In this document: piece by piece, positions 1 to 64,000 of the stretch | Position numbering within the stretch: position 1 is the first letter of the stretch | Layout: each line of letters opens with the position of its first letter | Assembly: GCF_024502345.1 (NCBI RefSeq) | Contig: NZ_JALDNN010000003.1 | From: Escherichia coli | Lineage (GTDB): Bacteria; Pseudomonadota; Gammaproteobacteria; Enterobacterales; Enterobacteriaceae | Length of the DNA stretch: 64,000 bases | Strand: one strand, 5' to 3' | Translations under genes and position numbers: made by a program | The notes under the pieces: model-generated | The model's input: only the letters and a program-made list of their open reading frames with translations | Database searches by the model: none | What the model was told of the DNA's origin: nothing

Positions 1-1008
1 ATGAGTGATGAGCAGCATATCGGGAACGACAAATCCCGTTATATTAATGCGCCTAAGCGTACTGAAGTAATCCATCGCTCCGGGCTTCAAGGCCTGAAAG
101 GTCAGCCACGCCTGAAGAAACTTTTTACATTACACAATGGGCGGAAGCTTGAGGCGGAACACATCATTGTTCCGGCGGAAAAGGTGGAACTGGAAACCAC
201 AGTACACCCTCTGAACCCACGAAATCAGGAGGCTCTTTCTGTAAATGCAGTAAGAGATATTCTGAAGGACATTGAAGCAAGAGGTGTTGATACTGAGGGC
301 GTTGCAGTTAAGCGGAACGGAGTGTATCTGCTAATAGAAGGTAGCCGCAGGCGTTTCTGTTGCATTCAATCAGCAAAAGAATTGCCATTATGGGTTTTGC
401 CTGATGATGTTAACGCAGATGATATTAATTCCATCATATCAGCAACACAAACTTCTCGACGCTTTTCATATCGTGAAGTAGGTTTAAAGTATTTAAGGGA
501 AATGGAAGAGCATGGATTTGTTACCAATGAAGAGCTTGCAAACTATCATGGTATCAGTCACGTGTCCGTCTCTAAGCGAGTTCAGGCTGCAAAGATTAAC
601 AGCACTCTTATTGCACTGTTTCCTGACTATGAAGCTATTCCGAATTCTTATTACAATCGCCTATTCCGACTTCAAAAATATATAGAGAAGAATTTATTTT
701 CTCTTGAAGAAGTTGTTGAGAATACACGTGAGGAAATTCGAGATCTGGATATTTCTGATATTGCTGAAGCACAGAAAACCGTAATGGAGAAGATTACAAC
801 GGTAGTTGAAAAACTTGATATTAAACCACCTAGCAAAGGTTGGGATACACGTGAATTGGCAACTTTTACTAATAAAGATAAATATGCAAGAATTAGCAAA
901 AGTTCCTCGGGGCGTAAAATCCGTTTTGAGTTTAATAGAATGAACCGAGAATTAATTGACGAAATTGAGAAGTTTATAAAATCAAAACTGAGCGAAATGA
1001 ATAATTAA
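1..1008 (+). CDS. parB: ParB-like partition protein (type I partition, ParB/Spo0J N-terminal domain)
   Basis: Translation contains the ParB-box-like segment HPLNPRNQ ... LIEGSRRRFC typical of ParB/SopB nuclease-like N-domains. The ORF starts at base 1, so it may be 5'-truncated by the window edge; ParA would lie upstream. Confidence 0.6.
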   Translation: MSDEQHIGNDKSRYINAPKRTEVIHRSGLQGLKGQPRLKKLFTLHNGRKLEAEHIIVPAEKVELETTVHPLNPRNQEALSVNAVRDILKDIEARGVDTEGVAVKRNGVYLLIEGSRRRFCCIQSAKELPLWVLPDDVNADDINSIISATQTSRRFSYREVGLKYLREMEEHGFVTNEELANYHGISHVSVSKRVQAAKINSTLIALFPDYEAIPNSYYNRLFRLQKYIEKNLFSLEEVVENTREEIRDLDISDIAEAQKTVMEKITTVVEKLDIKPPSKGWDTRELATFTNKDKYARISKSSSGRKIRFEFNRMNRELIDEIEKFIKSKLSEMNN

Positions 1009-1019
1009 AATCAAAAAAT

Positions 1020-1041
1020 ATCCGCATCATTAGATGCGGAT
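1020..1041. repeat. Perfect 9-bp inverted repeat (ATCCGCATC-atta-GATGCGGAT) just downstream of parB
   Basis: Read directly from the sequence; could be a terminator stem or a protein-binding palindrome. Confidence 0.4.
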
Positions 1042-1163
1042 GAAATTATTCATGTACGCTTTTATTTAGTCTACGCATTACCAAGTCCTAAAAGAAATCA
1101 ATAGCAAAAAATATCTTAACTATCTGATAATGATGGGTTTTAACATATACGGTATTGTTAAGC

Positions 1164-1184
1164 AGGCCCCAAAGATTGGGGCCT
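1164..1184. repeat. Perfect 9-bp inverted repeat (AGGCCCCAA-aga-TTGGGGCCT) between convergent genes
   Basis: Read directly from the sequence; lies between the parB 3' end and the stop of the minus-strand 130-aa gene; possible bidirectional terminator. Confidence 0.35.
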
Positions 1185-1191
1185 AGAAGTG

Positions 1192-1584
1192 TTATTGAAC
1201 AGGGTGATGGGCCGGTTCAGACAGAAAAGGTCTTAGATCTATATGAACCGCTGCTGCATTACTGTCATTGGTCACGTTTAACGGGGCCTTACCCGGTAAA
1301 GACATAGTGGCAACGTCTGGACCAGAAACAGTAAAATTATTTTCTGCATTTGGCATTACTGTAAAAATTTTAATAGCTACATTCTCATGACGATACATTG
1401 AAATTCCGAAAGTTGATCCAGCTTCAGTATTGCTGACATCAACTTCAACCGGTGTTTTCCCGATCACTTCATTAGTAAGTATATTTTTCACAATTGCACC
1501 TTCTGGGGCAGTGTAAATGCGATAAGGGTAAGCACTTGCAGTCTGGCAGAAAAAAATACACAAAACGGTCAATATATATTTCAT
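1192..1584 (-). CDS. Small exported protein, unknown function
   Basis: N-terminal signal-peptide-like segment MKYILTVLCIFFCQTASA; last gene of a four-gene minus-strand operon with overlapping stop/start codons. Confidence 0.4.
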   Translation of the reverse strand: MKYILTVLCIFFCQTASAYPYRIYTAPEGAIVKNILTNEVIGKTPVEVDVSNTEAGSTFGISMYRHENVAIKIFTVMPNAENNFTVSGPDVATMSLPGKAPLNVTNDSNAAAVHIDLRPFLSEPAHHPVQ

Positions 1585-2102
1585 GATTGCTCCTTTTGCA
1601 AAAATTCTAAATCAAATGATTGAGTGACTACAATTTGTTTGGAATCAAATGAACCTGGGAATTTATATTTAATACTGAACAGTAATGGCAATGTGAGTCC
1701 ATCTCGTGAAGACTGTGAGATGTTCTTAAATGAGTTATTAATAAATGTTAATTGGTCATTGTTATCGTAACAAAGACCAAGTAAACCAACTGTGGGCACC
1801 GTAAAAATTGTAACTGAACTAGGTGATATCAACTGTTTTCCACGTGACGAATAGGTGCAACGACTCCCGCCGAGATTCAGATCAGACAACTCAATAAATT
1901 CTTTGGTCCCATTCTTGGCGAGTAACCAGACATCAGTGCCTGAACTCTCAATCAGAAAAGTAACTTTTCCGTCGGTGTAGGCTTCAGTTCTGTTGCTCAT
2001 TATAGGGTCGAACCCTACCGAAGGGAGGACTGCAATTTTGCTTCCAACCGACTGACATCCAGTCACAAGTAAGGTAAGAATAAATGCTGAAACTCTAATC
2101 AT
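1581..2102 (-). CDS. Putative lipoprotein, unknown function
   Basis: Signal peptide with lipobox-like LLVTGC; start overlaps the stop of the upstream gene (translational coupling). Confidence 0.4.
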   Translation of the reverse strand: MIRVSAFILTLLVTGCQSVGSKIAVLPSVGFDPIMSNRTEAYTDGKVTFLIESSGTDVWLLAKNGTKEFIELSDLNLGGSRCTYSSRGKQLISPSSVTIFTVPTVGLLGLCYDNNDQLTFINNSFKNISQSSRDGLTLPLLFSIKYKFPGSFDSKQIVVTQSFDLEFLQKEQS

Positions 2103-2934
2103 TTTCAGTCCTCATAGTCGTTTTCTGTATGGTACTGATATCGAAGTTTTCTCCTGGGTAAATTTTCAACTCTTTGGTGAAATAATCTGAACCACCGAGG
2201 AGGTTGTTACGCTTTCCAACCCAAACGAACGACGAAAATTTAAAAGTCCTTACTTTTTCTGCCGCTCTGATCTTGTAGGTATGTGAAGGTAATAAAGATG
2301 CACTAGCGTCCTCCGGGATTGCGATAGCGGGTTGAAGTTTTTTGGGGGCATTGATACGTAATGCGATTTCTGGAGAGGGGACATAGTCGATTGACGATTG
2401 TTGTGAATCTGACGGTAGGGGCAGGGTGAATTTTTTACCCTGATCTGGGCCAAAAATGGCAATAACCTCTTTTTTCTGCTTTGTTACGGACACTAACGCC
2501 TGTAACGGGGTACTGGATAGATCATTGACGAATGAAATTGTCATGCTGGAACCAGGTTCTAACCAGAGAATTCGTTTCCCGGATGCATCTTCATCAAGGG
2601 AGATAAATTTTGATATAAACACGCCATTTTTTGCAATGATGGAAAATTCAATTTTGGGTATTACAAGATTTAAAGGAGTTGAAGCAGAGTCGTTTTCAAT
2701 CTGAAGATAGTTACGCTTAGTCATGCTTGTTTTAATTACTGGTCTTTGTCGACCATCAACAAGCCACATTCCGTTGACGTAATTTGCAGCAATAGTAATA
2801 AATTCATAGTTAACCCCAGTTTTGGCATCAGATAGCTGGGACGACGGTATCGGGGTTTTAGTCGATGCATTTGTAATGTTGGATGGACCTAAAAATGCCA
2901 GCAACGGCAAAATTATCAGTTCTAATTTAAGCAT
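2095..2934 (-). CDS. Exported protein, unknown function
   Basis: N-terminal hydrophobic signal MLKLELIILPLLAFLG; tightly coupled to flanking genes. Confidence 0.4.
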   Translation of the reverse strand: MLKLELIILPLLAFLGPSNITNASTKTPIPSSQLSDAKTGVNYEFITIAANYVNGMWLVDGRQRPVIKTSMTKRNYLQIENDSASTPLNLVIPKIEFSIIAKNGVFISKFISLDEDASGKRILWLEPGSSMTISFVNDLSSTPLQALVSVTKQKKEVIAIFGPDQGKKFTLPLPSDSQQSSIDYVPSPEIALRINAPKKLQPAIAIPEDASASLLPSHTYKIRAAEKVRTFKFSSFVWVGKRNNLLGGSDYFTKELKIYPGENFDISTIQKTTMRTEND

Positions 2935-3905
2935 TATAATGTGGCCTCTATATTATTATCATTTGAATCCAGGTTAAGTGGTGCAGTGTTTTGTGTGTAA
3001 ATACCGTTTTTATTCAGGATCATTTGGTGGCAAATCAGGGTCGGTGTAGATGCCAGGATCAACTCGACCAGTGTTATTGCCGGAACTGTAGTAGGCGGAA
3101 TACCTGGTGCCAGTAGTGCTGGGCTACTGATTTCTGACATGTACAGAGAACCTGTATTGATGTGGAGGCAGTTTCCTATGAGTACCGGTAAGTTAGTCAG
3201 CGGTAGCCCATGGGCCTTTCTGATGCTGTTAACTGGATTCCGACCCAACACTACGAGGTTTACATCGCTGACATTCACTGGCCTGACTGCGTGATCCATG
3301 CCGTATAGAAACTGACTCTGAAAAATATTCACATTTGCCTGATTAAAAGCGAGGAGGGCGTTATATGTATTGTTGAAGCCCTGCCGTATGTCTGTGTAAT
3401 CGGATGGGCAAATACCTATAGAAATATTGCCTTTAAAAAGCACCTTCATCACAGTAGCCAGCTGGGTGGAGAGCAGTTTGCAGATTTCCTCTTCAAGATA
3501 GTTGCGGTTAATTTGTTTATGCCATCGCCCGCCTCTTGCACACCACCGTTCATTAAGAAATGTGCTTGGATAATAAGTCCTGCGGTCTTTATTTATGGGT
3601 AAGAGCTTTTTCAGCATCTCTTCTCCGGCCCCGGCAGCTGAGAACACACGAACAGAACGGCCGTCAAAAATCCCTGTGTTGATCGCTGTCATTAACTCCA
3701 TAGGCTCAGGTCCATAATCGAAGAGATTTCCTGTGGAGAAAACGATCAACTCCTCATCAGGTTCTGATATCGAATGGATAAGGTTACATAGCGTCGAATA
3801 ATGACCATGAGGGTCTGCCAGAAAGAAAACCCTTCCTGAAAAATTAGTCAGATCAATTGTCTGGACGTGCTCGGATGCCATAAATGCCTCTTTCTGAAAT
3901 TGCAT
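2934..3905 (-). CDS. Putative metallophosphoesterase-like protein (calcineurin-like fold), first gene of operon
   Basis: Motifs FFLADPHGHY and GNLFDYGPEP resemble the DxHG / GDxxDRG metal-binding motifs of PPP-family phosphoesterases, but they are degenerate. Confidence 0.35.
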   Translation of the reverse strand: MQFQKEAFMASEHVQTIDLTNFSGRVFFLADPHGHYSTLCNLIHSISEPDEELIVFSTGNLFDYGPEPMELMTAINTGIFDGRSVRVFSAAGAGEEMLKKLLPINKDRRTYYPSTFLNERWCARGGRWHKQINRNYLEEEICKLLSTQLATVMKVLFKGNISIGICPSDYTDIRQGFNNTYNALLAFNQANVNIFQSQFLYGMDHAVRPVNVSDVNLVVLGRNPVNSIRKAHGLPLTNLPVLIGNCLHINTGSLYMSEISSPALLAPGIPPTTVPAITLVELILASTPTLICHQMILNKNGIYTQNTAPLNLDSNDNNIEATL

Positions 3906-4254
3906 TAATACTACCGGATGAAAGTCATCAATTTTTTCGATAAGAGGGGTAATTTTTGTGAGTGTCCAAAATGGAGCTAGAAATCATTTTTCGGTTTCCG
4001 AGCCGTATCAACTGTAATGCACCTCAGTTGTTTTATTTTTGGTATAAAAACGCTGAGCAAAATATAGTTTTTGCGTGTGTTGCTCAGGTGTACATGAATC
4101 TAGGGTTGTATCTGGATTAAAACTGAAGGATTCTTTTTTAACAAGGACTTACGTTAGTGTTTTGTCCCGTTTAATGTTGACCTAAAGCAACCATTGGTGT
4201 ATAAATTCCATAACAAAAGTGGTGGGCTAAATAAACCAATACGAGGGTTTCTGC

Positions 4255-5289
4255 ATGACTGAATTAGCAAAAACAAAACTGGCTGTGGCTGAATCAAACT
4301 CTACTGAACTTGAGACACTCAAAGTTGTTATTGATGATGGTAGTAAAGCGGCAAAACTGGTTTGCACTAACAATCAAGGTGACCTTGTACCTTTATTGAC
4401 TCAAAATAGTTTCGTTGCAGATTTCCGGGTAAGCCATGACGGACTTATTCCATTCAATTATCTAATTGATGGTCTTCAACGATTCTCGCACCACAGCGAA
4501 TCAAGCAATGCTTTAGAAACTACCGACGTTGCGCATCAGTACGATGAAATCAGTCGTCTTAATGTTCACCATGCTCTACATTCCTCAGGTCTAATGCCAC
4601 AGGATGTTCATCTCTACGTAACTTTGCCACTCAGTCAGTTTTATACCGCTCTGGGTGAAACCAATAATGAAAACATCCAACGAAAAAAAGACAACCTGAT
4701 GAAGCCGGTGGAGCGTTATATTGATGGTAAACGTGTTTCATTTAATGTTGTTTCAGTTACCGTTTTCCCGGAATCCCTTCCAGCGGTAACGCGTGCTGAT
4801 GAAATCGAATCAATTGAATCTTTTGAATCAAGCCTGGTTATCGATTTAGGTGGGACAACACTTGATGTTGCAAGCATTACAGGTCAGCTGGAACAGATCT
4901 CCAGTGTCAGGGGTTTTGACCGTATTGGTTGCTCAATCGTATATGATGAAATCCGTCGTTATTTGGATTCTGCAAAGCTGAATGCAAGTAACGCCTATAT
5001 TCATCACCTAGTCGATAATCGTGAAAACAAAGCCTCGCTCAAGGTGTCCCCGGAAGATCTTGACGGCGTGTTCAATGCTGTTAATGGGGCTGTGGCGCAA
5101 CTTCAAGAAAAAGTGATTAAAGCAGTCACTCAAGTGGAAGAACGGCCGCATAATGTTTTCCTTGTTGGTGGAGGTTCTTACCTGATTGAACCGGCAGTTC
5201 GTAAACATTTTGACAAATCGAAAATCATCATGGTTGATAATCCGCAATTCGCACTTTCACTGGCTATCGCAGATACTGTTTTTGCATGA
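4255..5289 (+). CDS. parM: ParM/StbA-like actin-type segregation ATPase (type II partition)
   Basis: Actin-fold phosphate motifs LKVVIDDGSKAAKL, LVIDLGGTTLDVA and FLVGGGSYL; length about 344 aa as in ParM. Confidence 0.65.
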   Translation: MTELAKTKLAVAESNSTELETLKVVIDDGSKAAKLVCTNNQGDLVPLLTQNSFVADFRVSHDGLIPFNYLIDGLQRFSHHSESSNALETTDVAHQYDEISRLNVHHALHSSGLMPQDVHLYVTLPLSQFYTALGETNNENIQRKKDNLMKPVERYIDGKRVSFNVVSVTVFPESLPAVTRADEIESIESFESSLVIDLGGTTLDVASITGQLEQISSVRGFDRIGCSIVYDEIRRYLDSAKLNASNAYIHHLVDNRENKASLKVSPEDLDGVFNAVNGAVAQLQEKVIKAVTQVEERPHNVFLVGGGSYLIEPAVRKHFDKSKIIMVDNPQFALSLAIADTVFA

Positions 5290-5316
5290 TGATGGTTTTG
5301 CAAAGGGGAGAGTTTT

Positions 5317-5994
5317 ATGACTAAAAAATCTGAGAAGGAAAACGATCGTATTCAGATTAGTGCGTTTTGGTTATCGGAACGACAATCTCCGTATGCCTAT
5401 AATTTTTTGAAAAAAAATGCCCTAACACATCGTGGCGAGCAGATTTCTCTAATAAGATCTGCAATCACTACGGGGTTAGTGCTAAATAATCTCTTCCCCG
5501 AGTTATCTAGTTTTATTAATGGACTGAATGAGAGATTAACAGCTGCTGATCTAAATCGATTTTTTAATGATGAATTTAATAAAGACAAATTAAACAATGA
5601 AAATTTGAAAGAACAAATAAGCTTTATGCTTGATTCGAAATTCAATGAATTATTTTCAATGATTAATGGCTGTGATTTTTCTAAGGCAACTTTTTCAACT
5701 ACTAGTCAATCTGATGTCAGTGAAACATTAAAGGCAGAGAGGGTAAGGGATCAGCGGCTGGAATTAATACCTAAAGAACTGACTGTAAATCCCAAACCTG
5801 AGACTTTAGAGATTTTAACGCCGATTGAGAGCGCAAAAAAGAATGATTCAGGTTTAAATACTAGTCATGGTTCTGCTGCTGTTAGCGCCTCACAAAGCGA
5901 AAACACGGTGCTGAGTGAACATGCGCAAATCCAAGGTGTGACAAGGAAGCCGAAGAAAAAGGCCAATGCAAACCTCGCAAATCTTGCGAAGTAA
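5317..5994 (+). CDS. Candidate ParR-like adaptor (partner of ParM), unknown otherwise
   Basis: Immediately downstream of parM in the position ParR occupies in parMR loci; low-complexity C-terminus; no motif recognised, so this is a positional inference only. Confidence 0.3.
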   Translation: MTKKSEKENDRIQISAFWLSERQSPYAYNFLKKNALTHRGEQISLIRSAITTGLVLNNLFPELSSFINGLNERLTAADLNRFFNDEFNKDKLNNENLKEQISFMLDSKFNELFSMINGCDFSKATFSTTSQSDVSETLKAERVRDQRLELIPKELTVNPKPETLEILTPIESAKKNDSGLNTSHGSAAVSASQSENTVLSEHAQIQGVTRKPKKKANANLANLAK

Positions 5995-6035
5995 GTATAG
6001 TAATATCAATTGATTAGATTGAGTTATCTATTAAT

Positions 6036-6068
6036 AAAAAGTCAGCTTACCAGCTGGCTTTTTTTTGG
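6036..6068 (+). terminator. Rho-independent terminator after the parM operon
   Basis: Stem AAAGTCAGC / GCTGGCTTT followed by a T8 run. Confidence 0.5.
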
Positions 6069-6559
6069 TATATTATTAACAGGTGAGGGGGAATGGTAAA
6101 CCGGTTTCATGTACTAAATGAATCCCTCGTTGTCACATCTCCAGTTAAGCCAGTTTGAAGAATTATAGAGCCAGTTCTAAGAAATCATTAAAATTCGCGT
6201 GGGTTGATTCAGGTCGAACCAGTTACGATTTTGGATAAATTATTGTTGGTTAGGTAAACCACTAAAAAAAGGTGGTTTAGGCCCCGTTTACTGTTCTTTG
6301 TTTGCACGATGTATGTATAGGTGTTAAAACGGGTACAGATTTTTCCTAAAGTATTGGCTGAGATAGGAAATATCTTAATAAAATTGGTACTTATTTATTA
6401 TTTTATGTAAAAAATCTCTATGCTTTACTGGTTAAGTTAGATTTTTTTGTTACCCTAACCCATAAGACCTTAATGGTTACTACGCTGCAAGCGGGAAGAT
6501 GGTAAGGAACTAGCGGGATCATGTGTAACTATCTGATTATTATAATAAAGGCTGACTGA

Positions 6560-7012
6560 ATGTTATCACGCAACTCACTAATACACGGTTTACGTCGAGA
6601 TCAGTTAATCGAAGTTCTGTCTATTTCTGAATTCCCAGTTGTCCTGGTCGAGAATCCCTTCATTCAGCCTAAATCAACAGGCAAAAAACCAGTCATTTTT
6701 AATATTGATGAATTTCATGTTTCCATTGCCCCAATTTCATCGCTTAAGTACGACTGGGAGTGGGCTCCAATTGATACAATACTCATCGAAGTGGTCATTC
6801 CGCCTGCTGAAGCAGACCTGGTAAGCGCCGAGAATGATTTCCTTCGCGATGCAGGTATTGGCCATATTCAATGCGAGCCTGGAGGCGTTTCGATACGCCG
6901 TACAGTGACATTTGTTGGGGGGATCACCGCCGACAATTTGCTGTATCAACTCAGGCTTATGTGCGTAAGTGCTTTACACTTGATTGGAGAGGAACTGGAG
7001 GATGAAAGTTAA
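6560..7012 (+). CDS. Hypothetical protein
   Basis: 150-aa ORF, first of three co-oriented genes upstream of the large secreted protein; no motif recognised. Confidence 0.3.
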   Translation: MLSRNSLIHGLRRDQLIEVLSISEFPVVLVENPFIQPKSTGKKPVIFNIDEFHVSIAPISSLKYDWEWAPIDTILIEVVIPPAEADLVSAENDFLRDAGIGHIQCEPGGVSIRRTVTFVGGITADNLLYQLRLMCVSALHLIGEELEDES

Positions 7013-7436
7013 TTTTAAAAAGGTAATCCCCCTTTTAATGGTTGGTTTAACAGTGGCGGGGTCTTACTCGATCTTTAACGCAAAACCGTCGAAGCCTGAC
7101 TTGTACGATTTTACTGGCAAAGTTCTTAAAACCACTTCTGTTTTCCAACCTTGTGATAAAGAATCCACACCTTCGTTGAACATCCAGATAGCAGATAACG
7201 GAAGCGTACATATCAATGGCGTTGCATCAAAAGTTACTTTTGTTGAGAGAGTTCCGGGTAATGAAATTGCAGTTAAGTGTACGGGTCTGCAAGTCAAAAA
7301 TTCCCGCCTTGTGCATACGAGCTCTTACACCATGATAATTTCGGAAGGAAAAGGTGGTTTTGTTATTTCGGATTTGACGCACACGAAGGATAATGAAGTT
7401 ATGTCCGGTACATGGTTCTTTAAGAAGAGAGTATGA
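6984..7436 (+). CDS. Exported hypothetical protein
   Basis: Signal-peptide-like N-terminus (VIPLLMVGLTVAGSYSIFNA); contains one copy of the 13-bp palindrome at 7229. Confidence 0.35.
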   Translation: MERNWRMKVNFKKVIPLLMVGLTVAGSYSIFNAKPSKPDLYDFTGKVLKTTSVFQPCDKESTPSLNIQIADNGSVHINGVASKVTFVERVPGNEIAVKCTGLQVKNSRLVHTSSYTMIISEGKGGFVISDLTHTKDNEVMSGTWFFKKRV

Positions 7437-7996
7437 CAATGAGCGATCTGTCAGCAACTGGTGCGAAGCCTCAACGGGTCAGAGTATTCAGCCAATCTGT
7501 CGCGATGGCATTCGAAGTAAATCTCGACAAAAGTCGCTCTGCTGATAATTCGGCGTTTGTAACTGAGACTGAAAAGTATTACCTGTCTCTCCAGTTTGCT
7601 CCTCCGTCTGACAATAGGGAATATGGATGGAATTCAGAGGGCAGCATTCTCATGAAACTATCCCAAAACGAAGCCATGGCGCTGGCATCTGTTTTTCTGA
7701 GAATTAAGCCGACACTAAAATTTGAAAAGCGTAAGACCACGCATCGCACTCACCAAGCCTACAAAAATATCAATATCGGACCCAACGACCGTGGGGGCCT
7801 TTTGGTAAGCGCAAGCATTGTACCGGTTAAAATGGGGACGTTTAAGCCTTTAAATTATAACCTTCCCGTAACACAAATGGATTGCGTTTCAACAGGCTTG
7901 TTCTTGTTGGGGTTCCTGACACTTAAAATGCCTTGGGTATCCTCAGAATCGATAATTACCGCCCTTCGCCTATCTGAGTCTAAGAGCGGTCAGTGA
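7433..7996 (+). CDS. Hypothetical protein
   Basis: 187-aa ORF overlapping the previous stop; hydrophobic C-terminus. Confidence 0.35.
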   Translation: MTMSDLSATGAKPQRVRVFSQSVAMAFEVNLDKSRSADNSAFVTETEKYYLSLQFAPPSDNREYGWNSEGSILMKLSQNEAMALASVFLRIKPTLKFEKRKTTHRTHQAYKNINIGPNDRGGLLVSASIVPVKMGTFKPLNYNLPVTQMDCVSTGLFLLGFLTLKMPWVSSESIITALRLSESKSGQ

Positions 7997-8106
7997 GCTA
8001 AAAAATCTCAATTTCCTGCAAAAATTTAATGTTTTTTTTCCTCTTTACGAACAAGATTTCAGAATTTTTTAACGTAGAGTGATTCTAATTCTGCGTAAAA
8101 AAACAG

Positions 8107-11100
8107 GTGTTCGTCATGAGAAAATCAGGTTTATGTTTAACCCTGTTGTTTTCTTTAATTGCTTCGATTAAATCGGTACAAGCTGAGGCAATTATGATTT
8201 CCGGAAAACTCCAGGCTGATATGCCTGCCGTCACGTTTAATCCCGGCCCGGGCGATTTTGTTGCATTCGTCAACAATAATACAATTACTGCTTCAGGTAC
8301 TGGCAACGCATGCAATGTGACGGTTGATGATCGTGCGACATCAAGCGTAGATAACTTGGTCTGCTTTTTTGAATGGCTTCCAAATACCTCTGGCTTTACA
8401 GCAAACGGATTCAATTTAACAGGGATACCCAATGCGGCAGGAGAACTAAAACTGCCGTATAAAATTTCTTATTTTTCTGGATCAGAAAGGCAGAAAGTAG
8501 AAGTGGTTAATGGGGAGTATACAGTTAATGCTCTTGTACCGGTTAAACCGACGATAACGGGCCTGAAATCGTCTATGAATGGAGTGGTTCAGGATGGTTA
8601 CACTCTTAAATCCTATCTTAAGGATGAAGCAATTAGGAATGTCACTGTCTCCGTAGAGCCTCGCAATTATGTGCAATATATCTCTATCGGGTCTGGATCA
8701 GCTTGCGAAGTCGAAATTGGTGGGAATGGCTGCACGATCGATGTTGGAAGCATCAAAGTAAGTGATTCGGATTTGCTGATGGGTTCACGGGAAATCACGG
8801 TCACTGCCAATTCGAAAAATAATTACTTTGCCCCTCCTGAAGCGCAGAAGCTAACGCTGACCTGGGATTACCGTCCTCCTGTTGTTGACCATACTCTCTG
8901 GAATTTCACGGATGAAGCTAAAACAATAAGTATTGGTGGACAGGAGATCTATACAGGAGCTAGAACGGTGGCCGTAGCCGTCAAAGTGCCTCAGGAAGAA
9001 ACTGAGGGTGAGTGGTGGTTACCAACCGCTATGACGCTAACGATGAATCCTGATGGGGTGTTTAAGCCGACAACAAAAGTTACTTTAGAAGATGGTACGG
9101 TTATCGACTTTAAGCAATCCTGGGCAACACCGCTACGTCGTACTCTTCAGCCCGTGAGCGGGCCACAGAAAGTCGGCGATGAATATCTGTATATCTTTGA
9201 CTTAACAGACTTGACGAATGGTTCTTATGCCGCCTCGTTCACGGTAGAGAACAATAGCAAGAATACCTCTACGTACAATGAGCCTGAAAGCAAACTGATG
9301 CTTTCTGATAACCCAACACTGATGGTGCTTAAGGACGGTGCAGCTCTGGCCAAACGAGCTCCTGTGTATTTCTTAAATGAAATTATTGTTGCCGCATTCC
9401 AGGGCCAGGCCGGAGTCGCGGATATTAAAGCTGTTACGATAGATAACAAACTTGTTGAGCTCACCCCCACGAACCACAAAGGCATTTATTATCTGCCGGT
9501 TGGGGATGATCTAGAAGTGAATGCTGACCATGAAATCACGGTCATAGCTGAAAACCTGTACGGCAAGATTGTGACATTTAATACTACTTTCACGTATCAA
9601 CCAACAGGATTCACGCTTAAAAACTTTGAGAAAGACATCACATTGTACTCACGAGTTCGGCAGTATACCGATCTCATGAGTCAGACGGCCGGTGATAAAT
9701 GCACTCTCTTTACTACAGAAGAGAACGCACTGGCATACCTTGAATGGTATGGTGACAAATCTGATATCACCGCCTGTTACCCTCAGTGGAACAATGTGCC
9801 TGACGGGCTTGAATTTTACTTTAAAGGCCGGACGCCAGGCCTGACAGGGTTCTTCAATAAAACAGGCGATAACCTGCTCGACTATCAGGTCTATATGATA
9901 AACGGCAAGGGCTCTAAAGCTGTATCGTCCAGAAACCGCCATGTGCTGATTACGCAGTTACCTTATAACCCGGTCCTTACCTACAAGAAAAACAAGGTGT
10001 TGACGGGGATTAACGATAACACCGCACTGGCGTATACCACTGGCGGGGAAGCAGCTCGTCTATTGGCAAAAGTGGTTCCTGCTGATGTGACAGTCTATGT
10101 TTCACAAAACGGGGGGGAAAGCGTAAAAACGACGTTTAAGAACCGTTCATCAAATAACGATGCAACGACGTTTGTTCAACGTCTTAAAGTGGCATCAGCC
10201 CCGTTGTGGACGAAGAATGTCTTCGACATAGCTGTCGAGTACTCGAAGGAACCGACTATGCGAACCGTTGATACGCTCAATGTGTATACGGTACCCGACT
10301 TTAACATTAGAGCGGCAATGGAAATTGAGGACAAAAAGACTGCTACCACGATGGAATTGCCATTGAAGGTGTCTGTTGGCCGCTATAACAATTCAACCCG
10401 CAAAAGTTCATTTAGTCGGACAACAATGGGGGACTGGGATGTAACCATTTACGCTCAGAAAAGTGTTTATGGAAAAGATCCAGAAACAGGCCGATATAAA
10501 ACGACGTATGAACGTACACCCCTAACCGAAGCACTGCCCGTGAATGATGCCGGGGTGGTTGAAACCAAGATCAAGATAGAAAATTTGGACCTCGGGAACG
10601 TGCGACTTGTCGGGATTGCTAAAGTACGATCGCCTTTCGCAGATTTCGAACTGACCCGGGAAACCAGTGCAGTTAGCATCCGTGTTTATAAGGGCGAAGA
10701 GCTAGAAGGTAATCTCTCAAAGAGTCTGATTATCGGACGTATCCCGCTCAGTACGCTTGTTAACTTCAAATCGGCCAGTACAGCTAACTCCGATGCGCTG
10801 GCGCCTACCGAGTGGCAGGAGTCTTCTGATAATGGACAGACATGGACTATGCTTCAGGACATGACAGGGAAGCGAAGCATTTCGATCAGGAAAACTGAGG
10901 TTGGTAAATGGCTTTACAGGGCAAAAATGACCAACAAGTTTACGTCGAAAGAGTCTTATAGCGACGTTCTGACGGTTGTAACGTACAAACAGCCTAAGCT
11001 GAGCATCGATGTTGCTGAAATTCTCGAAGGCGATGATTTGCCTGTCACGCTGCTGGATAACGATGAACCAATTCCGCAGGGTACGGCCGAAGTGATGTGG

Positions 11101-12414
11101 TCGGAGGATAAAGTGAATTGGGTTCAGGGTGACACTACCTATAACGTATCGGCCGCTGATACGCTACCTCCGACCATTTACGCCCGAATGCGTTACCTGG
11201 ATTCTGATGAGTTGGCTGAAGAGTCATCCTGGAAAGAGACGTCTGCCCGGTTAACCGTCGCTAAACCCAAGCGCCTATCTGTTTCAGTAAGTGGTATTTC
11301 AAGCGTCGAGGTGGGAAGTAAAGTTACTTTAGATGGTAAATACACTAACCCGAACAGCCGATTCAAGAACGGAAATGACGTCATTGAAGAATGGACTGCC
11401 CCTGACGGACAAAAAATCAGAGGTGCGAATCTGTCGATAACTTTGACTGAGCAGATGCTGGATAAGCAAGGATATGCGGCATTTGAATACAGTGCATGGC
11501 TTGCTGGCAGTAAGGACAGTACTATTTCCACGCGGAAAGTATCTGTTAAATCTTGGGTGTATAAGTTTCCTGAGATGAAAGTCAGTACAAAGCTTAAATA
11601 CACCATGGCCCCGTCGACCTTACATGTTGCGCTGAGCGGAATAAAAGACGGTGGCTATCCTGGGGTAACTTATTCTCGGGAATGGATCTACGATAAGGAC
11701 AATATCTCAGTTTTAAAAGATGATGGTGATACGAAAGAATTTGCAATTGCGAAGCCGGGGAAATATACGTTGGTAATCGTTTTCCGTGATAACCGTAACA
11801 ACGAACAGCGTATTGAAAATACCTTCGTAGTCGATGAGCAAACGCCCATGACTGTAGAAATGACACCGAAATTCTCTAATAAGTTCATGAGGGCGCCTCT
11901 TGATGTCACGCTAAGATCTAACATTAAACTGGCGCACTCTGCTGACAGTATTGATACTGTGACATACAAAGTAAACGGCGAGGTTGTTCCTGGTAGTAAA
12001 AACTATTGGGCTCAGTTAATTTCTGGTCTTACTGAGAAGAAATACGAAGTCACGCTGGATGTTGTCAGTAAAATGGGCCAAAGAGGTACCGCATCAGTTG
12101 ATTTTGAGGTTGTTAAAAACGCGGCTCCGCAATGTGCATTAAGCTACACAGAGTCTAATATGAGCTGGAGTTTCACAAACAAATGTATTGACACTGATGG
12201 CAAGCTGGTTCGATATGAATGGTATATCAATGATGAGCTAAGGAATGTTTTCGGCAGCACTGCGACACTGTCCAAAAACCTTAATCGTGGGAAGCAAGAT
12301 ATACGAGTTGTCGCGTATGATGATAGTGGGGATTCAGCAACTCAGCGTACGACCGTTTATGGTCCGGATGAGGGCGCGTCAAAGTCCGTAGATTCAGTTG
12401 AAACCTCGCAGTAA
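8107..12414 (+). CDS. Large (1435 aa) secreted protein, Thr/Ser/Val/Asn-rich, probably multi-domain beta-rich surface protein
   Basis: Signal peptide MRKSGLCLTLLFSLIASIKSVQA; long uninterrupted ORF; composition suggests repeated Ig-like domains; sits directly upstream of the transfer genes. Confidence 0.55.
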   Translation: MFVMRKSGLCLTLLFSLIASIKSVQAEAIMISGKLQADMPAVTFNPGPGDFVAFVNNNTITASGTGNACNVTVDDRATSSVDNLVCFFEWLPNTSGFTANGFNLTGIPNAAGELKLPYKISYFSGSERQKVEVVNGEYTVNALVPVKPTITGLKSSMNGVVQDGYTLKSYLKDEAIRNVTVSVEPRNYVQYISIGSGSACEVEIGGNGCTIDVGSIKVSDSDLLMGSREITVTANSKNNYFAPPEAQKLTLTWDYRPPVVDHTLWNFTDEAKTISIGGQEIYTGARTVAVAVKVPQEETEGEWWLPTAMTLTMNPDGVFKPTTKVTLEDGTVIDFKQSWATPLRRTLQPVSGPQKVGDEYLYIFDLTDLTNGSYAASFTVENNSKNTSTYNEPESKLMLSDNPTLMVLKDGAALAKRAPVYFLNEIIVAAFQGQAGVADIKAVTIDNKLVELTPTNHKGIYYLPVGDDLEVNADHEITVIAENLYGKIVTFNTTFTYQPTGFTLKNFEKDITLYSRVRQYTDLMSQTAGDKCTLFTTEENALAYLEWYGDKSDITACYPQWNNVPDGLEFYFKGRTPGLTGFFNKTGDNLLDYQVYMINGKGSKAVSSRNRHVLITQLPYNPVLTYKKNKVLTGINDNTALAYTTGGEAARLLAKVVPADVTVYVSQNGGESVKTTFKNRSSNNDATTFVQRLKVASAPLWTKNVFDIAVEYSKEPTMRTVDTLNVYTVPDFNIRAAMEIEDKKTATTMELPLKVSVGRYNNSTRKSSFSRTTMGDWDVTIYAQKSVYGKDPETGRYKTTYERTPLTEALPVNDAGVVETKIKIENLDLGNVRLVGIAKVRSPFADFELTRETSAVSIRVYKGEELEGNLSKSLIIGRIPLSTLVNFKSASTANSDALAPTEWQESSDNGQTWTMLQDMTGKRSISIRKTEVGKWLYRAKMTNKFTSKESYSDVLTVVTYKQPKLSIDVAEILEGDDLPVTLLDNDEPIPQGTAEVMWSEDKVNWVQGDTTYNVSAADTLPPTIYARMRYLDSDELAEESSWKETSARLTVAKPKRLSVSVSGISSVEVGSKVTLDGKYTNPNSRFKNGNDVIEEWTAPDGQKIRGANLSITLTEQMLDKQGYAAFEYSAWLAGSKDSTISTRKVSVKSWVYKFPEMKVSTKLKYTMAPSTLHVALSGIKDGGYPGVTYSREWIYDKDNISVLKDDGDTKEFAIAKPGKYTLVIVFRDNRNNEQRIENTFVVDEQTPMTVEMTPKFSNKFMRAPLDVTLRSNIKLAHSADSIDTVTYKVNGEVVPGSKNYWAQLISGLTEKKYEVTLDVVSKMGQRGTASVDFEVVKNAAPQCALSYTESNMSWSFTNKCIDTDGKLVRYEWYINDELRNVFGSTATLSKNLNRGKQDIRVVAYDDSGDSATQRTTVYGPDEGASKSVDSVETSQ

Positions 12415-12433
12415 GGCAAGCTAATGAAATAAC

Positions 12434-12469
12434 AGCCGGGGCAGAAATGTCCCGGCTTTTTTGTTTTTC
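12434..12469 (+). terminator. Rho-independent terminator after the large secreted protein gene
   Basis: Stem AGCCGGG-gcagaaatgt-CCCGGCT followed by a T-run. Confidence 0.55.
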
Positions 12470-12687
12470 ACTTTTTGATGGGGTAACGTCGGGAAAGTTA
12501 CTTTACATGAGTAAGACAGCGGCCAGGACAATCACAAATCAAAGACGGAATGAAAGAAAAAAAGGCGGTAAATAATCAGAAATAGCTGGCTTTGCTGAAA
12601 TAAGGAAGTACCAAAATATGGATAATAGGTTTTAAAGTAATGTAAAAGACAGTCCATTTTGCTTTCTGATTCTGAGAGAAGTAGGTT

Positions 12688-13200
12688 ATGAGAGAATACA
12701 TACCTAAGAAGCGTGGTTTACTGAGTTTTGATTGGTACGTGCCAATAAATCTCGGAATCCTGATACTGGTTATGTTGATTTTTTTTAATCGATTTACGTT
12801 TGGTCATGGACTATTAAATGGATGTTTACCTGCTGATTTTTACATGATCGATCTGAAGGATAAATCGGTAAGGTCAGGGAATATCATAGCTTTTCATATG
12901 CCAAAATCAGTCCGTTTTATACGTGAAAATGAGAAGGTTATTAAAATTGTGGCAGGAGTCGGCGGAGATCGCCTGAGGGTCACATTGGATGGTGTTTATA
13001 ATGGGAACAAATTTTATAAAGCCAATGCCAGACGTATTTCTGTGAAATACGGCATACCTGCCGAGACCATTGAAAGAGAATTAACTATTCCGGAAGGGGA
13101 GGTCTTTTTAATTGGGCAAACGGACCACTCATGGGACTCACGTTTTTGGGGGCCGGTTAAGTTGACTTCAGTTATTGGGAAAACATATGCGATCTTTTGA
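12688..13200 (+). CDS. Conjugative transfer signal peptidase (S26 family, TraF/TrhP-like)
   Basis: N-terminal membrane anchor plus signal-peptidase-like core (IVAGVGGDRLRV ... FLIGQTDHSWDSRFWGPV); first gene of a transfer operon. Confidence 0.6.
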   Translation: MREYIPKKRGLLSFDWYVPINLGILILVMLIFFNRFTFGHGLLNGCLPADFYMIDLKDKSVRSGNIIAFHMPKSVRFIRENEKVIKIVAGVGGDRLRVTLDGVYNGNKFYKANARRISVKYGIPAETIERELTIPEGEVFLIGQTDHSWDSRFWGPVKLTSVIGKTYAIF

Positions 13201-14695
13201 ATTAAAAACAACTATTAAGCCTCTGGCCTCCTGTCTGGCATTTTACGCCTTAATATCCACCGCTGTGGCTAGCCCCCAGTATCAACAGGTTGCTGATGAC
13301 ATTGCAAGGCAAGCTCAGGTTCTGGGCGCCCAAATACCGGTACCACACGCATCAGAAGGTCCGCTCCCGTCTGGTTCTCTGGATTCTCCTGATACCAAGA
13401 AATACATCCGCCAGGCCGAAGCTATGAAGAAAAACGGGGACCTCAGTCAGCAAACAAATCGCGGTTATGTCCCGGGTATGAATGCTGACAGTGTGCAGGC
13501 AGTTATAGACCATACGCAGGCTATCCGCGCTCAGAGTAATAACTCGGAAGCAGTTAACGACATCATTCGCAGACGTGATGAGATTCAGGGAAATTCACAG
13601 CTCAGCGAGTCTGCACTGAAATCCGTCGAAAATAAACCAGAAGTTATGCGCAGTCAGTCTTCGAATATCGAAAAGATGTTTGGTTCATCAGGAATCACCG
13701 CCGCTGACTTCGAGCGTAAAATAGACAGCAGTCGGGAAGAGGTGCTCTCGACAGAAAACGGTATCACTATCTTTGCGTCATTTAGCTTGCCTGATTACGT
13801 CCTGGAAGATCTACTCCGTACCGCGTCAGAACATAAGGCGAGAGTGGTTTTTAATGGTCTGAAGAAAGGCACTACACGCCTCCCTGAAACTCAGGCAGCT
13901 ATCAACCAGCTGGTGGTGAAGGGGAAGTTTGACTCCCCACTAATTACGATTGACCCGGACGCATTTAACCAGTACCAGATCACGCAGGTCCCGACAATAA
14001 TCTCCCGTGAGCAATCCCGGTTTGCAAAAATGGTCGGCTCTTTCAACGTTGATTTCTTCCAGCGCGAACTGGCCAGAAAACCCAACCAAGATCTTTTCCC
14101 GATTGCTGGTACGACCTATCCGGTTGAAGAGAAGAGCATTATTAAAGAGCTCGAAGAGCGAGCACAGAAATACGACTGGGACGGCGCCAAGAAGAGAGCA
14201 GTCGCTGATACCTGGAAAAACCAGTACATGGTTAATCTGCCTCCCGCTCAAGAGCACAAGGAATGGCTAATCGACCCGACAATCAGGGTTACTCAGGACG
14301 TTAAAGATAAGCAGGGTCGCGTCATTGCTTCTGCTGGCGAGCTCATTAACCCACTGGCCAGGTTCCCGCAGAACCTCACAATGATAATTTTTGACCCAAT
14401 GAACCCAGGGCAACTTGAGTGGGCAGAGAAGCAATATCGCCAGCGTCTTGGCAGCGGTCAGGTGATGCCGATGTTCACGCGCATCAAACAGGAAAATGGA
14501 TGGGATCATTTGAATGATCTGCGCGAAAAATTCAATGGGAAGGTGTTCAAAGTTAATGAGCAAATTATTGCTCGTTTCCAGATAAAAAACACGCCAGCGC
14601 TGATCTCCACTGAAAAAGAGAAATTCCGTATAACGCAATTCAGTGAAGCTGAAATACGTGGTATTGGAACAAAAATCGCGGCAGAGGAGAATTGA
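13175..14695 (+). CDS. TrbC/TraW-like fusion protein (F-type pilus assembly; TrhW-like)
   Basis: 506-aa signal-peptide protein between the peptidase and TraU; the size and position match the TrbC+TraW fusion described for IncHI-type transfer regions; the start may be the ATG at 13187. Confidence 0.5.
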   Translation: MGKHMRSFELKTTIKPLASCLAFYALISTAVASPQYQQVADDIARQAQVLGAQIPVPHASEGPLPSGSLDSPDTKKYIRQAEAMKKNGDLSQQTNRGYVPGMNADSVQAVIDHTQAIRAQSNNSEAVNDIIRRRDEIQGNSQLSESALKSVENKPEVMRSQSSNIEKMFGSSGITAADFERKIDSSREEVLSTENGITIFASFSLPDYVLEDLLRTASEHKARVVFNGLKKGTTRLPETQAAINQLVVKGKFDSPLITIDPDAFNQYQITQVPTIISREQSRFAKMVGSFNVDFFQRELARKPNQDLFPIAGTTYPVEEKSIIKELEERAQKYDWDGAKKRAVADTWKNQYMVNLPPAQEHKEWLIDPTIRVTQDVKDKQGRVIASAGELINPLARFPQNLTMIIFDPMNPGQLEWAEKQYRQRLGSGQVMPMFTRIKQENGWDHLNDLREKFNGKVFKVNEQIIARFQIKNTPALISTEKEKFRITQFSEAEIRGIGTKIAAEEN

Positions 14696-14827
14696 TATGA
14701 AAATAGGATTTATTTTTGGGGCGCTGCTGGCCACTTGGCTGACGCTAACTTACCCGGACCAGATGAGAGAGTGTTTTAACAAAGTGGTTGCGTATATGGA
14801 AAGCGTGACAACATTCATTACTAAATA

Positions 14828-15892
14828 GTGAGCGTGCCGGTGAAGAAGCTAAAAAAGTTACTTTTGGAAATATTGATCGCTGTCATGCTGTCGCTCTCGC
14901 TGCCTGCAATGACAATGGCCGCAGATACCGGTGTCCCGGGAGCAATGTGCCAGTCAGCGGGAGTATGGCAGGGCCTAATCAAAAACATCTGCTGGAGTTG
15001 TATCTTCCCGATGCGGATCATGGGAATTGGAGCAGCCCCTGAAGGTGCCGCCCCCTCACGCCCTGGTTGCTATTGCACGGATCAAAATGGGATACCAGAA
15101 ATCGGATGGCAGCTAAGTTTTTTCCAACCAGTAAAAATTGTTGAAGTGGTGAAAAGTCCGTGGTGCAGCCCATTTTTAGAGGGAACCATGCTGCAAAAAT
15201 CACAGTTCGACATCGGCAAGAGCAATACTAACCAGCCTATGACCGCAACAGAAGCCGGATTCTACGACGTACATCTCTGGGAATTCCCAATCATGACGAT
15301 GTTGAAATTGCTGGTTATTGGTGAATGTACAGCAGAACCTTATGTTGATGCCAGTCTGACGTATATCAGCGAAGTAGATCCGATGTGGGAAAGTGACCTA
15401 TTGACGCTCGTGCTAAACCCCGAAGCTGTGGTATTTGCAAACCCTATCGCCTCAATGGTATGTGCAGCTGACTGCGTGGCCGTGACTGCCGGGAAGGATA
15501 ATTTGGCTGCATATTTTTGTGCCGGGTGTGATGGGAACCTTTACCCGTTAACTGGACACATCTATGCGAATGATGATGCCGTCAGAACCAGCTCACTTAT
15601 AACTCAGCGTCTACTGACGAAGTTACATAGGCAGGGAATGCTTATGAGAACAATGGGAGCTGACGCAATGTGTGAAAAAACGTGGGAATACTTCACTCCT
15701 CGATCTCAATACCGACTTTCAATGCTTTACCCAACGCCGGAGGCGAATGGTCCGGATTGCTGTCATCGCCTAGGCGATTCTGTCCATGACTGGTCAACGC
15801 TTAAAGGTGGACGGAAAAAAATCGGCATAGATAACTATGTTTACATGCTGTGGCGCTATAATGATTGCTGCGTCAGGTATATACCCAACTAA
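14828..15892 (+). CDS. traU: TraU-like F-type conjugal pilus assembly protein
   Basis: Signal peptide, a CxxC-containing segment (ICWSCIFPM) and many conserved Cys, typical of the TraU family; the track's first codon is GTG. Confidence 0.7.
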   Translation: MSVPVKKLKKLLLEILIAVMLSLSLPAMTMAADTGVPGAMCQSAGVWQGLIKNICWSCIFPMRIMGIGAAPEGAAPSRPGCYCTDQNGIPEIGWQLSFFQPVKIVEVVKSPWCSPFLEGTMLQKSQFDIGKSNTNQPMTATEAGFYDVHLWEFPIMTMLKLLVIGECTAEPYVDASLTYISEVDPMWESDLLTLVLNPEAVVFANPIASMVCAADCVAVTAGKDNLAAYFCAGCDGNLYPLTGHIYANDDAVRTSSLITQRLLTKLHRQGMLMRTMGADAMCEKTWEYFTPRSQYRLSMLYPTPEANGPDCCHRLGDSVHDWSTLKGGRKKIGIDNYVYMLWRYNDCCVRYIPN

Positions 15893-15914
15893 TTGAAAAC
15901 ATTGAGTATTATAT

Positions 15915-18900
15915 ATGAAACATAGAAAAATAATTTCTTCAGCAATTATTGCGTCTATGATAGCTAATACTATGAGTTGGGCATTTTACGTGTCGCTCAT
16001 AAACATTGCGTTAACGCCTAAAATATTTGCGGCAGATGCGATTTTTGACCAGCTTGAAAACAATTTTAACCTTGCCAATCCCAACGCCAACCGGAACGCA
16101 ACCACCAGTGCTCAGGATATTGTGGAAAAGTATAAAAATGCTGATTCCGGGGAAAATCTGAGCGGCAAAATTTCCGAGAAATATGTTGGTAAAGCAGAGT
16201 CAACAAACCTAAATGTTGGGAAGTACGGGACGCCGAACTCAAATGAAAGTGTTATGAGTAATGCGGTGTCCGACGGGAAATCGATCGGTAAGGCTGTACA
16301 ATTACCTAGCATGTCGGGCGGTACAATTAACTCGAATTATACGAAAGAGGGGGCAAAGTTACTTTCTAGGGACAGCAGCGGTAATATTGGAATAAGTAAC
16401 AACCCGAATACAACGGCAGGTACCAAAACCAGTACAGGGGAATTATTCAGCTCAGAGCAGAAGCACAGTGATGTTCAGTTCAATGCTGGTGGCCGGTATG
16501 GAGATGAAAATGGCTTCATCAATGACATCAAAAATCGAAAAAGTCAGCTGTTTGAAGCGCAAAGTTATGATGGAGTCGCCTACCGTACTCTGGTGAATGC
16601 AAATAAAGAAAACCCAGCATCTACTATTAAACCTAACGACCCTATGTTCAATGCGGGTCGAAACGAAATAGGAAATGCTGTAGCTGGTACAGGAAACTGG
16701 CTACAGAATTGTAATACGGAAACATCAAAACAAACAATTACTACGCACTATCCAGATTACAAAGAGTTTTACTGCAATTCACCCAAGAAAGATAATTTTA
16801 ACAGTTGCACGATAACTCGTGATTTTTCCGTGCCGGTTTATATCTCAGGTGGTAATGGTGATATGTCCATGTGCGGAGATAATTGTGTGAGAGTCTGGTT
16901 TGGCAGAAGGGACGACAACTATTGGAACGATGGAGTCTATGACAACTCATTAACCTTAAAATTCCATCCAGATGCAAAGCTCGCAACTGCGAAAATAATT
17001 AACGCAGAGTGGGATGACCATATGAGGGTCACGCTTGATGGTACACAGATTTTTGCTCATATAGATGGAGCATATAGAAGTAGCAATTATCCATCTCCAC
17101 AAGGTCAATGGGAGTTAAAGAAATCCTGGAAGCTCGATAAAGTCTACGATATTACTGAACAAGTAAAAACCTCTGTATATCAGGAGCAGGATCGTGAAGT
17201 GACTATGGCTTCGCGCGTATGGGTTGGCGGTGGTGGGGAAGGCTATTTTGAAGTTGAGATGACTTTTGAAAATATGAAGTTGGAGGATAAACATATACAG
17301 GAGCCCGCAGGATGTTTTGATGCAGTACAAACGCCGAATTCATTCTGTCGGTTTGACAGGTTTGTCAACATGGATGTTGGTACAAAGCGACTCCCGGAAA
17401 GTGTGCTTAAGATGGCCACACCGCTTTACAAAGGTGATACAGGATACTTAACCTGGAAAACAAACCTTGAAGGCTATTTCTGTGATCCCCTGGCGAAGGA
17501 AAAACTGTGCTCTTATGATGCGAAGGGAAACATCATGAAAGACCCCACAGGCAAAGACCTTTGCTACAACTACGACGATATAAAAAATATGCCTGACGCA
17601 TGCAGCACATATAAAAATGATGCTGCGTGTGTGCTAGATAATCAGACATGTGCTGAAGGTTGGTTCGATGAAGGCACAAATACTTGCTACATGTATGAGC
17701 AGAAATATACATGTGACAGAGGGAAAGACGTAGTCAGAGAGGTAGAGTCACAGACTAACTCCTGTGTAGGTATGATCCCATGTTCTGGCGGAACATGTGA
17801 AACAGGCCCAAAAGAAGAAAACAAAGATTTTGGGAAAGTGGCCGCGTACTCCAATATGGTTCAGTACATGCAAGGTGAAGCAAAATGCGAAGATCCAAAC
17901 GACCCTAACTCCTGCTCTGTCTTTGAAGGGAAAGCAGAGTGGTGCGGCAGGTCCGTTGGTTTTGTGAACGGACTGGCCAAAACAGATTGCTGCGAAAAGC
18001 CGCAGGGTGCTGCTGGGTCACTGGAGGCGATAATGCTGGCCGGGTCGATGATCCGAAACACGAACTGGACCCGAGTGAATGCTCAACTGGTAAACTGGAC
18101 TGGAGGGGAGAGCGGAACCTGGGCATCAATGGCTAACTCAGTGGGTGAATGGACTGCATCGGCAGGTAAAACTGTCGGACAAATGTGGAACAATGTGACC
18201 AGTTCAATAACCAGCGTTTACGAAAACGTGGCCGGTAACCTTGGCCGAACAGTAGGATCATCCGCTGCTGGTGAAAGTGGTCAGCTTGCTAAGGAGACTA
18301 TGAGTTCATTCGGGCTTGGTAAACTTAAGCAGATGGCCATGGAAAAAGCCTATGACCTGCTTCCCGATACAGTTAGAGACTTCGTATTTAAAAATGTAGC
18401 GACAACGGGGGGAGAAATAGTCTTTTCTGCTGCTGTTCAAAACTTTATGCTTGCATTAAATGTAATCGGCTGGATTTATACGGCATATCAAGTCACAAAA
18501 ATGCTGCTTGAAATGCTGGTGGCCTGCGATCAAAAAGAAATGGAAGCATCTATTCACAAAAATCAGAAATCCTGTTTTACACTGGATACAAACCGTTGTG
18601 TTAAATATCTGAATCTGGGATTTACAAAGAAATGTGTTAAAAAAGCAACAGACATGTGCTGTTACAATTCAATGTTATCTCGCGTTATTATGCAGCAGGC
18701 CTACCCGCAGCTTGGAATAGACCCGGTTACTTCAAACTGCGTTGGCTTATCAATAGGGCAGATCCAAAAGTTAGATTTTGACAAGATTGATTTAACAGAA
18801 TGGATTAACGATGCTGTTCAGGTCGGAGAAGTACCGGACCAGTACGCTACATTCTCAGAATCGTCAATAACAGCAAATTTGCCATTTAAAAACGAGAATT

Positions 18901-19091
18901 ATCAACTTCCATCAGAAAGAACAAAAGATGCAATGGGAGGAGAGGAGAATATGATAAAAGCCAGACAGGAAAACGCTCAGGCCATTAAAGAGGAGAACGT
19001 AGACTGTAGCTATCTTCCACGCCCTGCGATTTGTGAAGTTGGGTCAACTTATGTAGATCCAATTACAGGTAAGGAAATACCAAAATATTAA
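15915..19091 (+). CDS. traN: TraN-like mating-pair stabilisation protein (Cys-rich outer membrane protein)
   Basis: 1058-aa secreted protein with dense Cys clusters in the central and C-terminal regions, immediately downstream of traU as in F-type systems. Confidence 0.6.
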   Translation: MKHRKIISSAIIASMIANTMSWAFYVSLINIALTPKIFAADAIFDQLENNFNLANPNANRNATTSAQDIVEKYKNADSGENLSGKISEKYVGKAESTNLNVGKYGTPNSNESVMSNAVSDGKSIGKAVQLPSMSGGTINSNYTKEGAKLLSRDSSGNIGISNNPNTTAGTKTSTGELFSSEQKHSDVQFNAGGRYGDENGFINDIKNRKSQLFEAQSYDGVAYRTLVNANKENPASTIKPNDPMFNAGRNEIGNAVAGTGNWLQNCNTETSKQTITTHYPDYKEFYCNSPKKDNFNSCTITRDFSVPVYISGGNGDMSMCGDNCVRVWFGRRDDNYWNDGVYDNSLTLKFHPDAKLATAKIINAEWDDHMRVTLDGTQIFAHIDGAYRSSNYPSPQGQWELKKSWKLDKVYDITEQVKTSVYQEQDREVTMASRVWVGGGGEGYFEVEMTFENMKLEDKHIQEPAGCFDAVQTPNSFCRFDRFVNMDVGTKRLPESVLKMATPLYKGDTGYLTWKTNLEGYFCDPLAKEKLCSYDAKGNIMKDPTGKDLCYNYDDIKNMPDACSTYKNDAACVLDNQTCAEGWFDEGTNTCYMYEQKYTCDRGKDVVREVESQTNSCVGMIPCSGGTCETGPKEENKDFGKVAAYSNMVQYMQGEAKCEDPNDPNSCSVFEGKAEWCGRSVGFVNGLAKTDCCEKPQGAAGSLEAIMLAGSMIRNTNWTRVNAQLVNWTGGESGTWASMANSVGEWTASAGKTVGQMWNNVTSSITSVYENVAGNLGRTVGSSAAGESGQLAKETMSSFGLGKLKQMAMEKAYDLLPDTVRDFVFKNVATTGGEIVFSAAVQNFMLALNVIGWIYTAYQVTKMLLEMLVACDQKEMEASIHKNQKSCFTLDTNRCVKYLNLGFTKKCVKKATDMCCYNSMLSRVIMQQAYPQLGIDPVTSNCVGLSIGQIQKLDFDKIDLTEWINDAVQVGEVPDQYATFSESSITANLPFKNENYQLPSERTKDAMGGEENMIKARQENAQAIKEENVDCSYLPRPAICEVGSTYVDPITGKEIPKY

Positions 19092-19125
19092 AAAAAAGGG
19101 GCTGTAAAGCCCCTTTTGTTATTTT
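19092..19125. terminator. Bidirectional rho-independent terminator between traN and a convergent lipoprotein gene
   Basis: A8-GGGGCT-gtaa-AGCCCC-T-run; usable on both strands. Confidence 0.5.
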
Positions 19126-19991
19126 GATTTCAGAGTTTTTTCCGGGAATCCTTTCTGACCATACTCACCAGAGAAGAGGTAATAGTCTTTCCCATTAATT
19201 GAAGCAGCTGCGCCGCCTGGCATGGTGAACTTTGGACTATCAGAACGGAAAATAATACCTGAGAAATTATTGCTTGACTCATTGCCTTTAAATGGAATGA
19301 ACACGTAACGAATAACTGAATACTCACCGGCAGGTAGATTAAGTTGGGGAATTTCAGTTCCAGTCGCAGGGCGAATAGCCTGGAAGCTGTACATGGAATT
19401 AGTTGGCATTACGTCAGGAGCTGGTTTTGAAGTGAGCTCGCATGTACTCCATTTATTGATGACCGCCCTATCAATCTTGCAGGACGCCAGAGCTGCACTT
19501 TGCTTCGATGGGTTGAATCCGAGCATTACCTGTGACTCTTTGGTGTGATTGTAAACATACGCAGCACCGGCACGAACTAGGCTTTCATCGTTATAAGGAA
19601 GTTTCTTCGGGTTCGGGACAAAGACAACATACTGGTTAACCTGAATGTATTCGGCGTCAGAGGAGCTGTATAGAGAGCCCAAACTCATAATGCTTAATCC
19701 GCTGAGACCGCCTGTCACATATCCCATAGAGCCGCTAATCAAGAGTTTGGAAAGGAAGTTATCTGCATCACCACCTGGCTGAACAGTTTCCTCATTAAAA
19801 GAAACGTCAAACCCGGCCAGAGAGTAAGCATTTTTGGCTACAGAATCTTTTGCGTTAGCATGCCAGTAGAGCCCATGAGTGTCGCTGTGCTGGGCGGAGT
19901 TAGGGGATTGACCTGCGTTCCCAGCACACCCTACCAGAGACGCACTTGCAACTAAAGCTGAAACCAAGGATACAAACCGTTTATTTTTCAT
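19119..19991 (-). CDS. Putative lipoprotein, unknown function
   Basis: Signal peptide with lipobox ASLVGCAG. Confidence 0.45.
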   Translation of the reverse strand: MKNKRFVSLVSALVASASLVGCAGNAGQSPNSAQHSDTHGLYWHANAKDSVAKNAYSLAGFDVSFNEETVQPGGDADNFLSKLLISGSMGYVTGGLSGLSIMSLGSLYSSSDAEYIQVNQYVVFVPNPKKLPYNDESLVRAGAAYVYNHTKESQVMLGFNPSKQSAALASCKIDRAVINKWSTCELTSKPAPDVMPTNSMYSFQAIRPATGTEIPQLNLPAGEYSVIRYVFIPFKGNESSNNFSGIIFRSDSPKFTMPGGAAASINGKDYYLFSGEYGQKGFPEKTLKSK

Positions 19992-20100
19992 TTATGACCC
20001 TTTTTGAATGAATTTTATGTCTAGAAGCATTATTTCATACTCGCCAGTTTCTCAAACAACCTAAATGAAGAAAAAATGGAAAAATATGAAGTGACCAAAA

Positions 20101-21957
20101 ATGAGTCTTGTAAAGAAAAATCCGTCAAATTTAAATCGTATAATAAAGGGGACTAAATATTCAGAGGCTTTTATGGGTAAACCAACAGATGAGCAAAGGG
20201 TCATCATTGAAAATGCAAATGCTAATAATATGGTTATTGCAGCACCGGGATCTGGAAAGTCATTCACGATGATAGAGGCGGTGATCTCTATCCTCAGGCA
20301 GTTCCCTTATGCCAAAGTGGGGATGGTCACATTTACCCGTGCAGCAACAAATTCATTGGCTGAAAAACTGAAACGTCGATTAAGTAAGAAAGACCAGGAT
20401 AGGGTGCTGGTCAATACATTCCACGGCTTTATCCGGATGCAACTGGATATGGTCAACTGGAAGGGCAAGATGTTGATTAGCTCGGCACAGCGTTCTGTAA
20501 TTCACAGGGCATTGAAGGAGTCCGGCGCGCCTTTTCGATACCCGGATGCAGAATTTGCTATTGACGCGATTGGAAGGGAAATGGATACGGACATCATTTC
20601 AGTTCGCCATACGCGGCAACAAATCCACTTGTTCAACACCTATCAGGCAATATGTCAGAAAGACCACGTTGCAGATTTGAATGCACTCTCACGTTTTGTT
20701 GTGGGCCAGATGTACTCGGGGAAAATGCAGCCACTTAACTTGACACATTTAGTTGTAGATGAAGTTCAGGATACCGACTCGATTCAGTATGCCTGGATCT
20801 CACTACATACGAGGGCAGGTGTTAACACTAGCATCGTTGGGGATGATGATCAGGCAATTTATTCATTCAGGGCATCAGGTGGAGTCAAAATATTCCAGCA
20901 GTTTGAAAAACAATTCAGGCCCAACATATTTTATTTGAATACTTGTTTCAGATGTGAACCAGAGATTTTGAAGATAGCAGGGGCATTGATTGAAAAAAAT
21001 GTTTACAGATACGCTAAAGATCTCCGTTCAGCTAAGGGCGGTGGGGGAAAAGTTCATTTCCGCTCATATGTTGATATGGATGAGCAAATTCAAGGCATTC
21101 TCAATCTGATTAACCAAGACCCGATTGGGTGGGCAATCCTCAGCAGAGGTAATGCACATCTCGATCAGCTTGAAAGCCTGATAGAGCAGCCGGTACTTCG
21201 TTATGGTGGGAAGTCATTTTGGGATGAAAAGGAGACAAGCGATGTATTGCATTTGATGGCATTCTTCCGACATTCCAACGATGTCCGGTTAATGAAGAGG
21301 GGGCTGGCGCTTTTCGGTGAAAATGAAGAGGTCTTGGACCAGACAGCATTGAGCATGAAAGGAAGAAAAGTAACTTTTGGTGAACTGAACATCCCGAATG
21401 AAAGTTCCCTGGAAACAAGAACGCTTCATTCAAACTTCACCCGGTTTACACAGGAGACTCGGGAAAAGGTTGAAATAGAAAAAAGGTTCGCAAATCTGAT
21501 TAAGTGGATGGAGTTGTCGTCGATAAAAATGAGGACGCAGAAAGGATCACCATCACTGAGCAGAATTGCGCTGGATACCTGTAAGCAATGGGCCGAAAAG
21601 ACAGGCTGGCAAAATATGATAAATCGAGCTGCGGCGATGTGTCTGGGGCCAAAGAAGAAGGATGAGGAATATACACCGGATAAAGTAGTTTTATCGACGT
21701 TGCACGGTTCGAAGGGTCTTGAATGGAAAAATGTAATTATTATGAGTTGTAATGCAGATCAGATTCCAAGTAAGCGGTCAGTGGGGCAGGAGGCGATTGA
21801 AGAAGAAAGACGACTGCTTTTTGTTGGGTTTACACGAGCAGAGCAACAGCTGCATGTAATGTGGTACGGTGATCCGTCTTTCTTTTTAAGCGAATGTGCT
21901 GAAGATAAATTGAAAGAGGCTGCGAAAAGTAGAACAGAATCCCCTTTGACAGAATAA
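20101..21957 (+). CDS. UvrD/Rep-like superfamily 1 DNA helicase
   Basis: Walker A AAPGSGKSF, Walker B-like VVDEVQDTD, and C-terminal motifs LSTLHGSKGLEW and LLFVGFTRAEQQL; an alternative start is the ATG near 20173 (MGKPTDEQ). Confidence 0.65.
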   Translation: MSLVKKNPSNLNRIIKGTKYSEAFMGKPTDEQRVIIENANANNMVIAAPGSGKSFTMIEAVISILRQFPYAKVGMVTFTRAATNSLAEKLKRRLSKKDQDRVLVNTFHGFIRMQLDMVNWKGKMLISSAQRSVIHRALKESGAPFRYPDAEFAIDAIGREMDTDIISVRHTRQQIHLFNTYQAICQKDHVADLNALSRFVVGQMYSGKMQPLNLTHLVVDEVQDTDSIQYAWISLHTRAGVNTSIVGDDDQAIYSFRASGGVKIFQQFEKQFRPNIFYLNTCFRCEPEILKIAGALIEKNVYRYAKDLRSAKGGGGKVHFRSYVDMDEQIQGILNLINQDPIGWAILSRGNAHLDQLESLIEQPVLRYGGKSFWDEKETSDVLHLMAFFRHSNDVRLMKRGLALFGENEEVLDQTALSMKGRKVTFGELNIPNESSLETRTLHSNFTRFTQETREKVEIEKRFANLIKWMELSSIKMRTQKGSPSLSRIALDTCKQWAEKTGWQNMINRAAAMCLGPKKKDEEYTPDKVVLSTLHGSKGLEWKNVIIMSCNADQIPSKRSVGQEAIEEERRLLFVGFTRAEQQLHVMWYGDPSFFLSECAEDKLKEAAKSRTESPLTE

Positions 21958-22034
21958 TTTTGATTTCTTTATTTACAGGAATGAACCCGTGTAGTATAAC
22001 GTATATGAGCTTGAATTTATTGCTCCCACATTTC

Positions 22035-22150
22035 AAGTAACTTTATAAAAGTTACTTTGCGCGTTAAGCGCATATTCAGCCGTGAAAAGCGGCCAGCTTT
22101 CTAAAGCTGCAAGGCACCACCGGCAAAATGTCACCTTTGTCGCTGGTGCC
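22035..22150. promoter_or_regulatory. Cluster of five consecutive hairpins, opening with a 23-bp perfect palindrome; candidate ssDNA promoter, ssi or origin-like structured element
   Basis: Inverted repeats read directly: 22035-22057 AAGTAACTTT-ata-AAAGTTACTT; 22058-22072 TGCGC-gttaa-GCGCA; 22079-22093 GCCG-tgaaaag-CGGC; 22094-22109 CAGCTTT-ct-AAAGCTG; 22113-22150 GGCACCA...TGGTGCC. The function is inferred. Confidence 0.4.
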
Positions 22151-22354
22151 TTTCCCATGTCTGAAAAAGGACAATCGAATTTACCAAATCGTAACTAACT
22201 TAGCTCTTAATTGAGCTATTTTCGTTGCGTACTTCTAATGCCAGAAAGTATAAATCAGGCGGTTCATAGCTTACGGGAGATGAATGACAGGCTTTGCCTT
22301 TGTGTTGGGATATTTAATGATTCCTTCCTTCTTACTATATATAGGTGACCCCAA

Positions 22355-23230
22355 ATGTCTAAAAGTAAAGCACGCAGTAAAGCTCTTCTCATCGCCTTCG
22401 CTGATCTGATCCCAGATATGGATAAGGTGGTTAACAAGAAGTTATTGGATTCTCTGAATGTTTATTCAGGGCATGATAATGACCTTATTGTTATTATGAA
22501 TGAAGATGGTCCAACCATAATTGAACTGAATTCTTTGAAATCAGTTTCAATGCTGGCTCAAAAGCTTTCTGCTTTTTCTACTTATTATCATGTGGAAATG
22601 CAGCAAATTCTTGTCAATCCAATTGACTTTGAGAAAGCTTACACACTTCTCAAAGAAGCACCTGCAATTCCAATGTTTAAAACTTTAGCCGATCTGGATA
22701 AGTTCTTAAATGAAGAGTTTGAAAAGTACGGGTTGAACACATTTCTTGATGTGGATAACCTTGATTATTCACTCGCTAAATCCAGAGAGTTAAAAAATGA
22801 TCAGTTGGTTGCCTGGGTTTCTGAAATTATTGAGAAGCGCGAGAAATTAGCATTGCGTAATCGATTTAATGAAGTGACCAAAGCACATTATGAAACTGTA
22901 GATGCAATGTATGCAGCCGTTCGCCCATTAATGAAAGAGTTAGGTTTTCCTGATGAACTCATGTTACACACCTTTAGTGAATTGAGCGTTTTCGATTCCA
23001 AAGGCTGGGATTATGCTATCAAGTCGAAAATTGAGTTTCTCACTAAACGCGAGGAGCAATGTTTAGATTATCAAATGAAAGCAGATAAACGGCAAGCGAC
23101 AGTTGATGAACTCTTGGCACAAATCAATAACGCTAAAACGGTAAAAGCACCAAGATCTTTTGGTCAGCTGTTTGGCTTTTCTGTTATTGCCATGATGACA
23201 TTTATGTTCATTGTAAACAAATTTATCTAA
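22355..23230 (+). CDS. Hypothetical protein with C-terminal transmembrane anchor
   Basis: 291-aa ORF, first gene of the long unidirectional block; hydrophobic C-terminus FGFSVIAMMTFMFIV. Confidence 0.4.
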   Translation: MSKSKARSKALLIAFADLIPDMDKVVNKKLLDSLNVYSGHDNDLIVIMNEDGPTIIELNSLKSVSMLAQKLSAFSTYYHVEMQQILVNPIDFEKAYTLLKEAPAIPMFKTLADLDKFLNEEFEKYGLNTFLDVDNLDYSLAKSRELKNDQLVAWVSEIIEKREKLALRNRFNEVTKAHYETVDAMYAAVRPLMKELGFPDELMLHTFSELSVFDSKGWDYAIKSKIEFLTKREEQCLDYQMKADKRQATVDELLAQINNAKTVKAPRSFGQLFGFSVIAMMTFMFIVNKFI

Positions 23231-23288
23231 TCCTGTTAAGGGGAAACCCTGACGGGGCTTCTCTTTGCTTAAATTGAGGAGAGAAGTA

Positions 23289-23666
23289 ATGTCATATCTT
23301 GAATATGTTAATGAAGTAAAAGTGTCCGGGATAGTTATCAGTGCAATGGAGAAAGAAATGACTAGCGGAAACGTTGGGTTATTGATAAAGCTCAAAAACA
23401 GAATGAAAACTGAAATTAATGGTGAAATTACTGAGAGAGAATTTTCGATTCAAATCAAAGTATCACCAGAGATGTATTCAGGCTGTTTCACTGGTATAAA
23501 TCAAGGTGATGAGTTAATGGTCTCCGGTTATCTTGTTGTGGATACCATCACATTGGAAGGGAGAGAGCATCCTCTTGACTACATGAGAGTAGTTGCAACA
23601 AGTAAGTTAGCTCACATACCTAAACCTCCTAAGGGTTTTGGGCAAAGTAGCTTTAGACAGATCTGA
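23289..23666 (+). CDS. Putative OB-fold single-stranded DNA-binding-like protein
   Basis: Pattern VKVSGIVIS...G..V.....L...G...V.GYLVV resembles the SSB/PriB OB-fold layout; weak, by-eye only; start chosen at the ATG following the RBS GAGGAGAG. Confidence 0.3.
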   Translation: MSYLEYVNEVKVSGIVISAMEKEMTSGNVGLLIKLKNRMKTEINGEITEREFSIQIKVSPEMYSGCFTGINQGDELMVSGYLVVDTITLEGREHPLDYMRVVATSKLAHIPKPPKGFGQSSFRQI

Positions 23667-23726
23667 CATTTAAACCACCCAAAAGGGGAGAAATCCCTTC
23701 ATGGGAGTTCTCCCTTAGGAGATCCC

Positions 23727-24713
23727 ATGAAACAAAAAATAAGGCCGACTGCATTTTGCAGTAAGCAAATGGATTTTTTCTCTATATTCGATTTTGAAGA
23801 AGAGGAAAAAGAAATAATAACTATAGTTGAGTCTCCACTTGACTATATAAATGATGCAATAGCCGCACAACAAAGTATTCAATCAGAAGATAAACATTCA
23901 GGCCCGGAACTGGAGCCTAGTGTGTCGGAAGATGTTGCTTTGCCTGGTAATTGTCCCAAACTACTCAAAAATCAAATTCTGCATGACATTAGTTTTGCTG
24001 CGGAAACTGATTATCTCTTCACTCTAGAAGAGTACAGTGCGGAGTTAGGTGGTCTGGTTTTTGACTGGGCCCCTGAAGATGTATATCAGTTATACGTCGT
24101 CGCAATGGAAGAGTCGTTGGAAAACGTAAGGCATCTCGTCATTACAAAATCACTCTATTCCACTGATGAATTCGGTAACATAACCGTGAATCCGCTTCTT
24201 GAAGCCGAAACACGGTGGTATATGTCGAAATCATTTGAGCTTACATGTGCCACTCATGGTATTGATGCTATTGAGTTCAGGTCAGAGCTTAAAAAAAGCT
24301 TATATGAATATACGCACAGTTACGGAGGTGAAAATGCTGAATTAGCTCGTTATCATCAAGATAAAGAGGTTATTCTGCATGATTGTAAGGAAGAGATGGG
24401 ATGGGATATCTTTTTCGAACAGGACTATTTGTTGCAAGAAAACAAACTGGCAATGAAATGGACTGATCGGGATATAATGGATGTCTATTCTAAAGTATTT
24501 AAATCAACAATTAATTTGTTTGAAAAACTTGTCGTTAATAACAAGTTAACCTCAAGAGATACTTTTGGTTGGGTAATCGTAAACCCTACATTTGAACGCC
24601 AGTTTGAATGGATTGAGTCAGAAGTATTCGAAATCGTAGGAACTCATCTTGGTTACAACGTTGCCGCTATCAGAACACAGATGGCGACGGCGTGTAGGAT
24701 GACTTTCCACTAA
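23727..24713 (+). CDS. Hypothetical protein
   Basis: 328-aa ORF preceded by a GC-rich leader hairpin; no motif recognised. Confidence 0.35.
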   Translation: MKQKIRPTAFCSKQMDFFSIFDFEEEEKEIITIVESPLDYINDAIAAQQSIQSEDKHSGPELEPSVSEDVALPGNCPKLLKNQILHDISFAAETDYLFTLEEYSAELGGLVFDWAPEDVYQLYVVAMEESLENVRHLVITKSLYSTDEFGNITVNPLLEAETRWYMSKSFELTCATHGIDAIEFRSELKKSLYEYTHSYGGENAELARYHQDKEVILHDCKEEMGWDIFFEQDYLLQENKLAMKWTDRDIMDVYSKVFKSTINLFEKLVVNNKLTSRDTFGWVIVNPTFERQFEWIESEVFEIVGTHLGYNVAAIRTQMATACRMTFH

Positions 24714-24772
24714 CATGCCACTGGCAAACATCTGCCAGCGGGCGGTGTTTGCATTTTACCGGAGTTTTAAAA

Positions 24773-25825
24773 ATGACTAACGCCGCAACTGTATTAAAAT
24801 CCGACAATTCCGTACAGGAAGAAATCATTGGTAATCTGTTACCCGCAAATGTTATATCAAGTAAGATGTTTGCGAATAAAGAACAGTATTATCTTGTCAA
24901 AGCAAAAGATTTATTTGGCATTCCTGAGATGGATGAGGATATGATTGTTCCAGTGTTTAAAAAGTTTTCTCCATATCGTGCGAATCTGAATAAGGACTAT
25001 ATACCAAATTCTCGAATACTTGAGCAAGTAGTAAAATTGCTTGTAAGTAACGATATAGATTTGAGTGTATGCCTGAAAGGAGAATCTGGATCAGGTAAGA
25101 CTGAAATGGCAATGTATATTAGCCATATGCTGAACTGGCCGCTAACCATAAAGCAAATCAACAGCAATATTCGCGCTGATGAGCTGGAAGGTGAGCGTAG
25201 TCTTATTAACGGTAACACCAGTTTTGTGCCTAGCGAGCTTGTAACGGCATTTCAGGAAGGCCACCTCATTCTTCTGGATGAAGTGGACAAGATTGACCCT
25301 GATACTGCCGCAAAGCTTCATATGCCTATAGAGCGAAAGCCCTGGTCACTAGCTGCCAACGGTGGCGAAGTGGTTAAGGCAAATAAGTTTACGCGATTTA
25401 TGGGTACTTCAAACACAAACATGAGTGGGGGATCTCGTAAGTTCGTTTCATCGCAGCGGCAGGATGCAGCGTTTATCAAGCGCTTCCTGATTGTGGAGAT
25501 GGAAAGGCCTTCAGAGGTTGCATTAACCAACGTTTTGCTTAAACGCTACAATAACCTGCCTATGCTGGTAATTGAAAAATTCGTTTCGGTAGCCGTTGCA
25601 GTAAACAACACAGGAACTGACGACAGTGTAATGGATATACGCCAGCTTGTGGCATGGGTTGGAACGTCAATGACGTTAAAGACCATGTCCTTACTGGATA
25701 CATTTAAAATTGCTTTTGCGTCGGCTCTGCCTGCACATGCCACTGGTATGGTGTTGGAAGCCATCGACTTAATTCTCGGTGACGACAAGAACCGTACAAT
25801 GGAGTATTACACTGCAAAAAAGTAG
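24773..25825 (+). CDS. AAA+ ATPase, CobS/MoxR-like (AAA_5-type)
   Basis: Walker A GESGSGKT and Walker B ILLDEVDK; size about 350 aa; start set at the ATG after a SD-like CCGGAG. Confidence 0.6.
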   Translation: MTNAATVLKSDNSVQEEIIGNLLPANVISSKMFANKEQYYLVKAKDLFGIPEMDEDMIVPVFKKFSPYRANLNKDYIPNSRILEQVVKLLVSNDIDLSVCLKGESGSGKTEMAMYISHMLNWPLTIKQINSNIRADELEGERSLINGNTSFVPSELVTAFQEGHLILLDEVDKIDPDTAAKLHMPIERKPWSLAANGGEVVKANKFTRFMGTSNTNMSGGSRKFVSSQRQDAAFIKRFLIVEMERPSEVALTNVLLKRYNNLPMLVIEKFVSVAVAVNNTGTDDSVMDIRQLVAWVGTSMTLKTMSLLDTFKIAFASALPAHATGMVLEAIDLILGDDKNRTMEYYTAKK

Positions 25826-25863
25826 TTATAGATGGGACGAGTTATCAGAAGGCTGAATGCCGT

Positions 25864-26133
25864 GTGACAGACTTTGCTCATCTTACGTTTTACGGTTTTC
25901 TGAGTGCAAACGGAACTGAAACTTTCGTGATTGCACAAGATGGAAATCAATATATAGGTCTGAAGCAGCATAATAATGACTATTCATTTATTTGTTATGA
26001 AGTCTGTAACAAAGATATGGAAGCCATGATTAAGGGCCTTGAATCAAAAGGATTCATGTATCAAGGGAGCATTCAATCGGCGGATGTCGAAAATGAATTT
26101 CCTGGAATTCTTTTAACAACACTTGAAAAGTAA
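25864..26133 (+). CDS. Small hypothetical protein
   Basis: 89-aa ORF between the AAA+ gene and the next gene. Confidence 0.3.
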   Translation: MTDFAHLTFYGFLSANGTETFVIAQDGNQYIGLKQHNNDYSFICYEVCNKDMEAMIKGLESKGFMYQGSIQSADVENEFPGILLTTLEK

Positions 26134-26203
26134 TATTATTAACCCTATCGGGAAATCTTTCCCGACGGGGAGGTTTTCCCATTTCTAAATCTGGAGAAAA
26201 CCT

Positions 26204-27331
26204 ATGACTTTCAATACTTCTAAACTTAATAAAGTTTCTGCAAAGGAAATCAGTGAAAACTTTATAAAAGCATATCCTGACTTGCAGAAAGGTGCTGTTA
26301 TAACAAAAATTGAAATTAGTGGGTGTCAGGGCTCTCGGCGAACTGATAAAATCGAACTGTCCTATGGCGGTGATGATATAACAGACCAGAAGAGCGTGTC
26401 TAAAAGCGAAGTTCGCTGGATAGACATAAAGGCACTGAGTTTCAAAAGCACTATCACTAGTCGAATTTCAACCCTTTGTTCACGGTTGTGCATCCGCTAT
26501 AGCAATATGTGGATACTGCCAGTTGAAAGGATGGAGGAGTTTCTCGAAGAGGCACAAGAAATCGAACGTGAATTTCAAGCCGGTATCCAGAACGTGGTTG
26601 ATAACTATGACACTCATATTCAGGCTGAGAAAGATCGCAGTCCGTTGATGTCAGATTTAATTGACCAGTTGAAATTGACTAAAGATGATTTTGTTAAATC
26701 ATTCCGGTTTAATCTGGCACATTTCATTCCGTTTTCACCGATTAGTGTGGAGGGGGATGAAACGCAGGACTTTTATCAAGAACAACTGATAACTGACTTG
26801 GCCGATGAAGCTATGAAGGTTTATACAAAAATCAGCAAAAATGATAATTTGCGTTCCAGCACGATTGACCGATTAAAGCAGATGCAGGATAAAATAATTA
26901 GCTTCATGTTCATTCATAAAGAGGCTGTTGTTCTTGCAGAAGCTATTAAGCATATCATGAATAATTTACCAAAAGGTGCCATTTCTTCTCCCCGTGATGT
27001 TGCGGTATTAAAGCAGTGGTTCTATTTCATGAGCGATGCGTCAATGCTGAAACGTATTATCTCCGGTGAACAAAAGGTAACCGACTGGCTGGATTCCATA
27101 ACCCGGTCATTCAATATCGATTCACAGGTTACAGCGGCTAACTCTCTGAATACTGCTGAGGATGATGTTTTTTCTTCAGCAAATGTTTTCAGAGAAGACC
27201 CGGTTGAAGATCTTGAGAACAAGGCAGTGAATGCACCTGAGCCTGCTGTTGGCCCTGATGAAGATGTTTCTATTCAGGCCAGTGGTAGTAATAGAGCATT
27301 TGACTGCGAACTCGAATTGACCGGTTGGTAA
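26204..27331 (+). CDS. Hypothetical protein associated with the AAA+/vWA pair (possibly the DUF3150-type partner seen with CobS/CobT-like pairs)
   Basis: 375-aa ORF located between the AAA+ ATPase and the vWA protein; family assignment is from recollection of gene-neighbourhoods, not a search. Confidence 0.35.
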   Translation: MTFNTSKLNKVSAKEISENFIKAYPDLQKGAVITKIEISGCQGSRRTDKIELSYGGDDITDQKSVSKSEVRWIDIKALSFKSTITSRISTLCSRLCIRYSNMWILPVERMEEFLEEAQEIEREFQAGIQNVVDNYDTHIQAEKDRSPLMSDLIDQLKLTKDDFVKSFRFNLAHFIPFSPISVEGDETQDFYQEQLITDLADEAMKVYTKISKNDNLRSSTIDRLKQMQDKIISFMFIHKEAVVLAEAIKHIMNNLPKGAISSPRDVAVLKQWFYFMSDASMLKRIISGEQKVTDWLDSITRSFNIDSQVTAANSLNTAEDDVFSSANVFREDPVEDLENKAVNAPEPAVGPDEDVSIQASGSNRAFDCELELTGW

Positions 27332-27408
27332 TTTAGTCTTGTAAAAATATCCCCAGATGGGTACTTCACCATCTGGGTGAGTACCCTTTATCAAATAAAG
27401 GTACTCAA

Positions 27409-29421
27409 ATGAAATTTGATTTAAAATCTTCACCACGCCATATTCAACGCCTGACGAATATAGCCAGCGTGATAAGCGGTATAAATGGGATTTATGTAAT
27501 TATTGACAATAAGGTGAGTACACCTTATTTCAACACCCAAAACAATGTCTGTGTTTTACCTAACGGTGATTATAGCGATGAGAGATTTGTCAAGCTAATT
27601 GAAGGATTCATATGTCATGAAGCAGGACACGGTCGTTATACAGAGCATGAAGTATACCGTGAAGCTTTTGTTGGAGAATTGATCAATGCAGATGGCTTCA
27701 TCAGTATTGATGATGACTTGAAGGCTGATTTTCAAAACCTAAAACAAAAGCAAAAAGCATATGCTCGTGCTTGTCGACTAAAAGGACTTATTAATCTTTT
27801 TGATGATGTCCAGATGGAAGAGAAGACGGGTATTGATTATCAGGAGGCAAAAAAACGCCTCGCGGTGACTTATGCCTTGATGGTTGAAGCTGGGCGAATG
27901 ACGGTTGATATTTCTTCAACCCCTCAAAACCCGGTTCAGTTTATTGAAATGTACCTGCTTAATACATTGCGGGTTAACGTTCTCCAACAAGAAGGGCATA
28001 AAGAAACGCTTGACCCATTTTTCGATTATGCAAAGAAAATCCTTGCACCTGTAACTTCAGAAGTCGATGAGATCATTCATCAAGCTCTAAGTTGCAAAAG
28101 TACGCAAAATTGCGATTCTCTGGCGCGTAAAACTCTGGCTCTTTTAGAGCGTTTAAGGGATGAAGCAAAAGAGAAACAGCAAGAAGAGGAGCAGTCGAAA
28201 GACCCGCATGACGATACAGATGAATCATCTGGCTCTGAGAATGAACCTGATACCGAACCCAATGGTGATAGCCAGGGTGAAGGGGATGGTGATAAAGAAG
28301 GTCAAGGCGATGATTCTGGTGATGGTAAGGCGCCTGCGGAAGGTAATGGGTTACCGGACCAATCCGGAGGGGATGAACAAAATGCTGAGAACTCTAACGG
28401 CGAACCTGATGGTGAGTCTGAAGGTGATGAATCGGCGACCCCCGGCTCGGATGATGCTGACTCGACACCTTCCCTAAACGACAGTTCAAATGGAAATTCT
28501 TCTGATGGGGAAAGTAACTTTTCTCCTGAACAGTGGGATATGCTTGCCAAATTGCTGGATGATTTTTTAAACAGTGATGAGGAAAGCGAGGATTTTCATG
28601 AGGTTCTTGCAAAAGAGATCTCCGTAATTGCTGCCAGTGTGTCGGATGAGGTTAAAGCTGAATTTGGTGCAAGTGAGTGGGATGTTCCAGATTTGAACAT
28701 TGATCTGAATGTCTACAATGAAGCATTAAATATCAGCCAGACCCTTGGGGCAGATTTATCTGTTTTACAGCAGGTAAAAATGCGTGGTCAATTTAAAACC
28801 CGTGATAGAGGCTTGTCATTCGATATTAATCGACTGATCCAGTCTCCGATGGGTGTTAGGGATGTATTTCGGTCACAAAGCGAATCTAAAAACCGGGGCC
28901 ACGTCGGCTTGGTCATTGTTCGTGATATTTCAGGTTCAATGAGTCTGGAACACCGTTATATCCATGCAATTAAGACTGACCTTGCATTAACTCTGGCAAT
29001 TGAAGCTATTTCAAAAATGCATGTTGCTAATGTGATTTATCCGTTTGTAGACAAAGATTTTGAAGTTATCAAAACGTTTGATGAAAACGCGGAAGAGAAA
29101 CTTTCAAAATTCTCACTTGGCTGCAAGGGCAATAATACCCCAACGGGTTCTGCATTAAATGCTGCTTTAGAGTTGTTACTTGAAAGCCAGTTTGACAGGA
29201 AAATTGTTTTCCTTATTACTGATGGTTATCCGACTGAGTCGGCTTACACCATTAATGATGTTTTTTCAGTTGCTGAAAGTAACGGCATTGAAATCGCTGG
29301 TGTTGGTATTAAAACTGATGTGTTGATGGGTTTTAATGAGGGCACCTTCGTAAATGTTGATGATATTTCTTTATTGCCGAATGAGGTCAGTAAATTAGTA
29401 CATCAAATTCTATCTAATTAA
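27409..29421 (+). CDS. vWA-domain protein with long acidic linker (CobT-like partner of the AAA+ ATPase)
   Basis: C-terminal MIDAS-like motif VIVRDISGSMS followed by FLITDGYPTE; a central D/E/G/S-rich low-complexity region of roughly 120 aa. Confidence 0.55.
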   Translation: MKFDLKSSPRHIQRLTNIASVISGINGIYVIIDNKVSTPYFNTQNNVCVLPNGDYSDERFVKLIEGFICHEAGHGRYTEHEVYREAFVGELINADGFISIDDDLKADFQNLKQKQKAYARACRLKGLINLFDDVQMEEKTGIDYQEAKKRLAVTYALMVEAGRMTVDISSTPQNPVQFIEMYLLNTLRVNVLQQEGHKETLDPFFDYAKKILAPVTSEVDEIIHQALSCKSTQNCDSLARKTLALLERLRDEAKEKQQEEEQSKDPHDDTDESSGSENEPDTEPNGDSQGEGDGDKEGQGDDSGDGKAPAEGNGLPDQSGGDEQNAENSNGEPDGESEGDESATPGSDDADSTPSLNDSSNGNSSDGESNFSPEQWDMLAKLLDDFLNSDEESEDFHEVLAKEISVIAASVSDEVKAEFGASEWDVPDLNIDLNVYNEALNISQTLGADLSVLQQVKMRGQFKTRDRGLSFDINRLIQSPMGVRDVFRSQSESKNRGHVGLVIVRDISGSMSLEHRYIHAIKTDLALTLAIEAISKMHVANVIYPFVDKDFEVIKTFDENAEEKLSKFSLGCKGNNTPTGSALNAALELLLESQFDRKIVFLITDGYPTESAYTINDVFSVAESNGIEIAGVGIKTDVLMGFNEGTFVNVDDISLLPNEVSKLVHQILSN

Positions 29422-29492
29422 ACTCTACCCAATCGGGGCAAAACGACGCCCGGTTGGGTCGCTTTGCTCCCTGAAGGATTAAGGAGCAATAT

Positions 29493-29714
29493 ATGACTCA
29501 GATAAAGACTTACCGTGTCGAGTATGAAAAAGTCGGGACGATGCATCGTGTCCGTATTTTTGGTCGCATGGGTGAAATTGTCAAAAGTGAATTGCCAGAA
29601 GAAAGAATTCTCCGGGATGTATCTATACCAGAGGGTAATGGAGAAATGGCAACGTCAATGGTTGATGGTTTTATCCAGCGTCTTGAAAATATCGGCTTCA
29701 AGACTGAAGCGTAA
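29493..29714 (+). CDS. Small hypothetical protein
   Basis: 73-aa ORF with a leader hairpin and an SD-sequestering hairpin upstream. Confidence 0.3.
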   Translation: MTQIKTYRVEYEKVGTMHRVRIFGRMGEIVKSELPEERILRDVSIPEGNGEMATSMVDGFIQRLENIGFKTEA

Positions 29715-29807
29715 TTGTTGAGGGCTCTTGTGGGCCCTCATTCTTAGATTCTGCGTTGTGGGTTTCTCCCTGTTTTCTGCATCGCAGAGGGCATTGAGAA
29801 ACCCACA

Positions 29808-31061
29808 ATGCCAGATAAGAGAGAACAAATGACTTATGCATCCCAGGCTGTTAAGCGTACACCACATGAAGTCACTGACCACTTTATAAAAATGGTTCAC
29901 GCTCGTATAGCGGAAGTATCAGGCTGGCGCTATGTATTCGATAGAATACCGGCATTTAAAGACGCTTGTGATAAAGCACCTGGCCAGGTTCCTTGCCCAT
30001 TTAGTGGGGTCGGGAAATCAAAGTTCCGGTTCCGTAAAAAGGACCTCTTTACCGGTTGTGCCATTCACAATGATTTTCCAGTGAATGCATTTTGTGACGG
30101 TATTGATGTATTGGCAGAGTACTACAAGCTGAGCAAGACCCAGACTTGTAAGAAGATCCTGACTGATTTCTTTGGGATGGATTTGTACGCTCCATTAACT
30201 GATGCGGATCTCGAAAGTGAACGTCGTTATAAATCAACAGTTCGTGCAACCGAAACGCTTGACAGCGATGAAGTTGAAAAACGAGGGCGTAAACTTGAAG
30301 TGATATATCACTATACCGGTGAAATCAAACCTGAGAGCCCTGTGTGGGTGTATCTCCGAAATCGAGGTCTTAATCGAGTTCTGAGCAACCTTCCCAAGGA
30401 TTTAGGTCTGAACAAACGACTTTACTACATGGATAAGTCACTGGAAAAACCCACGATTTACCCGGGAATGATCGCAATTTATCGCGATACCCGTGGGCGT
30501 CCTCTGACAATCCACAGAACGTTCGTCGAGTTAAATGGTGATAAGGCACATGTTGAGAATCCGAAACTGATGATGAAACCGCCTGCCGATATGACTGGCG
30601 GCTCAATTCAGCTGTACGATCCACACTTCAATCCAGGTACCCGTACCTGGACGTTAGGTGTGGCTGAAGGCATAGAAAACGCGCTGTCAGTTACTGAAGC
30701 GACTTCAACACCGTGCTGGGCCGCGAGCTCTGCCTGGTGCCTTGAAAACGTTGAAGTGCCGGATAGTCTCCTGCCTCCCCCTGGTGTGAAAGTAATACAG
30801 TTTTACATCTGGGCGGATAAGGATCTTGTGAATACAAAAGGCACTTCCCCGGGAATGGAGTCAGCTAAACGACTTCAGGAACGTATGAAAGAGTTTTTTG
30901 CAAAGCGATATCCCACTTCAGAGCTGACAATTAAAGTCTTTGAACCTGATTTCGATATTCCTGTAGGGAAGAAAGGAGTCGACTGGAACGATGTACTAAA
31001 ATTAACAGGACCGGATGGATTCCCCGTAAAATGGGCTCCTGAATGTCTTGCTCAGCTTTAA
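29808..31061 (+). CDS. Toprim-domain DNA primase-like protein with N-terminal zinc-binding region
   Basis: Cys/His cluster PCPFSGVGKSKF...TGCAIHNDFPVNAFCDG, a Toprim-like acidic motif TLGVAEGIENALSV and a downstream WADKD segment. Confidence 0.55.
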   Translation: MPDKREQMTYASQAVKRTPHEVTDHFIKMVHARIAEVSGWRYVFDRIPAFKDACDKAPGQVPCPFSGVGKSKFRFRKKDLFTGCAIHNDFPVNAFCDGIDVLAEYYKLSKTQTCKKILTDFFGMDLYAPLTDADLESERRYKSTVRATETLDSDEVEKRGRKLEVIYHYTGEIKPESPVWVYLRNRGLNRVLSNLPKDLGLNKRLYYMDKSLEKPTIYPGMIAIYRDTRGRPLTIHRTFVELNGDKAHVENPKLMMKPPADMTGGSIQLYDPHFNPGTRTWTLGVAEGIENALSVTEATSTPCWAASSAWCLENVEVPDSLLPPPGVKVIQFYIWADKDLVNTKGTSPGMESAKRLQERMKEFFAKRYPTSELTIKVFEPDFDIPVGKKGVDWNDVLKLTGPDGFPVKWAPECLAQL

Positions 31062-31335
31062 ATCCGATAACTCCCCCGCCTTTTCAGGCCGGGGGGGGTT
31101 ATCTCTTTAGTGTTTATTTACGTTAAATCCTAAACAGATAATCCGATTTCCTTCGTGAAAATCACCTGTTATTCAGGTTTTTTTTACGGCTGAGATGCTT
31201 GCTCAGTTTAATAAATGTGCGATACAGCTGGCTACGGTCGGTTGTATGACATGGTATATCCATAAAACTTAAAACCCCTGACGGGAGTATTACCGTTAGG
31301 GTGATGCTCATCGTTAAATATCGGAGAGCATTGTT

Positions 31336-31860
31336 ATGAATATTGAAAATCAAGATTTATTTAATACGTTCGCTGCTGTGATTTCATCTCATATCGTTGA
31401 GCAACCATCTTCGTGTTATTACCTTCATGATAATGAAATTGACTTCACGATTTTAAAACACAGCATAATAGATAAAGACAAAAACCTGTTGTACGTTATT
31501 CGTCCTTCAGGAACCTGTTTGTTGCGTTGTGATAAATACTTCTTTCCGAATTACTATCTTACAAGTCGTGGAGATTATAAAGCATTTAAGTATGTGCATT
31601 TTAATCTTGCAACACGAGAAGCGGAAGAAATCACCTGGCAGCAAGCTTTTGAAATTTTGTCCAAGCCGGGAAGACCTCCATTAAGAGGTTCACTTGGTAA
31701 ATTTGATTATTTAAAACTTGTTATTGATGATCTTCGTGCGCGAGGGTATGCCGATTTCCTTCCAGCATACAACCTTGATGGCCTTCGTCACTTTGCAGTA
31801 AAGGATGAGCGACCATCACTTGTCAGTTATATCGACAATGTCATGGCACTTTGCGCATAA
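31336..31860 (+). CDS. Hypothetical protein
   Basis: 174-aa ORF preceded by a leader hairpin. Confidence 0.35.
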   Translation: MNIENQDLFNTFAAVISSHIVEQPSSCYYLHDNEIDFTILKHSIIDKDKNLLYVIRPSGTCLLRCDKYFFPNYYLTSRGDYKAFKYVHFNLATREAEEITWQQAFEILSKPGRPPLRGSLGKFDYLKLVIDDLRARGYADFLPAYNLDGLRHFAVKDERPSLVSYIDNVMALCA

Positions 31861-31937
31861 AGATAACACATATTTTTACTACATCCCTGATGGCACCTCC
31901 CATCGGGGTGGCCCTCAGAGTTGAATCTGGAGGTCTT

Positions 31938-32816
31938 ATGAAATTAGCTACAGATCTGGTCAATGCGGTTCTGATAAAGAATGGCATTGTACCAACTTCC
32001 ATTAATGAGTTGCCTGTAACGTCGCTGGTAAAGCCATTGACACAAGTGCATCTCAGCCTGTATCTGAAAACAACGCATTTATCTCAGTTCGTCCCTGACT
32101 ACGTTGAGTCTCTGAAAGATTGTCCGGTTTCGTATGATATCGGCCTTGAACTTCAGCAGTGTATCAACAGTGCTGAATTGCTCTGTGAAGACATGGAGTC
32201 ACTTGAGTTTATCTCTGTATGGATAGAGCTCTATACGTGTAATTCAAAGCAACAGCGGTTTGAGAAAAGTAACTTTTCTTTTCGAACTGAAGATATCGAG
32301 CTGGCTAAGATGCTGTCTTGCTCGCATGAAATCTTAATAAGTCAGGCGGCTTGTTTCTGGCTTTTGTATTTTGAAGATTTCATGAAATATGTTCGTAATA
32401 GGCTCTGTGCATTACTCAGACAGGTTTTAATTTTGATTGCAGGACTGCGAAATGTATACCTGCAACGGAATGAAGATCAGTTGATTAAGAGAGTTAAGCA
32501 CGGGAATGAAATGCTGGAGGTGACTCTTAAAGCTGTTGCACTATGTTCAATGGAAAGGTATCTGAAATCATATGCCTCTTTACGAACAGAAGCGGCGGCT
32601 TCTGGGTTTATCAAATGCATTCAGTCTTATATCAGTACTGGTTGGAGACATGGCTATATAGTCTGTCAATATTCAAAAAATGGACGGTCTCTTGGTAAGT
32701 CATTACCACTTTTTATAAAAGAGACATCTGAGCATAATATACAGAAACGTGTCAATCGCCTTATATCTTCCACGATTTCGGGGCGAAATAAAGATTTAGG
32801 TCTTTACGATTTCTGA
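31938..32816 (+). CDS. Member 1 of a tandem five-gene paralog family, unknown function
   Basis: Shares the N-terminal pattern (L/I)(V/I)xA(V/F/M)L and the size class with the four following genes; start set at the ATG after the SD CTGGAGG. Confidence 0.45.
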   Translation: MKLATDLVNAVLIKNGIVPTSINELPVTSLVKPLTQVHLSLYLKTTHLSQFVPDYVESLKDCPVSYDIGLELQQCINSAELLCEDMESLEFISVWIELYTCNSKQQRFEKSNFSFRTEDIELAKMLSCSHEILISQAACFWLLYFEDFMKYVRNRLCALLRQVLILIAGLRNVYLQRNEDQLIKRVKHGNEMLEVTLKAVALCSMERYLKSYASLRTEAAASGFIKCIQSYISTGWRHGYIVCQYSKNGRSLGKSLPLFIKETSEHNIQKRVNRLISSTISGRNKDLGLYDF

Positions 32817-32832
32817 TTAACATTACCCATCC

Positions 32833-32869
32833 GGGGATTACATCCCTGATGGGTGTAATCCCATTTTTT
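32833..32869 (+). terminator. Intercistronic hairpin with U-run between paralogs 1 and 2 (attenuator-like; an alternative pairing is possible)
   Basis: GGGGATTACA (32833-32842) pairs with TGTAATCCC (32854-32862) and is followed by T6; alternatively CCCATC (32826-32831) pairs with GATGGG (32848-32853). Confidence 0.45.
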
Positions 32870-32886
32870 ATTTAAGTGAGGATTAC

Positions 32887-33822
32887 ATGAAAATTATTGA
32901 GAAAATCATTAATGCATTTCTGATATCGCGTAAACATTCAGTGAAGGTCAGTAATGTTATCTGCTTGAGTGGCACCGACGGTAAATTTACTGGAATATGC
33001 TGTGACGCCGATGTTTCATTTGATTTTCTTTATTCGTATGCCCCCGCATACAGTTCAACATTTTTAGATATCCCGTTTCCTGGGTTTGAAGACCAGGACA
33101 TCGCGGATTGTGTTAAATGTCAGTTAGATGTAGTTAAAAATAAACGGAATCGGTCTTTTTTAATTGACCATATTAGATTTCCAGTTTCCTCAAGGGAAGG
33201 ATTCACTCTGACACGCGGTGATAGTTACGACGTGACTGAATGTGAATATAATAAGGAACGATTGCTACATCTGACCCGACAAGGACGTTTTTGTGAAGAC
33301 TATCTCACGTTCAAGGATGGCCTGAGTTCCTTCTTTTCATTTGTGAATTTCGAATTACATGAAATAGTGAAGGAAGGTATACGTTTGGCACTTGATGTTT
33401 TAAACAAGATTACATCTGATCAACCAGACCGTCTTATAAAAGACTTTAAGTATCATGATTGCTTCGGCAGTTATAATGTACAAATATTTTCTAAGGGTCT
33501 GCCAGTTGATATCCTTGAAACGATGATTGCACCTGATAGGTTGTTGTCTAACTTGTCAGGTAGTCGTCAGATTATGAAAAATGCAAGTCGCTATCTTAAA
33601 GGCTTTGCCCTCAGTAATCGTGTTTACATGAAATACGGATGGCGTTTAGCAGATGTTGACACATCTGACTATGCGAAAGTTATGTCAGATAGAGAAATGC
33701 ATGCCAGAGATGATCTTAAGGCGTTTTGCAGTGTCTTTTTTAAAGAGTGTTTCGCATCCGGAAAATATGAATACGAAGCATACCTGAGTGAAAGACAACA
33801 CGCGATTCGTAACGGGTATTAA
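32887..33822 (+). CDS. Member 2 of the tandem paralog family
   Basis: N-terminus MKIIEKIINAFL parallels MKAIYKIIEAML of member 3; the C-terminal segment NASRYLKGFALSNRVYMKYGW parallels NHVNRYLSGRVMKRRIYAVIEA. Confidence 0.45.
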   Translation: MKIIEKIINAFLISRKHSVKVSNVICLSGTDGKFTGICCDADVSFDFLYSYAPAYSSTFLDIPFPGFEDQDIADCVKCQLDVVKNKRNRSFLIDHIRFPVSSREGFTLTRGDSYDVTECEYNKERLLHLTRQGRFCEDYLTFKDGLSSFFSFVNFELHEIVKEGIRLALDVLNKITSDQPDRLIKDFKYHDCFGSYNVQIFSKGLPVDILETMIAPDRLLSNLSGSRQIMKNASRYLKGFALSNRVYMKYGWRLADVDTSDYAKVMSDREMHARDDLKAFCSVFFKECFASGKYEYEAYLSERQHAIRNGY

Positions 33823-33899
33823 TACTTATTATCAACTTATCTAATCCCTGAGGGAATTCTTCCCTTGGAGAGGATTCCCTCTTAACCGAGGGCTACAAA

Positions 33900-34820
33900 A
33901 TGAAAGCGATTTATAAAATAATTGAAGCGATGCTGGTGAAAATGGGCTTTGAAGGTGCCGTGATCCAAAGTGTCAATCTGGAAACGGGTGTGATTCAGAG
34001 TCTAGTTGTTAAGGCTGATATTCCTGTCCGGACTTTAATGCCGCATTTAAGGCGATATCTGCGCGATTGTGAGCCTTTATGGGGACATGACGTGGATTAC
34101 CACCCTATAGCACAATATTGCTCAGGAGCTGCGTTGTTGAAGGCTGGGCCGGTCACTCTTGAAACCTTTCGGTTTGAGGTTTCAGTGTCAACTGCTCACC
34201 TGCGGCTTGTGGATATTGAGCCGGACTGTCTAAATGAGGGTGTGAACCGTGAAAAACTGGAGTATGTATATTACCGCTCCAGCAATGCAGACAAGGATCT
34301 AATACTTGGTATGGTTGAAAAAGGACATAATTTTATCAATCATCTGCATGAACTTTTACGCTCGCGCTTATCAACGGCTTTGCCGCTGATTTTCGCAGTT
34401 ACAGAAAAGATTGCGGAGAGTTCAGTTCCACAAGTAGTCACCAGCTTTTTCAGTGTTGACCATCAAATCAATGCCCAGATAGTAGTCGAACCTGTACCCG
34501 TTTCAGTCGCAGACCAGATAATTTCTGCTGACTGGAATGTGTGTAGTGTTTCAGGAGCGGATAAGTTCCTGAACCATGTTAATCGTTATCTGTCGGGTAG
34601 GGTGATGAAGCGGCGTATTTACGCTGTTATAGAAGCTTGCGACGGTGGATCTTTATCCCTCAATGCGAACTTAGGTTGCTTTACATCACCTCTTCTCGTA
34701 ACTGAGTATAAAATGGTTCAGTCACACTCTTCATCGCTTTATCGAAAGGCTATAAATAACTCGCTTAAGCAAGTTAATTCGTATGCTCCAGAGCATTCAG
34801 ATGACCTGCTTTCTATGTAA
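33900..34820 (+). CDS. Member 3 of the tandem paralog family
   Basis: See member 2; similar length of 306 aa. Confidence 0.45.
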   Translation: MKAIYKIIEAMLVKMGFEGAVIQSVNLETGVIQSLVVKADIPVRTLMPHLRRYLRDCEPLWGHDVDYHPIAQYCSGAALLKAGPVTLETFRFEVSVSTAHLRLVDIEPDCLNEGVNREKLEYVYYRSSNADKDLILGMVEKGHNFINHLHELLRSRLSTALPLIFAVTEKIAESSVPQVVTSFFSVDHQINAQIVVEPVPVSVADQIISADWNVCSVSGADKFLNHVNRYLSGRVMKRRIYAVIEACDGGSLSLNANLGCFTSPLLVTEYKMVQSHSSSLYRKAINNSLKQVNSYAPEHSDDLLSM

Positions 34821-34892
34821 TTAATTTTACCCATTGGGGAAGCGTATTCCCCGTGGGGGTTGCTTCCTTTCTTCATTAAAGAGGAAGTGAAT

Positions 34893-35828
34893 ATGTTTAA
34901 TGAAAGTGATGATAAAAACTTTGTTAGTGCAATGCTTAAATGTCAACTTGGCCTGAATATAAGCCAAGAGGATATTACAATATATGACAAAGAAAATCAT
35001 TTTGAACAACTTTCTTTTAAAGCAAATGTGGCGCTTGATGATTTGTTATTTTATCTGGATTTATATATATCAGAATTGATTAAGCATAATGCGCCGTATT
35101 CTGAAACTGAAGTCCTTCGGACTAAAATCAAATACTTTCTTAAAGTATATGAAAAGTCTGGTTTTCAGAACATAAGAATTCGCGGTTATCATAACGCGCA
35201 CAGCACTATAGATATTGTCGATATCGCATCATTAATATTGGCGGGGTCTGTACCGGAGTCTGAACATGATTCAATAGATCCTGTTTTAAGAAAGGAAATC
35301 TATCAAAATCGCATGAGTGTTGAGGGTAAAGTTCTCATTGCCCGTTTTGCACTTAAGCAATTTTTCCATTCTGATTTTGGTGATTTCATCTTAGAGTTCG
35401 AGAAAAGTATCTCCAAGTGTTTGAATACTTCTCTCCAGATAATTAAATCTGTAAAGAACTCATTTAACCGTTTAGGTCAATATCAATATCAGCGTCGTGT
35501 AAAAGATGACCTGACTTTGCATCTTGATTTGAATACAGATGAATACCCGGCCTGTATGCCAGACCTTTACATCGGTTTCAAGGAGTCTGAAGGGACGACG
35601 GGAGTGTATCGCGATGATGAAAAAATCATTCGTCTTTATACTGGCGTTAGTTCCGGAAAGGATGTTCCTGTAATGATGACCGTTCGATTCACTGGCTGTG
35701 ACGGGAGTGTTTTGTCTGAATCATCGCACGGTACTTTCTGTTCCGTGGGACCTACCGGCCGAGTGCAGGTTTGTGACAGAGTTGCGTTGGTCCAAGAAGC
35801 GGTCGAAGAGTTACGGGATGTTGTTTAA
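34893..35828 (+). CDS. Member 4 of the tandem paralog family
   Basis: Clear paralogy with member 5: VEGKVLIARFALKQFFHSDFGDFI versus VDGQVLIARFALEKFWDTHFIGLI, and YQRRVKDDLTLHLDL versus YTRRITDELSLHISL. Confidence 0.5.
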   Translation: MFNESDDKNFVSAMLKCQLGLNISQEDITIYDKENHFEQLSFKANVALDDLLFYLDLYISELIKHNAPYSETEVLRTKIKYFLKVYEKSGFQNIRIRGYHNAHSTIDIVDIASLILAGSVPESEHDSIDPVLRKEIYQNRMSVEGKVLIARFALKQFFHSDFGDFILEFEKSISKCLNTSLQIIKSVKNSFNRLGQYQYQRRVKDDLTLHLDLNTDEYPACMPDLYIGFKESEGTTGVYRDDEKIIRLYTGVSSGKDVPVMMTVRFTGCDGSVLSESSHGTFCSVGPTGRVQVCDRVALVQEAVEELRDVV

Positions 35829-36004
35829 CCCTTGTTTTTTACCTCTTCATTCCAAAAAGTAACTTTGTTCTACCAAATGACCGCGCTACCTATTCTGATC
35901 AACTTGCAGGAAAGAATGGCGCAGTAGTACATATTTTTAATCCACCCACTGGGGAAGTCGCTCCCCTGTGGGGCACTTCCTTTAATAATCCTGAGGAAGT
36001 GAAG

Positions 36005-36961
36005 ATGACTAATTCTACTGATAACCAGAACTACGTTCGTGCAGTACTGGCAGGCATTGGTATTGATTTTGATGAAACAGAGATGTTTATCAGTGTCTCT
36101 CATTGCCAGAGCGACGAAGTTTCGTTTACATGCAGTATATCAGCCAGTGAGTTAAGAGAATCTGCGGGGCATTATGTGGATACTCTTAATGATACCCAAC
36201 TGGCTGGCCTGGATGCGGATGCACTCAAGAAGCGACTGGTTTACTTCCTTGAGGTTTTCGACCTGGTTTCCGGTCAATATCTGGATATTTCCGGTAAACA
36301 TTTCGCGACCAGCCGCTTTGAATACGACGATGTCTGTAGTGAGATCCTGAGTAACTCTGCGGACAGCGCCCAGCCAGGTGGCTATGATCGTGAAGAGTAC
36401 AAAAGACTGATGGAAGTTGATGGTCAGGTTTTAATCGCCCGATTTGCACTGGAAAAATTCTGGGATACGCATTTTATTGGGCTTATCAACTATGTATCAG
36501 ATGAAATAACATCCGGGCTTTATGAGGCTTATCGCACGTTCAGTGATATAAACATGGCCGGTTATACATTTAGTGAGTATTCATATACGCGTCGTATTAC
36601 CGACGAACTTAGTTTGCATATTTCACTTAAAGAGGACGATTTCGAAGAGCAATTAACCGATTGTTATATGGATGAAACAACGCTGCCGTCTGGCAAGGTG
36701 GTTTTACGCCGTAATAATGAATCAATTATTGGGATTTATGAAGGATATGCTTCAAAATCTTACTTTCCTATGGTTGCTAATGTTAGAGTCCTTGATACAG
36801 ATGGTGAAGTTGTTACTGAACTTTACCAAGGGGTGAATGTATCAGAATTAGCTGGTGGTCGGATTAAAATCCATGACCGTCAGGAATTAATTTCTGAGGT
36901 GTTCGCTAACTTACGTGAATTCATCCCAGCATCAGAGGATAAAATCTTTGATGCGGCATGA
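36005..36961 (+). CDS. Member 5 of the tandem paralog family
   Basis: See member 4; start set at the ATG after the SD GAGGAAG. Confidence 0.5.
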   Translation: MTNSTDNQNYVRAVLAGIGIDFDETEMFISVSHCQSDEVSFTCSISASELRESAGHYVDTLNDTQLAGLDADALKKRLVYFLEVFDLVSGQYLDISGKHFATSRFEYDDVCSEILSNSADSAQPGGYDREEYKRLMEVDGQVLIARFALEKFWDTHFIGLINYVSDEITSGLYEAYRTFSDINMAGYTFSEYSYTRRITDELSLHISLKEDDFEEQLTDCYMDETTLPSGKVVLRRNNESIIGIYEGYASKSYFPMVANVRVLDTDGEVVTELYQGVNVSELAGGRIKIHDRQELISEVFANLREFIPASEDKIFDAA

Positions 36962-37005
36962 GTCCTGAAGGTTGAATTATATATTTTCAGGTTTTTATAC
37001 TTCTA

Positions 37006-37038
37006 AGAAGGCACGGTTATCCGTGCCTTTTTTTTTGC
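37006..37038 (+). terminator. Rho-independent terminator ending the paralog array
   Basis: AAGGCACGG-ttat-CCGTGCCTT followed by T9. Confidence 0.55.
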
Positions 37039-37373
37039 TTTCGTCAAAACTTGCATTGATTTCACAATTTTACAACGTTCTTACTGCCCTATATGTTTTA
37101 CGGTACTGTACTCTTGGCACCGTTACATGTAAGCCTTCCATTACCTTCTTCAACCAAACCTAGCCTAATTTACATCCTTCCAGCTGTTTCCTTCTCTGCT
37201 TCTTTTACTCGAATGTTTTGCCCCTTGCTGACGTTTCCGGCAGCACACAGTCCGAATGCTGGAGCCTCCAAATTACTTTTTACTTCTTTTGTTTCGGTTT
37301 CGCGAAAATAGGTCTCTTATCTGAAAAATGGATCGTTAGAGATTTGTATACTGTTTAAAACAAAGGAGTCACT

Positions 37374-37643
37374 ATGCCTGCCACTACAATCCTGAGCAAT
37401 AACCCTGTGAATTCGGTCTTCTCTAATGACAATAGCCATTTCACATACCGGCATATTGATTTCAGTATTGAGCTACTGCTTTCTTCAGGAACTGACTCAC
37501 AACTGGAATATCTGTTTCTCAAACCGGCGGCTGAAGTAAAGATCGATTTACAGCGCCGTTTAGCTAGTGGGGAACGTTACGTTACAACCGAGAGTTGTGA
37601 CAATTTTAGCGAAGTTGATGGCTGCATGGGACACGATTGCTGA
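37374..37643 (+). CDS. Hypothetical protein
   Basis: 89-aa ORF; no motif recognised. Confidence 0.25.
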   Translation: MPATTILSNNPVNSVFSNDNSHFTYRHIDFSIELLLSSGTDSQLEYLFLKPAAEVKIDLQRRLASGERYVTTESCDNFSEVDGCMGHDC

Positions 37644-37697
37644 GGACTTTATAACGGCAGGCGTCCGATTTAAAACAACACGAGACACTATCACCTA

Positions 37698-38288
37698 ATG
37701 ATGACTGAATCGTTCTTTGACTGGGTTGTGTATTGCATCACAGGCGTAATACTGGCATCTGCGTTCCTCGAAGGAAAAAGAACCCGTTTTCCGGCTGCAT
37801 TTTTTTACGGAAGCATTGTGCTGCTGGTCGTTTTGATAGTGGCCGGTGCCCTCAACTGGTGGTTCTACCGTTCTAAATTCGGCTCAGTTGTCGTTATTTT
37901 TGCCGCGACAACGCTGTTAATGACCCGATTCAGATTGGTTATTTATGCGTTCAGGTTTCGGACGCTGGTGGCAGATCTCCAATCACATGTAGCCAAGGGA
38001 TTCAGGATAATCCTTGTCTTACCCGAAAATGAAGACGAGAAGACCGTTTTGCTTAGCAAATTGTCGAAAGTGATACATTCTGGGACGTTGTTTTATACCC
38101 GAACTGCTCTGGGTCCATATTCTGGGGATCTCCTGCATGCTCTGGGACAAAAGCACCGAAATGGCGAGGGCTATCTGCTTCTTTGTGAGCAACAACTTCC
38201 GGCTCGAACCTGGCTAAGCACTGTAGAAAACGGTCAACCAGAGAAGTCTATTGCAGTTAATTTTCATTCGATCCCTGATATGGAGTGA
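37698..38288 (+). CDS. Hypothetical membrane protein
   Basis: Several N-terminal hydrophobic helices. Confidence 0.35.
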   Translation: MMTESFFDWVVYCITGVILASAFLEGKRTRFPAAFFYGSIVLLVVLIVAGALNWWFYRSKFGSVVVIFAATTLLMTRFRLVIYAFRFRTLVADLQSHVAKGFRIILVLPENEDEKTVLLSKLSKVIHSGTLFYTRTALGPYSGDLLHALGQKHRNGEGYLLLCEQQLPARTWLSTVENGQPEKSIAVNFHSIPDME

Positions 38289-38295
38289 TACCCCT

Positions 38296-38553
38296 ATGAG
38301 CAATACAGATTCACAGACCGTACCAGCTGATGCCCTGTGTGAAAACAGTTCTCAGGTGAAAATTCAGCTAAGTCGAAGCGCCTCACGAGCATTGACGACG
38401 GCGAAAGAAATTCTTGAAACCCGAGGGCTGGTATCCGTATCCACTGAAGACCTTGTTCAGGCCTGTCTCGAAGAAAATCAGCCACTCGACCTGGCAAGTA
38501 TCTATCTTGAGCACCGGCTAAAACAGAAGGGAACCAGTATCTGTGAATTTTAG
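38296..38553 (+). CDS. Small hypothetical protein
   Basis: 85-aa ORF starting at ATG 38296 (MSNTDSQ). Confidence 0.3.
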   Translation: MSNTDSQTVPADALCENSSQVKIQLSRSASRALTTAKEILETRGLVSVSTEDLVQACLEENQPLDLASIYLEHRLKQKGTSICEF

Positions 38554-38626
38554 TGTTTTCCAACCTATTGGGGAAATTCCGGAATGTGTTTATATAGCTG
38601 TAAGTAAAGCACTCTACAGGTAAATA

Positions 38627-39163
38627 ATGAAAAGCAAAATTCACTCTTCAGGAACGTCCGGCACGAAACGAGTACTTAAAACGGATATTGCGTTGCCTCT
38701 GCTTTGTTGGGTGTTCACCAGTCCATTCAGTAACTGGACTGATAAGTTTTTTACCGGCACAGAAGTGCCGGAGGGCTCGCTGCCGGGTCTAGAACAGGCG
38801 CCTGAGGCTATCTTCCGATTTGTGCTCAATGACGAAGGTTTTGATGTTGGTTTTGACGCGGTGGGAATGGATCTCTGTTGTTTCTCTATCCCGCTTTCGA
38901 CGATGCCCACAAAGAATCTGGACGACGAAGAGACGTTGTCGAGGCTTACCGGCGACGTGATACACGGCGTCCTGCTTTCGCTTCCGGAGTACATTGAAAT
39001 GCCAGACAGGCTGGTCTATCAGCTAACTGATGAGGTCATGGCGTTCAATTCACACTGTGGCAACGGAATTCTACATGGATGGACGACGGCTCAAGAGTTG
39101 TGGCGAAACGAGATCCTGCCACGCACCACTATTTTGATGCAGCAGACATCAGTCATTCACTGA
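38627..39163 (+). CDS. Hypothetical protein
   Basis: 178-aa ORF preceded by a leader-hairpin variant at 38563-38590. Confidence 0.35.
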   Translation: MKSKIHSSGTSGTKRVLKTDIALPLLCWVFTSPFSNWTDKFFTGTEVPEGSLPGLEQAPEAIFRFVLNDEGFDVGFDAVGMDLCCFSIPLSTMPTKNLDDEETLSRLTGDVIHGVLLSLPEYIEMPDRLVYQLTDEVMAFNSHCGNGILHGWTTAQELWRNEILPRTTILMQQTSVIH

Positions 39164-39179
39164 GTTCCGGGGGCTCTGG

Positions 39180-39635
39180 ATGAAAAAGCGACTTTACCTT
39201 CTTGAATGGAAACTTCGTGAGACAAGAGCCTGGTTAGGATGGATGGTGTTCTGGATTATCATCAGTTTTATGTTTTTATCAGCGATGCTCATGACAGGTC
39301 ATTTGTTAAACAAAGTTGTCCTCCAGCCCGTTTGGCTGTGTATCTGGTCTTTACCCTGGCTGGGCTTCTTGTTGAAGGTACGCGTGACCGAGATGGATAA
39401 AGGGCTCGTGAATACACTTCAGCTCGGAGATCTGCCGGTTTTCCGCTGGAGTCGTTCTGTAGTTCCTGGCACCTGGTCTGTTGACAGAATTAATGGACGC
39501 TACCGGTTGAACCGGATTGGAACGGATGGTTTGACGGTACACTATCCGTGGCGCCTGAACTATCAGCCTTTGTTCCTGACACCGGATAAGCAGATTTCTG
39601 ATATTAACGGACGTGAACATGAACGAAAATTCTGA
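39180..39635 (+). CDS. Hypothetical membrane protein
   Basis: Two predicted transmembrane helices near the N-terminus. Confidence 0.35.
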   Translation: MKKRLYLLEWKLRETRAWLGWMVFWIIISFMFLSAMLMTGHLLNKVVLQPVWLCIWSLPWLGFLLKVRVTEMDKGLVNTLQLGDLPVFRWSRSVVPGTWSVDRINGRYRLNRIGTDGLTVHYPWRLNYQPLFLTPDKQISDINGREHERKF

Positions 39636-40216
39636 CGCAGTAGTGAGTGCCGCTACTTCCTGCCTGCTGTATGTGCGTGAAATCGAAAGGTCAGGCCCCG
39701 GTGAAATGCCGGTGTCATATTCAAATGAGCTTATCCAGAGATGGCTTAGTTCGGCTGAACGTCGTAATTTGCATTCCCGCCACAGCTTGCGTTCGATTCG
39801 TACAATTCTGAAGCACGCAAGGAAGAGCCGTCAGCCTGATTTTTAGAGCGTGATGCATTTGCTGGTGGAAGGGAAGGGTGTAATCCCGGATGTTTCAGTA
39901 TCGGATTTGGGCAATGTGCAGAACATACGTAATGAACTGATTGGTCTGGATTGGTGGGTGAAGTTTGGTGTAAAGCAGGACTGGCAGCGCATCAATCTGC
40001 AACGCCAGCCGGTCAGTTTTGGCCTTTTGAATGACCCTAATCGTTGTTTTCGGCATGACGGTCAGCAGGTTGAACCTCTGCCACTTTATACAACCGGCAA
40101 TCCCGGGGAATTGCGGAAGGTGCTGTAAAAGTACAACTACCGGCTGCATATCGACTCTTCAGAAGTCGTTGAAGACGTAACGGTGTTGCGCTGCTTTATT
40201 GAAACCGGAGTGATGA

Positions 40217-41176
40217 ATGGCCAGTGAAGATTTACTCTTTTACCGTGACCGGATTCTGGAGCGAATTGAAAAGCTCAGATCCTTTCTGAATGACCATCAG
40301 CCGGTGATGGCCGAGCTGATGACTGTGGGGACCGTCACACGACACGAAGAGCGGTTGAAAGAGGTGAACCCCATCGAGGTGAGTACTATTTCAGATGCCT
40401 CCGTGGATGAAATTATCCGTGTTATTCAGGATTTCTGTATCGATGACATTGATGTACTCAGCAGGAATTCGACGAAAGTGACAACCAAATACCCGGGGTT
40501 GATTATTGTTCCTGAGGGTGCCGAACAGCTGAGCGGAATTATTTGCGATATAAATGATGCCAAAAGTGACTTTGCCTCTGCAATGAAAAGGGTGAATTCG
40601 GAGAAACACATCCGGTTTAAGGAAGTTCACCGTAAGCTTCCCGGTCTGGTGACTGCGCATTCCACTCGCAAAATTCTGTTTGTGGAAGAACAGCTCAAAA
40701 AAGTTACTTTTGCCTGGCGGCTAAACCGAAACCAGGTAAAAACAAACGCAAGTGATCTCATCGCGATGCTGGATAAGCGTCGTTTAGTAGCGGTCAAATC
40801 GCCCGTGACAACTGACCTGACAGTGGTGGCGAACATCGATAGAGCGAAGGCATTACTGGAAAGAAAAGTACTGAGAGACGGCGAAGGGTATCGCCTTTGT
40901 CGAACCAATACCTTCCCGGTTCCGATAGCGCATTTGTTCACATACCGGCCTGAAGGCAAGGAGCGTGGAAGTAGCAAATATGCCGAGACTGATTACAAGG
41001 TGGTGAAAGCCTCATTACCCATTTTTGGCGTCGGACAAAAGCCAACAATTAAAAGACTTCAGGACTGGGTGCCAGCGCAGGATGAAGCACTGTCCAATGG
41101 TCGAAGGAGCAACCATAGCTACACGGAACTTGTACCCGGTGCAGATCTTGGCATTTTCATTATGAGAAAGGTCTGA
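40217..41176 (+). CDS. Tus-like replication terminus-binding protein homolog
   Basis: The segment RFKEVHRKLPGLVTAHSTRKILFVEEQLKKVTFAWRLNRNQVK aligns by eye with E. coli Tus [43 protein letters not shown]; the length of 319 aa is similar to Tus. Confidence 0.5.
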   Translation: MASEDLLFYRDRILERIEKLRSFLNDHQPVMAELMTVGTVTRHEERLKEVNPIEVSTISDASVDEIIRVIQDFCIDDIDVLSRNSTKVTTKYPGLIIVPEGAEQLSGIICDINDAKSDFASAMKRVNSEKHIRFKEVHRKLPGLVTAHSTRKILFVEEQLKKVTFAWRLNRNQVKTNASDLIAMLDKRRLVAVKSPVTTDLTVVANIDRAKALLERKVLRDGEGYRLCRTNTFPVPIAHLFTYRPEGKERGSSKYAETDYKVVKASLPIFGVGQKPTIKRLQDWVPAQDEALSNGRRSNHSYTELVPGADLGIFIMRKV

Positions 41177-41186
41177 GGAGAAAAGC

Positions 41187-42095
41187 ATGCAATGGATTTC
41201 CACGACCAGCCAGAAACTTGATGAGAGACTTTATCGTGTCTGTGTCTGGGTGAAAAAATACCATGAGGATGCCATCAACCGTGTTGTGTTGACGGTTGAT
41301 CTCAGTAAGGCCCGCCATGACCCGATAGAGGACCAGGTACGGGCCGAGTTACTGTGTGGGCATTATTTTCTGATGCGGAAAGAGAACAACGCAAAATCGG
41401 CGCCAGCGGATCAGAACTTTGAATTTTTGCCTGACGGCCGCAACCTGAGCTGGCAGACGTCGACACCGGGGCTTCAGCACCTTCTCCTGAACAGCAATGT
41501 ACCTGAGTCCCTTAGGCCCCTGGCTGATTACATTCAGATGCGTCTGGCCAAGCTGACCATGGTCCCGATGTCGGGAACCATCATGAAAGCCGCACTGGAA
41601 GACAGCATCAGCTGGGTAAAAGTGGATCTGCGATACTACTGGCAGTATGAACTGGTTAATTCCCATCTGGGGCCTGTTCAGGTAACTCATAAGGCGCTTG
41701 TGCGATTCGGGAGGCTGGCAAAACACGATGAAAACGCTAGTGCAATTCGAATGCTTCGCCAGCGGTTGTCATCACCGTTTATTCAGGAATTTGAGATGCC
41801 TGGGGAGGAGCTGAAGCGCAAGCAGAAGATCATGAATACCGTTGATGTGAAAATGCTTTTCCACACACATTATCCGGGCCAGAAATTACTGCTGGCCCGA
41901 TATGCTAATGGTTGGGTGCTGGTGGATTGTTTCCTGTTCCACCATATCAAACCCAAAAAGAAGGCGAAAAACAAAACCAAAGCGGGTAAATCAGAAACTC
42001 AAAATATCAAATCGACGGGGAGTGAGGATCATGGAACTGGGCATTATGGTGTGCATCGTGTTGTTACTCTCACTGGCAGCGGTGTGGATCAGTAA
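41187..42095 (+). CDS. Hypothetical protein
   Basis: 302-aa ORF with a Lys-rich C-terminal region. Confidence 0.35.
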   Translation: MQWISTTSQKLDERLYRVCVWVKKYHEDAINRVVLTVDLSKARHDPIEDQVRAELLCGHYFLMRKENNAKSAPADQNFEFLPDGRNLSWQTSTPGLQHLLLNSNVPESLRPLADYIQMRLAKLTMVPMSGTIMKAALEDSISWVKVDLRYYWQYELVNSHLGPVQVTHKALVRFGRLAKHDENASAIRMLRQRLSSPFIQEFEMPGEELKRKQKIMNTVDVKMLFHTHYPGQKLLLARYANGWVLVDCFLFHHIKPKKKAKNKTKAGKSETQNIKSTGSEDHGTGHYGVHRVVTLTGSGVDQ

Positions 42096-42375
42096 CAAGA
42101 CGGTCGGATTGCTGGAAATCCATTACTTTAAGCGGCCGCTGAGCATGGAGTATGCAGCCTGGCTGCGTGTGATGTGTGCCGGTTTGCTATTTATTTTTAT
42201 TCAGATGGTCCCGGCATTCACGTTTCTGTATACCCTGAAGCTGGTGGCACTGTTAAATCTGGGCGTGCAGACGATGAAGCTAAACGGGGTTTATAAATTT
42301 AAACGCACCGGGATGATGCCGCCGAAAGACGCCCCTCATGATCTTGGCCGCTTTAATCCATTTCGAAAGAAGTAA
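42031..42375 (+). CDS. Hypothetical small membrane protein
   Basis: Hydrophobic N-terminus MELGIMVCIVLLLSLAAVWI; overlaps the end of the preceding ORF. Confidence 0.25.
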   Translation: MELGIMVCIVLLLSLAAVWISNKTVGLLEIHYFKRPLSMEYAAWLRVMCAGLLFIFIQMVPAFTFLYTLKLVALLNLGVQTMKLNGVYKFKRTGMMPPKDAPHDLGRFNPFRKK

Positions 42376-42476
42376 TCCTCATTAGCGCCCCGAAGGAGTA
42401 TATAGTAAAAACAGTGTCTATTCGCGTGTGAGTGAGTGACAGGGCTTTACATATAACGTCAGCGGCTTTCATTTCA

Positions 42477-42514
42477 AACGTACATACTGTGTATAATGGT
42501 ATGTACGTTTTTTA
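42477..42514 (+). terminator. Rho-independent terminator preceding the IS3-family fragment
   Basis: ACGTACATAC-tgtgtataatg-GTATGTACGT followed by T6. Confidence 0.5.
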
Positions 42515-42526
42515 TTTGCGCCGAGT

Positions 42527-42739
42527 CCTTCGGCGGTACCCGCCCGTGAACTCTGCCGCAAGCATGCCATTTCCGATGCCACGTTTTACACCTGGCGTAA
42601 GAAGTATGGCGGTATGGAGGTGCCTGAAGTTAAGCGCCTGAAGTCGCTTGAGGAAGAGAACGCCAGACTCAAGAAGCTGCTTGCCGAAGCCATGCTGGAT
42701 AAAGAGGCGCTTCAGGTGGCTCTTGGGCGAAAGTACTGA
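42527..42739 (+). pseudogene. IS3-family orfA fragment (N-terminus missing)
   Basis: Frame translates to ...[65 protein letters not shown], i.e. the HTH and leucine-zipper portion of an IS3 OrfA, with no initiator codon. Confidence 0.5.
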
Positions 42740-42762
42740 CGACAGACCAGAAGCGGGAAGCC

Positions 42763-43596
42763 GTGATGTTGATGTGTGATGCGACCGGTCTGTCGCAACG
42801 TCGTGCCTGCAGGCTTACAGGTTTATCCCTGTCGACCTGCCGCTATGAGGCTCACCGTCCGGCTGCTGATGCGCATTTATCAGGGCGCATCACTGAGCTG
42901 GCACTGGAGCGCAGGCGTTTTGGCTACCGTCGTATTTGGCAGTTGCTGCGCCGTGAAGGGCTTCATGTTAATCATAAGCGCGTGTACCGGCTTTATCACC
43001 TCAGTGGCCTGAGCGTAAAACGCAGAAGACGTCGTAAAGGGCTGGCAACAGAACGTCTGCCGCTGCTCCGTCCGGCGGCGCCCAATCTGACCTGGTCGAT
43101 GGATTTCGTCATGGACGCACTTTCCACCGGTCGCAGGATCAAGTGTCTTACCTGCGTCGATGATTTCACAAAGGAATGCCTGACGGTCACTGTTGCCTTT
43201 GGGATTTCAGGCGTTCAGGTCACGCGTATTCTGGACAGCATTGCACTGTTTCGAGGCTATCCGGCGACGATAAGAACTGACCAGGGGCCGGAGTTCACTT
43301 GCCGTGCACTGGATCAATGGGCCTTTGAGCATGGTGTTGAGTTGCGCTTAATCCAGCCGGGCAAGCCAACGCAGAACGGATTTATTGAGAGCTTTAACGG
43401 ACGATTTCGCGATGAATGTTTGAATGAGCACTGGTTCAGCGATATCGTTCATGCCAGGAAAATTATTAATGACTGGCGGCAGGATTATAACGAATGCCGC
43501 CCGCACTCCACGCTGAATTATCAGACACCGTCTGAATTTGCAGCGGGCTGGAGAAAGGGTCATTCTGAGAATGAAGATTCCGACGTTACTAACTGA
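42763..43596 (+). CDS. IS3-family transposase OrfB (DDE integrase-like catalytic domain)
   Basis: Typical IS3 OrfB segments: [23 protein letters not shown] and [13 protein letters not shown]. Confidence 0.65.
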
Positions 43597-43786
43597 GTGT
43601 TGTATCTAATCGTGGGGGCAGGTCACTTGGTCGGTGCCATGACGCGACTATTTTCAGGTGATTGCTGATACAACTCACAACAGGCTTGAGCAATGTCGCT
43701 CTTTGCCGTTTCGTGGAAGTGAATAGCCCCCGTACTTAGTTTTTCAGGCACGATACCTTGATTAATGAGCTTGGAGTATTCAGGAA

Positions 43787-44606
43787 GGCACTGTTGCAAA
43801 GTTAGCGATGAGGCAGCCTTTTGTCTTATTCAAAGGCCTTACATTTCAAAAACTCTGCTTACCAGGCGCATTTCGCCCAGGGGATCACCATAATAAAATG
43901 CTGAGGCCTGGCCTTTGCGTAGTGCACGCATCACCTCAATACCTTTGATGGTGGCGTAAGCCGTCTTCATGGATTTAAATCCCAGCGTGGCGTCGATTAT
44001 CCGTTTCAGTTTGCCATGATCGCATTCAATCACGTTGTTCCGGTACTTAATCTGTCGGTGTTCAACGTCAGACGGGCACCGGCCTTCGCGTTTGAGCAGA
44101 ACAAGCGCGCGACCATAGGCGGGCGCTTTATCCGTGTTGATGAATCGCGGGATCTGCCACTTCTTCACGTTGTTGAGGATTTTACCCAGAAACCGGTATG
44201 CAGCTTTGCTGTTACGACGGGAGGAGAGATAAAAATCGACAGTGCGGCCCCGGCTGTCGACGGCCCGGTACAGATACGCCCAGCGGCCATTGACCTTCAC
44301 GTAGGTTTCATCCATGTGCCACGGGCAAAGATCGGAAGGGTTACGCCAGTACCAGCGCAGCCGTTTTTCCATTTCAGGCGCATAACGCTGAACCCAGCGG
44401 TAAATCGTGGAGTGATCGACATTCACTCCGCGTTCAGCCTGCATCTCCTGCAGCTCACGGTAACTGATGCCGTATTTGCAGTACCAGCGTACGGCCCACA
44501 GAATGATGTCACGCTGAAAATGCCGGCCTTTGAATGGGTTCATGTGCAGCTCCATCAGCAAAAGGGGATGATAAGTTTATCACCACCGACTATTTGCAAC
44601 AGTGCC
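43787..44606 (-). mobile_element. IS26 (IS6 family), complete 820-bp copy
   Basis: 14-bp terminal inverted repeats GGCACTGTTGCAAA at 43787-43800 and the reverse complement at 44593-44606; the internal sequence matches my recollection of IS26; the flanking 8-mers differ, so there is no target-site duplication. Confidence 0.9.
43839..44543 (-). CDS. tnpA: IS26 transposase Tnp26
   Basis: Translation MNPFKGRHFQRDIILWAVRWYCKYGISYRELQEM... matches Tnp26 essentially throughout; the track ORF extends 6 codons upstream of the true start. Confidence 0.9.
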   Translation of the reverse strand: MNPFKGRHFQRDIILWAVRWYCKYGISYRELQEMQAERGVNVDHSTIYRWVQRYAPEMEKRLRWYWRNPSDLCPWHMDETYVKVNGRWAYLYRAVDSRGRTVDFYLSSRRNSKAAYRFLGKILNNVKKWQIPRFINTDKAPAYGRALVLLKREGRCPSDVEHRQIKYRNNVIECDHGKLKRIIDATLGFKSMKTAYATIKGIEVMRALRKGQASAFYYGDPLGEMRLVSRVFEM

Positions 44607-44807
44607 GTTAATTCTGCTGGCGGTAGTCGTTTGGTTTACCCTGCCAGAGAGGAAAATACGGCAATTGGGCAAACAGCGTGCCACACCTCACTGATTAGGG
44701 TGTGGTTAACACTTCATTAATTAAACAGTCATTACTCTTACTTAACTGTGTGATATACCTATTTAGGGTTTGAAACATTAGAGTTTGAAATAGGTAAGGT
44801 CTGAGCA

Positions 44808-45953
44808 ATGACTGAGCAAACGTCCCCCGCACAACTTGATCTCGATAGCGCGGCTCAGCCCCCCAGAGTTTATATCCGGGGGGACTGGGTGTTGGCGCAT
44901 TACTGCGTTTTGGAGCCGCGCGTTGCGCAATTGCGCGCTAATATGCCCAGTGGGGGGGTATTTGATCTCAACCAACTGGGGGCGTTAGATACCGCCGGTG
45001 CAACGTTGTTAGCTCTGCTTCTGGGTGAGGACCGTGTAGCAAATTTACGCGAACTTGCGCCTAAATTGCCAGAAGAGCGGAGGATATTACTTGAAACGGT
45101 AAGCCATGTATTGCCTGACTTAACCCCTGAGTTGTCTGAAAAACCCACACGGTTTTGGCTTGAGATGCTGGCTAATACCGGCCGTTCGGTAGATAACTTA
45201 TGGCAAGATATTAAGTCACTATTGGGCTTTATTGGTCTGGCGCTGGAAACCTTGCTGGGAACACTTTTTCGCCCCTCCCGCTGGCGCATTACCTCATTAA
45301 TTGCCAATATTCAACAGATTGGCCTCAATGCTGTGCCGATCATTATGTTGCTCACCTTTTTGGTGGGGGCAGTTATCGCCTTTCTCGGTGCAACCGTACT
45401 CACTACTTTCGGCGCGGGCATTTTTACCGTCGATTTGGTGGTATTTTCTTTTCTACGTGAATTTGCGGTACTGCTTACCGCGATCCTGATGGCAGGGCGA
45501 ACAGCCAGTGCTTTTACCGCTGAAATTGGCTTGATGAAAGCCAATGAAGAGATTGATGCTATCCAAACACTGGGCTTGAATCCGGTCGAACTGTTGGTGC
45601 TACCGCGCGTCTTGGCACTATTGATCTCTCTGCCGATGCTAACCTTTATTGGCATGGTTTGCGGTATTTTCGGTGGCATGGTGGTGTGTGCCTTAACACT
45701 GGATATCTCTCCCACTATGTTTTTGTCGATTATGCAAAACAGTAATGGGTTGCAGCATTTTCTGGTGGGAATAAGTAAAGCCCCTATTTTTGCTTTCCTG
45801 ATTGCTATTATTGGCTGTCTGGAGGGGTTCAAAGTAACCGGTAGTGCTGAATCAGTCGGGGTTCATACCACCACCAGTGTGGTGCATTCGATCTTTGTGG
45901 TGATTTTGCTTGATGCCGTGGCAGCGCTATTTTTCATGGAAATGGGGTGGTGA
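44808..45953 (+). CDS. MlaE/YrbE-family ABC transporter permease with extended N-terminal domain
   Basis: Multiple transmembrane helices and the characteristic MlaE-like organisation upstream of the ATPase and MCE genes. Confidence 0.55.
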   Translation: MTEQTSPAQLDLDSAAQPPRVYIRGDWVLAHYCVLEPRVAQLRANMPSGGVFDLNQLGALDTAGATLLALLLGEDRVANLRELAPKLPEERRILLETVSHVLPDLTPELSEKPTRFWLEMLANTGRSVDNLWQDIKSLLGFIGLALETLLGTLFRPSRWRITSLIANIQQIGLNAVPIIMLLTFLVGAVIAFLGATVLTTFGAGIFTVDLVVFSFLREFAVLLTAILMAGRTASAFTAEIGLMKANEEIDAIQTLGLNPVELLVLPRVLALLISLPMLTFIGMVCGIFGGMVVCALTLDISPTMFLSIMQNSNGLQHFLVGISKAPIFAFLIAIIGCLEGFKVTGSAESVGVHTTTSVVHSIFVVILLDAVAALFFMEMGW

Positions 45954-46750
45954 GCCAAATGACGCAAGATGCAATCATTCAAATTCGCGATCTGGTTAAC
46001 TGCTTTGGCGTACAGTGCGTGCATCAAGGGTTGAATCTTGATGTTAAGCGCGGCGAAGTTCTTGGCGTGGTTGGTGGCTCGGGTACCGGTAAATCTGTTC
46101 TGTTACGCAGTATTGTTGGGTTACGTCGTCCGACTGACGGGAAAATTCATGTTTTTGGCAAGGATTTAATGGCACTGTCAGGTCAATCCCGCGCCATGGT
46201 CGAGCGCCGATTCGGCGTATTATTTCAACGAGGCGCACTGTTCAGTTCTCTAACCGTGACCGAGAACGTGGCATTACCATTAATAGAAAACGCCGGATTA
46301 CCCCGGTCTGAGGCTGAGCGATTGGCTCAGGTTAAACTGGCACTGGCTGGGCTACCGCCGGGCACTGGCAGTAAGTATCCAGCATCTCTGTCGGGTGGTA
46401 TGGTCAAGCGTGTTGCGCTAGCCCGTGCCTTAGCACTGGACCCGGATATTCTGTTTCTTGATGAACCGACTGCGGGTCTTGATCCCATTGGTGCGGCGGC
46501 GTTTGACAGTTTGATCCGCACCCTGCGGGATGCCCTCAATCTAACGGTATTCTTGGTGACCCACGATCTGGATACGCTGTATACACTGTGTGATCGTGTG
46601 GCGGTGCTTTCGCAGAAAAAAGTGCTGGTGGTTGATACTCTGGATAAAGTTGCAGCGACTGATGATGGCTGGATTCAGGCGTATTTTCATGGCCCACGTG
46701 GCCGGGCTGCTTATCAGGCAGCGGCAATTAACAGTGGAGAGAGGTTGTAA
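45947..46750 (+). CDS. MlaF-like ABC transporter ATP-binding protein
   Basis: Walker A GGSGTGKS, ABC signature LSGGMVKRVALARAL and Walker B ILFLDEPT; an alternative start is the ATG at 45959. Confidence 0.65.
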   Translation: MVSQMTQDAIIQIRDLVNCFGVQCVHQGLNLDVKRGEVLGVVGGSGTGKSVLLRSIVGLRRPTDGKIHVFGKDLMALSGQSRAMVERRFGVLFQRGALFSSLTVTENVALPLIENAGLPRSEAERLAQVKLALAGLPPGTGSKYPASLSGGMVKRVALARALALDPDILFLDEPTAGLDPIGAAAFDSLIRTLRDALNLTVFLVTHDLDTLYTLCDRVAVLSQKKVLVVDTLDKVAATDDGWIQAYFHGPRGRAAYQAAAINSGERL

Positions 46751-46751
46751 T

Positions 46752-47690
46752 ATGGAAACCCGTGCTCATCATGTCGTTATTGGTTTGTTCACTCTTATTG
46801 TGGTGAGTGCCGCGCTGCTGTTTTGCCTATGGCTGACAAATTCCGGTTCTGATCGCCAGTTCAGATTGTACGATATCGTTTTCAATGAGCCTGTGAGTGG
46901 CCTGTCACAGGGTAGCACCGTTCAGTACAGCGGGATTCGAGTCGGTGAGGTGACGCAATTACGCCTGGACCGAGACAATCCGAATAAGGTTTGGGCACGT
47001 ATTCGCGTTTCTGCATCTACTCCGATACGCGAAGATACCCAAGCTCGTCTCACCGTCGCGGGTATTACCGGCACCTCAAATATTCAATTCAGCAGTGGCA
47101 GCCAGACCAGCCCGTTGCTGGAGGGCAAAGATGACGAGGTTCCTATCATTATTGCTACCCCTTCGCCGATGAGCCAGTTACTGGCTAACGGTGAGAATTT
47201 CATGACCAATGCGAATGAAGTGTTGGTGCGTTTGAACCAGTTGCTGGCACCGGATAACCAGCAGCGCCTAGTAACGACACTGGATAATCTCGCGCTGGTC
47301 ACCCAAACTGTGGCTGATCAACGTGGTGATCTCCGTACCCTGTTGCAGCAGTTGGCGCAGGCCAGTAAACAGGCTAATGAGACACTGACTCAAACCAATC
47401 GCCTGCTGCGTAATGCTAACGGCTTAATGGATGGGCAGGGGAAACAACTGGTCAGTGATGCCGCCAAAACCATGGCATCGTTGCAAAATACCAGTACCAT
47501 CCTCAATAAATTGGTGAGTGAAAATAAAACCTCACTCAATAACGGGATGCAAGGGATGAATGAGCTGGGGCCGGCAGTAGATGAGCTGCGCAGAACATTA
47601 GCGACATTACGTGCCGCCGTTTCTCGTTTGGAAGAAAACCCAGCGGCCTTGTTGCGCGGCCGTGAAAGAACACAGGAGTTTACGCCTTAA
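46752..47690 (+). CDS. MCE-domain (MlaD/PqiB-like) substrate-binding protein
   Basis: N-terminal transmembrane anchor followed by an MCE-like region (YSGIRVGEVTQLRLD) and a coiled-coil-like C-terminus; the track ORF starting at 46590 is an upstream over-extension. Confidence 0.6.
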   Translation: METRAHHVVIGLFTLIVVSAALLFCLWLTNSGSDRQFRLYDIVFNEPVSGLSQGSTVQYSGIRVGEVTQLRLDRDNPNKVWARIRVSASTPIREDTQARLTVAGITGTSNIQFSSGSQTSPLLEGKDDEVPIIIATPSPMSQLLANGENFMTNANEVLVRLNQLLAPDNQQRLVTTLDNLALVTQTVADQRGDLRTLLQQLAQASKQANETLTQTNRLLRNANGLMDGQGKQLVSDAAKTMASLQNTSTILNKLVSENKTSLNNGMQGMNELGPAVDELRRTLATLRAAVSRLEENPAALLRGRERTQEFTP

Positions 47691-48331
47691 TGCTCTCTTT
47701 TAATGTGATGCGCTATGCAGGCCGCCGCGTGTGGCTATTGATGATATCCGGGGGGGCGATACTGCTCTCTGCCTGCACCATTTTACCTTCGGCCCCTGTA
47801 TCACAAGTTTATCTTCTGCCGGTGCCACCTGCAGTCAGTGTGCCACACGCGCAGACAGTAAACTGGTCATTACGGGTTTCACAACCGGCGACGAACCAGT
47901 TTCTTAATAGCTCACGCATAGCGGTGCAGCCTCAGGGCCAGGAGATTGCGGTTTATAAAAACTCCCGTTGGAGTGATTCGGCGCCGATTTTGGTGCGCAA
48001 TCGTCTTATTCAGGCGTTCCGTAGCGATGGGCGAATCCGTGCAGTCAGTAGCGACGATGATAGCTTGCAGGCTGATGTGGAGTTGAGTGGTGATCTGTCC
48101 GCGTTCCAAGGGGTATACCATGTTGGTAGCAGCGAAGTGCTGATCCGTTTTGATGCTCGGCTGGTAAGAATTTCAGATCGTAGGATTATTGCGACTCGCC
48201 AGTTTGACATTCGCCAACCGATAAAAGGTAACGAGATGAACGAGGTGGTTCAGGCCTTTGGCCTGGCCAGTGACCAGTTAGCCACTCAAGTGCTCAACTG
48301 GACGATGCAGCAATCCCCTGCGCAGGGTTGA
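47690..48331 (+). CDS. ABC-type transport auxiliary lipoprotein (PqiC-like)
   Basis: Lipobox LLSAC and its position as the fourth gene of the MCE operon. Confidence 0.5.
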   Translation: MLSFNVMRYAGRRVWLLMISGGAILLSACTILPSAPVSQVYLLPVPPAVSVPHAQTVNWSLRVSQPATNQFLNSSRIAVQPQGQEIAVYKNSRWSDSAPILVRNRLIQAFRSDGRIRAVSSDDDSLQADVELSGDLSAFQGVYHVGSSEVLIRFDARLVRISDRRIIATRQFDIRQPIKGNEMNEVVQAFGLASDQLATQVLNWTMQQSPAQG

Positions 48332-48361
48332 TATCTAAACCAGCACCGGTTGGTTTTATCT

Positions 48362-48397
48362 GAGGCGAGTTGGCAGTAGCTAACTCGCCTTTTTTAT
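48362..48397 (+). terminator. Rho-independent terminator after the MCE operon
   Basis: GGCGAGTT-ggcagtagct-AACTCGCC followed by T6. Confidence 0.5.
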
Positions 48398-48678
48398 CGT
48401 CTAGTTTAATGATTCAAGGCGAATAATTGCGTCTAAGGGGAAAATATTCTCTTTATTGTTTTGTGATTAGTATCTCATTGAGTAAGGGATTAATGGTGTT
48501 TGAGTTATCTATTTCATTGTTTTTAATATGTTTTTATTTAAATTGTTCTGTGGTTATCTTTTTTGTTAAAGAGAACAATATTCTCCAAGCATTAAAAACA
48601 ACAAGAAAATAGGAAAAGTATTTCTCCCCGTAAAACCCTAAGATAAAAATAATCCAAATCACTGATTAATTACTTCAA

Positions 48679-64000: not shown

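What the first reader, a model, noticed from the sequence alone, without database searches (positions are those of the whole stretch)
29755..29810. Primase start codon sits at the 3' foot of a long imperfect hairpin
GTGGGTTTCTC (29757-29767) pairs with GAGAAACCCAC (29795-29805), with an inner stem TCTGC/GCAGA, ending 2 nt before the ATG at 29808. A second GC hairpin (29720-29739, GAGGGC...GCCCTC) lies just upstream. This is the most extreme of the leader structures and could tightly gate primase translation.
Basis: seen in the sequence. Interest (0 to 1): 0.45.

Follow-up and report, generated by a model that had tools for sequence, protein, structure and literature searches.

The report
Conserved hairpin leader of plasmid primase-like gene

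Summary
The window is plasmid pHCM1 (IncHI1, S. Typhi). The hairpin is real, but 1 nt off the stated coordinates and larger: 29750-29815, 29 bp, -42.2 kcal/mol, z = -8.2. It is the most stable 70-nt fold in the 64 kb window.

The ATG at 29808 lies inside the stem and is probably not the start. It is out of frame or stopped in three related lineages. The conserved start is ATG 29829, with Shine-Dalgarno sequence (SD) AAGAGAG at 29817-29823.

The hairpin (P2) is 86-94% identical between lineages whose flanking genes are 55-77% identical. A probably homologous hairpin precedes orthologous toprim genes in IncC plasmids, Marinobacter, Halomonas, Alcanivorax, Pseudomonas and 24 metagenome contigs.

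All share one leader: GC hairpin P0, then an anti-SD strand, then P2, then the SD. P2 covaries strongly in the IncC-type group. The anti-SD:SD helix (P1) has lineage-specific complementary flanks. The sense strand folds better than the antisense in 23 of 23 lineages, which points to RNA.

Best reading: a new cis-acting mRNA leader that gates toprim translation. The trigger is unknown; RNase III or a sequence-specific protein are candidates. In pHCM1 itself P1 is only 5 bp, so occlusion there is modest.

No Rfam family or paper describes it.

A P0 + SD-hairpin module also precedes at least 11 neighbouring genes.

The parts
29493..29714 (+). Upstream 73-aa hypothetical ORF. Its stop codon lies 5 nt before P0, so a terminating ribosome would not reach P1 or P2.
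   Evidence: ORF list; annotated as a hypothetical protein in pHCM1; no Pfam or NCBIfam match.
29719..29740 (+). P0: GC-rich hairpin (UGAGGGCUC / GGGCCCUCA, loop UUGU). Its structure is conserved while its sequence is replaced in pPMK1 (GUGCCAC/GUGGCAC). A comparable GC hairpin precedes the leader in all 23 lineages examined.
   Evidence: pair probabilities 0.67-1.0. Not called as a terminator by the scan.
29742..29746 (+). P1 5' strand (anti-SD, UCUUA). It pairs with 29816-29820. The corresponding strand is 8-14 nt long in IncC-type relatives.
   Evidence: MFE structures; pair probability about 0.37 in pHCM1; P1 strands in relatives.
29750..29815 (+). P2: the long hairpin of the finding. Lower stem 29750-29768 / 29796-29815 with bulged C29812; internal loop 29769-70 / 29794-95; upper stem 29771-29780 / 29784-29793; loop 29781-29783.
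   Evidence: MFE -42.2, z -8.2; top fold of the window; 86-94% nt identity across IncHI lineages versus 55-77% in flanking CDS; covariance-model hits.
29808..29810 (+). ATG annotated as the start in pHCM1. It is base-paired inside P2, has no SD, and is not a conserved in-frame start. Probably a mis-called start.
   Evidence: Alignment A1; annotations of L002-L004; an AUG at this position is absent in Marinobacter-type leaders.
29816..29823 (+). P1 3' strand (UAAGA, 29816-29820) overlapping the Shine-Dalgarno-like AAGAGAG (29817-29823). The equivalent is AGGAGAG in pPMK1 and AAGGAGA in IncC.
   Evidence: Unpaired probability of G29819-G29821 is 0.21-0.24.
29829..31061 (+). Toprim / DUF7146 protein gene (410 aa from the conserved start), a putative primase. 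It is the orthologue of vcrx122 of IncC pVCR94.
   Evidence: Pfam DUF7146 and Toprim_3; orthologues additionally carry Zn_Ribbon_Prim; conserved start; vcrx122 coordinates.

Best explanation
The hairpin (P2) is the gene-specific core of a conserved three-helix leader in the polycistronic mRNA just upstream of the toprim (primase-like) gene.

The order is: P0 (GC hairpin), the anti-SD strand, P2, then the SD strand and AUG 29829. P2 folds first and essentially irreversibly. It brings the pyrimidine-rich anti-SD strand next to the Shine-Dalgarno sequence, so the two pair (P1) and ribosome binding is reduced. The toprim protein would therefore be made at a low or conditional level relative to its operon neighbours.

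The primary sequence of the P2 lower stem is far better conserved than a mere clamp would need. P2 is therefore probably also recognised by a trans-acting factor that relieves or enforces the block. RNase III cleavage of the 29-bp duplex is the simplest candidate; a sequence-specific protein such as the toprim protein itself is another.

Shown here: the structure, its conservation, its strand, and its position relative to the SD. Inferred: the effect on translation and the identity of any trigger.
For: 1. P2 is exceptionally stable and unique in the window.

2. It is the best-conserved stretch locally.
- IncHI1 vs IncHI2: 94% identity, against 72-77% for flanking CDS and 54% at third codon positions.
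- IncHI1 vs pPMK1: 86%, against 55-59% for flanks, with toprim proteins only 44% identical.
- Blastn finds only the hairpin in about 470 pNDM-MAR-type plasmids.

3. In protein-fished loci, the most stable fold of the whole ~7 kb locus lies immediately 5' of the toprim gene. This holds in Photorhabdus, K. grimontii, IncC, Edwardsiella, Marinobacter and Halomonas. Covariance models add Alcanivorax and a Pseudomonas plasmid.

4. Among the metagenome contigs fished with the DNA motif, 24 carry a toprim homologue downstream on the same strand. Its tblastn match starts 9-58 nt after the motif.

5. P2 covaries in the IncC-type group. 96% of cells are paired against 84 +/- 1% in shuffles (0 of 500). 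There are 50 double-sided changes against 16 +/- 3.5. Slid controls reach at most 59% (similar).

6. P1 always includes the SD and has lineage-specific complementary flanks, 8-14 bp. Cognate flank duplexes average -14.0 kcal/mol against -9.6 for non-cognate, with 0 of 10,000 permutations as low.

7. The sense strand is more stable than the antisense in 23 of 23 lineages (mean difference -11.3 kcal/mol; 2-7 G.U pairs against 0-2).

8. In IncC pVCR94 the orthologue vcrx122 is AcaCD-dependent, but the nearest AcaCD promoter is 4 kb upstream. The leader is therefore transcribed inside an operon mRNA (PMC4207636 Table S3 and Dataset S1).

9. P2 sits in the loop of P1 with short junctions in every lineage, although a 274-nt intergenic region is free just downstream.
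Against: - In pHCM1 itself P1 is only 5 bp with pair probability about 0.37. The predicted SD accessibility of the toprim gene is mid-range among genes of the same array. Strong occlusion is demonstrated only for IncC-type relatives.
- Within the IncHI-type group there is too little variation to show covariation: 20 of 31 pairs are invariant and there is 1 compensatory change.
- Homology of the IncHI-type and IncC-type hairpins rests on weak reciprocal model scores (13-28 bits, E about 1e-5 to 0.3). Their pairing registers differ by one position.
- The 11+11-nt core of the metagenome sequences was fixed by the search pattern, so its invariance there is not evidence.
- The permutation test does not correct for relatedness of the sequences.
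- No experimental data on translation, processing or protein binding were found.
Confidence: 0.55

Rival explanations
1. P2 is mainly an RNase III processing and mRNA-stability site. Cleavage of the long duplex would separate the toprim cistron from upstream genes. P0 would then serve as a 3' stabiliser of the upstream fragment, and the SD would be freed or the downstream mRNA destabilised. This overlaps with the best explanation as one possible trigger.
For: - There are 29 bp of nearly continuous dsRNA with small internal loops. By established knowledge, this matches the size of E. coli RNase III substrates such as T7 early-region sites and the adhE, rnc and pnp leaders.
- A GC hairpin (P0) is always present just upstream.
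- RNase III is present in all host taxa concerned (general knowledge).
- Rockhopper split vcrx122-125 from the upstream operon, although no AcaCD-dependent promoter was mapped between them.
Against: - No cleavage data exist.
- RNase III has little sequence specificity, so it does not explain the near-invariant lower stem.
- vcrx122 RNA level is only modestly lower than vcrx121 in pVCR94.
Confidence: 0.2
2. P2 acts as single-stranded DNA. It would be a sense-strand hairpin serving as a priming signal (ssi) or binding site for the adjacent primase-like protein, during complementary-strand synthesis after conjugative transfer or on the lagging strand.
For: - It lies adjacent to a primase-like gene whose orthologues have Zn_Ribbon_Prim + Toprim.
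- The primary sequence of the lower stem is strongly conserved, as expected for protein recognition.
- The strand asymmetry is compatible with one specific DNA strand folding.
- Known precedents exist: RSF1010 ssiA/ssiB recognised by RepB', and the G4 and phiX174 ssi signals (established knowledge).
Against: - P2 is always embedded in the loop of the SD-sequestering helix, with junctions of 0-10 nt, although free intergenic space exists nearby.
- Up to 6 of 27 pairs are G.U, which is well tolerated in RNA but poor in DNA.
- The pHCM1 protein has lost the detectable zinc ribbon while P2 is retained.
- The transferred-strand polarity was not established.
Confidence: 0.12
3. One reading: the true start codon is ATG 29808 and is occluded in the 3' foot of the hairpin.
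For: In pHCM1 the ATG at 29808 is in frame and is the start annotated by PGAP. It is base-paired inside P2.
Against: - It is out of frame in IncHI2 and Citrobacter IncHI1B, and stopped after 7 codons in pPMK1.
- All three are annotated from the second ATG.
- There is no SD upstream of 29808.
- An AUG at that position is absent in several IncC-type leaders.
- Orthologous N-termini align from 29829.
Confidence: 0.05
4. The site is a double-stranded DNA operator (a palindrome bound by a dimeric regulator), or a transcription terminator/attenuator.
For: It is a long inverted repeat in an intergenic region. P0 in IncHI2 is followed by a U-rich tract.
Against: - The symmetry is broken by G.U positions that would be A.C on the other strand. 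The sense fold beats the antisense in 23 of 23 lineages.
- Compensatory changes preserve pairing rather than half-site sequence.
- No U-tract follows P2, and the scan calls no terminator there.
- vcrx122 is still expressed from the upstream promoter.
Confidence: 0.04
5. The hairpin is an Frpo-type single-stranded DNA promoter, or a dispersed mobile palindrome with no local function.
For: Conjugative plasmids carry hairpin ssDNA promoters in leading regions (PMC11541004). The hairpin is long.
Against: - No -35/-10-like site was found on the relevant strand.
- An Frpo must fold in the template (antisense) strand, which folds much worse here.
- P2 is 66 nt; the F-plasmid Frpo is recalled as roughly 300 nt (from memory, not checked here).
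- There is a single copy per replicon, always at the same place relative to the toprim gene.
Confidence: 0.03

Closest known systems
SD-sequestering mRNA leaders activated by processing (E. coli adhE 5' UTR and lambda N leader with RNase III; type I toxin mRNAs hok, tisB, aapA1)
   Same: - A cis structure pairs the Shine-Dalgarno sequence with an upstream complementary stretch.
- A long duplex is a plausible RNase III substrate.
- Repression would be relieved by cleavage or refolding (compare PMC5416894, listed).
   Different: - Here a 29-bp sequence-conserved hairpin is inserted in the loop of the SD helix.
- A separate GC hairpin, P0, precedes it.
- The element is intercistronic in a long operon of conjugative plasmids.
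- No processing or antisense partner is known.
Phage T7 early-region RNase III sites
   Same: Both are intercistronic hairpins of about 60 nt with internal loops inside polycistronic mRNA. In T7, a hairpin remains as a 3' stabiliser of the upstream message.
   Different: No sequence similarity was found (no phage hits). Cleavage is untested. The conserved SD pairing (P1) is not a feature of T7 sites.
Autogenous translational operators of replication proteins (T4 gp32, gp43, RegA; f1 gene V/gene II)
   Same: A structured, sequence-conserved RNA next to the SD of a nucleic-acid-binding replication protein. Sequence conservation exceeds what pairing alone needs.
   Different: Binding by the toprim protein is pure inference. 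The known operators are much shorter hairpins or pseudoknots.
Single-strand initiation signals and ssDNA promoters of plasmids (RSF1010 ssiA/ssiB, F Frpo, ColIb-P9 ssi)
   Same: A strand-specific hairpin on a conjugative plasmid, next to a primase-type gene.
   Different: - No -35/-10 elements are present.
- The sense strand, not the template strand, folds best.
- P2 is tightly embedded in an SD-sequestering helix.
- It is not located in a known leading region or oriV.
Intercistronic stabiliser hairpins (REP/BIME-type, malE-malF)
   Same: P0-like GC hairpins sit at the 3' end of almost every gene of the array.
   Different: The sequences are not repeats of one another. Each is paired with an SD-occluding hairpin. 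P2 is single copy.

Membership tests
Cis-acting SD-sequestering mRNA leader | The structure forms on the sense (mRNA) strand | tested here: met
   The sense fold is more stable than the antisense in 23 of 23 lineages, with a mean difference of -11.3 kcal/mol and 2-7 G.U pairs against 0-2.
Cis-acting SD-sequestering mRNA leader | The SD is base-paired to an upstream complementary strand (in relatives) | tested here: met
   P1 is 8-14 bp and includes GGAG in IncC-type leaders, with lineage-specific flanks. Cognate flank duplexes beat non-cognate ones, 0 of 10,000 permutations.
Cis-acting SD-sequestering mRNA leader | The SD is base-paired in the window's own leader (pHCM1) | tested here: inconclusive
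   P1 is only 5 bp (29742-46 / 29816-20) with pair probability about 0.37. The SD G residues are about 77% paired overall. Accessibility is mid-range among neighbouring genes.
Cis-acting SD-sequestering mRNA leader | Helices are supported by covariation | tested here: met
   IncC-type P2: 96% of cells paired against 84% in shuffles, and 50 against 16 double-sided changes. The IncHI-type alone is uninformative.
Cis-acting SD-sequestering mRNA leader | Mutations in the stem change translation | not testable with these tools
   This needs reporter fusions.
RNase III processing site | About two helical turns (>= 20 bp) of near-continuous dsRNA | tested here: met
   29 bp within 66 nt, with one bulge and one 2x2 internal loop. 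Relatives have 23-29 bp.
RNase III processing site | rnc-dependent cleavage in vivo or in vitro | not testable with these tools
   No data were found in the papers searched.
Intrinsic (Rho-independent) terminator | A GC-rich stem immediately followed by a U-tract | tested here: not met
   P2 is followed by UAAGAGAGAAC. The scan reports no terminator at P0 or P2. IncC-type P0 has no U-tract.
Frpo/ssi-type single-stranded DNA promoter | A hairpin on the template strand that reconstitutes -35 and -10 elements | tested here: not met
   There is no promoter-like site on the + strand at 29000-30300. The antisense (template) strand folds 3-23 kcal/mol worse. Frpo features are taken from PMC11541004.
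Primase priming signal (ssi) in ssDNA | A specific primase binds and primes on the folded single strand | not testable with these tools
   This requires biochemistry, and the transferred-strand polarity was not established.
RNA thermometer | An SD helix of marginal stability that melts at 37-42 C | tested here: not met
   P2 MFE is -51.0 kcal/mol at 25 C, -42.2 at 37 C and -38.4 at 42 C.
Any curated Rfam family | A covariance-model match at or near the gathering score | tested here: not met
   Only sub-threshold hits to miRNA-precursor models (24-28 bits against gathering scores of 66-100), for the window and for 5 related loci.
Dispersed palindromic repeat (REP/ERIC/MITE) | Many copies per genome at unrelated sites | tested here: not met
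   One copy in the window. The median is 1 place per genome in 402 E. coli genomes, with 418 of 426 places on plasmids.
Zn-ribbon + TOPRIM primase (for the downstream gene) | An N-terminal primase zinc ribbon plus a Toprim catalytic domain | tested here: inconclusive
   The pHCM1 protein matches DUF7146 and Toprim_3 only. Orthologues in IncC, Marinobacter, Pseudomonas and Azotobacter also match Zn_Ribbon_Prim. No PDB or NCBIfam relative was found. Primase activity is untested.

The most novel reading that the evidence does not exclude
Two linked readings remain open.

First, P2 may be a sequence-specific recognition hairpin for the toprim protein. It could be an autogenous translational operator that mimics, or doubles as, the enzyme's priming signal on the sense strand.

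Second, P2 sits inside a previously undescribed operon-wide system. In the backbone arrays of the MOBH-relaxase conjugative plasmids sampled here (IncHI1, IncHI2, pNDM-MAR-type, IncC), most genes examined are preceded by a bipartite P0 + SD-occluding hairpin module. This would amount to a plasmid-encoded layer of per-gene translational gating.
Probability: 0.2. Interest if true: 0.75.

Novelty: new variant of a known kind. Interest (0 to 1): 0.55.

Why it matters
IncHI1, IncHI2, pNDM-MAR-type and IncC plasmids are principal carriers of multidrug resistance. They underlie MDR typhoid and spread mcr and NDM genes. Most of their backbone genes, and how those genes are regulated, remain uncharacterised.

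This hairpin is the most strongly conserved non-coding element found in this part of the backbone. A probably homologous hairpin precedes the same gene in plasmids and integrative elements of marine and soil Gammaproteobacteria. It is absent from Rfam and from the literature searched here.

If it gates a primase-like establishment or replication function, three things follow.
- It adds a post-transcriptional layer to the known transcriptional circuits (AcaCD; TrhR/TrhY-HtdA).
- It offers a compact, testable RNA-protein or RNA-RNase target.
- It corrects the annotated start codon of a conserved gene.

The repeated P0 + SD-hairpin modules suggest a general design rule for these operons that nobody appears to have described.

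Tried and rejected
- **Phage origin.** Megablast of the locus against phage records found nothing. The window is plasmid pHCM1.
- **Known RNA family.** Rfam at permissive E-values gave only sub-threshold miRNA-precursor look-alikes.
- **Repeat family in the window.** Only the two arms themselves match the stem sequence.
- **Terminator or promoter.** The scan finds neither at P0 or P2.
- **Covariation within the IncHI-type hairpins alone.** There is too little variation.
- **SD accessibility in pHCM1.** The partition-function value for the toprim gene is not exceptional among its neighbours. I therefore do not claim strong occlusion for pHCM1.
- **Joint alignment of the two hairpin types.** A MAFFT alignment of IncHI-type and IncC-type hairpins gives a 1-nt pairing-register conflict. 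The two groups were analysed separately, and homology is called probable only.
- **A uORF starting at the AUG inside P2.** It is in frame in pHCM1 and IncC, out of frame in IncHI2, a 7-codon ORF in pPMK1, and absent in Marinobacter-type leaders. It was rejected as a conserved feature.
- **Translational coupling to the upstream ORF.** Its stop lies before P0, 27 nt or more from P1.
- **Identity of the protein.** PDB and NCBIfam searches found no relatives.
- **Literature.** Searches on IncHI/R27, AcaCD/pVCR94, DUF7146, primase leaders and ssDNA promoters found no description of the element.
- **Metagenome pattern scan.** 96 of the 120 loci it returned have no toprim homologue on the stretch held. 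They were set aside as probably chance palindromes and not examined further.
Full report
**Origin and context.**
Window 29400-31100 is 100% identical to plasmid pHCM1 of Salmonella Typhi CT18 (NC_003384.1, 91515-93215) and to many IncHI1 plasmids. Nothing similar exists in the phage collection.

The finding lies downstream of the Tra2 genes (trhW, trhU, trhN, trhI), in a long same-strand array of mostly hypothetical genes. It falls between a 73-aa ORF and a gene annotated 'toprim domain-containing protein'. That protein matches Pfam DUF7146 and Toprim_3.

**The observation.**
The described sequences are present, 1 nt to the right of the stated coordinates. The structure is larger than reported.
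- It spans 29750-29815: 66 nt, 29 bp, one bulge, one 2x2 internal loop.
- MFE is -42.2 kcal/mol against -16.6 +/- 3.1 for shuffles (z = -8.2).
- It is the longest inverted repeat of the window.
- It is the most stable 70-nt fold on either strand of all 64 kb.
- The ATG at 29808 is inside the stem, not 2 nt beyond it.
- The upstream GC hairpin is real (29719-29740).

**The start codon.**
Three related lineages are all annotated as starting at the ATG equivalent to 29829. They are IncHI2, a Citrobacter IncHI1B plasmid, and the pNDM-MAR-type Klebsiella plasmid pPMK1.

The alignment shows a 1-nt indel between the two ATGs in IncHI2 and Citrobacter. This puts the first ATG out of frame. In pPMK1 the first ATG meets a stop after seven codons.

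The second ATG is preceded by AAGAGAG in pHCM1 and AGGAGAG in pPMK1. Orthologous N-termini align from it. The true start is therefore most probably 29829, and the hairpin ends 14 nt upstream of it.

**Conservation.**
A 401-nt query centred on the hairpin matched 1,970 plasmid records. In roughly 470 Klebsiella pNDM-MAR-type plasmids only the 83 nt containing the hairpin aligned, at about 85% identity. The toprim proteins of those plasmids are only 44% identical to the pHCM1 protein.

| Comparison | P2 identity | Flanking CDS identity |
|---|---|---|
| IncHI1 vs IncHI2 | 94% | 72-77% (54% at third codon positions) |
| IncHI1 vs pPMK1 | 86% | 55-59% |

The 5' arm of the lower stem is invariant in all seven IncHI-type lineages aligned, including one from Photorhabdus. 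In contrast, the neighbouring GC hairpin keeps its structure but changes its sequence completely.

P2 is single copy per replicon. It occurs in 402 of 5,426 complete E. coli genomes, almost always on plasmids.

**Wider distribution.**
A protein-based scan of species-representative genomes returned 44 loci with toprim homologues. In nine of them the most stable fold of the whole ~7 kb locus lies immediately 5' of the toprim gene. The nine comprise Photorhabdus (two), K. grimontii, Edwardsiella, Marinobacter (two), Halomonas and an unclassified gammaproteobacterial MAG; the ninth locus was not checked further. The separately fetched IncC, IncHI2 and pPMK1 loci show the same. The hairpins share a motif: GUCGGGGUUUCC ... 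GGAAGCCUCGAUG, compared with GUUGUGGGUUUCUC ... GAGAAACCCACAAUG in IncHI.

A covariance model of the IncHI-type hairpin finds the IncC-type ones at E about 2e-5 to 4e-4, on the sense strand, when filters are off. The reverse model finds the IncHI-type ones at 13-25 bits. It also detects new members in Alcanivorax and a Pseudomonas plasmid. I regard the two types as probably homologous, though their pairing registers differ by one position.

More distant toprim genes (Aeromonas, Azotobacter, Sulfuritalea, Hahellaceae) lack the hairpin.

A DNA-pattern scan of metagenomes returned 120 loci. In 24 of them a toprim homologue (33-97% identity to the references) lies just downstream on the same strand; its tblastn match starts 9-58 nt after the hairpin motif.

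**Anatomy of the leader.**
All 23 distinct leaders fold the same way:
- P0, a GC-rich hairpin;
- a pyrimidine-rich strand;
- P2, the long hairpin;
- a purine-rich strand containing the SD, followed by AUG.

The two flanking strands pair (P1), so the SD sits in a helix closed by P2. In IncC-type leaders P1 is 8-14 bp, and its sequence outside the GGAG core differs between lineages in a complementary way. Examples are CUCCUUGGC/GCUAAGGAG, GUUUCCCCUGUUA/UAACAGGAGAAAC and CGAAGUUUCUCCAGG/CCUGGAGGUACUUCG.

Cognate flanks pair better than non-cognate ones: -14.0 against -9.6 kcal/mol, with 0 of 10,000 permutations as low. This test does not correct for relatedness of the sequences.

P2 covaries strongly in this group. 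96% of cells are paired against 84 +/- 1% in shuffles. There are 50 double-sided changes against 16. Slid controls reach at most 59% (confirmed on a P2-only alignment). The pairs outside the 11+11 nt fixed by the search pattern carry most of this signal.

**Which strand folds.**
In 23 of 23 lineages the sense strand folds more stably than the antisense. The mean difference is -11.3 kcal/mol, with 2-7 G.U pairs against 0-2. This excludes a simple duplex-DNA palindrome and an Frpo-type promoter, which must fold in the template strand. It favours RNA.

In IncC pVCR94 the orthologue is vcrx122. It is AcaCD-dependent, yet the nearest AcaCD-dependent promoter mapped in that study is 4 kb upstream (vcrx114). 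The leader is therefore transcribed within an operon mRNA (PMC4207636, Table S3 and Dataset S1).

**What holds for pHCM1 itself.**
- P2 forms with probability about 1.0.
- P1 is only 5 bp (UCUUA 29742-46 with UAAGA 29816-20), with probability about 0.37.
- The SD guanines are about 77% paired overall.
- Predicted SD accessibility is mid-range among genes of the array.
- IncHI-type sequences alone give no covariation.

For this plasmid, then, the evidence for function is conservation and homology of architecture, not a demonstrated tight block.

**Mechanism.**
The best-supported reading is a cis-acting mRNA leader that lowers or conditions translation of the toprim gene by SD sequestration. P2 acts as the clamp.

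P0 and P1 drift freely in sequence while the P2 lower stem is nearly frozen. P2 is therefore probably also read by a trans-acting factor.
- RNase III is the simplest candidate. P2 is a 29-bp duplex, and P0 is well placed as a 3' stabiliser of the upstream fragment.
- A sequence-specific protein, possibly the toprim protein itself, is a second candidate.
- A role as a sense-strand ssDNA priming signal cannot be excluded. It is disfavoured because P2 is invariably embedded in the loop of the SD helix, although a 274-nt intergenic region lies just downstream. The many G.U pairs also argue against it.

Terminator, thermometer, operator, Frpo and mobile-repeat readings each failed a defining test.

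**The gene.**
'Primase' is an inference. Orthologues carry Zn_Ribbon_Prim + DUF7146 + Toprim_3, the layout of zinc-ribbon/TOPRIM primases. The pHCM1 protein gives no zinc-ribbon match. Only one cysteine is invariant in the family alignment. No solved-structure or NCBIfam relative was found.

**An unexpected wider pattern.**
Twelve intergenic regions of the array between 23.2 and 36.0 kb show a bipartite design, counting the toprim leader itself. A GC hairpin of the form CCC..GGGG-loop-CCCC..GGG is directly followed by a hairpin whose 3' arm contains the SD. In 11 of the 12 short (non-toprim) intergenic regions tested, the SD core is paired in the MFE.

The same modules precede neighbouring genes in IncC, pPMK1 and IncHI2, with different sequences. 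The toprim leader is this module with P2 inserted in the small loop.

**Known or new.**
No Rfam family matches. None of the papers found describes the element. It works like known SD-sequestering leaders, but it is a new motif with an unusual clamped three-helix layout. I rate it a new variant of a known kind, with interest 0.55.

Noticed in passing
window 23231-23288, 23667-23726, 26134-26203, 27332-27408, 29422-29492, 31265-31335, 31861-31937, 32817-32886, 33823-33899, 34821-34892, 35934-36004: Almost every short intergenic region of the same-strand gene array has the same bipartite design. A GC-rich two-tier hairpin (CCC..GGGG-loop-CCCC..GGG) is directly followed by a hairpin whose 5' arm is an anti-SD and whose 3' arm holds the SD, ending 3-8 nt before the AUG (z -3.4 to -6.7). 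The same modules, with different sequences, precede neighbouring genes in IncC (L007), pPMK1 (L002) and IncHI2 (L003). This looks like an undescribed operon-wide intercistronic module.
   Followed up: partly
window 29808-29831: The pHCM1 RefSeq annotation starts the toprim gene at ATG 29808 (417 aa). Comparative evidence indicates ATG 29829 (410 aa), so the deposited start is probably 7 codons too long.
   Followed up: yes
window 29829-31061: The IncHI-type toprim protein gives no Zn_Ribbon_Prim match and keeps only one invariant cysteine. IncC, Marinobacter, Pseudomonas and Azotobacter orthologues have a clear primase zinc ribbon. The zinc-binding domain may have degenerated in the IncHI lineage, which raises doubt about primase activity there.
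   Followed up: partly
window 31062-31335: The 274-nt intergenic region downstream of the toprim gene is extremely structured (MFE -109.6, z -10.2). It holds a G/C-run hairpin (CCCCCGCC...GGCCGGGGGGGG), a long A/T-rich hairpin and several others. The equivalent IncHI2 hairpin (L003 3985-4046) scored 18.9 bits with the P2 model. Its function was not examined.
   Followed up: no
window 21958-22354: The 397-nt intergenic region after trhI folds well beyond shuffles (z -5.1) and contains the 17-bp inverted repeat 22111-22152 (AAGGCACCACCGGCAAA / TTTGTCGCTGGTGCCTT). It could be a promoter or regulatory region for the downstream array.
   Followed up: no
window 32887-34820 and 34860-36961: Among the five consecutive ~310-aa hypothetical genes, two adjacent pairs are distant paralogues. 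32887/33900 share 27% identity over 101 aa (E 5e-8). 34860/35999 share 28% over 314 aa (E 2e-39). This indicates old tandem duplications.
   Followed up: partly
window 59396-63920: The last ~5 kb of the window is G+C-rich and holds most of the other very stable local folds, plus a 19-bp near-perfect palindrome at 59423-59466 inside an ORF. It probably belongs to a different, acquired module.
   Followed up: no
L007 1317-1365 (IncC) and equivalents in L055, L061: In IncC-type leaders the 5' arm of P0 (for example GCCGGGGAG) resembles the SD strand (GCUAAGGAG), and its 3' arm resembles the anti-SD strand. P0 looks like a duplicate of the P1 helix and could in principle exchange partners with it. 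This is based on reading the sequences and was not tested.
   Followed up: no

Follow-up and report, generated by a model that had tools for sequence, protein, structure and literature searches.

Array genes at the distal end of an operon

The window analysed here is a stretch of 64 kb from a resistance plasmid of the IncHI1 type (R27/pHCM1-type). Five co-oriented open reading frames of 292-318 aa on its + strand fill positions 31938-36961, each with a structured leader in front of it, and all five are "hypothetical protein" in RefSeq. They are M1 (31938-32816, 292 aa), M2 (32887-33822, 311 aa), M3 (33900-34820, 306 aa), M4 (34893-35828, 311 aa) and M5 (36005-36961, 318 aa). The start of M5 is the ATG at 36005 in RefSeq, and an alternative GTG at 35999 gives a protein of 320 aa; its C-terminus ends with -AA. 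Directly upstream of the array there is always M0 (31336-31860, + strand, 174 aa), which is not related in sequence to the array families (hhalign E >= 0.11). Orthologues of M0 were found by tblastn and blastp at the same position in the backbones L007, L010 and L012, and open reading frames matched by size and position occupy it in L013, L017 and L019; M0 is retained even in backbones without the array.

M0 and the array form the distal end of a 15-gene operon, in which the array is the cassette that varies. The upstream part (22355-31061, + strand) consists of g1, g2, g3, an AAA_5 ATPase gene, g5, a DUF3150 gene, a VWA gene, g8 and, near the array at 29808-31061, a primase-like gene with Toprim_3/DUF7146 domains. 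The window also holds Tra2 genes (htdA to trhN, and trhI), a Tus-like gene, an integrase gene and hha. According to the annotation, neither the relaxase gene nor oriT is in this window, which carries the Tra2 region; we take oriT of R27 to be located in Tra1. When 18 neighbouring proteins were scanned with Pfam, only AAA_5, DUF3150, VWA, DUF7146/Toprim_3 and Ter were returned, with no SSB domain and no gene of the ardA, psiB or ssb type among them. The first-pass annotation had described a plasmid block with SSB-like and primase-like genes; the plasmid and the primase-like gene stand, while no SSB-like gene was found among the neighbours scanned.

One protein family in three subfamilies

All five genes belong to one protein family and are tandem paralogues of ancient origin; the family falls into three subfamilies: M1, M2/M3 and M4/M5. 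M4 and M5 can be aligned over their full length by blastp (E 1e-39, 27.6% identity; hhalign E 3e-62), M2 and M3 less closely (blastp E 7e-9, hhalign E 1e-13), and M1 is tied to the others by profiles only, with hhalign E-values of 1e-7 against M3, 2.5e-8 against M2+M3 and 7.7e-5 against M4+M5. This is the arrangement that the first-pass annotation had proposed, namely an array of diverged paralogues in which M4 and M5 are clearly related and M1-M3 more distant. The weakest link is that between M2+M3 and M4+M5 (hhalign E 2.8e-4), and HMM matches between subfamilies are as good as 1e-5 to 5e-5. Profile-profile E-values across the array thus range between 3e-62 and 3e-4, with 220-305 colinear columns aligned, the alignments of M1 and those across subfamilies being colinear over 220-276 columns each, whereas all 22 hhalign controls, made of unrelated neighbours and reversed profiles, stayed at E >= 0.077 and at most 56 columns.

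Predicted structures agree with this kinship. AF2 models of M5 (pLDDT 89.7, pTM 0.83) and M2 (pLDDT 78.5, pTM 0.74), which were made independently, have an identical order of secondary-structure elements, and in the hhalign register their DSSP states agree at 66% of positions against 25-55% at shifted registers; it is by these two measures that the shared fold of M2 and M5 was judged. The M2 model also matches AFDB representatives of the size of M3 (E 1e-12) and, for M1, a 292-aa Salmonella entry (E 4e-7, TM 0.6). The array proteins are soluble and of about 300 aa, with an N-terminal alpha/beta domain, a central helix of 30-45 residues and a C-terminal beta-rich domain, and neither transmembrane segments nor signal peptides are predicted in them. 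Their invariant residues are nearly all hydrophobic, and no catalytic motif conserved across the subfamilies was found. In charge they differ widely: M1 is near neutral, M1-M3 are not acidic, M4 is moderately acidic (net charge -11), and M5 is strongly acidic (pI 4.4, net charge about -30), as its orthologues uniformly are (pI 4.3-4.8, net charge -21 to -31).

The family resembles no known family, and none had been recognised from the sequence alone. None of the five gave a Pfam match at E <= 0.1, and the precomputed Pfam field is "-" for all homologues; NCBIfam, PHROGs and PADLOC returned nothing better than E 0.058, and PDB holds neither a sequence nor a fold match. The sole structural relatives outside the family are uncharacterised proteins of about 300 aa from Dickeya, Pectobacterium, Brenneria, Photorhabdus, Serratia and Salmonella (A0A5B8HP55, A0A603NEL0, A0AAJ1YHK3, A0A6L9JU38 and others in AFDB). 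The M5 model matches them over the full length (Foldseek E 3e-9 to 1e-7, TM 0.60-0.67) and the M2 model matches five of them more weakly (E 4e-3 to 0.17), but identity is only 10-15% and they are unannotated themselves and add no functional information.

Distribution and conservation

M5 is present in 1406 of 72,556 plasmids, and those examined are of the IncH type by replicon or backbone. The family is rare (43 matches among 1.84e9 representative proteins), none of it was seen in the phage collection or in GTDB representative genomes, and it is confined to IncH-type plasmid backbones. All five genes have 1:1 orthologues of unchanged length in IncHI1, in an 85%-identical lineage and in IncHI2, and the array M1-M2-M3-M4-M5 is a conserved backbone block of fixed order in about 1,400 IncHI1 and IncHI2 plasmids, with no presence/absence variation seen within either type. 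At least 80% of M5 is kept in 1394 of the 1406 plasmids, and dN/dS of the array genes is 0.14-0.24, like that of the neighbours (0.06-0.29, plus one short gene of 73 aa at 0.81). The phrase "rapidly diversifying", applied to the array at first sight, is contradicted by these values and by the 1:1 orthology. Insertions of IS elements inside the array are seen in a few plasmids.

Turnover of members is seen only among distant backbones. Comparison of copy number across related plasmids, which the first-pass annotation had recommended, gave five copies in IncHI1 and IncHI2, four in L013 and L017 (M1-M3-M4-M5) and in L010 (M2-M3-M5-M5'), two in L007 (M1 and M5 only), and none in the IncHI3 plasmids p721005-HI3 and pKp6001, which keep the rest of the operon and are typed conjugative by MOB-suite even so. 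In an NJ tree drawn without bootstrap, both M5-like copies of L010 come out as sisters, which would point to recurrent duplication. The copy numbers among related backbones fit a role that is accessory and not core. The array is transcribed downstream of the AAA_5 - DUF3150 - VWA - Toprim cassette of MOBH/MPF_F conjugative plasmids, and this cassette is common also to IncHI3- and IncHI5-like Klebsiella plasmids and to one Shewanella plasmid, where it comes without the array. The array itself is an addition seen in the IncHI1/IncHI2 clade and in a few relatives.

Expression together with the transfer genes

How are these genes expressed? Published microarrays of R27 can be consulted if R-numbers are assigned by gene counting from trhN = R0005, a mapping for which M5 alone has a sequence match: the R27 entries Q9L5F1 and Q9L5F0 each correspond to one half of it. 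By this counting the operon runs from R0002 to R0198, its upstream part from R0002 to R0204, M0 is R0203, M1 to M4 are R0202, R0201, R0200 and R0199, and M5 is R0198, probably together with R0197. The nine upstream genes were reported to be induced at 25 °C in R27 (Gibert et al., 2020; PMC7366339). At the same temperature R0198-R0203 give 27-129 units in the wild type and 2740-6669 units in an htdA mutant, that is, they go up 38-116-fold against 5-27-fold for the listed tra genes, while at 37 °C they are silent and the htdA mutation is without effect (PMC7366339). With the genes matched by counting, the operon is transcribed only under derepression of the transfer functions, and the array would belong to the HtdA/TrhR-TrhY conjugation regulon of R27. 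It is to be noted that 139 of the 181 expressed R27 genes are derepressed by the htdA mutation (PMC7366339), so that co-regulation with transfer is weakly specific.

In the htdA mutant, the signal of R0198-R0203 is 3-4-fold below that of R0204-R0210 (PMC7366339). The toprim gene and M0 are 274 nt apart, and two terminator-like hairpins (31078-31099 and 31164-31178, + strand) lie in this gap; partial attenuation of transcription by them is probable and would fit this step in signal. Behind M5, the strong terminator noticed at first reading is there as a predicted intrinsic terminator (37005-37041, + strand) with a 12-bp stem at 37005-37032, six GC pairs, a 4-nt loop and then the T-run TTTTTTTTT, and it would close the transcription unit.

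Is the array then just selfish or functionally decaying cargo, irrelevant to transfer and expressed only by read-through from the upstream operon? Basal expression at background in wild-type R27, the terminator-like hairpins ahead of M0, the IncHI3-type plasmids that manage without the array and the IS insertions mentioned above would all suit such an idea. It is nevertheless very improbable: dN/dS stays at 0.14-0.24 over deep divergence, the reading frames are all intact with M5 kept as described, and every one of the genes is preceded by a ribosome-binding site and a leader of its own that are conserved and covary.

Leaders before almost every cistron

The leaders of M1-M5 fold with z-scores of -3.8 to -5.9. 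That each gene has a leader hairpin of its own had been remarked before and is real, but it is not specific to the array, since of the 14 leaders that lie from 23231 to 36004, 12 have a z below -3, and the feature is operon-wide. On the + strand, the leader of M1 (31885-31935; MFE -26.2 kcal/mol, z -3.8) has hairpin A at 31885-31908 and hairpin B at 31910-31935, the latter pairing with the GGAGG ribosome-binding site, and this architecture is retained in IncHI2 with a different sequence. In the leader of M2 (32825-32886, + strand), hairpin A (32825-32854) is followed by hairpin B (32855-32886), which sequesters GAGGATTAC up to the ATG. A terminator-like alternative helix can also be drawn there, in which GGGATTACA pairs with TGTAATCCC ahead of a T-run; 82% of its cells are paired, whereas slid controls reach 39-55%. 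RNAalifold gives compensatory changes in 6 of 23 pairs of this leader. Hairpins before M3 (33846-33892, + strand, z -4.4) pair with its GAGGG ribosome-binding site. Hairpin A and hairpin B lie at 34830-34857 and 34860-34890 in the M4 leader (34830-34890, + strand, z -4.7), and at 35945-35973 and 35974-36001 in the M5 leader (35945-36001, + strand, z -5.4), where hairpin B sequesters AGAGGAAG and GAGGAAGTG, respectively. The predicted cost of opening hairpin B is about 9-12 kcal/mol, and the hairpin pairs covary. A cmscan of 21900-37500 against Rfam at E <= 1 gave sub-threshold chance matches only, none of them in the leaders.

A ribosome-binding site sequestered before every cistron is what is expected if translation of each depends on the cistron upstream. 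The five paralogues could be subunits of one hetero-oligomer, which would act in DNA processing at transfer alongside the primase-like protein and the upstream MoxR-type ATPase/VWA pair, the leaders enforcing coupled and stoichiometric translation. Their similar sizes and fixed order, the roughly uniform signal of R0198-R0203 in the htdA mutant, and the strict 1:1 conservation across IncHI1 and IncHI2 plasmids would fit this too. We nonetheless hold it to be unlikely, because related backbones lack M2, M1, M4, all but two of the members or the whole array and yet keep the ATPase, VWA and primase genes, and because the same leaders also stand ahead of unrelated genes of the operon.

Possible roles of the array

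With a probability of roughly 0.35, the array would encode individually dispensable, non-enzymatic binding proteins that aid establishment of the plasmid or its interaction with the host. The hydrophobic nature of the invariant residues and the lack of a shared catalytic motif suggest that the proteins may be binders rather than enzymes. Mating-competent donors would produce them in a burst, and so, probably, would new transconjugants as long as HtdA has not yet accumulated. Each paralogue may bind a separate partner, some factor of the host or of the plasmid by which establishment is limited, and in that case the members would act independently and could be gained or lost singly. They would then be accessory modules for establishment or host interaction and not parts of the core conjugation machinery.

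A bolder version, which is unlikely, makes the array a plasmid-specific toolkit of a new fold, delivered as a burst at mating, in which every paralogue overcomes another obstacle that the host sets to establishment, be it a defence system or a host factor; the members present (0, 2, 4 or 5) would help to fix host range, and a three-element RNA switch would gate translation of the 15-gene operon. If this is true, the member set would help to decide which hosts are open to an IncH plasmid, and an RNA switch of three elements repeated before almost every cistron would be previously undescribed.

Comparison with known systems

Anti-restriction or anti-defence genes were the first thought about this array, and M5 is strongly acidic as DNA-mimic anti-restriction proteins are. 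Each paralogue might act against a different immune system of the recipient, with M5 as the acidic DNA mimic. The consistently acidic M5 orthologues, the copy number and composition that differ among distant relatives and the lack of a conserved enzymatic motif speak for such an idea; besides, genes controlled by a repressor can be expressed transiently on entering a naive cell. ArdA, ArdB/KlcA and ArdC are anti-restriction proteins, and they differ from the array proteins in size and architecture. No similarity of the array proteins to ArdA, ArdB, ArdC, KlcA or any PHROG or phage protein was found, and the nearest approach is a weak Foldseek match of M5 to a 708-aa protein with DUF1738, the N-terminal domain of ArdC (E 7e-4, TM 0.40 by query and 0.21 by target). 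The array proteins are bigger than typical anti-defence proteins, M1-M3 are not acidic, and the genes are under purifying selection without presence/absence variation within IncHI1 or IncHI2. The anti-defence explanation is thus doubtful, and the first interpretation as a whole is partly supported.

Like the array, the leading-region anti-defence islands of conjugative plasmids are groups of co-oriented, uncharacterised genes, and their expression goes along with transfer. In the text of Samuel et al. (2024; PMC11541004) on such islands, "IncH" and "R27" are absent and MOBH occurs only in the reference list. Unlike them, the array is part of the Tra2 neighbourhood, with oriT and the relaxase gene far away, belongs to a conserved backbone under purifying selection and is controlled by HtdA, a repressor on the donor side. 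As a leading-region island the array was rejected, for it is not adjacent to oriT and has no ardA-, psiB- or ssb-type gene among its 18 neighbours; without oriT beside the block, the analogy is not directly applicable.

Coat-replicase coupling in MS2, the rpmI-rplT operon and RNA thermometers are cases of translational control in which a hairpin sequesters the ribosome-binding site, and the leaders of the array likewise do so by prediction, with hairpin B pairing the Shine-Dalgarno sequence as far as the start codon. They differ from those systems in that the device recurs in front of 12 of 14 cistrons, always with a GC-clamped palindrome ahead of it, and in that an extra third element is able to pair with the anti-SD arm.

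Homology of the five array genes

The array consists of five genes on the + strand, M1 (31938-32816), M2 (32887-33822), M3 (33900-34820), M4 (34893-35828) and M5 (36005-36961), spaced by 70-176 nt and closed 3′ of M5 by a strong intrinsic terminator at 37005-37032; five consecutive genes with a strong terminator at the end had also been described in the first-pass annotation. Are these genes really members of one family? By plain blastp, significant similarity is seen for M4-M5 (1e-39) and M2-M3 (7e-9) only. Profiles for hhalign were built from orthologues in IncHI1, in an 85%-identical lineage (L003), in IncHI2 (L002 and L004) and in distant elements (L007 and L010), together with further proteins, and gave E values of 3e-62 for M4-M5, 1e-13 for M2-M3, 1e-7 for M1-M3, 2.5e-8 for M1 against M2 plus M3, 7.7e-5 for M1 against M4 plus M5, and 2.8e-4 for M2 plus M3 against M4 plus M5. 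These six pairings are colinear over 220-305 columns each, while none of 22 controls, made with similar-sized unrelated neighbours or reversed profiles, fell below E 0.077 or extended beyond 56 columns; similarity among the five proteins is thus above chance. AlphaFold models of M5 (pLDDT 89.7) and M2 (pLDDT 78.5), predicted from separate alignments, have an identical succession of helices and strands, and their DSSP states agree at 66% in the register of the sequence-only hhalign alignment versus 25-55% at shifted registers. In Foldseek, both models match the same small set of uncharacterised enterobacterial proteins of about 300 aa, and the M2 model matches M3-type entries and an M1-sized Salmonella entry of 292 aa. 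From these data we conclude that M1-M5 form one family with three subfamilies (M1, M2/M3 and M4/M5), in which homology of M2/M3 to M4/M5 is probable rather than proven. The tandem array of diverged paralogues proposed at first reading is therefore borne out, including the clear paralogy of M4 and M5 and the greater distance of M1-M3, among which M1 is linked through profiles only. Three other genes, g1 (291 aa) and g3 (328 aa) in the upstream part of the operon and a 302-aa gene after the Tus-like gene, were considered as extra members and rejected, their hhalign E values being at least 0.077.

The earlier impression that no known family is represented agrees with the absence of any match to M1-M5 in Pfam, NCBIfam, PHROGs and PADLOC. 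By tblastn no array homologue was found in phage genomes, nor was any relative found among GTDB species-representative genomes. An exhaustive HMMER search with the M4/M5 profile over 1.84 billion representative proteins returned 43 matches, about 12 of them full length. Two distant members, P0037 and P0038, match only IncHI plasmids in PLSDB by tblastn, at less than 30% identity, so that PLSDB does not contain the elements with two and four copies. As for the literature, RefSeq accessions of the array proteins are mentioned in no paper found, the name 'NgrC' on one AFDB match leads to unrelated papers only, and DUF3150, the domain of a neighbouring gene, leads to one irrelevant preprint.

No transmembrane segment or signal peptide was found in the array proteins, and residues invariant within subfamilies are hydrophobic almost throughout. 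M5-type proteins (M5 and its orthologues P0020, P0023, P0029, P0031, P0034 and P0038) are strongly acidic, with net charges between about -21 and -31 (about -30 in M5), whereas acidity is mild in M4 and M1-M3 are close to neutrality. All the examined M5-type proteins except one end with Ala-Ala, which M4-type proteins do not have, and we take this terminus to resemble a C-terminal degron of the ClpXP type. A weak Foldseek match of the M5 model (E 7e-4; TM 0.40 query-normalised, 0.21 target-normalised) is AFDB A0A5Y2S904 from Salmonella houtenae, which is 708 aa long, bears a DUF1738 annotation (ArdC N-terminal domain) and is possibly a fusion of ArdC-like and array-like domains.

Conservation and content of the array among plasmids

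The 5.3-kb array region has full-length matches of more than 80% identity in 283 plasmids, namely IncHI1 plasmids, those of the Salmonella Typhi pHCM1 type included, and 217 of the 283 matches are at least 99% identical; a more sensitive search extends the block to 1,408 plasmids, among them IncHI2 plasmids with a nucleotide identity of about 65%. IncHI1, L003 and IncHI2 have the complete set M1-M2-M3-M4-M5, in identical order and lengths, with amino-acid identities of 47-64% between IncHI1 and IncHI2 and dN/dS of 0.14-0.24, a range also seen in neighbouring backbone genes, and M5, found in 1,406 of 72,556 plasmids, is nearly whole in 1,394 of them. Therefore, the array cannot be called rapidly diversifying at the scale of IncHI1 and IncHI2, and the first-pass annotation was wrong on this point. 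IS elements lie inside the array in a few plasmids, which shows that a plasmid can do without M5 at least; ISEc33 is inside M5 of a Serratia IncHI2 plasmid (L005:15012-17559), and IS3-family elements are inside the array of two other plasmids (matches H24 and H64).

Among more distant IncH-like backbones with the surrounding operon intact, array content differs, the number of members being four, two or none depending on the backbone. L013 and L017 carry M1-M3-M4-M5, L010 carries M2-M3-M5-M5′, L007 carries M1-M5, and the partial contig L016 carries ...M3-M5. The array is absent from the IncHI3 plasmid p721005-HI3 (L012) and from pKp6001 (L019), in both of which a terminator and small downstream genes come after M0, and from a Shewanella MOBH plasmid (L020), which has only the DUF3150/AAA/VWA/toprim cassette. 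The two M5-like copies of L010 come, as a neighbour-joining tree without bootstrap suggests, from a separate duplication. Thus, the array is an add-on that can expand and can lose its members singly. It might be imagined that the five paralogues assemble into a hetero-oligomer, and this idea loses weight because members are missing in various combinations: loss of a single member counts against an obligate five-subunit complex and also against a core role in conjugation. M0, a 174-aa gene (31336-31860, +) unrelated to the array, always precedes it and is kept in array-less plasmids (L012:11281-11820; L019:6301-6840) with a terminator directly after it, as if the array had been inserted, or had expanded, between M0 and this terminator.

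Upstream of the array are the Tra2 genes htdA, htdF, htdK, rsp, trhW, trhU, trhN and trhI, and downstream are a Tus-like gene, an integrase gene and hha; relaxase and oriT are absent within the 64-kb window. A cassette of AAA_5 (MoxR-like), DUF3150, VWA and Toprim_3/DUF7146 genes (24773-31061) is common to IncHI1, IncHI2, IncHI3-like and IncHI5-like plasmids and the Shewanella MOBH/MPF_F plasmid (among these L012, L019 and L020), and a partial homologue of its toprim gene is present in IncC-type plasmids. This cassette, apparently uncharacterised in function, shows strong co-regulation with the tra genes in R27. That the array and its neighbours form a known defence system was rejected, since PADLOC on ten neighbouring proteins gave weak generic AAA matches only.

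Expression with the transfer genes

When genes are counted from trhN (R0005 of R27), the nine genes from g1 to toprim would be R0002, R0001 and R0210-R0204, which coincide exactly with the nine-gene cluster whose strong induction at low temperature is reported in PMC7366339 (Gibert et al., 2020), and M0 to M5 would be R0203 to R0198, perhaps together with R0197. M5 is split into two ORFs in the original R27 annotation (UniProt Q9L5F1 and Q9L5F0), and R-numbers are not used in an IncHI comparative-genomics preprint or an IncHI1 proteomics paper. According to the supplementary tables of PMC7366339, R0199 and R0201-R0203 are 'not expressed' in wild-type R27, where at 25 °C R0198 gives 104 units and R0200 gives 129 units, 3.6-fold over 37 °C. 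In the mutant of htdA, the gene for the transfer repressor, R0198-R0203 reach 2740-6669 units at 25 °C, a 38-116-fold change, and the tra genes in the table rows considered here are 5-27-fold up; at 37 °C there is no change. It is to be noted that most R27 genes are derepressed in this mutant (PMC7366339), which limits the specificity of the co-regulation. The signal of R0198-R0203 is 3-4-fold below that of R0204-R0210 (PMC7366339), and this fits two terminator-like hairpins, at 31078-31099 and 31164-31178, in the 274-nt gap between toprim and M0 (31062-31335), in the + strand of which no sigma-70-like promoter was seen. The hairpins may attenuate transcription into M0-M5.

Leader hairpins of the operon

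Each array gene had been described as having its own leader hairpin. These hairpins are real, and they belong to an operon-wide device rather than to the array specifically: 12 of 14 leaders between 23231 and 36004 fold with z below -3, and operon leaders have a mean z of -4.7 and MFE of -27 kcal/mol, versus -0.3 and -14 kcal/mol in 20 other genes of the window. Most leaders (those of g2, g3, DUF3150, VWA, g8, toprim, M0 and M1-M5) share a two-hairpin module, which 12 of the 14 appear to carry. The first, hairpin A, is palindromic and GC-clamped (CCC..GGR..YCC..GGG); stably folded matches to this strict motif (-8 kcal/mol or lower) number only six in 64 kb, all of them in operon leaders. Immediately after it comes hairpin B, the 3′ arm of which is formed by the Shine-Dalgarno (SD) sequence up to the start codon, so that the SD is sequestered. 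With other sequences, the architecture recurs in IncHI2 (L002, L004), IncHI3 (L012), L007 and L010, and the module is seen in L003 too; RNAalifold gives 3-6 compensated pairs per leader, and no Rfam family matches the leaders.

How can such an SD be opened? A third element within hairpin A repeats the SD-region sequence and is able to pair with the anti-SD arm, and in the M2 leader the three elements change jointly (GATTACA in IncHI1, GATCACA in IncHI2). Covariation of this alternative helix among five sequences is only suggestive, its score being reached by 96 of 500 shuffles, and the idea that the helix offsets SD opening is not supported, as freeing the SD at equilibrium still costs 9-12 kcal/mol in most leaders. 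Opening must therefore have another driver: ribosomes arriving from upstream (coupling or re-initiation), a factor, or the kinetics of folding. The module may serve translational coupling or re-initiation, or be a switch of some other kind. In the toprim leader (29715-29830) one hairpin stands out by its length, about 57 nt, with -32 kcal/mol alone, and ends at the ATG at 29808, 21 nt upstream of the RefSeq start at 29829; IncHI2, IncHI3, L007 and L010 preserve this hairpin together with both candidate starts.

Possible roles of the array

The array is thus a real and ancient set of IncH-restricted paralogues with a fold without solved relative, held under purifying selection, modular in content and situated at the end of a transfer-co-regulated operon. 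What might its products do? We infer that they would be non-enzymatic binding proteins produced when transfer is derepressed, each probably with its own partner and with a role in establishment or host interaction. Multidrug resistance in typhoid Salmonella is carried to a large extent by IncHI1 and IncHI2 plasmids, which are also main vehicles of mcr-1 and tet(X4) in E. coli and Enterobacter. Some 5 kb of the backbone that these plasmids conserve is given to the five proteins, which are under purifying selection and whose genes are among the most strongly HtdA-repressed on R27. If the array aids establishment or host range, it would represent a plasmid fitness determinant of a new class, and one that could perhaps be targeted to stop plasmids from spreading; if its deletion has no phenotype, it would be another conserved hypothetical block. 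Its repeated leader design in any case offers a tractable system for cistron-by-cistron control of translation in a long plasmid operon. Anti-defence, as first suggested from the sequence, would be one concrete version of a role in establishment or host interaction, although the array is without the usual hallmarks of anti-defence genes, namely proximity to oriT, small size, turnover among close relatives and phage homologues.

What the first reader, a model, noticed from the sequence alone, without database searches (positions are those of the whole stretch)
32824..32871. Intercistronic element with two mutually exclusive hairpins and a U-run (attenuator-like switch)
Between paralogs 1 and 2, GGGGATTACA/TGTAATCCC forms a stem followed by T6 (terminator-like), while CCCATC/GATGGG can form an alternative overlapping stem. 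This is the architecture of an attenuator or antiterminator toggle, and it suggests that read-through into the paralog array is regulated.
Basis: seen in the sequence. Interest (0 to 1): 0.45.

Follow-up and report, generated by a model that had tools for sequence, protein, structure and literature searches.

The report
Ribosome-site-masking RNA switch between plasmid genes
The two competing hairpins are real, but the "terminator" arm's conserved third partner is the ribosome-binding site of the next gene, and the element is one copy of an undescribed RNA module that precedes almost every gene of a temperature-controlled IncHI plasmid cluster, so it most likely gates translation rather than transcription.

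Summary
On the + strand, GGGATTACA (32834-42) pairs with TGTAATCCC (32854-62) and is followed by T6 (32864-69). ACCCATC (32825-31) pairs with GATGGGT (48-54). The two stems cannot coexist.

The full-length RNA prefers hairpin H1 plus an SD-masking hairpin H2 (-30.7 kcal/mol) over the terminator-like fold (-19.5).

All three segments co-vary between IncHI1 and IncHI2 (U>C, A>G, U>C). A covariance model built from two other junctions finds this site (E 8e-8). It also finds the same two-hairpin module ending on the start codons of other genes in the cluster, and in Klebsiella and Shewanella plasmids.

In every lineage tested, H1's 5' half is specifically complementary to its own anti-SD arm (cognate versus non-cognate, p 0.008 to <5e-5). 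Published R27 microarrays show no RNA drop across the site.

Best reading: a translational coupling or attenuation switch, and a new variant of a known kind. The trigger, probably the ribosome finishing the upstream gene, is inferred and not shown. Conditional termination at the U-run remains a possible secondary role.

The parts
32814..32816 (+). TGA stop codon of the upstream gene p1 (31938-32816). Hairpin H1 begins 11 nt after its first base.
32825..32831 (+). Segment 1, ACCCATC: the outer 5' arm of hairpin H1. It pairs with segment 3.
   Evidence: I2
32833..32842 (+). Segment 2, GGGGATTACA: an SD look-alike and 'address' stored inside H1. It pairs either with ATCCC (32842-46) or with segment 4.
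   Evidence: I1, D1
32848..32854 (+). Segment 3, GATGGGT: the outer 3' arm of H1.
   Evidence: column 25:42 shows CG/GU/AU/GC
32825..32854 (+). Hairpin H1 as a whole (CCC-N-GGGG...CCC-N-GGG type). It acts as the clamp, or antiterminator.
32854..32862 (+). Segment 4, TGTAATCCC: the anti-SD arm. It pairs with segment 5 (SD masked) or with segment 2 (the terminator-like fold, SD free).
   Evidence: I1, I3
32864..32873 (+). U-rich tract (T6, A, T3). It is the tail of the terminator-like fold and part of the loop and stem of H2.
32878..32889 (+). Segment 5, GAGGATTACATG: the Shine-Dalgarno site plus start codon of p2 (gene 32887-33822).
32855..32886 (+). Hairpin H2 as a whole, which masks the SD.
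31885..31935 (+). Sister module at junction IG1, before p1 (H1 31885-31908, H2 31910-31935).
   Evidence: minimum-free-energy fold only; not found by the covariance model
33843..33902 (+). Sister module at junction IG3, before p3.
   Evidence: (E 0.004)
34828..34895 (+). Sister module at junction IG4, before p4 (H1 34830-57, H2 34860-90).
35943..36007 (+). Sister module at junction IG5, before p5 (H1 35945-72, H2 35974-36001).
31276..31332 (+). Module before g0 (ATG 31336).
   Evidence: (E 0.13)
29426..29495 (+). Module before the 73-aa gene (ATG 29493).
27350..27411 (+). Module before the VWA gene (ATG 27409).
26141..26206 (+). Module before the DUF3150 gene (ATG 26204).
   Evidence: (E 9e-6)
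24718..24761 (+). Two-hairpin module before the AAA ATPase gene (ATG 24773).
   Evidence: fold only
23676..23729 (+). Module before the gene starting at 23727.
   Evidence: (E 0.06)
23232..23291 (+). Module before the gene starting at 23289.
   Evidence: (E 0.06)
37005..37032 (+). Strong terminator-like hairpin plus T9 that closes the array after p5.

Best explanation
The element is a sense-strand mRNA switch that controls ribosome access to the next gene (p2). It is one copy of a repeated intercistronic module.

Shown:
- The RNA has two folds. In the preferred fold, hairpin H1 (segments 1:3 enclosing 2:2') is followed directly by hairpin H2, in which the anti-SD segment 4 buries the SD and the A of the AUG of p2.
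- In the alternative fold, segment 4 pairs with its look-alike partner, segment 2, inside H1.
- Segment 1 (the clamp) and segment 5 (the SD) are therefore thermodynamically linked: blocking 1 tends to free 5.

Inferred:
- The ribosome finishing p1 stops at a TGA whose first base is 11 nt before H1. It weakens the 1:3 clamp, most effectively on the nascent transcript before segment 5 exists.
- Segment 2 then captures segment 4, and the SD stays open for seconds (refolding barrier about 11 kcal/mol), long enough to load a ribosome.
- Without upstream translation, H1+H2 forms and p2 stays silent.

Repeated junction after junction, this would hand translation down the cluster and keep spurious or partial transcripts untranslated. 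At this junction the open-SD fold also looks like a terminator, so some conditional termination may occur as a side effect.
For: Folds and energies:
- The minimum-free-energy fold of the region is H1+H2 with the SD paired. RNAalifold on 10 lineages gives the same consensus independently.
- H1+H2 scores -30.7 kcal/mol and the alternative fold -19.5. The barrier from the open fold back to the closed fold is 10.8 kcal/mol.

Conservation and covariation:
- All three helices are conserved. H1+H2 is paired in 93% of cells, with CG/GU/AU/GC at one H1 pair. The 2:4 helix keeps 8 of 9 pairs in all 10 lineages.
- Between the IncHI1 and IncHI2 clades, segments 2, 4 and 5 change together: GGATTAC>GGATCAC, GTAATCC>GTGATCC, GGATTAC>GGATCAC.
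- The site is a conservation peak, 75-88% identical against about 55-60% in the flanking coding DNA. The p2 protein is only 52% identical between those clades.

Family membership:
- Covariance model R1, trained only on junctions IG4 and IG5, finds this site at E 8e-8. Its other hits end on start codons across 23-36 kb of the window and in all other lineages.
- At family level, 17 of 22 pairs show changes on both sides, with 0 of 500 shuffles reaching that.
- Complementarity between H1's 5' half and the anti-SD arm is specific to each module. Cognate versus non-cognate duplex energies are -9.75 vs -6.0 (window), -9.6 vs -5.3 (Klebsiella), -11.1 vs -7.0 (Shewanella) and -10.0 vs -4.7 (IncHI2), with p from 0.008 to <5e-5.
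- Translation-start regions of the 14 cluster genes fold at a mean of -28.6 kcal/mol, against -13.2 for 28 other genes in the window (p 5e-7).

Trigger modelling:
- Blocking segment 1 raises the SD-unpaired probability from 0.2 or less to 0.45-0.9 in many modules.
- With a 13-nt ribosome footprint at the stop codon, the nascent transcript of this window flips to the 2:4 fold.

Strand and analogy:
- G.U pairs occur only on the + strand, and the minus-strand model score is much lower (13 vs 37 bits), which points to sense RNA.
- The review PMC12548453 describes the 'RNA unfolding' model of coupling and its analogy to attenuation.
Against: - The trigger is not shown. For the full-length RNA, at least 20 nt must be covered before the SD opens at this junction, more than a terminating ribosome's roughly 12-13 nt.
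- On nascent RNA, the 13-nt footprint flips only 4 of 10 lineages.
- In several sister modules H1 starts 23-115 nt after the stop codon (IG1, IG5, and the module before 27409). An upstream ribosome cannot be the universal trigger.
- The invariant CCC/GGG triplets of H1, kept even in a Shewanella plasmid, could instead mean that a protein recognises the hairpin.
- The 2:4 complementarity could partly reflect how the module arose, for example quasi-palindrome correction or copying between repeats, rather than selection.
- No translation data exist for these genes.
Confidence: 0.45

Rival explanations
1. Conditional intrinsic terminator or attenuator. The 2:4 hairpin plus U-run stops RNA polymerase when H1 cannot form, for example when a ribosome sits on the p1 stop codon. 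H1 acts as the antiterminator. This would tune transcription into p2-p5.
For: The site ranks joint top among terminator-like sites in 13 kb. The stem base is GGG:CCC next to T6 (T7 in IncHI2). At least 5 of 8 U follow the stem in 9 of 10 lineages. With a 13-nt ribosome footprint, the nascent RNA prefers the terminator fold exactly when polymerase is on the U-run.
Against: H1 is made first, and without a ribosome it is the favoured fold at every transcript length. The U-run is reduced to 2-3 U in three lineages that keep everything else. Most sister modules lack a U-run. Microarray signal does not fall from p1 to p2 in wild type or in the htdA mutant. This reading gives no role to the covarying SD copy.
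Confidence: 0.15
2. Static structure with no switching. H2 simply sets a low, fixed translation rate. H1 protects the mRNA, either as a 5'-terminal hairpin after RNase E cleavage in the AU-rich spacer or as a decay barrier. The 2:4 complementarity is a by-product of how the two hairpins arose.
For: The closed fold is 9-11 kcal/mol more stable at all temperatures tested. Modules keep their position next to the downstream start codon even when they lie far from the upstream stop codon, as at IG5. An AU-rich spacer precedes H1.
Against: Module-specific 2:4 complementarity is maintained in four divergent lineages and with changed 'address' sequences at orthologous junctions. Segments 2, 4 and 5 covary together. 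A permanently masked SD at about -11 kcal/mol on 12 consecutive genes would leave the cluster almost untranslated.
Confidence: 0.15
3. A switch operated in trans. A protein (cluster-encoded or from the host) or a small RNA recognises the invariant CCC-N3-4-GGG...CCC-N3-4-GGG hairpin H1. By opening or locking it, the factor sets all junctions of the cluster at once.
For: The CCC:GGG triplets are invariant (CG 23-25 of 25, GC 24 of 25) while the middle pairs and H2 covary freely, even in Shewanella. The trigger then does not depend on distance to the stop codon, which fits IG1 and IG5. The cluster encodes several small proteins of unknown function.
Against: No RNA-binding domain was found in the cluster proteins. 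No extra copy of the motif or its complement lies outside the modules in the 64-kb window. The invariance can also be explained by each triplet needing to pair with more than one partner in the two folds.
Confidence: 0.15
4. RNA thermometer, or a kinetic temperature switch linked to the low-temperature expression of IncHI transfer genes.
For: The cluster is induced at 25 C and is under HtdA control. Its SDs are masked by hairpins.
Against: The energy gap between the two folds stays at -8.8 to -10.6 kcal/mol from 15 to 45 C. Masking would be tighter at the permissive low temperature. There is no match to Rfam thermometer families.
Confidence: 0.05

Closest known systems
Translational coupling by RNA unfolding (MS2 coat-lysis, f1 gene VII-IX, rpmI-rplT; reviewed in PMC12548453)
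   Same: The downstream gene's SD and start codon are buried in a hairpin, so the gene stays silent unless the upstream gene is translated. Translation levels of neighbouring genes are tied together.
   Different: Here the masking strand lies in the intergenic spacer, about 40 nt beyond the stop codon, not inside the upstream ORF. A second hairpin holding a cognate competitor would have to relay the signal. The stop-to-start spacing is 58-78 nt, which is long for coupling. The device is repeated at 12 of 14 junctions.
erm/cat-type translational attenuation (ermC leader; from established knowledge)
   Same: The logic is the same: hairpin 1 plus an SD-masking hairpin 2 versus a cross-pairing that frees the SD, set off by a ribosome occupying the first segment.
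   Different: There is no short leader peptide and no drug-dependent stalling. The upstream ORF is a full-length 292-aa gene. The competitor is the 5' half and loop of hairpin 1, not its 3' arm.
hok mRNA tac / anti-tac / SD refolding in plasmid R1, inferred from coupled covariations (Gultyaev, Franch and Gerdes 1997; from memory, not re-read here)
   Same: A plasmid mRNA in which one strand has two mutually exclusive partners that decide SD access. Three-way covariation is the evidence.
   Different: In hok the trigger is slow 3' trimming. It is a single-copy toxin gene, not a serial intercistronic module.
Intrinsic terminator with antiterminator (trp-type attenuator)
   Same: Two mutually exclusive hairpins, one followed by a U-run. 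The position of a ribosome at a stop codon could choose between them.
   Different: The site is in the middle of an operon and follows a full-length gene. There are no regulatory codons. The terminator fold is the less stable one. The U-run is not part of the family design. No RNA drop is seen.
Leader-dependent activation of rep genes on plasmids (R1 tap-repA, IncB/IncI-alpha repY-repZ; from established knowledge)
   Same: On plasmids, translation of an upstream reading frame opens a structure that hides the next gene's ribosome-binding site.
   Different: Those systems use a tiny leader ORF overlapping the structure, plus a pseudoknot in IncB/I, and are controlled by antisense RNA. None of these features is seen here.

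Membership tests
Intrinsic (Rho-independent) terminator | G+C-rich stem-loop followed within 0-2 nt by a U-tract | tested here: met
   One search finds 12 pairs, 6 of them GC, then ATTTTTTATT. One search finds at least 5 of 8 U in 9 of 10 lineages.
Intrinsic (Rho-independent) terminator | The hairpin is the favoured fold of the nascent transcript when polymerase is on the U-tract | tested here: not met
   without a ribosome, H1 (-19 to -21 kcal/mol) is the minimum-free-energy fold at every length. The terminator fold wins only if 13 nt or more after the stop codon are blocked.
Intrinsic (Rho-independent) terminator | Marks a fall in downstream RNA or the end of a transcription unit | tested here: not met
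   with the mapping: R0202 to R0201 reads 2740 to 3378 (htdA mutant) and 27 to 32 (wild type). These are microarray values, so the evidence is coarse. The real unit ends at 37005-37032.
Intrinsic (Rho-independent) terminator | U-tract conserved among orthologues | tested here: inconclusive
   the longest U-run is 7, 6, 6, 5, 5, 5, 4, 3, 3 and 2 across the 10 lineages.
Leader-peptide transcription attenuator (trp type) | Short leader ORF with regulatory codons upstream of terminator and antiterminator | tested here: not met
   The upstream ORF is a 292-aa gene. The internal mini-ORF (32849-32875) has no conserved start or stop.
Leader-peptide transcription attenuator (trp type) | Mutually exclusive terminator and antiterminator hairpins | tested here: met
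Translational coupling / translational attenuation by RNA refolding | [quoted passage not shown] | tested here: met
   The SD-unpaired probability is 0.12-0.2.
Translational coupling / translational attenuation by RNA refolding | A conserved alternative pairing that frees the SD | tested here: met
Translational coupling / translational attenuation by RNA refolding | The upstream ribosome physically reaches the switch | tested here: inconclusive
   H1 starts 11-18 nt after the first base of the stop codon at this junction. Modelling flips the fold with a 13-nt footprint in 4 of 10 lineages on nascent RNA, but full-length RNA needs at least 20 nt covered.
Translational coupling / translational attenuation by RNA refolding | Downstream translation depends on upstream translation | not testable with these tools
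   This needs reporter fusions or ribosome profiling.
RNA thermometer | SD-masking structure that opens within the physiological temperature range | tested here: not met
   the closed fold is favoured by 8.8-10.6 kcal/mol from 15 to 45 C.
Any described RNA family (Rfam 15: riboswitches, leaders, thermometers) | Match to a curated covariance model | tested here: not met
   (gathering threshold, whole window) gives only IS1222_FSE at 42706. (E up to 5, 31.0-37.3 kb) gives nothing credible at the junctions.
REP/BIME-like dispersed extragenic palindromes | Copies scattered through the replicon, independent of start codons | tested here: not met
   copies lie only at 23.2-36.0 kb, all on the + strand, each ending on a start codon.
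New module family defined here (H1 + SD-masking H2 + cognate competitor) | Found by a covariance model trained on other junctions | tested here: met
   36.6 bits, E 8e-8, full model length, ending on the ATG.
New module family defined here (H1 + SD-masking H2 + cognate competitor) | H1's 5' half is specifically complementary to its own anti-SD arm | tested here: met
   IG2 cognate energy is -11.8 kcal/mol, ranked first in both its row and its column.

The most novel reading that the evidence does not exclude
The element is one unit of an undescribed and ancient family of serial intercistronic RNA relay switches. At 12 of 14 gene junctions of this HtdA- and temperature-controlled IncHI cluster, each gene's ribosome-binding site is locked by an anti-SD strand. 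That strand's private, cognate competitor is stored in the preceding CCC...GGG hairpin. The same design sits at corresponding junctions of Klebsiella pNDM-MAR-type and Shewanella megaplasmids. Translation would then pass from gene to gene like dominoes, or be licensed at all junctions by one unknown factor that reads the invariant hairpin. The result would be a 14-kb cluster that stays silent on spurious transcripts and can be switched at a single point.
Probability: 0.35. Interest if true: 0.75.

Novelty: new variant of a known kind. Interest (0 to 1): 0.6.

Why it matters
IncHI plasmids are major carriers of multidrug, mcr and typhoid resistance. Their transfer is temperature-gated. The cluster holding this element is induced 38- to 116-fold together with the transfer genes when the repressor HtdA is removed, yet its genes and their control are uncharacterised.

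A conserved RNA module that masks the ribosome-binding site at nearly every junction points to an unrecognised layer of translational control in these plasmids. One use could be to prevent costly expression from spurious promoters in AT-rich, H-NS-silenced DNA. Another could be to enforce ordered or equimolar synthesis.

The module is also a natural, modular design, with many orthogonal 'addresses' on one scaffold, for coupling translation across 60-80-nt gaps. That is of interest for operon engineering. With about 40 natural variants it can be tested directly by compensatory mutagenesis.

Tried and rejected
- **RNA thermometer:** the energy gap between the two folds barely changes from 15 to 45 C.
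- **Pseudoknot in which both stems coexist:** rejected on geometry, because the connecting loops are 2, 4 and 0 nt.
- **Known RNA family:** no Rfam match at the gathering threshold or at E up to 5.
- **Plasmid-wide REP-like repeat:** the motif and the covariance-model hits are confined to 23.2-36 kb, on the + strand, at start codons.
- **Leader mini-ORF relay** (AUG 32849, MGVIPFFI, stop 32873-75, with segment 2 as its SD):
  - the SD-to-AUG spacing is 11-13 nt;
  - the stop position varies (in the loop, overlapping the start, out of frame, or in frame with p2);
  - the start triplet is CAG, ACG or UAG in several Shewanella modules.
  - It is therefore not a family feature.
- **DNA-level hairpins** (single-stranded DNA promoter or initiation site): G.U pairs occur only on the sense strand, and the register is tied to SD and AUG.
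- **Internal promoter for p2 in the conserved p1 3' end:** no consensus hit.
- **Phage origin:** no match.
- **Function of the flanking proteins:** no Pfam domains in p1-p5 or g0.
- **Literature:** no description of these hairpins or of the cluster.
- **Correction to an early note:** it gave segment coordinates 2 nt too high; they were corrected.
Full report
**What is in the sequence**

The window is the backbone of an IncHI1 (R27/pHCM1-type) plasmid. The 5.8-kb region is at least 99% identical in 217 plasmids and has no phage match. The finding lies in the 70-nt gap between two genes of unknown function. The upstream gene p1 (31938-32816) ends in TGA at 32814-16. The downstream gene p2 starts with ATG at 32887.

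GGGATTACA (32834-42) pairs with TGTAATCCC (32854-62), followed by A and T6 (32864-69). ACCCATC (32825-31) pairs with GATGGGT (32848-54). They interleave with connecting loops of 2, 4 and 0 nt. By standard pseudoknot geometry they therefore exclude each other.

The region folds far better than shuffled sequence (z -4.6 for 86 nt). It is also joint top, with 37005-37032, among terminator-like sites in 13 kb.

The 3' arm of the 'terminator' has a second perfect partner. TGTAATCC (32854-61) is complementary to GGATTACA (32880-87), which forms the Shine-Dalgarno (SD) site and the first base of the p2 start codon, GAGGATTACATG (I3). The 5' arm and the SD region are a 9-nt direct repeat (D1).

When the downstream sequence is included, the minimum-free-energy fold is not the terminator. 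It is hairpin H1 (32825-54) directly followed by hairpin H2 (32855-86), which buries the SD, at -30.7 kcal/mol. The terminator-like fold scores -19.5 kcal/mol.

I number the segments as follows:

| Segment | Sequence | Role |
|---|---|---|
| 1 | ACCCATC | outer 5' arm of H1 (the clamp) |
| 2 | GGGGATTACA | SD look-alike stored inside H1 |
| 2' | ATCCC | partner of 2 in the closed fold |
| 3 | GATGGGT | outer 3' arm of H1 |
| 4 | TGTAATCCC | anti-SD arm |
| 5 | GAGGATTACA | SD plus first base of the start codon |

- The closed fold is 1:3 + 2:2' + 4:5.
- The open fold is 2:4, enclosing a small 2':3 stem, with segments 1 and 5 free.

**Conservation and covariation at this junction**

In IncHI2 plasmids the p2 protein is only 52% identical. 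Even so, blastn aligns exactly window 32745-32922 at 79% in about 1,100 plasmids and nothing of the flanks. A sliding-identity profile shows a peak of 75-88% here against roughly 55-60% in the coding DNA.

I collected ten distinct lineages. RNAalifold independently returns H1+H2 as their consensus structure. Counting pairs gives:
- H1+H2 is paired in 93% of cells, and one H1 pair shows CG, GU, AU and GC.
- The 2:4 helix keeps 8 of its 9 pairs in every lineage.

Between the IncHI1 and IncHI2 clades, one position changes in all three partners at once: U>C in segment 2, A>G in segment 4 and U>C in segment 5. Further single changes are all tolerated as wobble pairs. This is one main compensatory event, so on its own it is modest statistical evidence. 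It says that both pairings of segment 4 are maintained.

The G.U pairs lie on the + strand only, and the model scores the minus strand far lower (13 vs 37 bits). The structured molecule is therefore the sense RNA.

**The element is one copy of a repeated module**

All five gaps of the p1-p5 array fold as a GC-rich hairpin followed within 0-3 nt by a hairpin whose 3' arm is the next gene's SD. This holds in all lineages.

At junctions IG4 and IG5 the three partners are GGAAGC/GCTTCC/GGAAGT and GGAAGT/ACTTCC/GGAAGT. The 2:4 helix covaries there (UA in 11 sequences, CG in 5), while segment 5 keeps a wobble pair.

Its next hits end on, or within 3 nt of, the start codons of genes upstream of the array:
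- 26204, 27409 and 29493 (E 9e-6 to 0.006);
- 23289 and 23727 (E 0.06);
- 31336 (E 0.13; this hit ends 3 nt before the ATG).

Folding each gap shows the module at 12 of 14 junctions between 23.2 and 36.0 kb and nowhere else in the 64 kb. Start regions of the 14 cluster genes fold at a mean of -28.6 kcal/mol against -13.2 for 28 other genes (p 5e-7). The first gene of the cluster (22355) has an open start region.

The same positions are hit in every other lineage. They are also hit in two distant relatives:
- a Klebsiella IncHI1B/FIB plasmid whose DUF3150 protein is 41% identical and which lacks the p1-p5 array;
- a Shewanella aestuarii plasmid at 19.5% identity.

On the model-fitted alignment of 25 hits, 17 of 22 pairs show changes on both sides, with 0 of 500 shuffles reaching that. 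The four CCC/GGG triplets of H1 stay invariant. The fitted alignment leans towards the structure, so these counts are somewhat generous.

**Is the alternative pairing specific?**

Purine-rich hairpin arms are trivially complementary to pyrimidine-rich anti-SD strands. I therefore compared each module's own pairing (H1 5' half against anti-SD arm) with all mismatched combinations.

| Lineage | n | Cognate (kcal/mol) | Non-cognate (kcal/mol) | Permutation p |
|---|---|---|---|---|
| Window (IncHI1) | 10 | -9.75 | -6.0 | <5e-5 |
| IncHI2 | 6 | -10.0 | -4.7 | 0.0014 |
| Klebsiella | 5 | -9.6 | -5.3 | 0.008 |
| Shewanella | 10 | -11.1 | -7.0 | <5e-5 |

At IG2 the cognate pair ranks first in both its row and its column. 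At the orthologous junction before the DUF3150 gene, the 'address' differs between IncHI1 and Klebsiella, yet all three partners still match. The three-way design is therefore a defining and deeply conserved feature of the family.

**How it most likely works**

Three things are shown:
- The preferred fold hides the SD.
- A conserved alternative fold frees it.
- Segments 1 and 5 are linked, because blocking segment 1 in silico raises SD accessibility from 0.2 or less to 0.45-0.9 in many modules.

The trigger is inferred. H1 begins 11 nt after the first base of the p1 stop codon (11-13 nt in 8 of 10 distinct IG2 lineages). At other junctions, some in other plasmids, it begins 3-14 nt after the stop. 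That is at or inside the leading edge of a terminating ribosome, taken as about 12-13 nt from established footprint data.

On the nascent transcript of this window, a 13-nt block is enough to make 2:4 the best fold as soon as segment 4 has emerged. The path back to the closed fold then has a barrier of about 11 kcal/mol, which I estimate as a lifetime of seconds. This resembles the 'RNA unfolding' model of translational coupling and erm-type translational attenuation, with an added relay hairpin.

The weaknesses are real:
- Full-length RNA needs at least 20 nt covered before the SD opens.
- The 13-nt flip occurs in only 4 of 10 lineages.
- In IG1, IG5 and the module before 27409, H1 lies 23-115 nt from the stop codon.

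A trans-acting factor that reads the invariant CCC/GGG hairpin, or no switching at all, therefore remain live rivals.

**The terminator reading**

The evidence in its favour is the stem quality and a U-rich tail in 9 of 10 lineages.

The evidence against it:
- H1 is transcribed first and is the favoured nascent fold unless a ribosome blocks it.
- The longest U-run falls to 2-3 in three lineages that keep everything else.
- Most sister modules have no U-run.
- Published R27 microarrays show no fall across the site.

For the microarray mapping I counted genes from rsp = R0009 through trhI, which gives p1 = R0202 and p2 = R0201. The signals are:

| Condition | R0203 (g0) | R0202 (p1) | R0201 (p2) | R0200 (p3) | R0199 (p4) |
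|---|---|---|---|---|---|
| htdA mutant, 25 C | 5679 | 2740 | 3378 | 6669 | 3245 |
| Wild type, 25 C | 49 | 27 | 32 | 129 | 33 |

These values are from the PMC7366339 supplement. An off-by-one mapping would not change the conclusion. By contrast, the signal does fall from the toprim gene (15984 and 403) to g0, where terminator-like hairpins lie at 31078-99 and 31164-78. Probe intensities are only roughly comparable, so weak conditional termination is not excluded.

**Comparison with what is known, and novelty**

No Rfam family matches. I found no paper that describes these hairpins or the cluster.

The principle of SD masking, an alternative pairing and ribosome-dependent unmasking is well known. 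The closest cases are phage and ribosomal-protein operon coupling, ermC, hok mRNA and the plasmid rep leaders.

Four things differ here:
- The competitor is stored in a separate clamp hairpin.
- The distance bridged is 58-78 nt.
- The module is used serially at nearly every junction of a 14-kb cluster, each copy with its own address.
- The design is conserved from IncHI plasmids to a Shewanella plasmid.

I file it as a new variant of a known kind, interest 0.6.

Noticed in passing
window 31062-31335: The 274-nt gap between the toprim gene and g0 is highly structured (about -111 kcal/mol over 300 nt). It holds two terminator-like hairpins (31078-99 and 31164-78 plus T8). Its 3' half (31182-31340) is 82-95% identical between IncHI1 and IncHI2, the most conserved stretch of the region. 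The R27 microarray signal drops here (R0204 15984 to R0203 5679), so this is probably a real terminator plus a restart or promoter region.
   Followed up: partly
window 29715-29807: The gap before the toprim/DUF7146 gene does not carry the module. Instead it has a very long hairpin (GCGTTGTGGGTTTCTC...GAGAAACCCACAATGC; -57 kcal/mol over 94 nt) that buries the start codon. The same design is present in the Klebsiella plasmid (L017 12368-12461).
   Followed up: no
window 32849-32875: A mini-ORF, AUG GGU GUA AUC CCA UUU UUU AUU UAA (MGVIPFFI), runs from H1's 3' arm through the anti-SD arm. All three IncHI1-versus-IncHI2 differences in it are synonymous. In L004, L005 and L009 it is in frame with p2, and in L009 it was called as an 11-codon N-terminal extension (P0009, 322 aa). 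Its start and stop are not conserved across the family.
   Followed up: yes
window 32896-32924: A possible hairpin in codons 4-13 of p2 (ATTGAGAAAATC...ATTTCTGAT), with a G-C to A-U double change made of two synonymous substitutions in the IncHI2 clade.
   Followed up: no
window 32758-32813: The last roughly 55 nt of p1 are unusually conserved at the DNA level. The block AATAAAGATTTAGGTCTT is almost invariant across lineages whose proteins are about 50% identical. RNAalifold predicts pairing here (32758-69 with 32791-801).
   Followed up: no
window 42706-42823: The Rfam family IS1222_FSE (an IS3-family ribosomal frameshift element) matches at 156.6 bits, E 1.5e-32. This indicates an IS3-family insertion sequence in this part of the window.
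   Followed up: no
window 22355-31061: The genes upstream of the array look like a DNA-handling set placed just after the transfer helicase gene trhI: a weak SSB-like gene (23289, E 0.09), an AAA ATPase, DUF3150, VWA, and toprim/DUF7146. The Shewanella relative carries a true ssb gene in the same cluster. All are induced 38- to 116-fold in the R27 htdA mutant at 25 C.
   Followed up: partly
L017 13712-13776 (Klebsiella plasmid NZ_CP040726.1): The module before the g0 homologue also has its alternative hairpin (GGGAGAG/CTCTCCC) followed by T6. It is a second terminator-like case at a different junction. This plasmid lacks the p1-p5 array altogether.
   Followed up: partly
L015 (R27, NC_002305.1 166237-168529) and hits H1-H7: The last array gene, p5, is interrupted by IS2 in R27. 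Other plasmids carry IS1, IS2 or IS903B insertions within the 5.8-kb array, so the array appears dispensable.
   Followed up: no
L009 4089-4838: In one IncHI2-like lineage p1 is truncated (249 aa, premature stop), yet the IG2 module downstream is intact.
   Followed up: no

Follow-up and report, generated by a model that had tools for sequence, protein, structure and literature searches.

Conserved Tus-family gene in the backbone of IncHI-type conjugative plasmids encodes a divergent protein with a predicted cytosine-lock pocket

Background

The best known relative of the protein described here is the replication terminator Tus of Escherichia coli (PDB 1ECR, 2I06, 4XR0-3), a protein of 309 aa which is encoded by a single gene behind TerB and whose Ter sites are chromosomal. 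Four of its residues, E49, F140, H144 and G149, hold the flipped C6 or are otherwise critical (PMC10331603, Table 1). Plasmids also take part in this system. R6K and R1/R100 carry Ter sites at which Tus-Ter barriers stop plasmid forks, so that the terminus is fixed or replication is kept unidirectional (PMC10331603), and as these plasmids hold the sites only, they borrow the Tus of the host. In Pseudoalteromonas, tus is found on the secondary chromosome beside the origin of a plasmid-derived replicon, whose Ter site is only implied (PMC10331603).

Genes of this family are known from plasmids as well. In their survey of PF05472 proteins, Galli et al. 2019 (PMC6549158) described "mobile" plasmid-borne tus genes and proposed a plasmid origin, by domestication, for the chromosomal tus; the survey defined no Ter sites and tested no plasmid Tus. 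A paper on the annotation of IncHI2 plasmids (PMC5923156) lists tus on plasmids of the pSTM6-275 / R478 type and assigns it to 'Tra2'. The existence of the gene and its family assignment are already in databases and in print, and the gene is not new; experiments on the IncHI Tus (fork arrest, DNA binding, phenotype) were not found in the literature searched.

Here we describe the tus gene found in a stretch of 64,000 nucleotides of an E. coli contig (NZ_JALDNN010000003.1), hereafter the window, together with its fold, its operon, its distribution across plasmids and the search for its binding sites.

Results and discussion

A backbone gene of IncHI-type plasmids

The window is IncHI1 plasmid backbone of the R27 type. 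The 4 kb around tus match several large E. coli plasmids, typed as IncHI1A / MOBH / MPF_F, at 100% identity and IncHI1 plasmids of Salmonella Typhi at 99.9%, in agreement with the plasmid-borne location given in the first-pass annotation of this DNA. R27 (NC_002305.1) has the same gene at 162022-162981. The open reading frame (Table 1) is preceded by GGAG 6 nt 5' of the ATG, and its product is 100% identical to a RefSeq protein named "DNA replication terminus site-binding protein".

A distant-mode DNA search recovered tus homologs in 1,415 plasmid records, IncHI1/IncHI2, distributed in identity classes of at least 99% (n=219, IncHI1), 80-90% (n=63) and 60-80% (n=1,131, IncHI2). The carriers are mostly conjugative plasmids from Escherichia, Salmonella, Enterobacter, Klebsiella and Citrobacter, and tus is inherited vertically as part of the backbone of IncHI-type (MOBH) conjugative plasmids. 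The IncHI2 gene of the pSTM6-275 / R478 type is its ortholog, with ~60% protein identity and the same gene order. The IncHI Tus, encoded on a gammaproteobacterial plasmid and belonging to PF05472 but to none of the three 'resident' chromosomal clades, fits exactly the 'mobile' category of Galli et al. 2019 (PMC6549158), to which the comparison of sequences adds an IncHI clade that is stably syntenic and retains the residues of the lock pocket.

Table 1. Position of the features discussed in the text, in window coordinates
Feature	Coordinates	Strand	Remarks
tus-like gene, 319 aa	40217..41176	+	ATG start; PF05472 member, RefSeq WP_000135563.1
RFKEVHRKLPG codons, residues 133-143	40613..40645	+	F134, H138 and G143 inside; alignment projected onto E. 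coli Tus
Downstream partner gene, 302 aa	41187..42095	+	Conserved; starts 10 nt past the tus stop; model predicts an RNase H-like fold domain
Small ORF, ~105-114 aa	42031..42375	+	Hydrophobic N-terminus (MELGIMVCIVLLL...); overlaps the end of the 302-aa ORF; last of the unit
Terminator-like hairpin, 12-bp stem + T run	37005..37032	+	Likely upstream boundary of the tus unit; consensus scan only
Promoter-like site	37069-37097		After the hairpin at 37005..37032; consensus scan only
Terminator-like hairpin, 15-bp stem + T run	42476..42510	+	Likely end of the tus unit; consensus scan only
Toprim/DUF7146 protein	29808-31061		Same co-oriented block as tus
13-bp palindrome AAAAGTWACTTTT within tus	40699..40711		Encodes KKVTF; not considered a Ter site
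Window copies of AAAAGTWACTTTT (13 bp each)	1956, 7229, 9075, 14853, 21366, 22047, 28510, 32265, 35855, 40699, 53967
Exact GTTGTAAC	10975..10982	+	In the rsp gene, within the 15-mer TGACGGTTGTAACGT; encodes LTVVT; judged chance/coding coincidence
Exact GTTGTAAC	24652..24659	-	Without Ter-like flanks; judged chance
Exact GTTGTAAC	37581..37588	-	In an 89-aa ORF of the tus operon; without G at Ter position 6; judged chance
Intergenic element, ~252 bp	57081-57332		Unannotated

Family membership, fold and lock pocket

The product is a genuine full-length, highly divergent Tus-family protein. The Pfam Ter profile PF05472 matches residues 15-196 against positions 11-193 of the 296 in the model (i-Evalue 9.7e-20, 71.2 bits), and the same family is precomputed for 37/37 of the closest homologs. 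A phmmer search against PDB sequences returned only Tus chains (1ecr_A, E=6e-5, residues 20-188), and BLASTP against E. coli Tus gave 24% identity over residues 1-196 (E=5e-7). The NCBIfam Tus models (NF002810 / TIGR02648) are also matched, with E=5.6e-14 and 2.5e-6, and their equivalog cut-offs are missed widely (52 vs 323 bits; 27 vs 178.3 bits); because the scores fall so far under the cut-offs, the protein is regarded as a member of the family and not as an equivalog of the enterobacterial chromosomal Tus. The homology to Tus, first proposed from an alignment by eye, is therefore confirmed both by the profiles and by the fold, and the match covers ~180 residues of ordinary sequence and not a short low-complexity patch. 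The motif on which that proposal relied was transcribed slightly wrongly, the query reading RFKEVHRKLPGLVT; the pattern RF..VHR.LPGL.T is nonetheless shared with E. coli Tus.

Sequence profiles stop short of the C-terminal ~120 residues, and the protein was therefore modelled, using an alignment of 51 sequences obtained from a search of 1.84 billion proteins. When the resulting AlphaFold2 model (pLDDT 90.8, pTM 0.83) was compared with the PDB using Foldseek, the sole significant matches were four E. coli Tus entries, with E values from 2.8e-20 to 8.5e-19 and TM of 0.74-0.80 over 327-334 aligned columns. The best was 1ecr_A (E=2.8e-20, TM 0.77/0.80), and the next hit had E=0.17. Since Foldseek aligns the full length to E. 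coli Tus, the C-terminal domain is also Tus-like, and the model predicts the two-domain Tus fold across the whole protein. The plasmid and chromosomal proteins, of 319 and 309 aa, share this fold, PF05472 and the putative C6-lock residues, despite ~24% identity which at the sequence level is detectable only in the N-terminal two thirds.

In the alignment, the critical residues of E. coli Tus listed above have identical counterparts in the plasmid protein: E49 corresponds to E45, F140 to F134, H144 to H138 and G149 to G143. Among 13 IncHI-type orthologs, down to 24% identity, the glutamate is found in 12/13, the phenylalanine in 12/13, the histidine in 13/13 and the glycine in 11/13. Judging from these alignments, the residues of the C6-lock (cytosine-lock) pocket are retained in the plasmid Tus. 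E. coli R198 aligns with V193, in a stretch where the alignment is unreliable.

The explanation which we consider probable is that the plasmid Tus acts on a few asymmetric, plasmid-specific Ter sites and imposes a polar block on DnaB-driven forks through a Tus-Ter lock. What we infer about its binding to DNA, its polarity, its targets and its biological role is as follows: the protein would bind as a monomer to its few sites, and once bound it would block forks from one direction by the lock mechanism, setting where forks from the RepHI1A, RepHI1B and RepFIA replicons stop, much as R6K and R1 do with the Tus of their host. The sequence recognised would differ from the E. coli Ter consensus.

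Search for Ter sites

The E. coli Ter core GTTGTAAC was initially reported as absent from the window, which is incorrect, as three exact copies are present (Table 1). This number is at chance level, with 1.68 copies expected and 27/100 shuffles reaching three; the E. coli Ter flanking consensus, with G6 ahead of the core and [T/G]A right after it, accompanies 0/3 of them, and CGGTTGTAACGT is common to two. In R27, the 15-mer which surrounds the copy in rsp occurs exactly twice, in opposite orientation (13089-, 147543+) and with G at 'position 6'; one of the two is the window 10970 site, and the second copy (R27 147543+) is near the GC-skew turning point. The pair was rejected as Ter sites, since both copies encode LTVVT in frame and the rsp gene of IncHI2 keeps the peptide with different synonymous bases.

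Canonical sites were searched with a 23-bp position weight matrix built from the ten E. coli sites TerA-J. In the window and in R27, the scan found no site that exceeded shuffle level: R27 peaked at 17.5 bits, vs a shuffle maximum of 16.8 +/- 1.8 and values of 21.9-31.1 for real E. coli Ter sites. Unlike in E. coli, no site of the E. coli type was found on R27 or upstream of the plasmid tus. The lack of canonical E. coli Ter sites in R27 fits the presence of divergent ones and is no proof of it. On the IncHI2 plasmid pAPEC-O1-R, the best match, and the one E. coli-like Ter sequence found there, is GATATTTAAGTTGTAACTAATAT at 169199 (19.5 bits). This candidate (TAAGTTGTAACTAATAT) was discarded: position 6 carries T in place of G, its score is lower than that of any real E. 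coli Ter, and the syntenic intergenic region of IncHI1 holds nothing equivalent.

Two further candidates near the gene were discarded. The first, a Ter-like inverted repeat (CGTGTTGTTACT / AGTAACAAGACG) at 42057-42102, falls where two ORFs overlap and the DNA is dual-coding; G is missing from position 6, and lineage L009 has lost the repeat. The second, a sequence upstream of tus (~40126-40145, reverse strand GGTAGTTGTACTT), lacks conservation in IncHI2. In the analysis of k-mer conservation, which covered 5-7 lineages and +/-10 kb around tus, the 13-bp palindrome and coding conservation alone stood out, and there was no conserved asymmetric motif, either upstream of the gene, where a Ter site for autoregulation, as at TerB, was looked for, or in the rest of this interval.

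A search for repeated 14-15-mers (1 mismatch) present in both R27 and IncHI2 recovered the palindrome, the RepHI1B iterons, tandem repeats of the partition region and repeats of the oriT region, along with a promoter-like motif, an inverted repeat at the start of mobH and the 17-bp arms of a 252-bp element, none of which could be tied to Tus. None of the three sequences searched, namely the window, R27 and an IncHI2 plasmid, yielded a convincing cognate Ter site. In comparison with R6K and R1/R100 the situation is reversed, as IncHI plasmids encode the protein, whereas recognisable sites were not found on them.

Other repeated elements

Three of these repeated elements are described here in their own right. 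The promoter-like motif, CTGGCTAATAACCTGA, is followed ~8 nt on by a T-run in both IncHI1 and IncHI2 (R27 63072, 64747, 94685; pAPEC-O1-R 196109, 222227, all outside the window) and resembles a promoter or regulatory site with a dedicated role. In mobH, again outside the window (R27 106753/106921, pAPEC-O1-R 172608/172776), the initial 14 nt (ATGAATTTCAGGRC) recur as an inverted copy 168 nt inside the gene in both plasmid groups, and this arrangement may reflect long-range RNA pairing which controls the translation of the relaxase.

The third element is intergenic and has perfect 17-bp inverted repeats (TTGCATGTCCTCATCCC) at its two ends. It recurs at R27 152165-152416, pAPEC-O1-R 85506-85758, L009 ~17850-18105 and L018 3001-3242, and 1,455 plasmid records contain it. 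Its IncHI1 and IncHI2 versions are 81-84% identical, compared with 65% for the coding sequence of tus. In a Citrobacter plasmid and in L009, the arms differ by double changes that compensate each other; helices predicted in the element are nested, and a hairpin, TCAGGCTTCGCCTGA, is invariant. The element lies near the maximum of the R27 GC skew and has no Rfam match. Possible identities are a structured RNA, an ssi/Frpo-like element of single-strand DNA or a set of paired protein sites.

The 13-bp palindrome and transcriptional roles

A copy of a 13-bp palindrome had been noticed inside the gene, and it is indeed present in the tus ORF as AAAAGTTACTTTT. The palindrome AAAAGTWACTTTT occurs 11 times in the window at up to 1 mismatch, vs 0.12 expected, and plasmid-wide reaches 42 copies in R27 (0.3 expected) and 43 in the IncHI2 plasmid pAPEC-O1-R. 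The copies are mainly intragenic and their flanks lack conservation. The one within tus occupies the same codons in IncHI1, Photorhabdus, IncHI2-like plasmids and the 52% lineage L011 (orthologs L003, L004, L011), while in L009 it lies nearby and in L019 in a different place; in L020 there is no copy in 21 kb, though tus is present. The same sequence is the top palindrome in the distant lineages L003, L009, L011 and L019. In its 6+1+6 layout, the palindrome is similar to O_B, the KorB operator of IncP plasmids. Because of the strict two-fold symmetry, the palindrome points to a dimeric binder and not to Tus, which is an asymmetric monomer (1ECR). A function as a polar Ter site is therefore unlikely, and the palindrome was rejected as a Tus site altogether owing to this symmetry, to the ~42 copies per plasmid, a number of fork barriers which would be untenable, and to its absence from L020. 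No relevant paper containing the sequence was found in the literature searched, and the palindrome is apparently an undescribed feature independent of tus.

These observations bear on the possibility that the protein uses the Tus fold as a roadblock or regulator of transcription or of plasmid architecture, for example on the palindrome or on its own operon, and is not a replication terminator. A precedent exists in E. coli, where tus regulates its own expression through a ter site located in the tus promoter (PMC10331603), and the palindrome copy within tus is conserved in several lineages and has the hexamer GTAACT in common with the Ter core, as seen by inspection of the sequences. Nevertheless, a symmetric sequence with unconserved flanks suits a dimer, such an abundance of copies is incompatible with fork arrest, L020 dispenses with the palindrome while keeping tus, and a plain repressor needs no C6-lock pocket, yet the pocket is conserved. 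We consider this role unlikely.

Operon context and conjugation

Unlike the single gene of E. coli, the plasmid tus probably belongs to a multi-gene operon. Two hairpins, with a promoter-like site after the first, probably bracket a transcription unit of ~5.4 kb, predicted from consensus scans, in which tus and two partner genes come last. The first partner has no sequence-family match, and the small ORF which follows is kept in all the lineages compared as a gene of 106-114 aa. Where the two ORFs overlap (42031-42095), ~50 nt show no DNA difference between IncHI1, Photorhabdus and IncHI2, while the flanking sequence diverges, which is probably the result of dual-coding constraint.

The order of the module is the same in seven lineages, whose Tus proteins are 24-87% identical to the query: DUF3150, VWA, a small ORF, Toprim/DUF7146, several ~300-aa paralogs, small ORFs, tus, a gene of 259-303 aa and a gene of 106-114 aa. 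Downstream of the tus unit, a tyrosine-recombinase gene in the opposite orientation is found in 7/7 lineages and is followed by hha in 6/7; in L019, other genes lie between the tus unit and the recombinase, and no hha was called. The Toprim/DUF7146 protein matches the DNA primase family phrog_510 (phage/plasmid; E=4e-19), and the block which contains tus has a DNA-replication flavour. PADLOC and PHROGs gave no hits for tus or the two partner genes, and a defence-system or phage origin was rejected on this basis.

With respect to the plasmid origins, both R27 and pAPEC-O1-R have a RepB-family initiator gene ~58 kb away from tus, which itself closes a nearly all co-oriented block. A Rep3/RepE-type initiator gene is also present 3.6-4.4 kb downstream of tus, past the integrase and hha, in R27 (156848-157603; L008) and in L009 (14645-15727). 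In IncHI2, no Rep gene was found within ~9 kb downstream of tus in L004, nor anywhere downstream within L013. The recurrence of Rep3/RepE near tus in two distant lineages may reflect an ancestral link between tus and an origin. The proximity recalls Pseudoalteromonas, but unlike a fixed trait it is not constant in the IncHI clade. In R27, the cumulative GC skew is lowest near RepHI1A (~55-68 kb) and highest at ~148-152 kb, ~10-14 kb from tus, a profile confounded by gene orientation; the IncHI2 profile is blurred by accessory DNA.

The same context raises the possibility of a role in conjugation, in which a helicase (TrhI/relaxase or DnaB) would be stopped at a defined point during transfer or during synthesis of the complementary strand in the recipient. 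The long co-oriented block with tus starts at the Tra2 transfer genes and holds the plasmid primase-like Toprim protein, and tus has been assigned to 'Tra2' in IncHI2 (PMC5923156). On the other hand, oriT and the relaxase are elsewhere (~104-108 kb in R27), tus and its two partners are devoid of any PADLOC, PHROGs or transfer-family signal, and there is no evidence for co-regulation of tus with the transfer genes. We therefore give little credence to a conjugative function.

DNA specificity and host Ter sites

Projected onto the alignment, several positions of E. coli Tus are substituted in the plasmid protein, namely A173 by R, K175 by N, V234 by N and Q237 by V. These four positions presumably make base contacts in E. 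coli Tus, and since they are replaced, a different DNA specificity is expected. This is relevant to the idea that the plasmid Tus acts on the chromosomal Ter sites of the host, interfering with the host Tus or replacing it, given that fold and lock pocket are common to both proteins and that the IncHI hosts (Escherichia, Salmonella, Enterobacter, Klebsiella) all have chromosomal Tus-Ter, as Enterobacterales (PMC6549158). We find it quite improbable: identity is only ~24% and putative base-contact positions differ, the benefit to hosts which already own a Tus is not obvious, and orthologs reside in the same backbone module in Photorhabdus and other lineages. Finally, that tus is a decaying relic without function, as the lack of a known experimental function and a few truncated copies (P0023, P0025, P0026, P0034) might suggest, is essentially excluded because the gene is conserved, its length being held at 311-340 aa and its key residues and gene order being maintained in orthologs from 100% to 24% identity on >1,400 plasmids.

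Conclusions

The reading which we favour remains that of a plasmid-encoded polar fork barrier. In a wider form, IncHI-type plasmids would possess a self-contained Tus-Ter system whose Ter is unlike the enterobacterial consensus, with which the two always-linked downstream genes may cooperate; we advance this tentatively, as a proposal with a little less than even chances. A more speculative version, in which the perfectly conserved 17-bp inverted arms of the 252-bp element are themselves the Ter pair, seems to us very improbable.

In Salmonella, E. coli, Enterobacter and Klebsiella, IncHI plasmids rank as major carriers of resistance to multiple drugs and to heavy metals, and they harbour two or three replicons per molecule of 180-300 kb. 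A fork barrier encoded by the plasmid itself could explain how forks from multiple origins are coordinated and how over-replication and multimers are avoided. Furthermore, the IncHI tus is the best candidate for the plasmid precursor in the proposed domestication of chromosomal Tus. A self-contained IncHI Tus-Ter system, if true, would represent the missing 'plasmid ancestor' of the chromosomal fork trap and provide a second, orthogonal Tus-Ter pair.
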